From assembly GCA_965649765.1 (NCBI GenBank), contig OZ287748.1, forward strand, positions 76,384,001-76,448,000: a stretch of DNA of 64,000 bases, given 5' to 3'. Positions 1 through 64,000 of the stretch are shown here, in pieces (the first letter of the stretch is position 1; every line of letters begins with the position of its first letter). A program made the position numbers and the translations under genes. Source of the stretch: Bispira polyomma (lineage: Eukaryota). Under the pieces are notes generated by a model. The model ran no database searches and was not told where the DNA came from. It saw only the letters and a list, made by a program, of their open reading frames with translations.

Positions 1-273
1 TCATGTTCAGTTTAGCAGTAAATAACAAGTCACGGTTTTTCAATTATATAAAATTAACAGTCAAACAATGTATATTTATCTATTTATTTTGCTTATTATA
101 CTTGATACATAACTATAATTTAAATTAAAAAGGAAACTAATTACATTAGCATACATTGAAATAACAAGACAAGAAGTATGTTAAAATGTATGGAAGAAAG
201 TTTTCTTAACGGTATAAAGATTTAAGACTTTAAAGAAGATTTTTTTTCAAGAAGATTTTTTGCTACCTTTTAG

Positions 274-410
274 ACAGGAAGGCTGAAGACGAGTTTTTAA
301 AAGAACATTTAAGTAAGCACTACGACAACATCGACACCTGGCGGGTGGGAGGGATGAAGTACAAGAACAGCTTTGTGTGGTACAACAGTAATAGGAAAAC
401 AAACCACCAG
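274..410 (+). CDS. Internal exon, C-type lectin domain (N-terminal/middle part) of a CTLD-kringle protein
   Basis: Acceptor tttTAG (271-273; alternative CAG 275-277), donor CAG|GTTAGT at 411. Translates RKAEDEFLKEHLSKHYDNIDTWRVGGMKYKNSFVWYNSNRKTNHQ, matching the CTLD 'E..FL....W.G....F.W' pattern. Ends in phase 0. Confidence 0.85.
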
Positions 411-1224
411 GTTAGTGAAATAAGCACGTCTAGGACTGTATTCATAAATTATTGTAATCACAGTTCTTGAATATTCCCTGTGTCTCGACAAATCCAATTC
501 GTTGGAAGAATTTTATCAGACAATCAAATTGGCTGAGAATAAAGTGTACATCCTAGATTGTATAGGCTATATATTTCAGTGAATGTGTACATTGTTGTTA
601 GAATGTCGCTGTATATACAGTCCAATAAAAAGGTGCAAAAATTTGAAATATTTAACCCTGTAATGAGGATATATATGTGTTATGTGTTTTTGGAACTTCT
701 TGATTGAATAAGTGAATCTGTTGTTGCACTTTAGAAGATGTCTCACATCAATAAGTTGCATTGAAAATGCAAAATACAATACAGCCAATTCAGAAATAAC
801 TAGTAGGGCATTCAGTACGGTCAAACTTAGACCGAATAATCTGTCCCTGTTTTGTGAGATTCCTTACTGATATTTTGGACGGCTGAATCACGAAAAAGGA
901 CAGAACGGCTTGCATAAGGAAAACATTGTAAATTTAGACTGACATAACATGGGGTACAGTGTTGTTTCAATGATTTTGGTTTAGTTTTTATTTTATATTA
1001 ATGGATATGTAGCATATCGGCATAAAGTAATTGAAAATCGGCAACTATATCATATATAAAGAATGAGGGGATGTATTTATTTTTACCAGATTCTATCTCT
1101 ATATATGCCGATTTTGATTTACAACGTTTTGCTTATGGAGGCCGCTCTGTCCCTCGCTGTGCCGTCAGTATATCAAAGCATCAGCGAGGGCAGAATACTC
1201 AGTCTAGGTCAAACTATGCTCTAC

Positions 1225-1331
1225 CCATCCACCAAACTTCATGGAAATTGGTTGAGTAGTGTTTGTGTAATCCTGGTGACAAAACAACCAACCAATAGGT
1301 AGGAACATAAAATATGACCCTCTTGCCAGAG
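1225..1331 (-). repeat. Fragment of an interspersed repeat (ttacctctgccaagg...tttcatgaaatttggtgg type); also present in macrosatellite units
   Basis: Reverse complement resembles 37787-37900, 52415-52520 and 61080-61190. Confidence 0.5.
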
Positions 1332-1568
1332 TTCATGAATGTCTATTGATCTACCTTTGTTATCTTCTATTAAGACCATTTCTTATTTCCCAAAGCCCAG
1401 AGTCTTTTCAACTTCCCATATTATCAACCAGGTGGGTCAGCATGATCCTTGTAGAAACTGTGGTCTGAAGCACGAAAGGGTAAATACCCATATCATCAGG
1501 ATGTTATTATAAATAGCCTATAATTGTCACACAACATCTAAGGATATATTTTTTGTTATCTTTTGTAG

Positions 1569-1740
1569 AAAATGAAATACAAACCTTGGGCTCCAGGCTA
1601 TCCTAAGAAATATACCTCTGTAGTGCTACATCTAGCCAGCCCTACAAACAGGAAGTTTGTGTGGAAAGCCACCTGGATCGGAAACAAGAAGAAACCAGAA
1701 GCATATGCGCATGCGTACATCTGTGAAAGAAAAAGGAAAG
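1569..1740 (+). CDS. Internal exon, C-terminal half of the C-type lectin domain
   Basis: Acceptor ttttgTAG (1568), phase 0, compatible with the previous exon. KMKYKPWAPGYPKKYTSVVLHL...FVWK...AYICERKRK has the CTLD 'Y..W..G.P' and 'YICE' motifs. Donor AAG|GTAGAA at 1741, phase 1. Confidence 0.85.
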
Positions 1741-2241
1741 GTAGAAAAAAGAAATTCGTCATTGTTACACACTACACAAGTAGGAGTGGGTTTATTGGAA
1801 TTGAATATTCAATATTTTTTTATTTTATGTAATACAGCTTATACAGCTTACAGTCATTGCATGTGTGCATCTTGGAGTTATTTATGAAAAAGTTGAGTTG
1901 ATACTAGAAGTCCAGTCTAATTTAATGACCCTTGACTAAAATGTTGACAAGTAAAATATACGTTACGCCTTTTAAAATGCAAAGGCATTTAGTAAATTGA
2001 TGTCAAATTGTAACATATGGTAAATATGAAACTAATCCAAACTAAATTCACAAGATATTTAATAATTAAAATCACTAGTATTTCACTTATGAGGATAGTG
2101 GTTCGAATCCTGCTTGGCTTTTTCAGAAGAAAACACCATATAGTATGTCAGGTACTTGTGGTTTACAATAGGAGCTTCCCTTGTACAGTACTTGTTCCTC
2201 TGCCAAAATTATCTTGATGAGGTTAAAAATGTAATAAAACC

Positions 2242-2497
2242 GGGGGCCGCGGTGGCCTAGTGGTTAGCAAGCATTGCGCTTCACAATCACTGGTCTCTCA
2301 CCTCTGGGCGGTGTGACTTCGAATCCCGTCGATGCCTATGTGGGAAAGGTGGCAGTTCCTAACTGTGGGATGCTGGTTTCAGTGCAGAACCTTGATCAAC
2401 TGTATGCAGTGTTTCCTCCAGCGTTTCCAACTACCTGTCCCAATATAACCTAAACAGGTACTAGAGTGGACGTTCAATATCCAAATTAAAAAAAAAA
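2242..2497 (+). mobile_element. tRNA-derived SINE, family A, full length (intron of the CTLD-kringle gene)
   Basis: Pol III A box GGTGGCCTAGTGG, B box-like TTCGAATCCC, A-rich tail, imperfect TSD gtaataaaacc/gtcataaaacc. Near-identical to 3520-3767. Confidence 0.9.
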
Positions 2498-2609
2498 GTC
2501 ATAAAACCCAAATTAAATTCATCTGTGTTAAACATATATGAAACATATCACTATGTTTTTGTCTCAAATTTAGTGCTGCACTCATATATGTATTATTTTT
2601 ATTCTCCAG

Positions 2610-2875
2610 ACAAGTGCTTTGAGAGTAAGGTGCAAGATGGCCGAGATTACCGGGGTAAAGTGTCGTACACTGCGAGTTTCACCACCTGTCAAAACTGGAA
2701 GTCCCAATACCCCCACCGCCACAAGTACCTCACAGGGGTCAAGTCTTTTGATGCCGCCAATGGACTGGGTAACCACAACTACTGCCGAAATCCAAAGGGC
2801 AGGCGTGCAAAACCTTGGTGTTTCACATCCAAGAAGGAACCAGTGTGGGAGTATTGTAACGTCAATGCATGCTGA
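2610..2875 (+). CDS. Terminal exon, kringle domain
   Basis: Acceptor ttctcCAG (2609), phase 1 (G+AC = Asp). DKCFE..DGRDYRG..S.T....CQNW....PH.H......GLGNHNYCRNP......PWCFT......WEYCNVNAC* has six Cys and the NYCRNP, PWC and WEYC kringle signatures. Confidence 0.95.
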
Positions 2876-2879
2876 TATT

Positions 2880-4130
2880 GGAATATAGTGGGCTATTTAT
2901 ATATGTGTTAATATATGGCAACTCCACTGTGTGCAAATATTGGAATTGCCAATCTGTGTCAGTGTTGTAGTTTCTGAGTTTATGTTAATATTGTGATGTG
3001 AATGTGTGGATTTTGTGGAATGTTTATATGTGTTAATTAACATGTTGTATTGTCAAAATGTGCTGATGTTGGAATTGCCAGTAAATCTGTAAATTGTCAG
3101 CTTGTGTAAATATTGAGATGTGAATAAGTGGTAATTTTATATTTGTTAAAAGTATTGCAATATCACAGTGTGGTTATATTTGGATTGTCAATGTGCCTAA
3201 GTATTGTAAATTGTCAGGTTGTGGTAATATTGGGATGTTTATATATGTTAAAATTATTGTGATGTCATATTATAAGCTAATATTGGAAATTTGCCAATTT
3301 GTGTTACATTTGTGACATTTAGTTTGTATTCACTGGTGAAGGAAATTAGAGCAGGGTAGTTGGTCAAGATTTGTACCCTGCAAACTACCAGCCTTTAGCA
3401 AGTCTACTGCTAAATTTCCCACAAACACACTCGGGTTGGGATTCGAAGCCAAGAATGCAAAGATGGGAAACGAGTGTGTTAGTATTGTAATTTCTTAGTT
3501 TGTGTAACTGTTGTAATGTGGCCACGGTGGCCTAGTGGTTAGCAAGCATTATGCTTCATAATCACTGGTCTCTCACCTCTGGACGGCGTGAGTTCGAATC
3601 CTGTCGATGCCTATGTGGGAAAGGTGGTAGTTCCTTACTGTGGGCTGCTGGTTTCAGTGCAGAACCTTGATCAACTGTATGCAGTGTTTCCTCCAGCGTT
3701 TCCAACTACCTGTCTCAATATAACCTAAACAGGTACTAGAGTGAACGTGAAATATCCTAATTCAAATACTGTTGTAATGTGATGTATCTAGTAATAGTGG
3801 GATGTTTATATGTCTTACAATAGTATGATGACATTTATGTACAAATATTAGGATGTCAATATGTGTTAGTACTGATTTTCTCAACTGGTGTTCCTGTTGT
3901 GATGTGAATATGTGGTATCATTTTGTAAGGGTAATATCTGTGAATAGTAGGATATCAGTAGAAATCTTATGTGGATAAACATCACAAATTCACAAATATT
4001 ATTAGTTATTATGGGAATTAAATTTTGTACAGTCCAATACTAAATTGCCAAATTTAATTCCTAGTTAAAATTTCCAATTAAGCAGCATATGTGCTATAAT
4101 ATTGAGTTGTAAATATGTGCTAATACAGCC
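2880..4130. repeat. Degenerate ~24-bp minisatellite (approx. TGTGYTAATATTGKRATGTCAATA), interrupted by SINEs
   Basis: Recurring units such as tgtgcaaatattggaattgccaat, tgtgtaaatattgagatgtgaata and tgtggtaatattgggatgtttata. Confidence 0.7.
3520..3767 (+). mobile_element. tRNA-derived SINE, family A
   Basis: Near-identical to 2242-2497. Clear TSD actgttgtaatgt(g) at 3507-3519 and 3768-3780. Confidence 0.92.
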
Positions 4131-5000
4131 GGCAGTAATGTTACACTAGACCTGAGGTTTGCTTACTTTTATTTGTGCTAAGACTACTTCAGGTTGGAGA
4201 ACAGTACAGATGCATGATCTGATTCTGTTCTAGCACTACGTTTTATCACATTCCATGGACTCCTGTATAATTTTTACTCTATAATTAGTGTCTGTTTTCT
4301 AAATAGATAATTACTGATATGCTCTTATTTATATAGGTACAATAATATAAAGCTTCAATAGGCCCAGGTCCAATGTAGAAGGAATCACTGAGGAACCAGT
4401 TCTGGTTTGCCATATATAGGGATAAGTTTAGTCTGTTCTAATTCATGAGCCGTTATGCAGAAATGGCTCAAAATTGTGAAAAAGTTTGATGTCTGCAGGA
4501 ATATCTATGTCTGTTAGTGCTTTCGTAAGCTTGATTTTAAGGACATTCACAGTGTTACTGTAGACTAAGAATAAATAATCTGAGACTATAAATGAATACA
4601 CCTAAATAAGGGCAATTCATTATGACTCTCTTATGTTTAGCGACGATTAAACAATCATTATACCGGAATACCGGTGACTGATCGATACTATTTAATATTT
4701 GTAGTAATTTGATCTAATATTAACCATGGTTTTAAGGACACTTAAATTCCACGAATGTGCTTGAATTACAAGAGATTTGAACATTTGAAATGGCATCATA
4801 AATATTTTCCATGGTTTATCACAAAATGTGTGCTCTTCCGTAATTCTGATACTTGTATGTGTGACCTTGGTTTTAAGCTTAACGACTGTGGTTGATATAT
4901 GTAATAGGAATAACGCTGGAATTAATGCATATAACTATCAAAGTGATATATACTCACTTTAGCATGATCCATCTATTTTATTTATGAAGAAATGTTAATG

Positions 5001-5178
5001 CAGTCAAACCTCACCGAGCACCACCTCTATAGAGAGACCACCTCTGTATAAAGACCACAATTTCATTTCTCAAGACGGAATGTTTCAAAATACTTAACCT
5101 CTATATAAGAACCTCTATATAAGGACCACCTGTCAATAAAGAGCACTTTTGGAAGGTCTTTATATACAAGTTTCACTG
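5001..5178. mobile_element. Tc1/mariner-like MITE
   Basis: Imperfect TIRs CAGTCAAACC...AGTTTCACTG and internal repeats of accacctct(a/g)tataaagacc. Confidence 0.65.
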
Positions 5179-5625
5179 TGTATTTTCAACATTATAATTA
5201 TTCATATTTATCACAATGTAAAATTGTTTCTTGTTGTTACTATTATCAATGGCATGTATGTAGCATTGTTACAAAAGTGAGGTATAAATTATATTGTCTA
5301 TATTCTACACATTGTTGAGTAGGTGTTACTTTTATTTTTTCACAGAGTTACGCTTGCTTCTGAAGCTGTACACTCCTAACCTTGTGGCAAATATCCCTAT
5401 TTGTTTAAAAACAATGGAGTGTTAAATAAATGTGCTAAAATGATATACTATTTATTTTTTTTTTCTGTAAAAACACATGACTCATAGAACTTTGACTATC
5501 CCCGATTATCTTCTTTCATGAAACTTTTGACCATATGTCTTGTGCGCACTTACATCTCATACTTCTTAAATTGTGGTTTTACATTCATTCTTTTTAACCT
5601 TAATATATATAACAAAATTTTATTC

Positions 5626-5790
5626 TAAGGCCACGTAATATTTAATTTATGGTAATCTTATCGTACTATTTATATAAGTTCAGCGTAAACTCAACTAAAC
5701 CTTAGTTTAGATCACAAGGTTACCTTAACTTTAAGTAAAACTTGAACTCTACCTAAAATTACCCCAAACTTCTAAGGTGGCCTAAAATTC
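5626..5790 (+). repeat. Orphan cluster of TAAGGTNACCTTA-like motifs; putative 3' remnant of a YR retrotransposon
   Basis: taaggccacgtaa, tatggtaatctta, caaggttacctta and taaggtggcctaa plus hairpin ctaaac-ctta-gtttag. Same motif class as the 3' ends of E1-E4. Confidence 0.5.
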
Positions 5791-8006
5791 CTATTAGTAT
5801 GTAAATAAACTAGATAGGGTAGATCAACATCAAATAAACTAATATATTGCAGCTGCTGACTTCTACTTCAAGGTCATAATCACAATGGCGTGGCATGGTG
5901 GGTAATTATGTTAGGAACAATTGAAATGGGCAGGAATGGGGGGGGGGGGGTCATTCATTCAAATATGCCTTGGTTGATATAGGGGAAAGCAATGTGATTT
6001 ATTTATTGTATACAAGTACACAGTTACAGTGTATACGAGTACATTATGATGGAGAGCTTGCCCAAAAATTAAAGAAATTATAATGACCTCGTACATTTGA
6101 GAAAGTTAAACAAATCCAAGCAAGTCAAATAATTTAAAATATCATACAACAACGACAATGTATTTAATATAAATAATAGTGGAATGAATCTAGAAGATTC
6201 ATTATGTAAAATATTTAACATTTTATCATCCATTAAATTTTACTAAAATTCTCCTTCTAATTATTCGGTAGTTCACCAAGTTAATAAGTACACGTATGAG
6301 ATAGTATGTTTCGTATACGAGGACGTTATAGTAAAAAAAATTCCACATGGAATATGATATAGATTTGTTTACATTTGGCTCAATAAAGCCTTGTGAAAAC
6401 ATGGAGTGTTTATTCAAGGCATAAGAGGACTTCAATGAGTTATTGAAATGCCCCACATAGGTGGGCAACAATTGTACAATAATGGTGTTCTACAAACACC
6501 TCAGGTAAACATGTGTACAAGAAGAAGAGCAAGTGTCTTTCTGACAGACATCTGATACACTTTTACTGACGAAAGATTTATTTAGAAACCCATATCAAGA
6601 TAATTTAATTAATAAGGACAGAGTTCTTCTCTTTAAATTGGAAATATATCCTTCACAGAATGTTGGATTGACTGAGTAAGTTGAATATCTGCTGTAATTA
6701 AATGCATGTAAATAGTACAGTAATCAAAAACCTCTATTGTTGTGGAAACAATAGCCTAGCTTTAGATTAATATTTGTCATTCCTTTTGAAACTTAATTCA
6801 AATAATTTATTTTCACCCAGTAAAATTTATCCATATAAATACTTAAGTACTAGTTTCTTATTTGTTGACCAGAAATAGACTTGAGGAAAGGAAAGAAACT
6901 GTTAGTCGTATGAATGGATTTAAAAACATTCAACTGTTTGAATGTGATTTTCTGGCCAAACTAAAGATGACACTAGGCCATGAAAACAAAATACAGCACA
7001 AGCATAAGATACTAAAATATAAGATTATGTATCTACCTAACAACCTTTTGACACACTTTTATATTTCTCCAAATGTTTATAAAAAAGCTCTCAATAGACA
7101 TCAAATGGGGATATCAATGGTGTAGAGTGTTTACATAAATGGAGGACTAACTACTGCAGTGATTCATTATAAATAACCCACTTGGCTCGATTGATTTACT
7201 TATAGGATTTCTTTAAGAGCACTAGTCCTAAATATCCCCCCGTGGTGTTAACAACAGCATGTCTGTGGGGATTTTTATACTCCAGAGGTAATTATAATCT
7301 ACCTTTGCCAAATAAATGCTAATAGATAGCTTTTGGATGATGTCGGATATTTAATGGTTGTAAGATATTTATAATTATAATATAAAGGGAGAGAGGCACA
7401 TCAGTGATACACTTATAGGGGACAAAGATATATGGTGAGTCTCGAGAGCTGTGTAATATAATAGGTACTTGTTATCAATAGAGATATGACACTAAATATG
7501 TCAGCTAGAATTTCTGGTGGATTTACTGTAATCTGTTGGCAGTGACCCCACAAGGAGATATCCCTAGGTTTGTCAATACATATAACATAAACATGCAATT
7601 TAAGTAATCTAAAGAAATTCGAAAAAATACATTAAAAATAATTTCCGGCACCTGTTTGAAATTAGATCGTACTGATCATTATATACTCAATCAGAATATA
7701 TACATTACCAATACAAGGACTATTTCACTTTAATGAGGGATTAATGGTTACTAATAAAGGTTTGCTATATTTGTGTTAGTACATATGTGGGATAGGATCA
7801 GTTCATTTTTGTGGTAAATGTTTGACATATATATATGTATATCAAATCACGAATAATAAAATTTAATTATAATAAATATTATCAACAATGATTAATAGTA
7901 TCAACAATGTCAATGATAACAATGTAAGAAAAATGCTCTGGTAAATTTTAACATTTGGATTATAATCATTGTTGTATGAAATGTGACATTATATATTTTA
8001 AAACAG

Positions 8007-9827
8007 GGCAAGAATTTCTACTGGACAACAACAGATGTTCAAATGACAGAGAGAAAGCTGTTGTCAAACGCCTCACTGCTGTCAACAAGCCCCAGAGTGA
8101 TCTTCCATACACACACAGGAGCCACTGCTAAGGGGTATTTCAAAAGGAAGAACATAAAGCTGTTACCTTTAGAATATAAACATGACACTTTGACGAATAA
8201 GAAATCCACGACATCAGGAAATTATACATCCAAAACAGGTAATGCTGGTAAAATGCCCTCAAAGACGGAGAAACCCTGTGGTCACACAATGATTGATCAA
8301 AACACTTTGATCGATGAATACAAGAGAATTATAGAACGCCAACAGGAACTGCCTGATATAAACATCAGGGTTAATTCTAACAGGGGCAAGGTTGACATCA
8401 AGGCAACTGGTGTGAAGAAGACTCCCAGGCAGAGGAAGCTTCGTGAAACAGAATGGAAAAAAGGTAAACCAATGTTCACTGAGGGATTAAGTTCTAAAAG
8501 TGCTCAAGAGGATCCGGTGTTTTATTTAAGGAACCAACTGGTGATCAACTCCAACCATCCGGGAGGTGTACACTATGTTCGGGATAAAAGTAAGCTCATC
8601 TTGGAAGCCACGGTGGGTAATCACAGAACAAAGGGTAAGGATAATCCTGCCAAACATAGACAAACTGTCAGTTCTTTATCAATGCCTAAATTAGTGGAAG
8701 CTCCTATCTGGGGGAAGCTGACCGAAGGTGTCCAGGTGACGCGAAATAATACAATATTGTTACCTAAGGTATTAGTAAATCAAGAACTTCCTTTGATAGA
8801 CGCAGTGAATAGAGTTAGTGTACTGCATACTCCACGGGATGTTATGAGTACTGACTTAATTTGTGTAACTGATGAGGTAGCACAAACTGCTACAAGTGTG
8901 AGTGCTATGTCCATTTTAAGGAAGTCTGAATATCCTGAGGACATCAAAGCTCCCCTTAATAGCCCAGTGAAAGCCACACAAAGTTTTGTATACCCCATAC
9001 AGAGTCAGGATAATATTAGTCAAGAGTCCCCTGGAAAGACAGGTGTTCATGAAACCAATGATGCCATATCTCAAATGTCCAGTCGGAGAGGTGGAAGGAG
9101 ATATCCCGAAGCGCCTTCGGTAGTGAGTATAGGTAATAGTGATGACATAGAGTTTACCAGAAGATATAGACCAACTGGTAAGTCTTCTGTGGCAGGTATG
9201 GATTTTAGTGATTTGGAAACCAGACCAAATACGATGGAGTCACGAATGGCCTTGTCCACACCCGGAAGGAAGCTTCAGTCAAGGAAACCACCTCTGGATT
9301 CAGTGTCACTCAGTGCGATTGAGTCAAGTGCTGCAACTCAAAGCAAGGTAGTCATATCTGAGGGGGAGAATATGGTGTATAATTTTGTCTATAATAGCGA
9401 TAGAAAAACGGAAGCAAACATTCCGAAGATCATGTTTGGCGATCCGGTAAAAGACAGTAAAAAACAGGATAAAAAACTAAACAACAGTAAACTCAGTGAT
9501 TTATATCACAGAGGAATAATACAATCACAGAAAGCTGACCACTTAACTCCAAGACTGAAGACTAAAGAAGACATAAGTAGTATAATCTATGGTAGTAAAG
9601 CCAGTGGACACTCAACTTTAGCATTAGGGAATCCCCCTCCATCCTTGGCTACTGCCACTTCTAGTCCACCGTATGATTTCAGTAAGCACAGTCAAATGGG
9701 TTTGAATGTCTTACATGAGCAGAATGACCAACAACTGGAGGCAACAGACAAGAGTGTGTTACATGTGACTGAAATGACACTACAGCTTGAGGATGTTGTC
9801 GGTGAATTTCAAAGTAATGCTAAATAA
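8007..9827 (+). CDS. Large terminal exon of an uncharacterised ~606-aa Ser/Thr/Lys-rich, probably disordered protein
   Basis: Uninterrupted 614-codon ORF in AT-rich DNA, higher GC than flanks, acceptor ttttaaaaCAG|GGC at 8006 (phase 0), stop TAA at 9825-9827. No recognisable domain. Confidence 0.8.
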   Translation, partial: GKNFYWTTTDVQMTERKLLSNASLLSTSPRVIFHTHTGATAKGYFKRKNIKLLPLEYKHDTLTNKKSTTSGNYTSKTGNAGKMPSKTEKPCGHTMIDQNTLIDEYKRIIERQQELPDINIRVNSNRGKVDIKATGVKKTPRQRKLRETEWKKGKPMFTEGLSSKSAQEDPVFYLRNQLVINSNHPGGVHYVRDKSKLILEATVGNHRTKGKDNPAKHRQTVSSLSMPKLVEAPIWGKLTEGVQVTRNNTILLPKVLVNQELPLIDAVNRVSVLHTPRDVMSTDLICVTDEVAQTATSVSAMSILRKSEYPEDIKAPLNSPVKATQSFVYPIQSQDNISQESPGKTGVHETNDAISQMSSRRGGRRYPEAPSVVSIGNSDDIEFTRRYRPTGKSSVAGMDFSDLETRPNTMESRMALSTPGRKLQSRKPPLDSVSLSAIESSAATQSKVVISEGENMVYNFVYNSDRKTEANIPKIMFGDPVKDSKKQDKKLNNSKLSDLYHRGIIQSQKADHLTPRLKTKEDISSIIYGSKASGHSTLALGNPPPSLATATSSPPYDFSKHSQMGLNVLHEQNDQQLEATDKSVLHVTEMTLQLEDVVGEFQSNAK

Positions 9828-10305
9828 GCTACCCCGAGGCAGCATGCTATAATTTAAATGGTACTGTATATACGAAAGTGGTGTATCAGTGTAAAAATAT
9901 ATTGTTTTGTATTATAATGTTCATTATGTCCCGAATCTTCGAAAGTGAATGTTGTGGTTCTTCACTAAATGCTGCTGTAGTAGTACTATCTTGTACATGC
10001 TATCAAGGTAATGCAATAGTCAGGATAGCCATGGTGCCCATGCATGTACAGAATAATCCACTTTTGACAGTTAAGGTAATCTAAAGAATACCATTTGTGG
10101 TATCTGGTCATTGGTATTACACTCAGTATGACTGTTTAGATAACAGAATACATTGTTCTCTAAATAATAGAATTTCTTAAAGATTAAATAAGATTAAATA
10201 AACATGACAGAAAAAATGTAATAAGCACGAGTTCTAATGTCAAGGTATTGTCAAACCTGTAAATGTCTTTAAAAACACAATTGTCTAGCGTCATAATGTC
10301 GCAAA

Positions 10306-10929
10306 TGTCCTGGTCGCACATACACGTTCTAGAGCTACGTTTGTGGCTTGTTGTGTTAATTTTATAAACGTTTTGAAACATAGTAGAAAGTGGGGATCCC
10401 TTCCGTGATCGTCTTGTTGTGCGACGGATGTTATCATTCCAGAAACGTCACCGTTTCATCTGCTGTAACGATTGTTTCAAACTGTTTGAAACAATCGTGT
10501 CACAGCTTCCGTTTCTCCCCAAATGCTACATTCGTTTTGGAACGTTTCCGAAAGCAGCACAGACGTATCAGTAAGTAGCTCTACGTAGTAGTAGGTAGCG
10601 AGAAAGTCCTAGTAAGTAGTGATATTGTCTCCACTCGTTGCATTTGTCCTGACACATTTTACTAGGTAGCACAACAAAGCAGAACGCAGCCGTAAGTAGC
10701 AGTACATTAGCTCTACGTAGTAGTAGGTAGTGATATACTGCCAGTAAAGTGATTTTTTTTTTATTTTTGCCTCTGCTTCGTGTGTATAAGTACTAACATC
10801 GTCACAAAAACGTCACTATCGACTGCACCTTTATGAAAATGACGTCACTTTGACACAAAGCTACCACGTTTTTAGTTATATTGCTTTGCTACATTGTGGG
10901 ACGATAGCACGTATAGGTGCGACCAGGCT
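10306..10929. mobile_element. PIF/Harbinger-like non-autonomous DNA transposon (MITE)
   Basis: TIRs cctggtcgcacatacacgt / acgtataggtgcgaccagg, TAA at the right flank. An inverted diverged copy lies at 47606-48193. Superfamily assignment inferred from the TIR/TSD pattern. Confidence 0.75.
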
Positions 10930-11830
10930 TAAGGGGTTTTATAATTTTGCAGTAATAATTACAAACCAAACCAAATTTAGAACACATTTTCAGTTGTGCC
11001 AAAGTATAAATCCCGTGCCAAATTATGGCACTCTGCACTACATTCAAATGTGCAATAAGATCACATTATGTCAACACGTTATAATGTGCAGGGGGGGTAA
11101 TAAATTACATTTACTTGAATGCCAAGCTGCATGACTGAACGTGTGCATTACGCAACAATACAGAACCAATTTTGACTAAACTTTGTGGTTCATGACACAC
11201 ATTGCATTTCAGTGGAGCACAGACCTCGACTAAGGCACATCAGGGTAAAAATGTATAAGTGTTCTTGTTAACTGTGATATTAATTTCAATATTATTTTTG
11301 GTATATTTGTGTGAACTGATTAAATTATTTTATATACATGACTCAATAAACCTTTGACAACTTTGTTGACTTACTCTCGTCTGAGATGTACAGACGTTTA
11401 AAGGAATACTGGAAAATGCCCTTGACACTTTGACCGTCATAAACATAGACAGCAAAAACGGATTTCCAGTAAGTGTTCCAAATGTTTTAACTTTTAACAG
11501 TTTGAGCAAAAGACAAAAGACATGGTGTTATAAAATATTACAGATAAACAGAAATGCAATCGTGCCATGTTTACTGAGGTTTAATTACAATACATGAATA
11601 TGTAAATGTAGGTTTAAGTTCTGATATTACCCCTAATGTGGTCTTATCGGACTTACAAATTACTTACCCAGCTTGGCTTCTTTAACTTTGGCAACCAATT
11701 GATCACCCCTTGGTCCCTAAGTTTAAGACCCAGAGGTTAAGACATTTTTAAAGACAGCCTGGGACATAACTATAGTCAAGAACATTAAAGAATGTACGAG
11801 ACCAAAGACTATGGTCTTGCTAATTTTTAA

Positions 11831-12341
11831 TGGCGGTCACACTGCAATTTGATCGCCAATGATCATACCACAAGTCCGTGAGTAAGGACAATCAGTTTAA
11901 ATTTGTAAGGATCGGTCATACGATGGTCTTACGGAAGTCTTACAATGGAGTAAGATTATGTCAGACTGGTTGACTGGTTGCAGACCATCAAACGGCCATA
12001 TTAAATGTTTTAATCATTAAAGATTATGGAAGATCATGAAAGATCATGTCTTTTAGTGGTCTTTAACTGGTCGTAGACACTCGTACACCTTTTGTCTGAC
12101 AATGCGGAAGCAATTAAAGACTACCTGCAGACATTTTTGTTGTGGCCAGGTTATCTTGCCAACAACAAACCCTTTCCACAACCCAAAGGGTCTCAAGTCC
12201 TTCTCAAAGACCACGATATTAAAATCCCTTTAAAGACCTTTCGAGGATATTTACTAGGAATATTAAAGACTGCATCCGATCTCTTATTTTTTATGTAGTA
12301 CACGATTTTTAAAAGGAGTTAACCTCTGTGTGACTGGGGCT
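11831..12341. mobile_element. Second Harbinger-like MITE
   Basis: TAA|tggcggtcacac ... gtgtgactggggct|TAA: imperfect TIRs with 3-bp TAA duplication. Confidence 0.55.
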
Positions 12342-13222
12342 TAAGGGAACATACCAACCATGCAGCCACATACTGCGTGAAAACTAAGACCGATTAGTTA
12401 GCAGCCAGGGACACCCATTTATATCTGGGGGCAGAGGGACAACTTTGTGTGAAGTACCTTACCCAAGAGTACATCAAACCTTCGGTGATTACTAACAATG
12501 TTTTTTATTGTTGCACAGTATAATCCGCTAGTACGGAGAGTAATCTATTATAAAGTATTTTACAAGTTGCATGCTTATAGAAGTTATATAAAACCCTTAT
12601 ACCTGATTGACATGTTAAAGTTTGCTTGTTGATGGTTTTAACAAAAATGTCACTTCAATGCTTTTGCCTTAATATGGCAATTAAAAGGGTCGTACAATTT
12701 ATTTAGCTTACTTTCTGAGCTTGTTCTATATTTAGCACATGCAATGATACCGTTAAAATTAAATGACTTCATTACCATAACGTGCTTGTACATAAAATGG
12801 AAAAGGATGTTAGAAACGTACTGTAAAAGAGCATCTAATTTCGAAAACTTATTCTACAATGTACTCATCTATGTCCCCTCAACATGACAGACGTTCACCT
12901 TTCTGTATCACTGTTTATTATGTACTACATTTACAGCTGTCAAAGAGGTTATGTGTATTACCCATATCTATTGTTTCTTTGTCACCAGTATCACACAACA
13001 GCTACTGAACCAATTTGGTTGGGACATTGACTAAGGACCCAGAATTTGTTTCATTCGTTGGCAGTGTAGCACCTCAACAGAGGTATGTGATCTAATGAGT
13101 ACCTTTCCAATTTTCTGCCATTTAACATACACTGGTGCATAGTCTCATTTACACAATACTCTAATTACAAGTGTACCCAAACCATTATCTGAACATGAGT
13201 ACAAAGCAATCCTTTGTATGAA

Positions 13223-13430
13223 AGGGTACATTGTGGCCTAGTTGTTAGAAGTGTCTGCTTCATAATCACTTGTGTGTCACCAATGTGGGTTTGAATCCTC
13301 ATGTGGGAAAGTTGTCAGGTATTTGGCCGGTGGTTTACAGTGACTTCAGTTTCTACCACTGCTGAATCTGGCCTGCACGATATGACCCTAAGCTGTTGAA
13401 AGTGCCGTAAAACCCAACCAAATTGAAATT
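13223..13430 (+). mobile_element. tRNA-derived SINE, related family B
   Basis: A box gtggcctagttg, B box-like ggtttgaatcct, shared 'atgtgggaaag' core. Flanked by aatcctttgta/attcctttgta TSD-like repeats. Confidence 0.7.
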
Positions 13431-14245
13431 CCTTTGTACCCATCAACACATCATGAAATTATTCTTGATTACATATAATGCACATCTGATTTTAGCTTCT
13501 TTTTTTGATTCGTTGAAGCCACATGAGTATATAGGAAACTGCATTTGAACAATGAAATAAATAATTTGTTGTGTTATGATTAAATGAAATAATCTGTCCT
13601 ACACCAGGGCTCGATAAATGTGTGTCCTTACATGACTAATACAATATATCAAACGTTACACCACCGGTGACATGATAGCACAAGATTATGTATATGGTTT
13701 TACATGATGTAAAAGTGTCATCCATTGCTGTGTGGCACATATGCATAACTACCCAAACTACATAGTTACTGTTAACAAGTACAATTAATGAAACTTATTT
13801 AATGGTTTTGCAACACTGTATTTCAAGAGGGTAACTGATTGCAGTAAAATGTGACACATTTAACTATATAATTTGTAGGATAATCAAACCATAATAACCA
13901 TAAATAGGTGTCAATTGTAATGAATATATACGGATACAGCTCTTCCAGTGTGTTTTCAGTGACAATATTTGTGATATCTGGGAGGTATGAGAGTCTTTCT
14001 AATATGTTAAATAAGATATTGACAAAAAAGTGTTTACTATATACTGTATCCTAATTTAAATTATTAATACATTTGTAGTATTAAAGTAATCTTTTAGTAT
14101 GTTAAAGAATCTATTTTTGTAGTATATATATTGTACATACAGCAGAAGCACTAGGAAAATTCAAATACTGTTTGGGTGACAAAGAGAATGTTTTTATACT
14201 GTTTTATTTTGGTTTTAGTATTTTAATTTAGTACACACTCAAGTC

Positions 14246-15288
14246 ATGCCAGGTAAAAAGATTGTGTTTTGTCCGAAGTGTTTGCGAAAACATGAGACAC
14301 CTGTTGGAAGAAACTGTTCGGTTAATGTGCCTGATGTTTTGGGTGAGGAAGTGGAGGTTGATGCTGGCTCGCACGAGGACTCACTGGTTCATCCGAACGA
14401 GACCGTATCTAGCACTATATTTCAGCAGCTGCAATCGCTTAGCCAGGTAATGGAGAGGATGGATCAGCGAGTCCAGCAGACAGAGGCAGCGTTGGCAGCC
14501 AACCTCACCAGTAGTAAGGCAAGTACCGTTACTTCTAGTATCACTCCTAGTGTTTCCAAAGATCTAGTCTCTGCTGTCAAAGGTAAAGCCCACCGGGTGC
14601 AGGCCAAGATACTGTCGTTCCGAGTGTCGAATTTCTGAGTCAGAACGCTCAGATTCAGTTGCAAGTCAAACAGAGGTTAAAAGACCTCCGGGCTCTCAAT
14701 GAAACTCCCTCAGGTAAAATTAAGTCTCAGAGAACTGGGGGAAACGAGGTTATTGTAAGAAAGGCGGTTGAATGGCCCCAGAATTATGTGCTGACCGGCA
14801 GTTCGAAGACTTGCCCTAGTTATGATGACTTAACCCTTGTTCAATGGGTTTGTGGCTTTACCCGGATCTCGCACGAGGAGAAGTCGACTGAAATTAAGAA
14901 CGCTATGCTAGATTACATGAGTGGCCTCATGGAGGACGCCCAAGATTTTTCGTGGGAGGCGGCGAAGGCCTGCCACACGGTAGTCCTAACAAATATGGAA
15001 ATGGACAAGCTTGGGTGGTTGGATGTCGAGAAGGTCGACCAGATCCGCAGGGCACACACCCAACGCCATGTAGGTGTATCTTTTCATGGGGCGAATGGCC
15101 GCGCTGGTAATACTGGCAGTAGTAAAACTAGTCAGAAAAAGTCAATGCCTTGCAGGTTCTTTCAAGAAGAAACTTGCAAGTTCTCTAGCTCACATAACAC
15201 AGGAGGGCAAATGTATAAGCACAGTTGTGAAACTTGTGGGGTTAGTCATAGGACCAGTATGTGTAGCAAAAAAGAGGCAAAAAACTGA
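14246..15288 (+). pseudogene. E1 gag-like ORF (one frameshift near 14600-14660)
   Basis: N-terminal CxxC...H.....C (CPKCLRKHETPVGRNC), coiled-coil segment, and C-terminal Cys/His zinc-finger cluster CRFFQEETC...H.......H.C..C...H....C. Confidence 0.8.
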
Positions 15289-15299
15289 GGGGCCACTGC

Positions 15300-17748
15300 T
15301 TGAATGCAGTGGACAAAAAGGTTGCAAATACTAAGGTTGTAAATAGAACTGTTTATGGCACAGGCTTCAAGTATTTTGATTTATTTGAAAAAAATGTGTA
15401 TCAGAAAATGTGTAAATACATGAAGGTCAAAAGGCCGAATGTTAGTTATAGTGAGGCTTTAAAAAGTACTGCTAGTACCAGAAAATCAATGTTTGTACAT
15501 AATACTGGACATACAGAAAATTTGAGGCATACAAAGGTTGGCAGAGCTGAACCTAAGAATAATGTTGACACCTCGGCTGCCACATTTATTCAAAGGTCTG
15601 AAAAGGTAACACCTGTAGTTGGCACCTCTATTCAAGTGGCTAAGAAGGTGACACCTATTGTGAAGCGACCCCCATGCACAAAGCAACAGGGCGTGGAGAC
15701 AAAAGGTGTTAGAATATCGACTCAGAGGGGGGGCGAAAAGAGCCGCATCAATGAAGTTAATTGTGGTCTTCAGCTTAACAATAGGTTTTCCGTGTTGACA
15801 CAAATACCTGTGGAGGACAATGCAGCCATTGTGAGGGTCGTTCACTCTAGTACCACGCCGGGTAACAATGGGGGCTTTGCAAAGCACCAAGAGACAAGTA
15901 CTTGCACAGAATGTGTTAATGAAAATGTTGAAACCTCTAATAAGTATTCGTGTGCTTTAAAGTACAAGAAAAATAAACGGGAGTTGCTGCAAAAGGCGGC
16001 TTCAAATCAAACACACAAAAAATGGCAGGACCAGAGCTTATGGATTTACTCCTCTCTCGGCTTTGGGAAGTGAGATTGCAGACCATGGTGGGGGAGGGTA
16101 CAAACTATCCATATTACAAGTGCATGAGAAACTACGTCTTGATGGCAGGCATAATTATGCTGGCCTCCAAATTCCTGTCTATTCACAATTAAAAGCAAGA
16201 ACTTGGGGGAAGTATTTACAAACATACTAGGATTGGCAACTGCCTCTCCTCATAAAATATGGATTCTCCCTTGATGTGTGTTGCACAGTTCATACCGAGT
16301 CGAATGAAACTAACCATAAGTCGGCAGAGGAATTTCCTCAGCATGTAGACACATATATGAAGGAAGAGTGTGACTTTGGGGCAATGCTTGGTCCTTTCGA
16401 CACTCCACCAATTCGGAATTTGCATTGTTCCCCTCTAATGACCAGACATAAACCCAACTCGCTTAACAGACGTGTGATTGTGGATTTGAGTTGGCCTCAA
16501 GGGGCTTCAGTAAATGCAGGAGTGTCTCCAATTTCGTATCTGGGTGTCGATTTTTTACTGTCTTACCCTTCTATTGATCACCTTATTAGTGAAGTGTCTA
16601 AATTGGGAAAGGGTTGTCAGATATTTAAAGTAGACATGTGTAGGGCATTTCAACACGTCCCTATCGACCCTGGTGACATTGACCTCTTAGGGTTGAAGTA
16701 GAAATCTTACTATGTCGATAAATCGCTGCCATTCGGTTATTTGAATGGCAGTACTATTTTTCAACGAATTTCGGATGCAGTGCGTTTCATAATGCACTCA
16801 GAAAATCATAACGTCCCCAATTATATAGACGATTTTTTTATGTGTATCACTTCCCAGCAAAATTCAGAAAACGTTCCTAAGATTGCAAGAATTGCTTGAC
16901 GAACTGGGTCTCACCATTAGCCAGGAAACATTGGTTCCACCCAACACTGAGGTAATCTGCTTAGGCATAATAATCGACACAGTCAAATGCACAACTTCTA
17001 TCCCACCTGAAAAAATGGTAGAAATTCAGAGCAAGTGAAGGGATTGGGCTTCAAAAAATTATTGTACCAAGAGAGAATTACAGTCCTTACTGGGCCTCTT
17101 GCTATATATCTCTAAATGCATTAAATGTGCCCGGGTTTTCTTAAGTAGAATGTTGGAACTGCTATGAGATAATCATAGTAAAAAGAGAATTATAATAAGT
17201 GATGCATTCAGACGTGACTTAAATTGGTTTAGAACTTTTGCAGAACAGTTCAATGGTGTCTCCTTCTTCTTACATAAACCCATATCAGGCGAGATAGAAT
17301 TGGATGCCTGCCTTACAGGTATGGGGGGGGGGGGGATTTATGGAAATCAAGTATATCAAATTAAAGTTCCTATAAGTATGACAGAATACAATATAACTTC
17401 TCTGGAAATGTTGAATATTTTGGTAGCAATGAAGTTATGGGTCCAAAAATGGAAGGGTCAGAGAGTTCTAGTGAGATGTGATAATCAAGCAGTAGTCAGT
17501 GTCCTACAGACAGGACGTACTAGAGATTCCACATTGGCCACCTATACTAGAAACATATACATGTTAGCTAGTAAGTTTGACATTGAAATTGTTGTAGTCC
17601 ACATTCTAGGTAGAGAAAATAAAGTGGCTGACTTACTTTCCAGATGGGCCGAGACAAGAAGTAACCACCTATTACTAAACTAACTGGCTGGACCAATTCA
17701 ATGGCTTCCTGCCCCTGAGAACTTACTTCATGTGAATACTCTTATATA
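15300..17748 (+). pseudogene. E1 pol: long N-terminal extension, reverse transcriptase and RNase H (several stops and frameshifts)
   Basis: YGFSLD, NHKSA, MLGPF, HCSPLM, RVIVDLSWP, FKVD..RAF, LPFG, NYIDD (~16820), LQSLLG; RNase H DACL.G.GG, LEMLN, CDNQAVV, HILG.EN.VADLLSR. Confidence 0.92.
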
Positions 17749-17774
17749 GCAGGTTTCAGTTTTTCTTTTTTCAG

Positions 17775-18760
17775 GCACTCACCCTGTGGGTCTGGCTTTT
17801 ATGAAAAGGGCTTGTGATAGGCTGAACTCAGCACTCACTCCAGCCACTAATAAAGCATATGACAGAATGTTCAGACAGTACCTAGCTTTTGGAGCCTTCA
17901 TATCGTGGCCTCCCCACAAGGTGACTGTGTTGCAAATTTTAGCATATTTAGAGTTTCTAAATTTCAATGGTGTATCGGCCACTCAAGTAGTAAATCACAT
18001 CTCGGCTATAAAAGCAAAATGTGTCATGTTTCATATCGATGTTCAAGTATTTTCTGATCAGAGAATTTCTTATTTCACTAAAGCCTTCGCTATGCATAAA
18101 CCTTTACAAGTTAAGTTGAAGTCAATTTTTGATGTGCACTTGCTTAGGGCTCTTATCAGGAAATGTGATAGCACTTACATGGGCCAAATTTTCAAGGCTG
18201 TTTATTTGACAAGTTTTTTCACATTTCTGCGTTTATCCAATTTGTGTCCTCATTCTATGGGGTCTTACTCTCCTCTCAAGCAAGTAGCTAGAGCTGATGT
18301 CTTATTTAAGCCAGGGCATGCAGTCATTATGATCAAATGGTCAAAAACACTGCAGAGAAATGATGCAGTTCGATTGCTAACCATCCCAAGTATACAAAAT
18401 TCAATTCTTTGTCGTGTTCAGGCCTTAAAAGCTGTGTTAGCCATCTCACCAAAAGGGAAAAATCTTCTGTTATTTCAGTTTAAACTTCAAGGCTCGTGGG
18501 TTCCACTAACGGACACACGTGTGTGAAGGCACCTCAAAAATGTACTATCCTTACTTGGTACCCAATACTCTGGCTTGACCTTTCACGCTTTCCGACGTTC
18601 AGGTGCGACCTTTGCGTTTAACAATAATGTCAAAATTCAAGATATTCAAAGACAAGGCACCTGGACGTCGGATTGCGTTTGGCGTTACCTCTCAGACTCT
18701 GCTGATGCTGGTACTCAAGTTGCAGATTCTTTTAAAGACGTTCTACAAAACACCTACTAG
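17775..18760 (+). pseudogene. E1 tyrosine recombinase (one premature TGA at 18524-18526)
   Basis: Catalytic-type motifs FLRLSN (R), KWSKT (K), HAFRRSGAT (HxxR), QGTWTSDCVWRY (Y). Preceded by a polypyrimidine tract and CAG acceptor. Confidence 0.93.
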
Positions 18761-18847
18761 TTTGGGGTTTGGTGGTCTAACTTAAATATTTAGGCTTAAG
18801 ATCTGGCAAAATAGAAAATAACACTAAATATTATACCTTTTTGGGCA

Positions 18848-19141
18848 TAAGGTCCCCCTTTATTATATTAGTACATATTGTACTCAAGTATCTAAAGTTC
18901 GACTTAAAACCCTAAGTCAAACTTTAGAGTAGCATAACCTTAAAGTTTAATCTCTTAAGTTTGCACTTAAACAAAAATTTCTACCAAACTTAAACTCATA
19001 ACCTTAAATTCAAATCCTCTAAGTTTGGACTCAAAGTCAAATTTGGCAAACTTAAACTCTTAAACTCATTGTACTTAAGGTCACTTAAACGTAAGCTTTG
19101 CATAAGCTCAAGGCCTTAAACTCACTTGAGTTAAGGGGACC
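18848..19141 (+). other. Structured 3' non-coding module of E1 (multi-hairpin, closing stem GGTCCCC/GGGGACC)
   Basis: Hairpins at 18870-18884, 18892-18927 and 19114-19136. Two ~64-bp tandem units (18933, 18997) each carry a taagtttg...caaactta stem. Confidence 0.7.
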
Positions 19142-19328
19142 CACAACAGTATTACGTATTTTACAAAGAAACTGTATATATAAAGTATGCTAGTAGTAGA
19201 AATCATATATGTATAATAAAGTATTTAACCGCAATCTCTTCTTACTGTGAGTTGTTAGTTAAATAACTATAATCTGCCCACACACCGAGGAACTGTGAAC
19301 TGTGCATCTTTCTAGCATTAGTATTAAT

Positions 19329-19425
19329 TGGAGCCTCAGTATTGTCTTCAGGAAGCCTCAATGTATCACACGGAGCCTCAGTATCACATGGAACCTCAGT
19401 ATCACGATGGAGCCCCAGTATTTCT
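19329..19425. repeat. Short tandem repeat, ~5 x 18-21 bp (GGAGCCTCAGTATCACA)
   Basis: ggagcctcagtattg, ggaagcctcaatgtatcaca, ggagcctcagtatcacat, ggaacctcagtatcacgat, ggagccccagtatt. Confidence 0.8.
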
Positions 19426-20214
19426 GGAACAAGATTCCTGCAGATATCAAGATTATTATATTAAAATGACTCCTTACTTAAATGAATTATGTCACTGAAA
19501 TTTCCCTTTTTTTTCTTTCTTTCTTTTCATAGGTTAGGGGATCGTATTGGTCGATAACATAAGGTGGTTGCAGAGCTGAGCTAGCAGGGGAATTTCAAAA
19601 TAAAATTTTATTTTGATATACATGGAATCTGGGCTTCAAGATGGCCGACTAGCAACAGAATTAGAATAATGACTGGCCGGTGGGCATACGTGATTTAAAG
19701 GCTATATTATATATGTTTCTTTTAAGCATGGTCCATTATATATTCAGTAAACTGTGATCTTCAGGCTTGCCTGTTTTTAAAAATCTATTTTAGTGGGAAA
19801 CTGGTTTTCCTGTAACTTTTACACAACTATTAATGTATCTAAAGATTATAGCAGTTCTTTTGTACTTGCAGTTGTTATATGTACCATGGTTAATTGGTAA
19901 AGTGTGATATATATACATACAAGGACGGTCAATAGTAATAAAAATGATTCCCAGACCAATCACTGACAATTATAACTTTTTGGGGTTTTTTTGACATTTT
20001 GGTTTCATTTAAAATTTGAAGTAATTCAGAATTTTCAGTGAGGTCCATCCAGATCTTTTTATTTACTGTTTATTTGTTTTAAATTCATGCATCTGTTGTT
20101 TTATTATAAAAATATCTATGTTTCAGTGTTTTGCAACCTTTTTGTATCTTTCCAGCTCTTTTCTCTATTATTTTAGCCATCCATATAATAATGAAAGAAC
20201 TATGTGACATTTCA

Positions 20215-20355
20215 ATTTCACAACATTCACACCGACCTATGGTAAGTACCTGACAAACTTCTCCTCAAGAAGAATCAAACCGGATTCAAACCCACATTGG
20301 TGAAAGGCCAGTAATTGTGAAGCAGGCACTTCTAACCACTAGATCACCACGGCCT
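20215..20355 (-). mobile_element. Partial family-B SINE
   Basis: Reverse complement resembles 13223-13330 (ggattcaaacccacattggtga...cacttctaaccactag). Confidence 0.65.
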
Positions 20356-23300
20356 TCCCCAATTGTATACAGTGGAGGATAGATAGAGATTGTAACCAAA
20401 AGACACTTGTCCAGATACCAGCGACCCAGACAGACACTGCTTTGTCCATTTTTACCGGTTTAGATTATTCAGTTTGCGACTGATGAGAGTGCCTCCTCAA
20501 AGCAACTATGTAGCCATACCTGCTACCATAAATAGTGTGTTAACCAGTAGGTCAAACCAAAGTGTGAGATTATTATTTGAAGCATTGGTGGTATAAGCAT
20601 TTAAGATATAAGTATCCTAATATCTTTGTAATGAAACGATGCCATACAATTTAGCCGAGACAATTTTTTAGTGGGTTACTGTAATCATAAACATTTAGCC
20701 AAACTCGTCACTTGATTCATCTTTGATAAGATAATGATGAGTATTGTAGTTTGATGTGACTTGAGGGATTATCTCATTAATTAGGATGTCTTTTTGGTGT
20801 TATTGGCAATACCATCTCTCTATACACATGTAGTTATCCCCAAGTGGACCCACAAAGAATGACCAAAAGCAATAATCAATAAGTGATTGAATACAATTAT
20901 TGTCACGTATTATGGGTTCTTTTATTGGACAAAACATAGTTATCTACAGAATGCATAGTAGTTATATCCTATTTTGAACAGTATAACCCACCAAACCCAC
21001 ACTCCAGTTTATATGTTGAATTATAATAATTTCTTGGATAATAAAAATGACCCCTTATTTTGAGATATGTAGACTACGAGACTACGATTGTGAAGACTAC
21101 TGTAGTTGGCCCTATCATACTTTTAGTCTGATATCAGTTTGCAGTAAAATTACCATGTTTTCCAGGTTTTATGTCCAAATAACACTGTACTGTGTTGAGG
21201 GGGGATTAGGCCCCCTTATCGTTCTGATAATTTTTGCCTGCAGAAAGCTCATCTAGGTGCGCAATTATGTCGGTCAAATGGTGTGACTTGCCTTTGAAAA
21301 CACCAACCCATTGATAACAATTATCCTTCTTAATTTTTTGGCCACAGAATACAGACAAAACCTAGCATTACAACCAAGTATTGCAAATTATAGCTTTGCA
21401 ACTATATGATTTAACATTTGACGTAAACAGATACAAATTTGCTATCATTGCAAAGCTCTAGTCATCACTCTGAATTGGGAATATGGCCAAAAAAAGGATA
21501 AGAAAATTGTAATCTTTATGAGGCGTGAACCCTTAAACTGGGTGTATAAAACAAAAATGTTTGTGTTACGTCCTTAAGATAGATATTATGGGTTTGAAAT
21601 AAAAAAATATAAATTGAAATGTTCACAGTTAAATAATGTCACATATTATTTTATAGAAATCAAATTAATATTACTGTATCATATACCATACACTTTTTTT
21701 AAGCTTGTGACTTATTTTTTTTTGTGATTTACTTATTTTTTTGTGAATTACTGCCACTTAGAAGATGTCTAACATTAATAGTGGCAGAAAACAAGTCTCT
21801 ATAAAAAAGTACAAAATAAATAGAATTAAAGTAAATATTATTATTGTCTCACAGCTAAATACATTACATACTAAAGGATGTAAAATCAAAACCCCAATAC
21901 GTCATAGATGTTTTACATTACGATGTTATTGGACATAAAACATCCATAAAAATTATCAACTGCATGTAATGACTTTGATCTGCAATATAAATATCAATTT
22001 AGTTTTTTGTGTGTAAATTTTACACCTTCCTGTTGAATGGGATTTAATACACATTTTAATATTCTTTCGTGGCCCACGCTTCACCATCCTTCCATACAAT
22101 CCCATGAAAATTAGTTCAGTATTTTTTGCGGAATCCGGGCGACAAATATGGGTGGGGTAAATGTATGAAATTATATGATGTTTAAAAGTACTGTTACATG
22201 TCACTATAATAAATAAAATGTCATGTAAAAAAATCTTATGCGTAAACAATTTTGTTAATAACATTAACCAAGATACTTTTCTCATTCGTCTGCAGTATAA
22301 AAAAGAGCTGTTCTCCTAAATGTTTGTAGTGTAACACTTTGCCCATATATTGGGTCATCAAAGCCCTTGCAGTTTATGGATTCACACTCCATTTGGCCAA
22401 GGTCTGACCACCATTAAACCACCAGAGAAGATCAATGCAAAATCATTTACCCTCAATGTAGTTATTCCAAGTTATTGGCACATGTGGAGGGACAATCTAT
22501 GACCCACATACCTCACCCTTATCTCCCTATTCAGCGGGGCTGGCCTTCCCAAATTGTGTCACTGTTTGTGAAACATAACACACATGACATGTTACTAATG
22601 TTTTAGGCGAAGGATTGTTTGCAGATGCACCATATTTTGTGCATTTAAGCACCATGGACATGTTAAGTATAGGAAATATATACTAATCAAGGAAGCATAT
22701 TTTTATCGTGGATAAACATTAAATATATATCTTCCCACAAAGTACATCCTATCTTGAAAAGACTTCCTAAACCCCCACCAACCACCACCCCCCCCCCCCT
22801 CACCCCTCAAAAAATAATAATATAAAGGTTTCTAGACGGTTCCTTTATAATTATATGGACGCCACTAATAATGCAAATTGTTTATTTCGCTGCTTCATTC
22901 AATTCACTGTTTATCAAACTCATCTAGAACATACTTTGCCCATGCTACCTCTATATTTGGGGTTTGTACTGAGACAAGGATTACAGCCTTCTGAAAAAAA
23001 AAAACAACTTAAAACACATCTGTATCAACTCACTCTTCCATTTTAACATTTGTCCTCCGGTTACGATTACACTCTGACCGCCAACCTTTCCTCCGATTAG
23101 ACTATTCTTTTGCATACTTAAAACTGTAGAGAAGCTCAATTGATACTATAAAAAAATCAATGATCATTAGATGAAGCACACTTTGCATGACTGATTAGAT
23201 TTTATAATGAACTGACAATAGTTGACAACAGAGTGTTTGTATCTTAACCTTTATAAAATCAGATGAATTTTTTAAGTTGTCTTAATCAGTATATAAACCA

Positions 23301-26300
23301 CATATTTTCAAAATTACAAAAACTTGGTGAAACCTTAGTTAAACTACAAACTCAAACTTATTGCAAATAAATTTAAAAGTGTGTTCCTTCAAACTACTTA
23401 AAATATATTTAATATATAGATTCCCCCAACTTTTATGTCTTTGTTGCTTTCCTAATATTGAACCGATCTCCCCTACATTTTGTTTTTAGTACAGAAAAAA
23501 AATGCACAACTTTATTCAATATAGGGGGCTATTCCCAATATTTTTAAGCTGGGCTATTTACATCCAGTCGAGACATATGGGAAGCATATCATGGACGCGA
23601 CTTTTCCAATTATTTAAGCAAATGTGAGTTATCAGTAGATTTAGTTTTCAGGCTGAGTAGCCAGGGAGATTGGTGGCAAAACCTAAGCCACGCCCACCAC
23701 TTAATAGGCTTCATTCAGCAATACCCTCTCTGGCTTCTAATCAAGAGGGGCGAGTTATTGATCCATGACATGGGACTCGAGGAAAAGTCAGTTTTTTTTA
23801 AGGCATCTATATCAGTCTGTCTGATTGGAATACGGACAGAATTATATATATATATATCCTCAGCAATTTATTTGCTATATGTGGTGTATTTCTTTCTATG
23901 AGCACAGGTTGTTACATCATAAAGCTGGAAGCATAAACAAATTTAAGTATCTGCTGGTCTGTGTTATGTCCAGACATGGCGCTAATAGAGCATTATTATG
24001 ACTTCATTTTAACAGCCAACCTATATTTAAGGGTTAGCCTTAACTCAGCCTACTTTCTGATCTAATCAGGATATTAATGTGGGTAACATGCTGATAACCA
24101 ACCACCCTAATCATGTTGGAGATAATTCAACCAGAAATATGTTTTCTATATGAAGGAAGTGCCTATATTTATTTCAATGTCTTCCAATGATTGAGATTTC
24201 TTGCTTAATTAATATTAATTATATTGACACGCAAAAGTCGGTATTTCAGCACAATTTTTTAAAGAAATTATCTTCTCAGGGAAAGTAGTCACATTTATAT
24301 CAATACCATTCTAAAAGAATCATTCAAGTGCCATTATTTTCGATGTATTTATTTTAGTAACTTTAAGTATTTAGATGGTTTGGGAATGATGGAAATTGAT
24401 CTTCTTAATGAAGTGAAAGTCATTGTTTGTCATAAAAAACAAAACAATTGTGTGGTCATGTCTTGCTCACAGATCAATTCCTACAAGCCACATGGTATGC
24501 TAGTATGCTATAACATACTGGACCAGTGGTAAACATCTGCTTTAATACCAGTAGGCTTTTATCTCAAATCCCACTGCTTCACCCATAATTTCCGTCATGG
24601 TGACACCATTACCCGATACTTGCCTTAAGTCGTTGGCTTCTAGTACAAAGTACTCTTGATTTCCTTATAACCAAGTCTGTTACAAGTGACGCCAAACCCA
24701 GATAAATTTAAAATCATTTTGAGTAAGCAGTTTAATAGCTAATGTTTTGTACAACTTTCTGTATTGTAAACTATGTAAGTGAGGACTAGAAGAGATATTA
24801 AAGGCAGATTTTTTAAACTGTTGATTTTTCTATCACTCTGATATAATCTTGTGTCAATGTCCTGGGTTTACAACATAAGCTAACTCCAGAATTGAGGTTA
24901 GACATGACAAAGTCCATACCCACCCCACCCACATGTACGTCCGTTCTCTTATGCACACCCACCTCCTTGTTAGATTTTCTTCATCTTAGAAATTGTAGGA
25001 GAAACTTAAAACTAGTATCCTGCTGTTCAATCCTGTGATATGTCCTAAGCGTTAATGAATATCTTCACAGGTAACCTCCATAAAAGCTCATTATGCAAAA
25101 ATTGCATTGCTGTTCATTGTTCTTCGTGCAAGGTCATTCCTCCCTGTAAGTAGGATTATAAAATTACCGCTGAGAATTTTTTATATAAGTGACAAAAATT
25201 GTTAACAAACTTGCATTAGACGTTCTTTATTTTAGTAAACTACATGCAGTATGTAGTGTGGTAATAACCAGTATTGCATTTTGAACCTGGTGATGTTGAA
25301 ACTTTGTATGCTTTGTAACTGCTATTTGATTAAAGTAAATTTTTGTTTCTAGAAATGTCAACTGACCTGATGTGCTGACATAATTCAGTTTCGTTTCAAT
25401 CTATTTAACACATTATTTTTTTCTGGTAGAAATGTAATATGTTCAATTTCATTTATACTCAGCCTTTATTTATACAGAATTTGGTCATTTGAAATGATAT
25501 AACAAACTTTAAAAGAGCAATATGGAGCTCATTTGGCAATATTTAAATGATACTCTAGTTGGCTAGATGTCTTTAAGTAGGTCACACGTGAGACATTTTT
25601 TCTGCCGCCGACTTGCAGAACCACTTAATCTCACCGTGGTAACTCATGCTGTCAACTTAATCACTTTGAAGGATGTAAGAAATGATACTAGCAAAACTAG
25701 CAAAGAAAGTGCCTCATCAATATAAAGCACATCAAGAAATGTATTTAATGTCAAAACGTTTGTAAACCCGTTGGGGCTATCGTTATTACAACTGATGATG
25801 GACAGATGGCCGTAGAGAATGACTGGATAACAGTAACTCCAAGGTCAAATTCCTTGGCAAATGGAGTGTAGCCGAGTTCTCTATTAAGCTGTACACTCAG
25901 AACAGAGGTCTGGGCTTCTGTGTATAAGTTTTGAGAATAACCTGACAACCTATTTGTCAACTGTCAGATTTTCTGACACTTACAAGTGGTTGGCCTTGCT
26001 TAGGAGAATGGTCTTTGAGGCTTAGCAGAGGTAATATGTAAACTAATCCCAAAGAATGTACTTAGATGAAGAACAAGACACTTAAGTATCCCCACATATA
26101 GATAGTGTAATATTATGATGATTTATCTAGAATAGTCAGCTTTTTGGCAACATTTAAATTGATTAATTAAACTCTGTCTCTTGTACTTAATGAACTAATT
26201 TTCACACCCACAATAAAATGGAGCAGTAACAAATTAAAATCGAATAAATAGCTTGTAGAAGGTTTACAGGGCAACTATCTTCTGGTAATATCCTATTTTT

Positions 26301-29300
26301 ACAACACAAGTATACAAAGCTCCATTTTACACTTAATGTTCATATATTCATTTCTTGAAATATGGAAAATTGATTATATTACTTTATTACCTCAAGCTGC
26401 CATGCATGCTTTAGAATACAATCCCTTCTCTAGTTAAGGTGGTCTTAAACCGCCATGAATCTGTATTTTATTAGGTTGTCAAGTTTACCTTAACTAAACT
26501 ATATTATTAGTAATGCTAAGCTTACTTTATTTGGTATCTTAGTTAATGTGTGCAATTAACCATTTTATTATGTATTTACTTTTGTGTGTTTTGTATGTAC
26601 TTCTGTTTTTCTATTGGTTTGTGTCGCTGGGACGAAGGAATGAATTACGTCAATGTGGTGACTCACACATAATTTTTGTTTGAGGTAAGAATGCGGTAAA
26701 CTCTAGGTGTATTTGCAAACAAAAATTCCTGTTGTCATAAAGCTTAGGTCAGTTGAAACATTTATTGCTGCTAAAACACGCTCAAAGCAGTTTCTTTGTC
26801 TAAAAGGAGTTGTTATGCTCTACAAAAACTGTGCCACAAAAGGTGTTTCAAGAAAATTTAGCCTTGCAAAACAGATAGATTAATGACATTAAAATGCAAT
26901 ATATCACCCCCCCCCCCACCCCCACAACCCCCACCCCCCAAAAAAAACAAAAAAAAACATGATTTAGAAACCGTACGCACAGTTTCAAAACAAAAGCAGT
27001 TCAACCAGTACAGTGATTATTCTATACTTTTTTGGGAAGGGAGCTAAAATAAGATTCTTAATGTGCCACAGGTTTCAAAGCAAATGCATTAATGAATGGA
27101 CTCATTACTTGTGTCTGGTGTATTTAATGCATTTCCTCTCACAAAATCCTGTGAATAGTTGTCACAGCTTGTCCATAAAAGCTGAACTGAAGCGGGGTGG
27201 GACTGTACTTTGCAAACAATATGCTCTTTTATGCATGATATTTCCGGGTTTTAAAAACAAGGACCTTTGCACAAAGGTAAGGTCAAATGTGTTTAGGACA
27301 TAACAAAGCAAAAATATACTGTGTCCTTTGGGGTATTCCAATTAATTAGTATAAATAGAACCCAGTAAAATGTCAATTTGTTTTGTGTGAAACAGGATTT
27401 GAAAGGGCTAAAAGTAAGGAGCTATTCAAATAGAAAGTACTTTGGGCTAAAACCATGCAGTTTATTAATTGGTCTGGAAATTTTGTGACTGAATTCATAA
27501 CTTATGTTTCCTGCTAACAAGGGATCTAACTCTGACATTGTTATGGGGCAATGATCTTCAATAATGAGATAGAATATTCATATGCAGACGAAGCATCCTT
27601 CTCAATATTAAAGTATTTTCCCAGGACTAAACAATAACTCATGAACCAATTTACAAGAAATTTTGTCAAGGGCTGGGCCACGTAAGGATCCAGTAAATGT
27701 TAGCCAAAGTAGAAGGGTGAATTCAGGAATTGTTGTAATGGGGGTATTGGTAAGCACGCTTTTTCTAATATACATAAACGTCATTGCTGGTAGTGAAAAC
27801 TAGTTGTGAACTTTGGTTAAGAAAGCATGCTTTGATTTGTTATGTCTATTTGTGATAATGTAATAAAGAATCACTATGTAGTAAATAAAAATATAACAAC
27901 ATAGGCCATTCGGTAGAGTGCATACCTCATGTCTCATGTCAAAAATGATTCTGTCTGCTCAATTCATCAACCAAAAGTGGGCAAATACACAATGTACTTT
28001 TACAGAGGTCCAAAGCTTGAAAGTAATATTTTCATCTCTCCCATGGCCTTACACATGTTTTATTTCCCCGTAAGTCATTTTTAAATTGCATATATGACAC
28101 CACGTATATGCAGGTGATGTGGTTCTATATGGATTGTCATTAAAGTTGTTGATGTTCAGAACAAGTGCTAGTAGAAGCATCAACCCAATTAAACTGCTGT
28201 AATCAGAATTGGATGTCATTTTATAATCTTAAGCTCAAAAAACATTACTCGCATTAAGGAATATGTTAGAGCATTTGATACACATTCTCCGTTTCATAAT
28301 CTTAAGCTCAAAAAACATTTTTCGAATTAAGGAATATATCAGAGCATTTGATACACATTCTCTGGCTAACCCTAATGCCAAACAAAAGTGAAACCAGCAG
28401 CAATTTAAGATTTCCTCATTCTGTTCTTGGACTATTTGCTAATGTTTAATATTTTGCAAATATATTTGTTACTATACTTCTAATTTGTAACTAACTATAG
28501 TAAGTTTGTTGCTACCCATTATTGTTTGTCTTCTTGGTAATGACCTTTATTTCTGTTTTTGAGAATTTTGATGTATAATTTTTTATTTAGATGATGAGCC
28601 TATGAATCCACTAGTGGAGAGATTGAGTGCTTGGTTATAAGAGTGATTGACTCATCGTTCATATGACCTGCAGATAATTAGCTCAGTCAAAAAGGTGACT
28701 TTTGCCTTTGTCCCCTGATTGGTTTGTCTGTCACTATGTTTACATATAAACTATCGAATTATGTGAAATTTGGTGGAGGTGTGGGGTATGCGCCAAAGAT
28801 AAATATGTTATGGATAGAATCCATGGATCGGATTCAGGTATAAATCTTCTTAATAATACGGTATGCTGGATGTTATTTATTTATTTTCAGGATAAATATC
28901 AAATTAAAAAGCTTTTGTGTTTAGGTAAGCTAAATAAGTCTTTACATATATATTCTAGTGGCATATATTTTCCTGAAGAACTAAAAGATCCATATATAAC
29001 CCTGCTGTGATAGTACTGTATATATTTTTTGGCAGTAGATAATATGTTCTCATAATAAACTAGTGTAATAACAGAGAAGGGTGTGGGTGCGAGACAACAA
29101 AGCTATATAAAACCTATTATCCTATGTATCAATCCTTTTATTGTTAATATTTGTTACTTTGGCCTTTGTACACTAAGGACCAAAATTTTTGAGCTGGTTT
29201 TAAAAACACACAAGCATGTGTAAAAACTATGATCAGGAGATATTAGTTTAATTTTAATTCCCCATGTGTAGAATTTAGTAGGAAGCGCCAAAGCCCGGGC

Positions 29301-31293
29301 GGGTTTAGTTCTTGGGGTACCAGACTAAACTTAACTTGACCTAGATTGTGGCTAGTATAAAAGATGGCTCATTTCAGACAGCTCATTTCAAATTCTCTTG
29401 CCTTTCTTACTTTTGTTTATGAAGGAACAACTTAGAAACATGGCGTGGTCGTTGAAATTTTGTTTGTTGTTAAAACTCGCATATTGCACTGTTTTAGTGT
29501 TTTTTTTAATACCATTGCTTTATTTCAGCATTAGTTAAAAATAACACGTCTTATACAGTTGTTTTAAATGTATGGAAAAGCATAAAAGGCCAGTCAGGAA
29601 ATATTGTGTATATTTGAGCAGAAGAGACATAGAAGAGGGATCCGCTGTCATTGCTGGCCCCAGTGTTACAAGTGTCTGGTCTCCAGTTCTTGATGGTCTG
29701 GGTTTCGGGACAAATACTACTGCAACTGCAATCTATGTTCCAGATGATGGAAAAAAAAGATCAGGTGCTTCTCACGGAGATCTTGATGGCTAAAGATCTT
29801 ACCAAAAATCAGGCGAGTAGTAGTTCTGTTTCCGAAACCAGTAATGATAACGTGGTAACAGTAAGTATGATCCCTAGCGTTGAGTTTTTAGACAAAATTC
29901 GGCCAATCAGAGCCAAGTAGAGAAGAGGCTCGTTAAGCTAAATAACCTGACCAAAGATAAAAAAAATCACGGAGAGGGCCCAATGTATTGGTAAGAAAAT
30001 TGGTCGAATGGTCCCAAAACCATGTTCTATTCGTCAGCCTCAAAACTTGCCAAAGTTATGACAATTTGTCCTTAAACAAATGGGTGTCCGGATTCACCAG
30101 AATAATTTAAGATGAAAAATCACAGGCGGTCAGAGAAGTAATGCTCGAGTACATGGCGAATCTGATGGAATACTACAAGGCATGTCATGCTGTCGTTTTA
30201 TCAACAATGGAAATGGACGAGTTACAATGAACGGATGTGGACAAAATAGACCGGTTAAGATGGGCCCATGCCAAAAGGCACATAGAAAATAATGGCAGCT
30301 CTCAGGGCATAGGTGCACAGGGCGGTAGTAAAACAAACATCAATTCCAAGCAGAATTCTGCTACTTTTACGTTCTTTCAAGAAAGAACTTGCAAGCACAA
30401 CCTGCACAATTTGACTGTAGCTATTCATAGAAGTTGTAGCCCCTGTGATGGCAGACATACTTGTAAGGGCTTCATTTATCTCCACTGATAAATAAGCTTT
30501 TCAGCTCAACCACAAAAAAGAATAAACATGAGTTGTTAGAGAAAGGAAAAATGGATAAAATTCAGGACAGCATAGGTTGTAAAATCTGGAATAAGAATTT
30601 GGACAATCCGGGTTATGATATATTGGAAATGCATTAAAAACTATGTGTGATGGCAGACATAATTATAATGACCTCATAATACCAGTAAATTCACAGCTAA
30701 ATGCTAATAGGTGGGAACATTATCTCGACAAATATTAGGATTGACAATTGCCTCTTTTGATTAGGTATGTGTACTTGAAGTGAACCTTGAGAATATCAGC
30801 CAAACAGGTTGGGAAATCACAAATCGGCTACAGAATTTCCGGATCACGTAGATTTCTATTTAAGAGAGGAATGTTGCCATAGAGCAATGCTCGGACTGTT
30901 TAAAAACCCTCAAATTAAAAATCTTCATTTTTCACCAATGATGACACAAAATAAATCTAGCTCAAGTAACAGGCAGGTCATCGTTGATCTGAGTTGGCCA
31001 AAAGGCGAATCAGTTAATGCTGGTGCTTCACCCACCTGATACCTGGGCTCTGAACTTTTACTGTCCTATCCTTCCATTGACAACGTAACTAATGAAGTTC
31101 TAAAACTGGGAAAAGGTTGTAGAATATTTCAAATTGACGTAAGCACGGCATTCCGCCACTTACCCATTGGCCTCAAATAGGGTTATTATTACATAGATAA
31201 ATCCCTGCCATTCGGATATCAGAATGGCTCCACTATTTTTTGACGTCTTTTGGATGCAGTTAGGTTCATAATGTACGCTGAGGGTCTTAACGT

Positions 31294-32076
31294 TGTTACA
31301 TATAAGGACATTGTGGTATGTTAAAGCACTCTGCTAGAGTGATCTATTTATAGATTTGGGGAAACTCTTAAGCTTCTAGAGGCTGTTTCTATTTTGTTTC
31401 TGTTGTTATTGAAGCTGTTCTTATTTGTTTACATCTCAATCTGGAACATTCTAGCAATTGTTCACATATTCTAGCAACCTTCTCTAGCGGTGGTATATAT
31501 AAGGATTGACAGCCTGGCCACAGACCAGAGATTATTGAGTTGGTGTGCTATATGAACTGCTATACTGTGAAACATTTTATTTCTTTTCCTGTGGATATAA
31601 ACTGATTACTACATATGTTTTTGTGGTGAACTCATTGGAGTGAACTAGATAAAAGTTGTGGATCTACCAGAGATTGGATTTACTGCATATTGGATATTGT
31701 TTGCATCCTGGACTGGATAGCTTAGTTGTGCAGACTCTCTGGATATATACATTTTGTGTTTGTGGACACCGAACGGATAACAGGATACAGGCATTGTGTG
31801 GACACCAAGTGGATTTCAAGACAGATTGCTGGATACAGTGGACAAACTTGTTTAATTGTTATTTATGTGGACAGGACTGTGGTCAGGTCAGATTGGTTTC
31901 ATTATTGTATTATTGTATGAACCATTAAGAGTATCTCGGTTGACTGTGATTCTGTAATTCTGTAATTGTTATTTTATTTGTTAAATAAATTTGTTAAGTG
32001 AAACTTTTTGTCTTTTCCTGTTACAACCTCAAAGCAACCGGTAATTGCTACCACGCTTGCTCCCGTGACCGTAACA
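31294..32076 (+). mobile_element. Solo LTR (783 bp, Gypsy-like) nested in E2 RT
   Basis: TGTTAC...GTAACA termini, 4-bp TSD ACGT, TATA-like tatatataa (~31495), AATAAA (~31984). Excision restores the RT sequence EGLNV-HNYIDDF. Confidence 0.9.
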
Positions 32077-32224
32077 ACGTCCATAATTATATAGATGATT
32101 TTGTATGTGTTTCATTACCAAGCCAAATTAATATGAGACTTATAAGAAACTGCAAGCTATTTTACCCTAATTGGGTCTAACAGTAAGTAAAAAAATAAAA
32201 AAAAAATAGTGGCTCCTAGTACAG

Positions 32225-32369
32225 CTTTTTGAATTTGAATTGGGATATTAAACGTCCACTCTAGTATCTGTTTAGGTTATATTGAGATAGGTAGTTGGAA
32301 ACGCTGGAAGAAACTTTGCATACAGTTGATCAAGGTTCTGCACTGAAACCAGAGGCCCATAGTAAGAAA
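32225..32369 (-). mobile_element. 5'-truncated family-A SINE nested in E2
   Basis: Reverse complement of the SINE 3' half (2360-2490). TSD tcctagtacag/tcccagtacag; removal restores APSTEVVCL. Confidence 0.9.
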
Positions 32370-33606
32370 TCCCAGTACAGAGGTTGTTTGCCTAGAGATA
32401 ACACCATTGAATGTACCACCTCAATTCCGGATAAAATATTAAAATATATCAAGGATACATGTACTGCATGGAAATCCCAAAATTGTAGCGATAAAAGAGA
32501 GTTACAATCTCTTCTGGGTTTGCTGTTGCATGTTGCCAATTGCATTAAGTATATATTAAGCTATTAAGCTAATAAAAGATAACCACAGCAAAAATAAATT
32601 TCCTATTACTCCTGAATTTAGATGTGACCTAAACTGGTTTGCAACATTTATGGAGTAATCTAATCTAATCACAAACCGGTTAATGCTCAGATAGAATTAG
32701 ATGCCTGTTTAACCGGAATTGGGGTTTTTATAAGAATAAAGTCTATAAACTTGCAGCACCGGCTGAAAAAAAAGAAGACAATATTGCATCATTATAAATG
32801 ATAAATATACTGGTCGCATTAAAACTGTCCACGTGAAACATATATATGTGGGCAAGTCGGTTCGACATAGAAATAAGAGTTATACATATACTTAAGTCTA
32901 ACAATAATGTGGCTGATTTGCTGTCTCGTTGGGACAAAAATTACGAGCAGCTTTCGCAAAAATAGGCGAGGTCTGTAACATGGCTTCCCACTGATGAATC
33001 GCTTCTAGAAGTAGACAGTAGTATATAAGTTACAGGTATATATAATTTCATGTTATAAAAATATATCCAATGGATAAACTGCTGACCAGGATGGCTGGCC
33101 AGAGGTTACATTCTGCTTTCGCTTCCTCTACTTCAAAGGCTTATGAGAGTATGTTTAGGCTTTTCCTAGCTTTTGGGATCTTTATGAACTGGCCCCCACT
33201 CAGGTAATCGTTTTTTAATATTCTGTCATATCTTAAGTTTCTCAGTTTCAATACTGTATCTGCCTTTCAAGTTGCCAACTATCTCTCAGCAGCTAAAGCA
33301 AAATATATCTTGTTTCATATTAACTTTGATGTATTTTTTGACCCTGGAATATCATACTATACTAGGGCATTATTGATTAATAGACCCCTTCAAGTTAAGC
33401 TTAAATGTCTTTTTAATATACCACTTCTCACTGTTTTGGTGGAGAAAAGTGTAATTGTACCTATATGGGACAAGTGTTTAGGGGAGTGTACCTTACAAGT
33501 TTCAGTTTTCTGAGGCTTTCTAACTTGTGCCCCCATTTCATTGCTACTTTTTCACCTCTAAAGCATCTAGCCAGGGGGATGTACTGTTCAAACCTGATTA
33601 TGCGGT

Positions 33607-33838
33607 ACAGAGGGGGGGACAGCAATTCATGGTGGACAGCATTTCGCCATTAATATGGTTATTACACCTAATCACTGTATAATATTTATTTTGAAGGACT
33701 TATTTTCGCATTATAATATTCATATAACATACACATGCCTACACCACAAATATATAGAATACTGTCTGCCTAAATTTATAGTCGAAAACAATGCAAACCA
33801 AAAATGCTGTGCAACTTATTACTTTGCCGGCTGTCCAG
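33607..33838. mobile_element. Truncated Tc1/mariner-like MITE in the E2 YR ORF
   Basis: TA|CAGAGGGGGGGACAGC left end, remnant ggctgtcc at the right end. YR codons between DVLFKPDYAV and CPVLALKNLL are missing. Confidence 0.6.
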
Positions 33839-34290
33839 TACTCGCTTTGAAAAATTTGCTGGATTTCACCCCTCTGGCTCAAACTTGCTTTGTTTCAATA
33901 CAAATTGTTGCCTTCTTGGCTCCTTCTGACTGACACACAGGTCACACGCCATTTTTAAAATGTGTTACAAATGCTTGGTTTGAAAAATTAAAATCTCACT
34001 TTCCATGCTTTCCGACGTTCCGGTGCCACATTTACATTTAATAATAATGTGTGCATCCAGGACATTCAACTTCATGGCACCTGGACGTCAGATTGAATGT
34101 GGTGTTATATAACGGATTCGGCCCAAGCAGGATCACAGGTAGCCGAGGCTTTTGCTCTAGCTTTACAAAATACCCTTAATGTGTCTGGGTTTGGTGGTCT
34201 GTCACATCTAATGTGTCAGATTTCAAGATTATATACAAATATTAATGTCTTTAAAAATCAAAACCTATAGTAAAAATATATTACTGTACT

Positions 34291-34500
34291 GGGAATAAGG
34301 TCACCTTACACCAGTCAGTACAAAATGTACTCATTTATCTCTATCTTGACTTAACATATAAGCTTGAAAAGTTAACTGAAGTTAAGTCAACCTTAAAAAA
34401 ATCTAGTTTTGGTTCACTTACCTCCAAATTTTGTAACCTTAAACTTAATTTAAGTCAATCTTAACTATTTATCAAACTCAATTTAGGGTGACCTTATGCC
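34291..34500 (+). other. Structured 3' non-coding module of E2
   Basis: Closing stem ggaataaggtcacctta / tagggtgaccttatgcc; hairpins agtaca-aaa-tgtact (34317-34331) and ttgacttaac...gttaagtcaa (34346-34390). Confidence 0.7.
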
Positions 34501-37500
34501 TTCAACTCAGAACTGTATATACAAACTGGTTGTCTGAACATGTAGTACCTAAGAAAATTATTATTCCGCAATCTTTTCGCTGTGTCATATAAATGCAAAT
34601 ACTTCTAAATTACTCTGCTACCCAGAGGAACTGTGTGTGTCAGTACTTTTATTTTTTCATTTCAGGTCAAACTTTCTAGTGATAACTGAACTTATTTTTA
34701 TAACTTATTTAATGTCTTAAATGGGATTCCTTTTAGGGAAACTATAGCAACACAAAATGTCAAATCATTCCACCCATTGTGGGTTTTCACTATAAAAGAA
34801 ATGTGGAAGACAAATAGATCTTTCTTTAGACCTCTGTCTGGAAGTTAGCCCTCTAGTGTGATGGGTTTCTATTGCCGTTTATAGGCAAAATACCTTTGTA
34901 CACTTTTTATTAGCAACATTCAAAGGCCGTGAAATGTGTTTGATGTCACAATTAACCCAAATATATTTTGAAAGTTAACATTTTTATTGGGCTCTGCAGC
35001 TAAGATTGAACCACAAGTATGAAATGGCGATGTGGCTGTAAGCGATTATATAATAGTTAAATATAAATAAGCTCCCTTATAAATATTTGAACTGATGGTA
35101 AACCTAAAATAACAACTAAGATGTAATAACGGAGATATAGTGCTTCCAAGATTGTAAGCAAAATTAGCAAAATTATGTAGCGGTAAAATGTAGCGTGTAA
35201 ATATCATTTAGTGAATATTTGTAGCAAACTTCCTCTAGAATATTGTTAATTATATTTAGTACATTTTTCAACTGTCAAAAGTAAAATTAACTTTACGTTC
35301 TACGAAGTTTAAATAACTTTTTAAAGAGTATTTTTCAAGTTATAGAGTGTGAAAATCTTTTCAAGGACACGGTCATAACTTCAAAGTCAGAGGTCAAATT
35401 GAGGTCAGACAATGATGCTTCACATCTGTACTCATAAATGTGTATCAATACTTCCTGTAGAAAGTGTGGTCGTGAGATCTAGTAATGCCAAGCAACACAC
35501 TCACTAGCCTGATAGACCAATAAATGGGACAACTATACTTGAATAGTCAATCTACATCCGTCCACCGATTTTAATTTTTTTTTTTAAATGTTTATGTTTG
35601 TCAGGCTTTAGAATTCCTTGTATGAAGATTAGGTGCTATAAAAGTTCGACTAGATTAGATTAGTTATGGCTGCAGGATAAAAATTGGATATCTGCACCCT
35701 CATGTGCAAGTACAATTGTTATCTTCACCAATCTTCAATAACCTTAAGTTATTACCTCAACCTTAATATTACAATGTAAAAAAATTATTGCTTTGTCAAT
35801 GCATCATATTTACATATATCTAATTGCAAATCAGAGAATAATTTCGGCATATAGTGATAATTTCATGGAAAAAATGCACAATTTCAAAATTAGATTTGGT
35901 CTTCTTTATAATCTTCCATAATCTTTTATATCTGTAGAGCAAGGAAAATTTGCTGTCTTTGTTAAATCCGTGAGAGTAACTGATTACCCCCCCCCCCCTA
36001 CCCCCCCCCCCCCCCCCTTAACAGTCAGCGCCTGAAATCCCATGCACTGTGGTTTGCAGTGACATTTAAATTCACCACAGGAAATAACTGTTAAAACTTA
36101 AATAAAATACACCATATATTGGGTGGCTTAACAGCAACATAGCTGTGCTATAAAAAGAGATCATCTAGTGTTCCATCGCCCTTTCCACTGCTTTATCTAC
36201 TAAGTACTGCCCGTATATGACGCTTATTATGGATCCATCATTATTTGAAATGTAAGGTGTGATGCCAGTGTTAATAAAATATATTAAGCCTTATGCTTGT
36301 GCAGTTGTTTTATGGAAGTAAGCATTCTAAACAAAAAATGACGAATTATCTATTTACTCTTATTGATATTGCTTCTTTATGGTTTGACTTCAGAATTCAT
36401 GACAACTCATGCTGTCAGCTTAACCACTTTGAAGCATGTTTACTTAAAGGTAGAAATCAAAACAATTGGTTAACATAAGGCAATTCTCTTTTCCAATAAT
36501 AACCAATATACAAATTTGTACATTTGCTCTGTCTGTTTGCATATTGTTCTATACTTGTAGGTTGTTTACATAGTTACAAGGTTTTGTTTACAAATCGTGA
36601 GTATCCTATCAGATCCTGGTAACAGTTGGAAATGATATGTCCACCCAAAACAGCAAGAATACTGTACCTTATCAATATAAAGCACACCAAGGAAGGTATT
36701 TAATGTCAAAAAGTTTTTGTAAACCCGTTGGGGCTATCGTTATTACAACTGATGATGAACAGATGGTTAAGTTTTTAAGATTACATTAAATAAACCATAT
36801 ACATGTAATCAGTGATGCTAAGCCTATCATATTTAGCATCTTAATTAATGCATGCAATTAACTATTGTAATATGTATTTAGGTTTTAATGTTTTGTATTT
36901 ACTTCTGTCTTTCTAATGTTTTGTGTTGGTGGGACGAGGGAATGATTAATGAAGTAATGATAGCTGTACAAACGTAAATTGTCACAGTTTGACATTATGT
37001 CAATGTAGGAACTCACACATAATTTTTGTTTGAGTTAAGCATGAGTTGAAGCTCTAGGTGTTTTTGCAGACTAGTATGCTTGTTGTCATGAAGCTCAGGT
37101 CAGTTTAAGTATTTATTTCTGCAGGAAAGTAAAAATGTGGACCCTTCTTGCAACACAGTTTCTTTGTCTGAGAGAAGTTCTGATGGTCTATTAAACTATG
37201 TCACAAAAGGTGTTTTAAGAAAAACTACCTTTGTCAAAACAGATTGATTTGTGACATTAAAATGCAGTAGATCAAACCCCCCAAAAGAGTTAAGATTTAG
37301 AAACCTTAAACACAGTTTCAAAACAAAAGAAGTTCGACCAGTACAGCTATTATTCTTTACTTTTTTTGAAAGGGAGCTCAAATTAGATTCTTAATGTGCC
37401 ACAGCTTTCAAAACAAATGCATTAATTAATGGACTCATGAAAATGACTTGTGTCTTGTGTATTTAATGCATTTCCTCTCACAAAAACCTGTGAACAGTTC

Positions 37501-40500
37501 TCACGGCTTGGCCATCAAAACTGAACTGAATGGAGTGGGGCTGTACTTTGCAAACAATATGCTCCTCATAAAGCTATTCATATAAAAACTACTTTTGGAC
37601 TAAAACCATGCAGTTTACTAACTGGTCTTGAAATATTGTGACTGAATTCAGAATTGATGTTTCCCTCCAACAATGGATATAACTATGACATTGTCATGCA
37701 GCAACAATCTTTATTAATGGGATGAAATATTCATAAGCAGCGAAAACATCCTTCTAAATATCAAAGTTCTTCATGTTTGAGATTTGTTACCTCTGCAAAG
37801 GGGAATTATGTTCTCGCCTGGTGTCCATTAGTTTGTTTTGTCCCCAGGACTACACCATAACTCCTGAAACAATTTACATGAAATTTTGTGGAGGCATAGG
37901 GTCACGAAAGAATCCAGTAAATACAGGGTAGAAAGGTGCAGCCAGGAATTTTTTGAACGGGAGTATTGGTATGCACACTTCTTCTAGTATACATAAACAT
38001 CATCGCAAATGGTGAAAACTAGTGGTGAAACTTTGATTAAAAAAGCATCCTTTGATTTGTTATGTTTTCCATTCTGCTTGTAATATTGTAATATAGTATC
38101 TCTATTTAGTAAATATAAATATAAAAACACAGGCCATTTGGTAGAGTGCGTACCGTCTGCATGGTGCCAAAAATTACTCTGTCATCGTCCAATTCATCCA
38201 CAGGATATTAAAAAACCTCAAACCCTCTTGACACAGGTACAAAACTTGGAAGTTATATGTTCACCTTTTCCATGGCCTTACATATTTTTCACTTACCCAC
38301 AAGTCATTTTTAAATTGCATTTGTCCCCACGTATATGCAGATGATATGGTTTAATATAAATTGCCATTAAAGCTCATGGTGTTAAGAACAAGGGGATGCA
38401 TCAGCCCATTTAGACTATTGTATTCGGAGATGGATGTCATGTTATAATCTTAAGCTCATCCCAACTTAAGCGGAGCTTTAAGATTATTGGCATTGAGTAA
38501 TATATCAGACCCGTTGATACATATTCTCCAAATGACCGTCTTGCAAAACTAAAGTGAAACCCATGGCAATTTAAGATTCCATCATTTCCTGGACTTGTTG
38601 CTAGTGTTTCAAGCATGTGTCATTCTACTTCTAATTTTATAACTGATTTTTGTAATTGTCGCTACCTGCCATTGTTCTTTATTTGGATGATGTGCCATTG
38701 GATCCACTAGTAAAGCGATTAAGCACTAAGTTACTTGATTGTCTAACCTGCTGATAATTACCCGTAGCCCAAAAGGTTGCTGTTGCCCCAGTACTAAACT
38801 GATTGTATAAAATTTGGTGTAGGCGTGGGACATGGGCCAAAGATGAATTTATTATAAATAAAATACACGTATCAGATTCAGGTAGAAGCTGACTTTGTCA
38901 CTGTTCGTTGTATCTTGGTGGAAGTGTGAGCTCTATGAAGTGTCCTTCTAATTCAAAGCTTTAAGTGGTTACTACATTTTATATGTTATTTATTTTAATT
39001 TTGTTCTCTTGTTTCAACATGTAATGTAATCATAATGTATCATGTTCATGTTATCAATAAGTAAACTAGAAATAAATATAATCTCATACTGAGACAGCTA
39101 TTGGTGTTGCAAATGATTTGATCATAGTAGACTAGGTTACTGCAATAAATTCCCACTAAAACCGCTACTTAAATTCATAATACTGCTATACAGTTTAAGT
39201 AAGATTGACATTATATAAAATTATCCCCTTCCCCTAACATTTGAAATGGTTGTCTCTCACATTTCACATTTTATATTACTTTTTTCCTGTCCTTATATGA
39301 AAGAGGTAAAAACAGATCTTTGGCAATGAGTAAAGTGCAGCGTGGCTTCCTGTCTTTATCTCAAAACTTAGTTTAACATTACTTTATTCTGGTGCTGTTA
39401 GATACAGTTCAAAGTAATGAGGTACTAACCTCCCATGAAAACAGGAGTTTGTTAAGTATCACAGTTTTAAAGGGGTATTAGGTTCATCCAAAGACTATCA
39501 TGCAATCAATACCATGGATGTTATATATATTTATTTTCAGGAAAAATATAATATAAAAAAGTTTTTGTAGTGATGCAAGTCTTTACATATATATTTTAGT
39601 AGCATATATTTTCCTGAAGAACTAAAAGATCTATATATAATCCTGCTGTAATAGTATTGTGTATATTTTTTGCAGTAGATAGTAATATATGTACATGATA
39701 AACTAGTGTAATAACAGAGAAGGTGTGGGTGCCGGACAATAAATCTGTATAAAACCTATTATCCTAGGCATCCATCTTTTCTCTTCTTATTGTCAATATA
39801 TGTTACTTTGGCCTTTGTACACTAAGGACCAAAAATTTTGAGCCGCTTTTAAAAAAGCCGTTTCAAAAATACACAAGCACATCTAAAACCATTTCTCAGA
39901 TGATTCAACTTGTCAACGAACAATAGTTTAGGAGATATTACTTTAATTTTAATTCTTTAGCTATATAATTCTTATGTTAATACCTTAAGTCTTTTAATTT
40001 CAGCTCAAACTTTCTAATTTATGTGTTAATTTTTAAAGTTTTTTGATTTCAGGTCAAACTTTCAAGTGATTACTGTATCTATTTTTATAATTTTTTTGAT
40101 GTTTGATGTTTTTAATAGGATTCCTTCTATGGTAACTATAGCAACACGAAATGTCAAAGCATCCCACCCATTGTGGGGTTTCACTATAAAAGAAATGTGA
40201 AATGAGTTAGTCATACATTCATAATTACTGTTAGTGCTTAGAAGGCAAATATATCTTTCTTTGGCCATATGTCTGAAAGGTAGTCTTCTAACTTGATAGT
40301 TTTCTATCGTCTTTTCATAGGCAAAATACATTTGTACACTTTTTAATAACAACATACAAAAGCAGTGAAATGTGATGTCAAAATTGACTCAAATATATTT
40401 TGAAAGTTAACATCATTAATGGGCTCGGTCGCTTAGGCTTAAACCACAATTATGAAATTACAATGTGGCTGTAGGCATTTATATACATACTCTTTGTATA

Positions 40501-41434
40501 AAATAAGCTCCCTAATAAATGTTTTACCTGACTGTAAACCTTGTATGACAACTATGGGGTAGTAACTGAAATATAGTGCTTTTAAGATCGTAAGCTCAAG
40601 CTACAAACTCTAGGGTCAAATGGCGAAATGTAGCACATAAATATTATTTAGTGAATATTTGTAGCAAATATGAACTTCCTCTAAAATATGGTTATTGCTA
40701 TGTAGTACATATCTCCAAACTAAATATGTCCAAACTAAAATGAAAGTAAAACTATACTGTGAGTATCAACCTTATGCCAGTGTAAGCATAAAATAAGACA
40801 TGTTTCTGTGGGCTTAGTTGAGGTTTTTTTTTTTATTTATATAAAAAAGTAAATTGCCAAAAGTGTAATTACAGCACCTATTGGGTGGCTTAACAGCAAC
40901 AAAGTTATGTTACAAAAAGAAAGATCATTAAGTGTTCCATGGCCCTTTCCACTTCTTTATCTACTAAACACTGCTCGTATATGAGGATCATCAGGGATGC
41001 ATCATTATTTCAAATGTTAGGCATGACACTAGTGCATAAAAATATATTAAGCCTTTTGCTTGTGCAGCTTTTTTATGGAAGTAAACAGTCTAAACAAAGA
41101 ATGATGAATCATCTATTAACCATGTTATTGACATTGTTTTTTTGTTATTTTAATAACTGCAAGGTGAAATTCCTTGGCAAATGGAGTGTAGCTGAGTTCT
41201 TTATTAAGTTGTATACTCTGTGTGTAAGTTTTCAGGATAACCTGACAACCTATTTGTCAACTGTCAGATTTTCTGACACTTACAAGTTGTTGGCCTTCCT
41301 TAGGGCAATGGTCTGTGAGGCCTATTATAGGTAATGTGTAAAAGTATATCTTAGATATAGCACTAGACACTTGAATATTGCACACATAGACAAAGTGTAA
41401 TATATTGTGATGGTGTGGTTGTTGTTATGTAGAA

Positions 41435-43085
41435 GACGCGCAACACTTTGAGTCAGTGCTAGGAGTAACCTTAAATAAAATAAAATAATGCATTTCTATC
41501 ACCCCTCTGTGGTTCCCGAGTAATAGGTTATTCCAGAAAAAGCTTTGTGGTACAAAATACTAGTATAAGACCCTATGTTTTCCGACAATCGGGATCATTA
41601 AATGTTTACTGGAGAGAGGACCTCACAATGGATGTTTGCCAGTTAGAGGGGTATGTTGATAGTAGTAGTGGCATCTCCTTCCCCTTCGCCTTGGTGGAAA
41701 TTACCACATGAAACCACTCATATGACAATAAAACGAGTTCCCTGGAAAGTCTAGTGAAACATGTGTGGGGAATCCCAGACTCAAGAAGAACTTTGCAATT
41801 TGATTCGTTAGAACAATGGGCCATTGTAGCACATGATGCAGTCATTAGGGAGGGGTGCCCTAATTACTTAAAGGCGCATGTGCCTGCCACCTCTGAACTA
41901 AATATAGAAGCATGGCGGCAAGCTTTAAAGGGGATGGGGATATTTTGTTACATGAGTATCTGGAATTCAGCTTCCCCTTGGACATGAAGGCTGATGGCTT
42001 TATATTAACAGTGAAATTAAAAATCATGATAGTGCTGAGCAATTGCCAGAAAGTGTTGACAAATATTTCATCACAGAGCGGTTACATAAAGCAATCGCAG
42101 GTCCATTTCAAGAAAAATCCTACAGGCAATTGCACTGTTCACCAGTCATGACTCATCCCAAAGATGACAAAACTAGGCATATATCGATGACCTTGTCGCC
42201 GTAGAAAAGGTTAAAAAAGCAAAAGATTCCTTTGATCACTTATACCGGTTAATTGAAAGCTTAGGGTTGTCCATAAACCCCCAAAAAGTATTTCTCCGGC
42301 TCATGAATGTGTGTGTATGGGCATTCTAGTTAATGCCCAAAAAGGTATGCTTACAATTCCAGATGACAAATTGAAACAAATTAAGGCCACATGTGAACAA
42401 TGGCATTCTAATAATAATAATAATGTAGAGCTCCAGCCCATAATGGCTTATGGGGGATGGAGATCCTCGGCCATATGGGCATACCTGCAGTCCACCCCTA
42501 ATGCATCAGCATCTGTAGCAAAGTCTCTACAACAAATAATACCACATTAACATCTAGTATGGCATTTGTGCATTGTAAATACTACATGTTCACACTATAT
42601 TTTATAATGTATAGTATATACCATCAGTAGTAGTAGAAAATAGAACTTTACATTTACATTTCAAAAGTTACAATAAGGTAACCTTACCATAAAGCTTGGT
42701 TAAGCTCATCTGAAATTCATTTTAAAATTAAAAGACAGTATTTAAACTAAGGTGGCCTTAAATCACCATTTTAACTTATCACTAATTTATGGTGACCTTT
42801 AATAAACTTGATTAAAGATTAAAAAGTATTCAAGTTAAGTTGATCTTAAGTCATTTGTTTTGGTGACCTTAAGTCACTTACTGTTAAAGGTAAAATCTAG
42901 ATGTAAGGTGACCTTAATATATAAGCTCACCACCTCATGTACATTAGTAGTAAATGTTATATATTATAAACTATTAACATTGTATGTTAGATGATGTAAT
43001 AAATTCCCAAAGTGCTATACAACGGTGTTTTATATATCATTCTCATATCACTTTTGCCCTTATCTAAGGTGGCCCGTGCCACAGC
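41435..43085 (+). mobile_element. YR retrotransposon E3, distinct family, heavily internally deleted; in unit U3
   Basis: RT remnants (PNY...VP..S.LN..AW, EFSFPLD, LHCSPVMT, DDLV, CVCMGILVN..TIPDDKL) fused to the YR C-terminus (NVELQPIMAYGGWRSSAIWAYL). 3' motif array at 42674-42920. Confidence 0.85.
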
Positions 43086-45621
43086 CACAACCACTAAATT
43101 GGATCAGTAAAAATTTTGAATTGTATCAACAGCTTGTACAAGTTTACAGGGAAACCTAGTCTGGTAATATCCTGGTTTTACTACGCAAACATACAAAGCT
43201 CATTTCTCATTTTCTATGCTCATATATTTATTTTTTGAAATATGGAAAATTGATTTTATTACCTGCCATGCATGATTTACAATACTGTGCCTTCCTAGTT
43301 AAGGTGGTCTTACACTGTCATACATATATAGTTAATTATTACATTTTTAAGATTCCATTAAATACACCATATAATTAGTGATGCTAAGTTTGCAATTAAC
43401 CATTGTAATATGTATTTACTTTTTAGTATTTACTTCTGTCTTTCTATTGGCTTGTGTTGGTGGGACTAGGGAATGATTGATGAAGTGATGATAGCTGTAT
43501 AAAAGTAAATTGACAAAAGTTCACAAAAAAGCAGACCAGTTTAAGCATTGCTGCAAGAACTTAAAAAAAGTGGACCATTTTTGCAACGCGGTTTCTTTGT
43601 CTGAGAGACGTTCTCATGGTCCATTAAACTATGTCACATGAGGGTGTCTTAAGTAAAATTACCCTTACAAAACAGATCTATTTGTGACATCAAAATGCAG
43701 TAAATCAAAACCCCAAAAAGAGAGATAAGATTTAGAAACCTTGAGCAGTGTTTTAAAAAAAAGAAGTTCAACCGGTACATCTAATATTCTTTACTTTTTT
43801 TGGACAGGAGCTGCAATTAGATTCTTAATGTGCCACAGGTTTCAAAGAAAATGCATTAATTAATGTACTCATGAAAATGACTTGTGTCTGGTGTATAAAA
43901 TCCAATCCTGTGAATAGTTTTCACAGCTTGCCTATCAAAATTGAACTGAATCGGGTGGGACTGTACTTTACAAAAAATATGCTCCTTAATGCATGATATT
44001 TCCAGGTTTTAAAAACAAGGCCCTTTTCACAAAGGTAAGGTCAAATGGGTTTAGCACATAATACAGCAAAGAATATCCCGTGTCTTTTAGGGTATTTCAA
44101 TTAATTGGTATAAATAGAACCCACAAAAATGTCAATTTGTTTTGCTTGAATCAAGATTTGGAAGGACTAAAGGTAAAAGTACTTTGGGCTTAAACCATGC
44201 AGTTTACTAACTGATCTGGAAATATTGTGACTAAATTCGTAATTTATGTTTCCCTCTAACAAGGGATCAAACTCTAATATTGTTATGTGGCAATAATTTT
44301 CATTAACAGGATGGAATATTCATAAGCAGCCAAAGCATACTTCGCAATATAAAAGTCCTTCCCCAGGACTACACACTAACTCATGAAGAAATATACATAA
44401 AAATTTTTGGAAGGACAGGGTCATGAAAGAATCCAGTAAATGTTAGCCAGGGTAGAAGGGTGAATCCGGGAATTTTTTGAACATGGATATTGGTATGATC
44501 TATTGATACACACTTCCCAGATGAGCCTCTTTCAAAACGAAAGTGAAACCAGGGGCCATTTTTTTTATTTTATCATCATTCTTTTTCCTGGACTTGCTTC
44601 TAGTGTGTCAAGTATGTGTTACTGTACTTCTAATTTTGTAACTCACTATAGTAAGTTTGTTGCTACCTGTCATTGTCTTTTGGTAATTTTTTCTGTTTTT
44701 TTCAGAGTGTTGACATATAATTCTTTATTTGGAAGATGTGCCTTTGAATCCACTAGTAGAAAGATTAAATACTTGGTTACTCAGTGATTGACTGATTGTT
44801 TAACCTGCAGATAATTACCTTAGCAAAAAAGGTTGCTTTTGCCCATATGCAAAACTGATTTATATGAAATCTAATGTAAGCGTGGGCCAAAGATGAATAT
44901 ATTATAGATAGAATACACTTAACGGATTCAGGTAGAAGCGGACTTTTCACTTTTCGTTGCACCTTGGTGGAGGTATGATGTCTACGAAGTGTCTTTCTAA
45001 TTCATAGCTTTAAGTCGTAGTTCTATTTTTCCTAATTCTATTTATTTTTTTCTTTTGTTTCAACATGTAATGTATCATGTTGATGTTATCAACAAGTAAA
45101 CGAGAAATAAATATATTCTCATACTGAGACAGTCACCAGTCAAATGCTTTGATCATAGTAGAATAGGTTACTGCAATATATTGCAACTAAAAGAGCTTCT
45201 TAAATTTAAAATAATGGTATATAGTTTAATTAAGACTGACATTATATAAAAGTAACTCCTTCCCCTAACATTTACAATGGTTGTCTCTCACATTTCAAAT
45301 TTTATATTAATTTTTTTCTATTCTCATATGAATGTGGTAAACATAAATTTTTAGCAATGAGTGAAGTGCAGTGTAGCTACCTGCCTTTAAGTCATACTTA
45401 GTTCAACATTACTTTACTTTTGTGCTGTAAGATCATTTCAAATTAGTGAGGTACTACCCTTCCCGGAAAAAAGGAGTTGATTTAATTTCATTAACAGTTT
45501 AAAAGGGGTATATAGTTCATCCAAAAAGACTACCATACAATAATTTATTTATTTTAAGGCAAAATATCAAATAAAGCTTTTGTGTTAAAGTAAGCTAAAT
45601 GAGTGTTTACATATATATTTT

Positions 45622-48600
45622 TGTAGTGGACGTGGGAAAACCCCGTCGCTGTCTCTCATGGTAAGCTACCGCGAAAATCAAACCCCAACCTGGGGGGGAG
45701 CGATCTAACCATGGCCTGAAGGGGTTCGCCGTTGTCGAATTGGCACACACTACCGGATACTGGGTCTCACCCGGCATGGGCTCAACCCAACGCGGCTGCC
45801 TGGGAGGGGGGAAAGGGGGACCGAGCTCCATCATACCACTTAATAGTTCTTCTATCCGTATCTGTCAATCTTATATAGGATCTAACCTATCGTCAACTGT
45901 CACAAGTTATCAATACTTTCCATTTGCTGTCACTATGTCGATTAGGTCGACAAGACTATAACCCATAAATCAAACTTTCCTACCCAAAATTCCAGGGGTT
46001 TACTAACAGAACCTAACCACACTGATATTGATACTCTGGGGTTGCTCTACCCCAAACTACCTGGGACAACTCTGGTTTGTTGCCCGGCAACCAACCTATT
46101 CACCCTGCCAAATTCTCAGGGGTCAAACCCCCTATCAACTAATACTCTCATCTGTTGTGGTTAAGATTCCCCCCTTAGCCATTCCTGAAATATTCTGGAT
46201 ACTCTATAACTGGATAGCCCAACCTTAGGGTTTCTCAATCTGGTAGTGTAAACCAAACACAATGTAGAGTAGGAGTCGTGAAAAAGTGAGATATTGCAGC
46301 CTTTTTGGGACACATATTTCCTTTTTAGGGCACCTATGCATATTACCTTACAACTAATTTGTGAGGGGACGGACACGCTGCCAACCAACCCAAGTACAGG
46401 TTTGTAAACCCAGCTCAAGGTTAGTTGCCTTCAAGGTCGGGGCCATGGTCACCCTCTACTTTAAAACCTTCCTAGTTTACTGCCAAATGCAGATTAGTAG
46501 TCAAGAAAAGTTGTTTTGAATCAAGTGAAAACACAATCATAGAAACACAATAACTGACATTTTAACAAATATATATTAATAACAAAAGTAAAATTGAAAT
46601 AGATATAAGATATGGAGAAGAAAATTAAAGGTAATAGGCACCTATATTTTTGTATATAAGCAAAACACAATTAAACAAACCAAAACCTAATTACAAGAGT
46701 AGTGAGATTTTAAACTGAAGCCAACAACCATTTAGAGATGAAGCAGTTAAGGTTAATACTTTAGAATTAGAAAAATAGCATAAAAGTTAATACCAACAAA
46801 TGACATTGAAATAAATAAACACATTAACGCAAATTAACCAAAGAAACAATAAATTTATGAATTGGAATATATAAGGAAAATGCAAGCTGCAGAAACATTC
46901 ACCGAGGATATGACATAGACAACAAAATATTATTTGTTCAGATTTTAATTAATACTTTTAATACTTTGAAATACTGTGATACATTTTATAACCAAAGAAT
47001 ACTTGTTTCTAATCAACCAATATTTGCAAATCAAACAGAGTAATAATATTATGTATTTAAATCAACAATTTTAAGCAATAAAATTTATGTATTACTAAAG
47101 TAAATTTTTACTATAATTAATTATTACTAGCAATATTATTTCCATCTAAGAATTATTCTTTGACAATTTAACTACAAATATTATAGTTTACTGATAATAT
47201 AACACAAGTTCTACTAAAATCCTACCGTGCAACAAGTCCCCATATTCCTAAATAATAACTCAACCCTACCATTTACTTAGACCTTACCCAACTTTATACT
47301 GGAATGGGGTACTCAATCTTATTAATCCACCCATTCTTGTTTTCCTGTACCATGCGATGAAGTCCTCAGACCGTATCTGTATACACAGAACCCCTGGAAC
47401 TTTCACCCACATCATGGGTACAGTAAGCAAATATAGGGACTGGAAATCAAATGATGAAACTAGATTAAAGATGAAGGTTAAAGGTCAATGTTAAAACCCA
47501 CTTACTGAAATGAATGATGACCCAGATGCATAAAATGTCAAAATTTGAATAGGTAAATTTACCAAACATGGCCTCTTGCCGCCTCAGGCAACTAATACAG
47601 GGTAATGGGCTGGTCACACCTACACATGTTAACGCCCCCAATGTACCAAGCAATATACACTGAAAATGTGGTAGTTTTGTACCAAAGTGACGTCATTTCC
47701 ATAAAGGGGTAGTCTATTGTGACATTTTTTCGAACACTTTACTGGTAGTATATCATTACCTTCTGCTACGTAGATCTACTATACTGCTACTTACTTGTGC
47801 GTTCTGTTGCATTCTGCTGCTTAGTGAAACGTTTTTGACTAACGATGACAAGTGGATAAAATTGCACTACTTACTGGGACTTCCTCGCTACCTACTACAA
47901 TGTAGAGCTACTTACTGATACGTCTATACTACTTTCGGAAACGTTCCGGGACAAACAGAGAAACCTGAAGAAACGGGAGCTATGACACGATTCTTTCAAA
48001 CAGTTTGCAACATTCATCGGAGGAGACAAAACGGAGACATTTCCGGAACGATATCATCCGTTAACCAATGTCACGGAACAAACGCATCAGAGATCCTCAC
48101 TTTTGCATTTCCTTTTACTACGTTTGTACTAGGTTTTAGAACAATTTAAAACACACACACGTAGCTCCAGCCTGTGTAGGTGTGACCAGGCTTTAACCCA
48201 GCTAGTCCCCTCCAAGAATCTTGCCGGCTCCTCACCTGCCTCGTTGGGCTAGAAATACATATTCCATGATTGATGTAGCCCAACAGAGTGCGATGGGGTA
48301 ACAAAGTATTCAGGTATACTCCAAGTACCACCAAATGAATGAGGTGTAAAACATTATAATAACAATATTGGAAGAAACTGATCACCAAGATGGTCCAAAT
48401 CAAAACTGACAGCAAAATCCCAATACAACTTTACTCCAATACTTACTAACTAATTGGTCAAAATTGGGTATAATGATATTTAAATATAATGAAACTTACC
48501 CCAAAATACCCCTATTCCCACAAAATATGTTATTACTACTTACTAATACATCATAAGTATGAACCCTACCTTTATTAATCTATATTTTTTTTTTGTTTAA

Positions 48601-48953
48601 ATCCAGATAAAACAGAAAAACACATCCAGTCCCAATAAGAAAGACACTCCAGATCCAGCATGACTTGCTTACCTGGCCAAATTATATCTGTTACCAGGAT
48701 CTCTATTGGCCAAGGAAGATCACAAACATCCAACCTTATATCTCCCTGGATATCACCCATCTAAAAAAGAAACCCCTGATGACATCAGCTTGTTTACATC
48801 CATTTAGGGACTTCTGCACTGGGTACTTTTAAAACAGCATTCCAAACAGCTGAAAACATAGCCAAAATGAGGCTATATTACCTTTTGAATAGCCAATATT
48901 AATTCCCGAAATTTTGGTAAATTAAGGGCCTTATGGAAACAGCATTTGCCACA
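45622..48953 (-). mobile_element. Long (~3.3 kb; ~2.7 kb without the nested MITE) LTR-like insertion, probably a solo LTR, in unit U3
   Basis: TGTAG...CCACA termini, 4-bp TTTT TSD. Flanks rejoin to the empty site catatatattttagtagcata seen in other units. No coding homology recognised; orientation inferred from minus-strand splice-like signals. Confidence 0.7.
47606..48193. mobile_element. Harbinger-like MITE (inverted relative of 10306-10929) nested in the LTR-like insertion
   Basis: TAA|tgggctggtcacacctacac ... gtgtaggtgtgaccaggctt|TAA; internal homology to 10.3-10.9 kb. Confidence 0.8.
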
Positions 48954-51900
48954 TTTTAGTAGCATATCTTTTTCTGAAGAACTAAAAGTTCCATATATAA
49001 CTCTGCTTAAATAGTATTGTATATATGTTTGCAGTAGATAGTAATGTATTATTATGATAAAATAGTGCAATAACAGAGAAGGTGTGGGTGCGAGACAATA
49101 AATCTGCATAAAACCTATTATCCTGTGTATCTAGCTATTCTCTAGTTATTTCAATGTATGTTACTTTGGCCTTTCCACACTAAAGACTAACAATTTTGCT
49201 TTTAAATTAGATGTTTTAAAAATACACAAGCACATCTAAAATTATTTCTCAGATGCTTCGACTTGTCAACAAACAATAGATCGGGAGATATTAGGTTAAT
49301 TTTAATTCTTCAGCAATATAATTTATGTGTTAATACTTTAAGTTTTTTAATTTCAGGTCAAACTTTCAAGTGATTACTGTATCTGTTTTTGTAACTTATT
49401 TGATTGATTTAATGGGATTCCTTTTAGGGAAACTATAGCAACACGAAATGTCAACACATCGAAATCCATTGTGGATTTTCAGTATAAGAAATGTGGAATC
49501 ATTTAGCCGTTTATCTGTAATTACTGTTATTGCTTAGAAGGTAAATATATCTTTCGTTGGACCTATGTCTAAACGTAAGTCCTCTAGCTTGATGGTTTTC
49601 TATTGCCTTTATATAGGCGAAATACCTTTGTACAGTTTTTATCAACAACATTCAAAAGCAGTGAAATGTGTTTTATGTCAAAATTGACTCAAATAAATTT
49701 TGAAAATTACCATCTTTATTGGGCTCTGCCGCTTGGGCTTAAACCACAATTATGAAATAACGATGTGGCTGTAGACAATTATATACATACGATTTAGATA
49801 AAATAAGCTCCCTTATAAATATTTTAACTGACTGTAAAACTTGTATAACAACTAAGATATCGTAACTGAAATATAGTACTTTCAAGATTGTGTGCTCAAG
49901 CTACAAACTCTAGGGTCAAATAGCAAAATAATGTCACTCTAAAATATAACACATAAATATCGTTTACTGAATATTTGTAGCAAATATGAACTTTCTCTAG
50001 AATATTGTTTTTGATATTTAGTACATTTCTCAAGGGTAAAGTCAAAAGTGGTAAAATTTTAAGATCAGTACCAAGAATGAACTTACTGTAGCAAGTAAGG
50101 TAATGCGATCTAGTCCTGTCAAACAACACATTTGCTTGCCTGACAGACCAACACAAGGGGCAACTATAACTCTACAGGCAGTCTGGGCTCCAAAATTAAA
50201 ACTAGATATCTGCACCCTCACGTGCACTATGTAGCAGTAAAAGTAGTCTTGGCAGTAACTGACAAAGGTATTGACACATTCATCGATAGAGTTATTACCC
50301 CAACCTGTTATTACAATGTAAAACATTGATGTATTTTAATGTGTAAATAAATGAATAGTTTATGCATATAATGATAGTATTAATGAAAAAAAGCACAATT
50401 TCAAAATTAATTTTTTTTTATTTTATTCCATAATTTTGTATAATTTGAATGGAATCCATTATCTGTGAAAGCAGCTGATTAACCAAGCCCCAAAAATTCA
50501 CCACGGGAAATAAACATTGTTCAGTCACTAAAACTTAAATAAAAGTAAAACCAAAGACCTTATGCCAGTGTAAGCATGAAATAAGACATGTTGCTATAGG
50601 CTTAGTTGAGTTTCTTTTTCCTTTATATAACAAGTAAATTGCCACAAACGTAATTACAGCATCTATCGGGTGGCTTAACAGCAACAAAGATGTGTTATAA
50701 AAAGAGGGATCATCAAGTGTTCCATCGCCCTATCCACTGCTTTATCTACTAAATACTGCTCGAACATAAGGATCAACAGGGATCCACCATTATTTTTTTA
50801 TGTAAGGCTTGGCACTAGTATTCATAAAAATATATTGTGCCATTTGCTTGCGCACCTTTTTTGTGAAAGGAAACTTTCTAAACAAAGAATGATGAGTCAT
50901 CTATTAACCCTGTTATTGACATTGTTTATTTGTAGTTTTTCTTCTGGATTCATGGTAACCCATGCTGTCAACTTCATCGCTTTGAAGTTTGTTTACCAAA
51001 GGACTGAACAACTAATTTCACAACCACAAAAATGGAGCAGTAACAAATTAAAATTGTGTCAACAGCTTGTACAAATTTACAGAGCAACCATGTTCTGGTA
51101 ATATCCTGGTTTTACTAAACAAGTATACAAAGCTCATTTGTACACTTGATGCTGATAAAGTCATTTCTTGAAATATGGTAAATTGATTTTGTCAGTTGCC
51201 ATGCAAGCTTTAGAATAGAAGGCCTTCTCTAGTTAAGGTGGTCATTCATCGTCATCCATATATACAGTTGATTGTTAGGTTTTTAAGATTACATTAAATA
51301 AACCTTTTAATTGGTGATGCTAAGCTTACCATATTTAGCATCTTAACTAATGCATACAATTAACTATTGTAATATTCATTTACTGTTTAGTGTTTTGTTT
51401 TTACTTCTGTCATGCTATTGGTTTGTGTTGGTGGGACGAGGGAATGATTAATGAAGTGATGATAGCTGTACAAATGTAAATAGTCACAATTTGACATTAT
51501 GTCAATGTAGTGACTCACAAGTTTTGTTTGAGTTAAGCGTGAGTTGAAGCTCTAAGTGTATTTGCAGACTAGAATGCTTTTTGTCATGAAGCTTAGGTCA
51601 GTTTAAGTATTTATTGCTGCAGGAACTTTAAAAAAAGTGGACTCTTTGTGCAACGCAGTTTCTTTGTCTGAGAGAAGTTCTCATGGTCTATTAAACTATG
51701 TCACAAAAGGTGTCTTAAGAAAAACTACTCTACTACACAAAAACAGATCGATTTGTGACATTAAAATGCAGTAGAACAAACCCCCCAAAAAGAGTTAAGA
51801 TTTAGAAACCTTAAGCACAGTTTCGAAACAAAACAAGTTCAACCAGTACATCTATTATTCTTTACTGCAATTTGATTCTTAATGTGCCACAGCATATGCA

Positions 51901-53034
51901 TTAATTACTGGACTCATGAAAATGACTTGTGCCTGGTGTATTTAATGCATTTCCTCTCGCAAATTCCTGTAAATAGTTCTCACAGTTTGTCCATCAAAAC
52001 TGAACTGAAGGAGATGGTGACTGTACCTTGCAATATGCTTCTTTATGCATGATATTTCCGGCTTTTAAAAACAAGGACCTTTGGATAAAGGTAAGGTCAA
52101 ATGTGTTTGGGATATGATAAAGCAAAGAATATCCTTGTCTTTTTGGGTATTACAATTAATTAGTATAAATATAACCCAGTAAAATGTCAATTTGTTTTGT
52201 GTGAATCAGAATTTGAAACGGCTAAAAATAAGGAGCTGTTCATACTAACTGGTCTAGAATTAATGTGACTGAATTCGTAATTTATGTTTTCCTCCAACAA
52301 GGGATCTAACTCTAACATTATCATGCAGCAATGATCTTTATTAATGGGATGGAATATTCATAAGCAGCGAAAACATCCTTCTCAATATCGAAGACCTTCA
52401 TGTCTGAAGTTTGCTACCTCTGACAAGGTGAGTTATGATCTCTCCTGGTGTCCAATAGTTTGTTTTGTCCCCAGGACTACACAATAACTCCTAAAACCAT
52501 TTACATGAAATTTTTTGGAGGGATAGCATCATAATAGAATCCAGTAAGTGTTAGCCAGGGTGAATCATGGAGGTATTAGTATGCACGTTTCTTCTAGTAT
52601 ACATAAACACCATCGCTAATGGTAAAAACTAGTGGTGATCTTTTGATTAAAAAAGCATCCTTTGACTTGTTGTGTTTTCTATTCTATTTGGAATATTGTA
52701 ACATAGAATCTCTATTTAGTAGATATAAATATAAAAAATAGACCATTTGGTAGAGTGTATATCGTCTCCATGGTGCCAAATTCATCACCCAATTCATTCA
52801 CAGGATAATGAAAAAAACACAAACCTTCTTGGCACAGGTACAAAACTTGGAAGTTTTATGTTCACCTTTTGAATGGCCTTACACTCCTTTCACTTCACCA
52901 CAAATCATTTTCAAATTGCATTTGTCACCACGTTTATTCAGATTATATAGTTTAATATAAATTGCCATAAAAGCTCATGTTTTTCAGAACAAGGGGACGC
53001 ATCAGCCCACTTAGACTGTTGTATTCAGTGTGTC

Positions 53035-56000
53035 GGGTAGCCCCGAAAAGGGCTAGTAGGGTCAAAGTATCAATATCGAAGCATCTGTGCTTATATTTAT
53101 ATAGAGAATGGCACCAAGAAAAACCTTTTAACTGTAATGCCTGTGGTTCTAACCACAAAAGGCCAGTGGATGAAAAATGTAAACAAGTGCGTCAGTATAC
53201 TGACAATATAGACCAAGAAAGTGTGGTTTTGGACAGTTCCAATGAACTCCCTGCAGCAGCAATAAACTTAAAGATTCAAACAGAGTTAAAGGACTTAGGT
53301 AGTAGAATGGCACGTATGGAAGAGCGGGTGGAAGTATCTGATGGACAGTCAAAAAGTCAGTTACCCATTAGTGGCATGCAGGTCACAAGTGTTCCTACTA
53401 CTCATAGACCGATTAGCTCGGCAGTCCCAGCGGTTTCAAGCCAACAGGCGACCAGTAGAAGAACAAATGCAAAACACTGAAACAAGAATGCAGTGCCCAC
53501 AAGCAAAATTAAAAACATCACCACACTCTTTGGTGAGATGGACATAAATAAATCTGTTGGGAAAAAATTTTGTGATAGAATTGTACATAGTAAAACAGTG
53601 TATTGTAATGTCAGTCACAACTGGAGAGCAAACTAGGCAAAAGTAAATAAAACTTATGCAGAAGTAGCTAAATTAAAGGGAGATTTGAGCCAAAACCAGA
53701 CTAGGAATACAAGTTGGTCTAAAAAAGTAAACAAAAGTACAAGGGTTGGAAGTACCCCAAGTAAAAACCGAAGTACTATTAGCACAAATGACAAATACGA
53801 GTTAGAATTGCATGTAAAAGCCAGATATAGGGATATAGTAAGCAAAGCGAAAGGCAAGTGTGTATTCCAGAAATGGAAGCAGCAAACTCACGGTAAGTTT
53901 GGTTACATCCCGTCGGGCGAACAAAAAATACCTGTCTATAACAATGCAAATAAACATGGTTTGTCCCCTTTGCAAATGCATAAGAAAATAAAGGCAGTAA
54001 TACTGCTAATTTCTTATCCCGACAGTTACTGGTACAATCAGAACTAAACAATGAGAAATGGAGCGCTTTATTAGACGGATAATGGAATCCTCAGTTGCCC
54101 TATCTACTCCGTTATGGTTTTACCATAAGGCGCAGCAAAATAGAACAAAATATGAAGAACCACCAGTCAGCATGTGAGTATAAACAAGACGTTCAAGCAT
54201 ACTTACAGGAGGAAAGTGACTTTGGTGTGATATTAGGCCCTTTTAAGTCACCTCCCATAGATAACCTGCATATTTCACCATTTATGACAAGGGAAAAACC
54301 GGGAGCTCCATACAGGCGGGTAATCTTAGATTTGAGTTTTCCAAAAGGTAAATCAGTCAATGCAGTCATACATAAATACCAGTACCTTGACTGGGAATTT
54401 CTTTTAACACTCCCCTCCATTGATGACATCACCAATGAAATTGTTAAAATAGGCAAAGGTGCTTTAATCTCTAAAACAGAAATTAGTTGTGCATTCAGAC
54501 AAGTGAAACTAGATCCTCGTGACTATGATTTATTGGGCCTTAGGCTAGATGATTATTACGTAGATACGTGCCTGCCTTTTGGCTACAGGCACAGAAGCAT
54601 GTTATTTCAACGACTGAGTGACGCAGTAAGATACATCATGCGTCAATGTGGTTTTAACGTGATAAATTATATCGATGACATTATTGGTTTCGGTGACGCA
54701 AGCTACGTCGACGAATCTGATACGGTACTTCACCAACTCCTTAGCGACTTAGGTTCCACTATCGGTAACAAAAAGCAGGTAGATTCCAGTACTAAAGTAA
54801 CCTGTTTAGATGTGTTAATAGACACTAATGCATTTACATTAGAAGTTCCCCCTGAAAAGCTAACCCAAACCACCAACATATGTAAAACTTATGCAAACAA
54901 AAGCAGCTGTAGTAAAAGGGAACTGCAGTCACTTCTAGGATCGTTGCTTTATGTGTCAAAATGTGTGTGAGTAACCAGGGTCTTCCTACATAGAATGTTG
55001 GAGGTACTACGTAATGCTCAAGACAACAGAATAATCCAGTTACAGCTTCCTTTCATTCAAGACCTTAATTGGTTTATTACATTGATGGGCAAGTTTAATG
55101 ACAAAGCATTCTTTGACTAATCACATTGAAATATATGCCTGCCTCTCAGGCCTGGGTAGTTGTTGCAACAACATGGTATACACAAAGATACTCCCCTTAG
55201 GTTACTTAGATTTCACAATCGTGCACCTAGAAATGCTAAACATATTAGTAGCTATCAGATTGCGGAAGCAAATGTGGAAAGGTAAAAAGCTAGTAGTTCA
55301 TTGTGAAAACCAGGCAGTAGTTACCATCCTCATTTCAGGTAAAACAAAAGACTTGACCCTGGCGGCTATAGCACGTAATATATTTATGGAAGTGGCTACA
55401 GCCACATAAACATAAGGCCAGTACATATTTTAGGAAAACTAAACGTGGTGGCTGATCTGCTGTCTAGGTGGCATAAGACCAAAGATCCAGATAAGTCACT
55501 AAAAGAAATTATTCCCAACCCACATTGGGTAGAAATATCAGACGAAAGTCTGCTCATTGACTGAAATATTTAATCTGTTTCAGGTTTTTGCCCACTGGTG
55601 TTATCACTGGCAGGGAAAGCACCATATACAGCTCACCACGCATTCAGGCCGGGTACACAAACGGCTTATAAAAATATGTTCAGGGTCTTTATAGCTTATT
55701 GCGAATTTGTAGTGGTATACCACTTTTTAGCAGCCATCAAGACGAAGATGGGCTTATATGGGCTGAATACTGCAGCTTTCAGTGACACAAGACTTAAATA
55801 TTTTCAGAAAGCTTTAACCCTGCAAAAACCTTTCACAGTAAAAATCAACAAAATCATGGATATACCCCTTCTTCTTCAAATAACACAAACATGTGATTCA
55901 ATGTTTATGGGCCAGGTATTCAAGTCAGCTTACCTGCTGGCCTTTTCTTTTTCCTTCGCATATTCACCACATTTTCACCCCTAGAACAGTTAGCCAGGTT

Positions 56001-56361
56001 TGAACATTGTAATCAAATGGCCTAAAACCCTTCAGAATAGGGATTTAGTGCGTATTATTAAAGTGCCAAAAATAAGTAATTCACCCTTGTGCCCATTAGG
56101 AGCTATCACAAATCTTCTAAGGTGACCTTAAACCCTCTTTTCAATACTAAAGGCACCTCAATTTAAGGTGACCTCAACTTTTCTAGAAAAACGGGTCACC
56201 TTAATTGGGGGAACCTTAAACATGAGGGTGGCTTTAGTTTTTCTAGTTTATATATAATGTAGCAATTAACATAGATTAATACTAATATGCCAAGCTCTGT
56301 GCTTTCATTATATATATTTATATCATCTCTCCAAGGTCACACAAGGGCACTTTTGGGTGTC
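53035..56361 (+). mobile_element. YR retrotransposon E4, distinct family, internally deleted; in unit U4
   Basis: gag (MAPRKxFNCNACGSNHKRPVDEKC), RT ORF 54095-54970 (RRVILDLSFP, LPFG, NYIDD), RNase H 55098-55560, YR N-half 55584-56117. 5-bp GTGTC at both junctions; flanks match the empty site at ~38415-38450. Confidence 0.9.
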
Positions 56362-59300
56362 ATGTTATAATCTTAAGCTCAGTCCAACTTGAGCAGAGCT
56401 TTAAGATTATTGGCACTAAGATATTTATATTTGACCCTTTGATACACACTCTCTAAAAGACACTCTTGCAAAACTAACGTGAAACCCATGGCAATTTAAG
56501 ATTCCATCATCATTCTTTTTCCTGGACTTGTTGCTAGTGTGTCAAGTATGTGTTATTCTACTTCTAATTTTATAACTGACTTTTGTAAGTTTGTGGCTAC
56601 CCGTCATTGTTTGTCTTTTTGATAATTTGTTTATGTTGTTTTAGAATGTGGACATATAATTTTTTATTTTGATGATGTGCCATTGGATCAACTAATAGAG
56701 AGATTAAGCGCTAAGTTACTTGATTCTCTAACCTGCAGATTATTCCCCTTAGCCCAAAAGGTTGATTTTGCCCCAATACTAAACTGATTGTGTAAAACTT
56801 AAAGTCGGCGTGGGGCATGGTACAAGCTGACTTTTCACTTTTTGTTGCACCTTGGTTGATGGTGGCTTCATTTTTTATTTTATTTATTTAAAAAAAAATT
56901 CTTGTTTCAACATGTAATGTAATGTAACATGTTGATGTTATCAATAAGTAAAGGAAAAATAAATACATTCTCATACTGAGCCAGCTACCGGTTTTGCAAA
57001 TGCTATGATTATAGTATACTACATTACTGCAATATATTCTCACTCAAATTTTAAAAATTTCTGCATAGTGTAAGTAAGATTGACATTATATTTCTCCTAA
57101 CATTTGAAATGGTTGTCTCTCACATTTCACATTTTATATTACTTTTTTCTATCCTCATACAAAAGTGGTAAACATAAATTTTTGGCAATGAGTGAAGTGC
57201 AGCGTGGCTACCTGCCTTTAACTCAAACTCTGGAAAACAGGAGTTTGTTTAAAATCACCAACAGGGGTTTATCCAAAAAGACGCAATCAATACTCTTAAT
57301 GTTGTTTATTTATTTTCAGGAAAAATATGAAATAAAAAAGTTTTTTTGTTAAGGTATGCTAAATAAGTGTTTACATATATATTTTAGTAGCATATATTTT
57401 CCTGAAGAACTAAAAGATCCATATATAACCCTATTGTGATAGTATTGTATATATTTTATGCAGTAGATAGTAATATATTATCATGATAAACTAGTGTAAA
57501 AGCAGAGAAGGTTGAGGGTGCCAGACAATAAATCTATATAAAACATATTATTCTAGGCATCAATCTTTTCTCTTGTTATTGTCAATATATGTTACTTGAG
57601 CCTTTGTAGGACTAAAATTTTGAGCTTCTTTTAAATTAGCTGTTTTAAAAATACACAAACACGTCTAAAACCATTTTTCAGATGCTTTAACTTGTCAATG
57701 AACAATAGATCAGGAGATATTAGTTTAACCTAAATTATTCAGCTATATAATTCATGTGTTTCTTTAAGTGTTATAATTTCACCTCAAACTTTTTAATTAA
57801 TACTTGAATTTTTTTTTAATATTAGGTCAAACTTTTAAGTGATTACTGTATCTATCTTTGTAACTTATTTGATGTCTGTAATGGAATTCCTTTTAGGGAA
57901 ACTATAGCAAAATGAAATGTCGAAACATCCCACCCATTGTGGGTTTTCACAATAAAAGACACTTAGAATCAGTTAGCCATACATCCGTAATTACTGTTAG
58001 TGATTAGAAGGCAAACATATCTTTCTGTGGACATATGTCTGAAAGGTAGACCTCTTAGTTAATCGTTTTCTAATGCCCTTTTATAGGCAAAATACCATTG
58101 TACAGTTTTTATTAACAACATTAAAAAGCTATGAAATGTGTTTAATGTCAAAATTGACTCAAATATATTTTGAAAATTATCATCTTTATTCGGCTCTGCC
58201 GCTTAGGCTGAAACCACAATTATGAAATGACGATGTGGCTGTAGGTAATTATATACATACTGGACATCTGCACCCTCACATACACTATGTAGTAGTTTAA
58301 GTAGTCTTGGAAGTAACTGACAAAGGCATTGACACATTCATTGATAGAGTATAGTTGTTATCGAAAACAATCTTTAATAACCTTTTTTATTACCATGAAA
58401 AAAATGATATATTATAAATATGTATATCAGTAAATAATTTATGCAAATAATGATAGTTTCAAGAACATGCACAATTACAAAATTACACTTTTTTGCTTCA
58501 TTTTATTCCATAATTTTGGAAAATTTGAATAAAATCCATTATATTTGTAGTGAAAGGAAATCTTGCTGTCCTTGTTAAAACCGTGAGAGAGCTAATTAAT
58601 CAACCAAAAAAATTCACCACAGGAAATAAACGTTATTCAGTAACTAAAACTATAATAAAAGTAAAACCATACTAGGAACATTGACTTTATGCCAGTGTAA
58701 GCATGAAATAAAACACATTGCTATAGACTTAGTTCAGCTTTCTTTTTCCTTTATGTCAAAAATTAAATTGCTAAAAGTGTAATTACAGCATCTATTGGGT
58801 GCCATAACAGCAACAAAGTTGTGTTATAAAAAGGGGGATCATCAAGTGTTCCATCGCCCTATCCACTGCTTTATCTACTAAATACTGCTTGTATATGAGG
58901 ATCATCAGGGATGCACCATTATTTCAAATGTTAGGCATGACACTAGTGTTCATAAAAATATATTAAGCCTTTTGCTTGTGCAGCTTTTTTATGGAAATAA
59001 ACATTCCAAACAAAGAATGATGAATCATCTATTAACCTGCTATTGTTATTATTTCTTTGCAGTTTCTCTTCTGAATTCATGGTAACTCCTGCTGTAAACT
59101 TAATCACTTTGAAGCATGTTTACTCAAGGGTAGAAATAAAAACAATTAGTGAACATAAGAAAAGACTCTTTTGCAATAACAACTAATATACAAATGTGTA
59201 CATTTGTTCTATCTGTTTTCATCGAGAGCTATATTTGTATATAGTTGTAAATATTTACCAGATTTTGATTACAAATCTTGAGTATTCCATCAGATATTGG

Positions 59301-60161
59301 TAACAGCAGGAAATGATCGCTCAACCCAAAACAGCAAAAATGCTGTACCTCATCAATATAAAGCACACCAAGGAAGGTATTTAATGTCAAAACGTTTGTA
59401 AACCCCTTGGGGTTATCGTCATTACAACTGATGATGGACAGATGGCCATAAAGAATGACTGGATAACAATAACTCCAAGTTGAGATTCCTTGGCAAATGG
59501 AATGAAGCCGAGTGCTCTATAGGTTGTACACTCAGACCAGCGATCTGGACTTCTGTGTGTAAGTTTTGAGAATAACCTGACAACCTATTTGTCAACTGTC
59601 AGATTTTCTGATACTTACAAGTGGTTGGCCTTGCTTAGGGCAATGGTCTGTGAGACTTATTATAGGTAATGTGTAAAAGTATGTACTTAGATGTAGCACT
59701 AGACACTTGAATATCACACACATAGACAAAGTGTAATATATTGTGATGATGTGGTTGTTGTTTATATAGAATAGTGAGCTTTGTGGCTACATAAATATCT
59801 ATCAATTAAACTCTCTCTTACAATTACTGAACAACTAATTTCACAACCACAAATATGGAGCAGTTACAAATTTGAATTGTATCAACAGCTTGTACAAGTT
59901 TACAGGATAACAGTATTCTGGTAATATCCTGGTTTTACTACACAAGTATACAAAGCTCATTTCTACACTTAATGCTCATATATTTATTTCTTGAAACATG
60001 AAAAATTGATTTTACTAACTGCCATGCATGATTTAGAAGAATATGCCTTCTCGACTTAAGGTGGTCTTACACTGGCCTGCATATATACTTAAGTTGTTAA
60101 GATTGCATTAAATACACCATATAATTAGTTATGCTAAGCTTACGATATTTAACATCGTAAT

Positions 60162-60503
60162 TAATACATACAATTACCCATTGTAATATGTATGTACTTT
60201 TTAGTATTTAGTTCTATCTTTCTATTGGTTTAGATAAGATTTAGAAACCTTAAGCACAATTTCAAAACAAAAGAAGTTCAACCAGTACATCTATTATTCT
60301 TTACTTTTTTAGAAACAGAGCTGCAGTTATTTTAATACATACAATTACCCATTGTAATATGTATGTACTTTTTAGTATTTAGTTCTATCTTTCTATTGGT
60401 TTAGATAAGATTTAGAAACCTTAAGCACAATTTCAAAACAAAAGAAGTTCAACCAGTACATCTATTATTCTTTACTTTTTTAGAAACAGAGCTGCAGTTA
60501 TTT
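60162..60503. repeat. Recent 171-bp tandem duplication within U5
   Basis: taatacatacaattaccc starts at 60162 and 60333; the two copies appear identical. Confidence 0.9.
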
Positions 60504-62234
60504 TTGTAATGTGCCATGGGTTTCAAAGCAAATGCATTAATTTATGGAAATGACTTGTCTATGGCGTATTTTATGCATTTCCTCTCACAAAATCCTGTGA
60601 ATAGTTCTCACAGCTTGCCTATAAAAGCTGAACTGAAGGGGGTGGGACTGTACTTAGCAAACAATATACTCTTTTAACAATGATATTTCCAGGTTTTACA
60701 AACAAGGACCTGTGAATAAAAGTAAGGTCAAATGTGTTTGAAACATTATACAACAAATAATATCCTGTGTCATTTAGGGTATTCCAATAAATTAGTATAA
60801 ATAGAACTAAGTAAAATGTCAATTTGTTTTGCTTGAATTAGGATTTGAAAGGGCTAAAAGTAAGGTGCTATTCATATAGAAAGTACTTTGTGCTCAAGCC
60901 ATGCAGTTTACTAACTAGTCCGGATATATTGTGACTGAATTCTTATTTTATGTTTCCTGCCAACAAGGGATCTAACTCTGACATTATTATGGGGCAATGA
61001 TCTTCATTAATGGAATGGAGTATTTATAAGCAACCAAAATATTCTTCTTAATATCAAAGTCCTTCATGCCTAAGGTTTGTTACCTCTGCCAAGGTGAGTT
61101 ATGTTCTCGCCTTGTGTTAATTAGTTTGTTTGTCCCCAGGACTACACAACAACTCATTAATCTATTTACATGAAATTTTGTAGATAGGATCACGAAAGGA
61201 TCTAGTAAATGTTAACCAGAGTAGAGCAGTAGATCTGGGAAGAGTGGTACTTTGGTATTGGCATGCGTGCTTCTTCTAGTATACATAAACATCATCGCTA
61301 GTGGTGAAACTTTGATTAAGAAAACACCCTTTGATTTTATGTTGTCAATTCTATTTGGTATTATGTAATATATAATGTATTCACCAACAAATAAATAAAT
61401 ACATAGGATATTTGGTAGAGTGCATAACTCCTCCATGTTGCTAAAAACACAAACCCTCTTGGCAGAGGTATAATGCTTAAAAGTGATATTTTCATCTTTT
61501 CCAACGCCTTACACATTTTTTATCCCCAATTTTCAAATTGCATGTATGTGTGTCATTACTTATATGTAGATGGCCATTAAAGCTGTTGATGTTTACAAGT
61601 GTTAGTTGAAGCATCAACCCCCTGTTTTATTCAGAATTGGATATTAGGTTCTGATTTAGACCTCAAACCGTACTTTACTAGAGTTTAAAAACCATTATTG
61701 GCATTGAGGTATATATCAGAGCCTTTGATACAAATTCTCAGGATAACCCTATTTAAAAACGAAAATGAAATTAGAAAGCAATTTAAAATTTCATCATCAT
61801 TCCTTTGCTTGACTTGTTGCTAGTGTGTTAAGTTGTCATACTAATTTTGTAACTACTAGTACGTTTGTGGCTACCCATCATTGTATGTTTTCTTGATAAT
61901 GACCATTTTTACGGTTCTTTGGACTGTTGACATATAACTCTTTATTTGGATGGTGTGCGTTTGAATCCACTAGTAGAGAAATTAAGCGCGTGGTTACCAA
62001 AGTAGTTTATATTGATTGTTTGTATGTAACCTGCAAATAATTAATTACATTAGCAAAAAATGTTGTCCATTTGTTGGTTGGTTTCACCATGTTTACACAA
62101 AAAAAGTGAACCGATTCGTATCAAATTTGATGGAGGCGTGAAATAAATAAGATGAGAAATTTTTTTTATATATTCACACAGCTACGGTGTTGCAAATGTT
62201 TTGATTATAGAAGACTGTGATATATTCCCATTCA

Positions 62235-62505
62235 TTCTTCTTCTGCTGTTTATCGTGTCCACATATTTCGTGTTTCAGCCATAGTTGAACACAGTCTTTA
62301 GCTTTGTTGTTATATTCTGCAAGGTCTTTAGCTTTGCATTGTTGCTCCAGCAGTGGACAGCACAGTAAGTCGTCCAGGTATCCCCATTTTTTGAGTGTCA
62401 TTTTAGAGCGTCCAACACCGGATCTTAGTATATTGAGACATTCCCATTCAGCCCAGTTTGAGTCAGCATCAGGTGGGAGTTCTTCTTTGGCACTTATGGA
62501 CTAAA
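62235..62505 (-). mobile_element. 3' fragment of an RTE/RTEX-like non-LTR retrotransposon
   Basis: Minus strand reads ELPPDADSNWAEWECLNILRSGVGRSKMTLKKWGYLDD..LLCCPLL, matching the C-terminal 'W..LN.LR.G.GR......KWG...HLL.CP' pattern. 3' end ggacacga...agaagaagaa. Absent from the other units. Confidence 0.75.
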
Positions 62506-64000
62506 TTACAGTCTTTACAATGGTTTCCTCTCATATTTCAATTCTAACCTACATTTTTGCTATCTTCATATAAATGTGGTGAAAATTAGTTTGTGGCAAT
62601 GGGTGTAGTGTAACATGGTTAAACTGCCTTTAACTCAAACTTAGTTCAACATTTCATTATTTTTTGTGCTGTTAGAAACATTTCAAATTAATAAGTAACT
62701 TCCCAGGAAAACAAGCGTGGGTTTGATGTCACCCAACAGCTTAAAATGGGTACTTAGTTCATCCAAAAGACTACAATTTAATAAATAACATTGTTGTCAC
62801 AAACAATTTAAAATAGGGTGTTAATTTCATCCAAAAATACTATAACTGAATCAATACCATGAATAGATGTTATTTATTGTTTCAGGAAAAAATCAAAAAG
62901 CTTTTGTTTTAAGATACACTAAAAAAGTGTTTATATATCTATTTTAGTAGCATATCTTACTGGCTTTTCCTGACCAGATAAAAGTTTCATATATAACCCT
63001 TCTCTAATAGTATTGTATTTTTTTGCAGTAGATAGTAATATATTCTGATGATAAACTGATGTAATAACAGAGAAGGGTGTGGGTGCCAGACAATAAATTT
63101 GTATAAAACCTATTATCTTGCGTCCATCTGTCCTCTTCTTATTGTCAATGTATGTTAATGCAGCCTTTATACACAAAGGACCAAAAATTTTGAACTGCTT
63201 TTAAATTAGCTTTTTTAAAAATGTACAAGCACATGTAAAACTATTTCTTAAATTCTTCAACTCGTCAACAGAAAATATGTAGAGATATTAGTTTCATTTT
63301 AATTTTTCAGATATATAATTCCTGTGCTAGTACTTAGGATTTTTTAGTTGAGGTCAAACTTTCAAGTGATTACTGTATTTGTTTTTTTATAACTTTATTT
63401 GATGTCTTAAATGGGATCCTTTTAGCGAAACTGTAGCAACAAGAAATGTCAAAACATCCCACCCATTGTAGGTTTTTACAATAAAAGAAATGTGGAATCA
63501 ATTAGCCATACATCCGTAATTACCGTTAGTGCGTAGAAGACAAATATATCTTTCTTTAGAGCTATGGCTGGAAGTAAGTCCTCTAGCTTGATGGTTTCCT
63601 ATTGCCTTTTTATAGGCAAATTACCTTTGTACACTTGTACTGTGTTTGATGTCAACATTGACTCAAATATATTTGGAAAGTTACCTTTTTATTGGGCTTT
63701 GCAGCTAAGCGTAAACCACAAGTATGAAATGGTGATATGGCTCCAGGCAATTGCATCAATTATCTTGGAATAAAAATAAACTCTCTTATAAATATTTAAA
63801 CTGATTGTAAACTTTGTATGACAACTCTGGGGTAGTAACTAAAATATAGTGCTTTCAGTACTGTGAGCTCAAGCTACAAACTGATATCGCTCCAAAATGT
63901 AGCACATAAATATAATTTACGGCCTATTTGTAGTAAATATGAACTTACTCTTAAATGTGAATATGGTTTGTGAAATTGAGTACATTTCTCCACTGTTAAA

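Follow-up and report, generated by a model that had tools for sequence, protein, structure and literature searches.

A near-palindromic motif and closing stem within repeat B of Ngaro-type retrotransposons in Bispira polyomma

Retroelements in the window and the position of the module

The window, by which we mean the whole 64,000-nucleotide stretch of Bispira polyomma DNA that was analysed, contains at least four tyrosine-recombinase (YR) retroelements, E1, E2, E3 and E4, the features of which are collected in Table 1. The coding content of E1 comprises Gag, RT/RNase H and the recombinase. Pfam searches identified RNase H (RVT_3/RT_RNaseH) in E1, and in the related element E4 they identified RVT_1. 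None of the recombinase fragments of the window itself had a Pfam match at E 0.01; the E1 fragment did have 53 homologues at E <= 1e-5, some of them with PF00589 or PF13495, and the recombinases of E1 and E2 match at 46-65% over aligned segments. No methyltransferase was found by Pfam in E1, and there is no such domain between its RNase H and its recombinase because the gap between the end of the RNase H frame (17683) and the start of the recombinase frame (17786) is too short to hold one.

Table 1 Features of the retroelements in the window (positions are those of the window)
Feature	Position	Strand	Remarks
E1	14140..19299	+	Ngaro-like YR retrotransposon copy; boundaries from 10 long family copies
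E1 tyrosine recombinase reading frame	17786..18760	+	In-frame stop at 18524-18526
E1 repeat B (B1)	18772..19295	+	Entire 3' UTR; starts 12 nt after the recombinase stop; ends GGAACTG
E1 5' arm, TGGGCATAAGGTCCCC	18842..18857	+	Pairs over 16 bp with GGGGACCTTATGCCCA of intact copies
E1 hairpin 1, AGTACA-TAT-TGTACT	18870..18884	+	Five of six pairs invariant in 30 E1 copies
E1 hairpin 2	18892..18927	+	15-bp stem with GACTTA/TAAGTC core
E1 tandem 64-nt units (two)	18933..19060	+	Each with TAAGTTTG...CAAACTTA inverted pair and several CTTAA motifs
E1 degenerate internal 13-mer copy, TAAGGTCACTTAA	19076..19088	+	
E1 3' arm, GGGGACC	19135..19141	+	Shortened by 9-nt deletion
E1 UGUAWAUA block, UGUAUAUA	19173..19180	+	Kept as UGUAWAUA across families
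E1 AATAAA	19215..19220	+	Likely polyadenylation signal (putative role); counterpart signals in other families
E1 A2 remnant	19296..19299	+	TGAA, the first four bases of A2
E1 spacer 'C' remnant	19302..19926	+	Last ~630 nt of the non-coding A2-B2 spacer; B2 missing
E2	about 29266-34633	+	YR retroelement
E2 repeat B	34190..34633	+	Ends GGAACTG
E2 5' arm, TGGGAATAAGGTCACCTTA	34290..34308	+	Other E2-family copies read TGGGCAT...
E2 hairpin 1, AGTACA-AAA-TGTACT	34317..34331	+	
E2 hairpin 2, TTGACTTAA ... TTAAGTCAA	34346..34390	+	
E2 3' arm, TAGGGTGACCTTATGCC	34484..34500	+	
E3 remnant	near 42022-42916	+	Six copies of the 13-nt near-palindrome at 42674..42916
E4	about 52977-56250	+	YR retroelement
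E4 palindrome copies	56118..56212	+	Directly 3' of the E4 recombinase gene

Split direct repeats are a textbook feature of Ngaro elements. We mapped the repeat architecture on 40 other copies from the same genome and found that the intact layout of the E1 family consists of A1 (156 nt, with a TATA box), the genes, B1 (~530 nt), A2, a non-coding spacer (~1.05 kb) and B2. This is seen in the copy L038 (oriented coordinates), where A1 at 1986-2141 is repeated as A2 at 7266-7421 and B1 at 6739-7269 is repeated as B2 at 8470-8998; in this copy and in L039, L040, L021 and L025 the B block recurs as B2 about 1.6-1.7 kb downstream. The A copies of element L073 are 100% identical and its B copies 99.7% identical. 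The module which was the starting point of this study (18848-19141, downstream of the E1 recombinase gene) is the body of repeat B in these Ngaro-type split direct repeats, and it does not lie outside the known repeat architecture. Repeat B is the counterpart of the U3 region of an LTR.

With RT/RNase H and a recombinase, no methyltransferase and split repeats, the host element is a Ngaro-type YR retrotransposon. The gene content of this type is defined in PMC4157794 and PMC9210276, which also summarise the split direct repeats (A1, B1-A2-B2) described by Goodwin and Poulter 2004. E1 has in common with Ngaro the gene order (Gag, RT/RNase H, recombinase), internal repeats downstream of the recombinase gene and the identities A1 = A2 and B1 = B2. 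The elements studied here differ from Ngaro as described in having ~0.9-1.05 kb of non-coding spacer between A2 and B2, and in that A2, spacer and B2 are gone from most E1 copies. Most E1 copies end where B1 ends, which is probably explained by recombination between B1 and B2, similar to the formation of solo LTRs. The E1 copy in the window is damaged: the first ~127 nt of A1 are missing, A2 is cut to TGAA, the start of the spacer is deleted and there is no B2.

We also considered a DIRS1-like reading of E1, with ITR and ICR, and rejected it, as no terminal inverted repeats were found in the element. The only long inverted pair near E1 is 66 nt in length (13233/20282) and appears by eye to be two tRNA-derived SINE heads. 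When repeat B was compared to the A1 leader and to the spacer, no complementarity of >=10 nt was found except for a TA-repeat. DIRS1-like elements and E1 both carry internal sequences related to the element ends, but E1 is without inverted terminal repeats and its B is not complementary (>=10 nt) to the 5' leader.

The closing stem and the 13-nt near-palindrome

The long-range stem which had been described as closing the region after the recombinase was found as quoted, with GGTCCCC at 18851 and GGGGACC at 19135 in E1 and GGTCACC at 34299 and GGTGACC at 34487 in E2. The compensatory change between the two elements was also confirmed; it consists of one A-T to C-G swap among 16 pairs, the other 15 being shared. 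It should be noted that the E1 copy in the window has a private 9-nt deletion just after 19141. The 3' arm reads GGGGACCTTATGCCCA in 28 of the 29 other aligned E1 copies, the remaining copy (L024) having substitutions in the arm, and as the stem is 16 bp long in intact E1 copies it is stronger than had first been seen. Four intact E1 copies folded with minimum free energies of -84 to -97 kcal/mol. The arms of the E2 family read TGGGCATAAGGTCACC(TTA) and (TAG)GGTGACCTTATGCCCA, giving three pairs beyond the 16-bp stem, one of which is U.G. Between E1 and E2 each arm is kept at 15/16 positions, and the interior can be aligned only at hairpins 1 and 2. An outer TGGGCAT/ATGCCCA extension is common to E1, E2, L071 and L072, and lies outside the palindrome described below yet is complementary.

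Inside the stem, the hairpins AGTACA-nnn-TGTACT (loops TAT and AAA) and GACTTA/TAAGTC were located in both E1 and E2, where they had been reported. The same holds for the two 64-nt units added in E1, which form a direct repeat (18933-18996 and 18997-19060) with 77% identity over 48 aligned nt. E1 and E2 have the same stem sequences in hairpins 1 and 2, and these hairpins are not a general feature of the other families. The interior of E1 contains 14 CTTAA half-motifs, compared to 1.6 expected, and 11 of the 14 are in one orientation.

The unit of which the module is built is a 13-nt near-palindrome, TAAGG-NNN-CCTTA (also written TAAGGTNACCTTA), which is present in 2-6 copies per element, and the arms of the closing stem are themselves copies of it. 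To these are added duplications particular to each lineage, in E1 the CTTAA-rich 64-nt units. The window contains 25 occurrences vs 4.8 expected, clustered after each recombinase gene. We compared these to 11 elements from two other assemblies, the homologous recombinases of which have 37-58% identity, and found 30 occurrences in the 11 kb after the recombinase genes vs 14 in the other 71 kb. This is a ~14-fold enrichment in the 1 kb after the recombinase gene (P about 5e-24), and the motif was present there in 10 of the 11 elements; many of the matches outside this 1 kb are B2. Clear repeats were found in 4 of the 11 elements (L073, L074, L076 and L077), and these have the split-repeat architecture including the long spacer. 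Within the B. polyomma genome, the pattern AAGGTCACC-N15-45-GGTGACCTT was found at 307 loci vs 1 for a control pattern, with very varied loops. These loci are often paired about 1 kb apart, as would be expected if they were the B1 and B2 repeats of additional families.

Copy number, orientation and spacing of the 13-mer vary widely between elements, with L073 and L081 containing same-orientation arrays only and L073 carrying ~110-nt tandem units. Such variability is typical of binding-site clusters in duplex DNA and points away from a fixed RNA fold, as does the fact that the sequence of the motif is conserved and not merely its pairing. The conserved feature is thus a sequence motif, the 13-nt near-palindrome, variable in number, orientation and spacing, and this pattern fits a motif recognised by a protein as well as it fits a fixed RNA fold.

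The 13-mers could be a cluster of binding sites in duplex DNA, bound by a dimeric protein, with foldability as a by-product of the palindromes. The protein might be a host transcription factor, in which case B would enhance the TATA promoter in A much as U3 does, or it might be the recombinase or Gag, bound at accessory sites beside the B|A crossover. About 15 families from three genomes have kept the sequence of the motif, and its 2-6 copies lie in mixed orientations at spacings of 20-285 nt, as is found in binding clusters. The bias of the CTTAA motifs in E1 towards one orientation and the position of B, directly upstream of the TATA-bearing A at every B1-A2 junction, also speak for binding sites, and the half-site AAGGTCA resembles what we take to be nuclear-receptor half-sites. 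However, the full-length transcript starts in A1, without B upstream, which counts against an enhancer. If the motif were a host transcription-factor site, the result would be a more ordinary one, namely a U3-like enhancer. We consider binding to duplex DNA to be somewhat unlikely, though the most probable of the alternatives to the reading favoured below, and return to it with the pairing of the arms.

The order of features after the recombinase gene is common to the families: the stop codon, GGGGTTTGG, a variable stretch, 2-6 13-mers, UGUAWAUA, AATAAA or ATTAAA, and the ...ACTG end. The distance from the last palindrome to UGUAWAUA was 22-56 nt in 8 of the 9 elements where this block was found, and 102 nt in L073. 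AATAAA or ATTAAA was found in 7 of the 11 elements, in six of them 54-133 nt after the last palindrome. We take UGUAWAUA and AAUAAA to be an upstream UGUA element plus a poly(A) signal, and a Pumilio site may be another reading of UGUAWAUA. If these are 3'-end signals, about 100 nt would separate the stem from the end of the RNA.

This arrangement raises the question of whether the stem tunes polyadenylation in such a way that transcripts pass through the site in B1 and terminate in B2. The stem precedes UGUAWAUA by a short, fixed distance, in most families AAUAAA comes next, and to judge by the architecture the split-repeat replication model would need read-through of B1. On the other hand B1 and B2 are identical, and because of this the stem alone cannot distinguish the two poly(A) sites. 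We think that control of polyadenylation is very unlikely.

Folding stability and covariation

We compared the folding of the modules to 200 dinucleotide shuffles per module and strand. The + strand of E1 folded at -72.4 kcal/mol vs -43.9 in the shuffles (z -6.3) and the - strand at z -7.2, while the values for E2 were z -4.4 for the + strand and z -3.7 for the - strand. None of the shuffles folded as well in any of the four tests. The modules of E1 and E2 are thus more stable than dinucleotide-shuffled controls, one of the two comparisons by which the sequence-only reading of the locus had proposed that it should stand or fall. Nine further families gave folds at z -2.0 to -4.4. The palindrome copies of E4 (z -4.35) include an 18-bp hairpin at 56156-56210 with its central pair turned round to G-C. 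The two strands of the modules do not differ much in how well they fold, an observation which points away from a fixed RNA fold and would suit binding sites in duplex DNA. The module corresponds to no known RNA family in Rfam 15: a search of the whole window gave no match at the gathering scores, and one of 18700-19350 gave no match at E <= 1.

Covariation between families was examined in the terminal stems of 12 families, which were anchored at AAGG/CCTT to give a 10-bp core. In this core 111 of 120 cells pair vs 103.1 +/- 1.6 when the 3' arms are exchanged between elements (P about 8e-5), where it should be noted that the arms were hand-picked in six of the 12 families and that several of the compensatory states may each stem from one event. 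Four columns of the core have alternative Watson-Crick pairs: T-A in 7 families and C-G in 4; C-G in 8 and G-C in 1; A-T in 10, C-G in 1 and G-C in 1; and A-T in 11 and G-C in 1. The family-specific outer extension had 51 paired positions vs 37.1 with shuffled partners (P = 0.0014). When we considered the six elements with only two copies of the motif, where there is no choice of partner, the core gave P = 0.003. A permutation test in which each element chose its best partner was not significant (P = 0.42), and the fixed-arm test was then used instead.

Tests within families gave no such signal. The RNAalifold check which had been proposed for family copies was run, and in the E2 family (22 copies) the consensus was only -5 kcal/mol with 0 compensatory pairs. 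In the E1 family (30 copies) 1 cell of 2550 was compensatory and the covariation score of 0.014 was equal to the shuffle value. Among the changes which define a young E1 subfamily two strengthen one helix and others break pairs, with no trend to pairing. These within-family tests carry little weight either way because copies decay neutrally after insertion. Hairpins 1 and 2 show no covariation because their stems are identical in E1 and E2.

Genome loci were also sorted by their central pair, with 307 T-A, 1 C-G and 101 mixed TCA...TGG (U.G or C.A), but these loci are unoriented and so are not evidence of wobble pairing. Where the strand is known, U.G is found on the + (coding) strand in E2 and L077 vs A.C in L072.

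We conclude from these alignments that covariation is real, though modest, and is found in the closing stem only. Of the multi-hairpin, covarying module that had been proposed, the covariation of the closing stem is upheld, and that of hairpins 1 and 2 is not. The suggestion that the module is a selected RNA or single-stranded DNA structure is likewise borne out in part: the region is conserved and foldable and the complementarity of the closing stem has been kept, but there is no covariation in the inner hairpins and it is the sequence of the motif itself that is kept.

The pairing of the arms bears on the binding sites discussed above. The arms complement the partner in their own element more than they complement the arms of other elements, even at positions which are variable in the motif, and this counts against independent binding sites because such sites would not require pairing. 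The TGGGCAT/ATGCCCA extension of E1, E2, L071 and L072 argues in the same direction, being complementary outside the palindrome.

Repeated local inverted duplication, without selection for structure, could be a source of the complementarity of the arms. More broadly, the arrays might have no function at all and have arisen by tandem or inverted duplication in a tolerant 3' UTR, for example through template switching in reverse transcription, and then have been kept by hitch-hiking. The 64-nt units of E1 are a plain tandem duplication, L073 has its ~110-nt tandem units, the content of the loops is unconstrained, and the within-family data show only neutral decay. Set against this, the same 13-mer keeps a constant position with respect to both the recombinase stop and UGUAWAUA in three genomes, in elements with recombinase identities of only 40-57%, and both 16-nt arms were kept at 15/16 positions between E1 and E2 while the interior diverged. 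We regard the absence of function as unlikely; the post-recombinase region is conserved, folds much better than would be expected by chance, and is probably functional.

The crossover site and the possible function of the module

Copies of the element begin TGAAAG... and end ...GGAACTG, placing the boundary GGAACTG|TGAA at 19295|19296 in E1. The crossover, as given by these copy boundaries, is therefore placed at the B|A junction and lies ~155 nt beyond the 3' arm of the module. This junction has a conserved two-tier hairpin of its own, with covariation which is much clearer than that in the module. Its outer pair, formed by the base before ACTG with the base after a downstream CAGT, differs between families, the outer tier being AACTG/CAGTT in E1, TACTG/CAGTA in L073, GCACTG/CAGTGC in L077 and CCACTG/CAGTGG in L074 and L076, and the arms of the inner stem (7-9 bp) are wholly different in each family. 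The anatomy of the Ngaro repeats is thus refined by the long A2-B2 spacer, the UGUA/AAUAAA block within B and the crossover at ...ACTG|TG....

The B|A junction, and not the module, is likely to be the recombinase site; with the crossover ~155 nt further on, recombination is unlikely to take place in the module itself. The earlier suggestion that the module is a YR substrate does not fit this position, which is outside the folded module. An invertible segment flanked by recombinase sites was also considered and rejected, all ~25 E1 copies being collinear through the module.

The module nevertheless resembles the attC sites of integrons and the attP site of CTX phage in having imperfect inverted repeats which form a duplex only when single-stranded, in a system with a tyrosine recombinase; it differs from them in that the crossover is ~155 nt away, at a junction with its own hairpin. 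An attC-like substrate would require the cDNA to fold at the inverted arms and the tyrosine recombinase to act on the stem. DIRS-1 intermediates are mostly linear single-stranded cDNA (PMC7192593), and the stem is a near-palindromic duplex of specific sequence, both of which would suit such a substrate. We consider it very unlikely, as the element boundaries are at ...ACTG|TG... and not inside the stem, the covariation at the junction hairpin is the clearer, and no inversion or breakage was seen at the arms among about 25 E1 copies. The known core sites of tyrosine recombinases have a 6-8-bp crossover spacer, whereas the half-sites of the palindrome are 5-6 bp around 1-3 central bases.

A more elaborate possibility takes in both structures. 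The stem in B and the two-tier hairpin at B|A might together be a folded single-strand 'attachment region' in the first-strand cDNA of Ngaro elements, on the fold-backs of which the tyrosine recombinase, the N-terminal domain of which is the ancestor of the ACTGT-binding ALOG domain, would assemble to circularise and insert the element. ALOG domains bind YACTGTW (PMC10927535), which the ACTGT at the B|A junction resembles. This is speculative and we give it little credence; if true, recombination at integron attC or in CTX phage would have a counterpart in eukaryotes.

The reading which we favour, with a probability of roughly 0.4, is that the module is a fold-back cis-signal of the single-stranded phase of the cycle, which one of the element's own proteins would recognise when RNA is packaged or reverse transcription begins. 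The outermost inverted copies of the 13-mer pair into a 10-19-bp stem enclosing 20-285 nt. This fold-back would form on a single strand, which could be that of the genomic RNA, where it would lie near the 3' end and shortly before UGUA/AAUAAA, or that of the first-strand cDNA. Reverse transcriptase, Gag or the recombinase would then recognise it as a duplex of specific sequence, and the RNA would in this way be marked for packaging or for the initiation of reverse transcription. The place within B, the conserved motif, the stem and the surplus complementarity of arms in one element are established by the comparisons above, whereas the single strand, the partner protein and the stage of the cycle are what we infer. 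The conservation of the motif suits recognition by a protein and the within-element complementarity suits a stem, so that a fold-back rebuilding a sequence-specific duplex would fit both.

The split direct repeats are already known, and for the palindrome array and closing stem inside B no published description was found; the parts of the Ngaro literature that were covered describe neither an internal palindrome array nor a closing stem in B. This agrees with the initial impression that the module was not a described DIRS feature. The motif and stem recur at one fixed place in the 3' repeat of many families in at least three genomes. They are a concrete cis-element to mutate, to probe and to use as bait for the proteins of the element, in a group (DIRS, Ngaro and PAT) where RNA packaging, priming and end closure are largely unknown.

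Two known systems may be compared to a fold-back of this kind. 'Stringent-type' LINEs have stem-loops in the 3' UTR which are recognised by their own reverse transcriptase and shared with partner SINEs. The similarity to the module is that a retroelement RNA has a conserved stem close to its 3' end, carried on every unit to be copied; the two differ in element class and integration mode, and in that binding by a reverse transcriptase is only hypothetical for the module.

The second system is DIRS-1, for which no primer of reverse transcription has yet been identified (PMC7192593). A 3' hairpin of DIRS-1 was put forward as a self-primer by Poulter and Goodwin, as cited in PMC7192593, and the fold-back signal we favour would fit both this proposal and the open question of priming in DIRS-type elements. 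In both cases a YR retrotransposon whose primer is unknown carries a fold-back close to the 3' end of its RNA. The DIRS-1 hairpin is ~14 nt and at the very end of the transcript, whereas the module has a stem of 10-19 bp around as many as 285 nt, which precedes the poly(A) signal and is formed by a motif conserved across families.

Hairpin and word at the repeat boundaries

We found that a two-tier hairpin encloses the junction of B with A, the split direct repeats of these Ngaro-type retrotransposons (...NACTG, then TG...), in an E1-family copy from the same genome (L038) and in four of the homologous elements L071-L081 from two other assemblies (L073, L074, L076 and L077). Covariation between families (A-T, T-A, C-G) is seen in the outer stem, NACTG/CAGTN', and the arms of the 7-9-bp inner stem are wholly unlike from family to family. 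This hairpin is probably the attachment site of the recombinase. It is absent from the window's E1, which is truncated. Repeat boundaries are also marked by ACTGT-like words. As YACTGTW is the word bound by ALOG domains, whose ancestor is the N-terminal domain of DIRS-type recombinases (PMC10927535), these boundary words hint at the sequence which the recombinase recognises.

Coordinates of features in the window, in homologous elements and in the Bispira polyomma genome (G000; C, contig)
Feature	Location	Remark
B-A junction hairpin	L038 (reverse complement) 7240-7330; L073 7620-7700; L077 3975-4040; L074 3900-3985; L076 3945-4025	
ACTGT-like boundary words	window 19289-19299; L073 7640-7650	
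A1-to-interior boundary, TACTGTT	window 14166-14172	
A2-B2 spacer	window 19302-19926; L038 (reverse complement) 7422-8469; L073 7838-8768	
UGUAWAUA	window 19173-19180 and 34514-34521; L071-L081	
GGGGTTTGG(T/C)	window 18764-18780 and 34187-34200; L071 2972-2985; L072 6987-6998; L073 7000-7013	
Tandem TCA...TGG hairpins	G000 C5:72599435, 72600572 and 72601709, among others	
Repeat family ending in TAGTTAAGGTGGTCTTA	window 26340-26450, 43210-43320	both copies read
Third TAGTTAAGGTGGTCTTA-family candidate	near window 60057	motif match alone
Arm variant TGGGCATAAGGTATCC	G000 C1:101351, C3:622796, C8:717159, C8:798947, C11:555617, C11:632981, C13:450920	

Spacer and conserved blocks of B

In every intact element of this Ngaro-type clade, A2 and B2 are parted by a non-coding spacer of ~0.9-1.05 kb, and the gene caller predicted no gene in that of L073. 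A2 carries its own TATA box, so A2, spacer and B2 could form a second, non-coding transcription unit.

The start of B, the 3' UTR, is marked by GGGGTTTGG(T/C), which is conserved in all families at or immediately 3' of the recombinase stop codon. UGUAWAUA is kept 22-56 nt 3' of the last 13-nt near-palindrome (TAAGG-NNN-CCTTA), or 102 nt in L073, and AATAAA comes after it in most families; the two are probably an upstream UGUA element and a poly(A) signal. UGUAWAUA is also compatible with the Pumilio consensus, UGUANAUA. It is compatible with a TATA box too.

Palindrome-bearing repeats, closing-stem arms and other window features

The longest open reading frame of the window (614 aa, 7983-9827) had no Pfam match at E 0.01. 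E1 is bracketed by a 66-nt inverted pair (window 13233-13298 and 20282-20347, 85% complementary). This pair is unrelated to the element and resembles the heads of two tRNA-derived SINEs, oppositely oriented.

The near-palindrome also occurs in further repeats, since its variant TAGTTAAGGTGGTCTTA terminates another repeat family in the window. Tandem copies of one hairpin family, in which the central pairs are mixed (TCA...TGG), lie ~1137 nt apart in the Bispira polyomma genome and could make up an array of A-spacer-B units, each non-autonomous.

Outer copies of the near-palindrome form the arms of the closing stem. Among aligned E1 copies the C-run of the 5' arm (window 18854-18858) varies from 5 to 11 C, whereas the opposite G-run is constant at 4, giving a bulge of variable size. 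All copies of arm variant TGGGCATAAGGTATCC in the genome (7/7) lie <1 Mb from a contig start, and may represent a subfamily restricted to chromosome ends.
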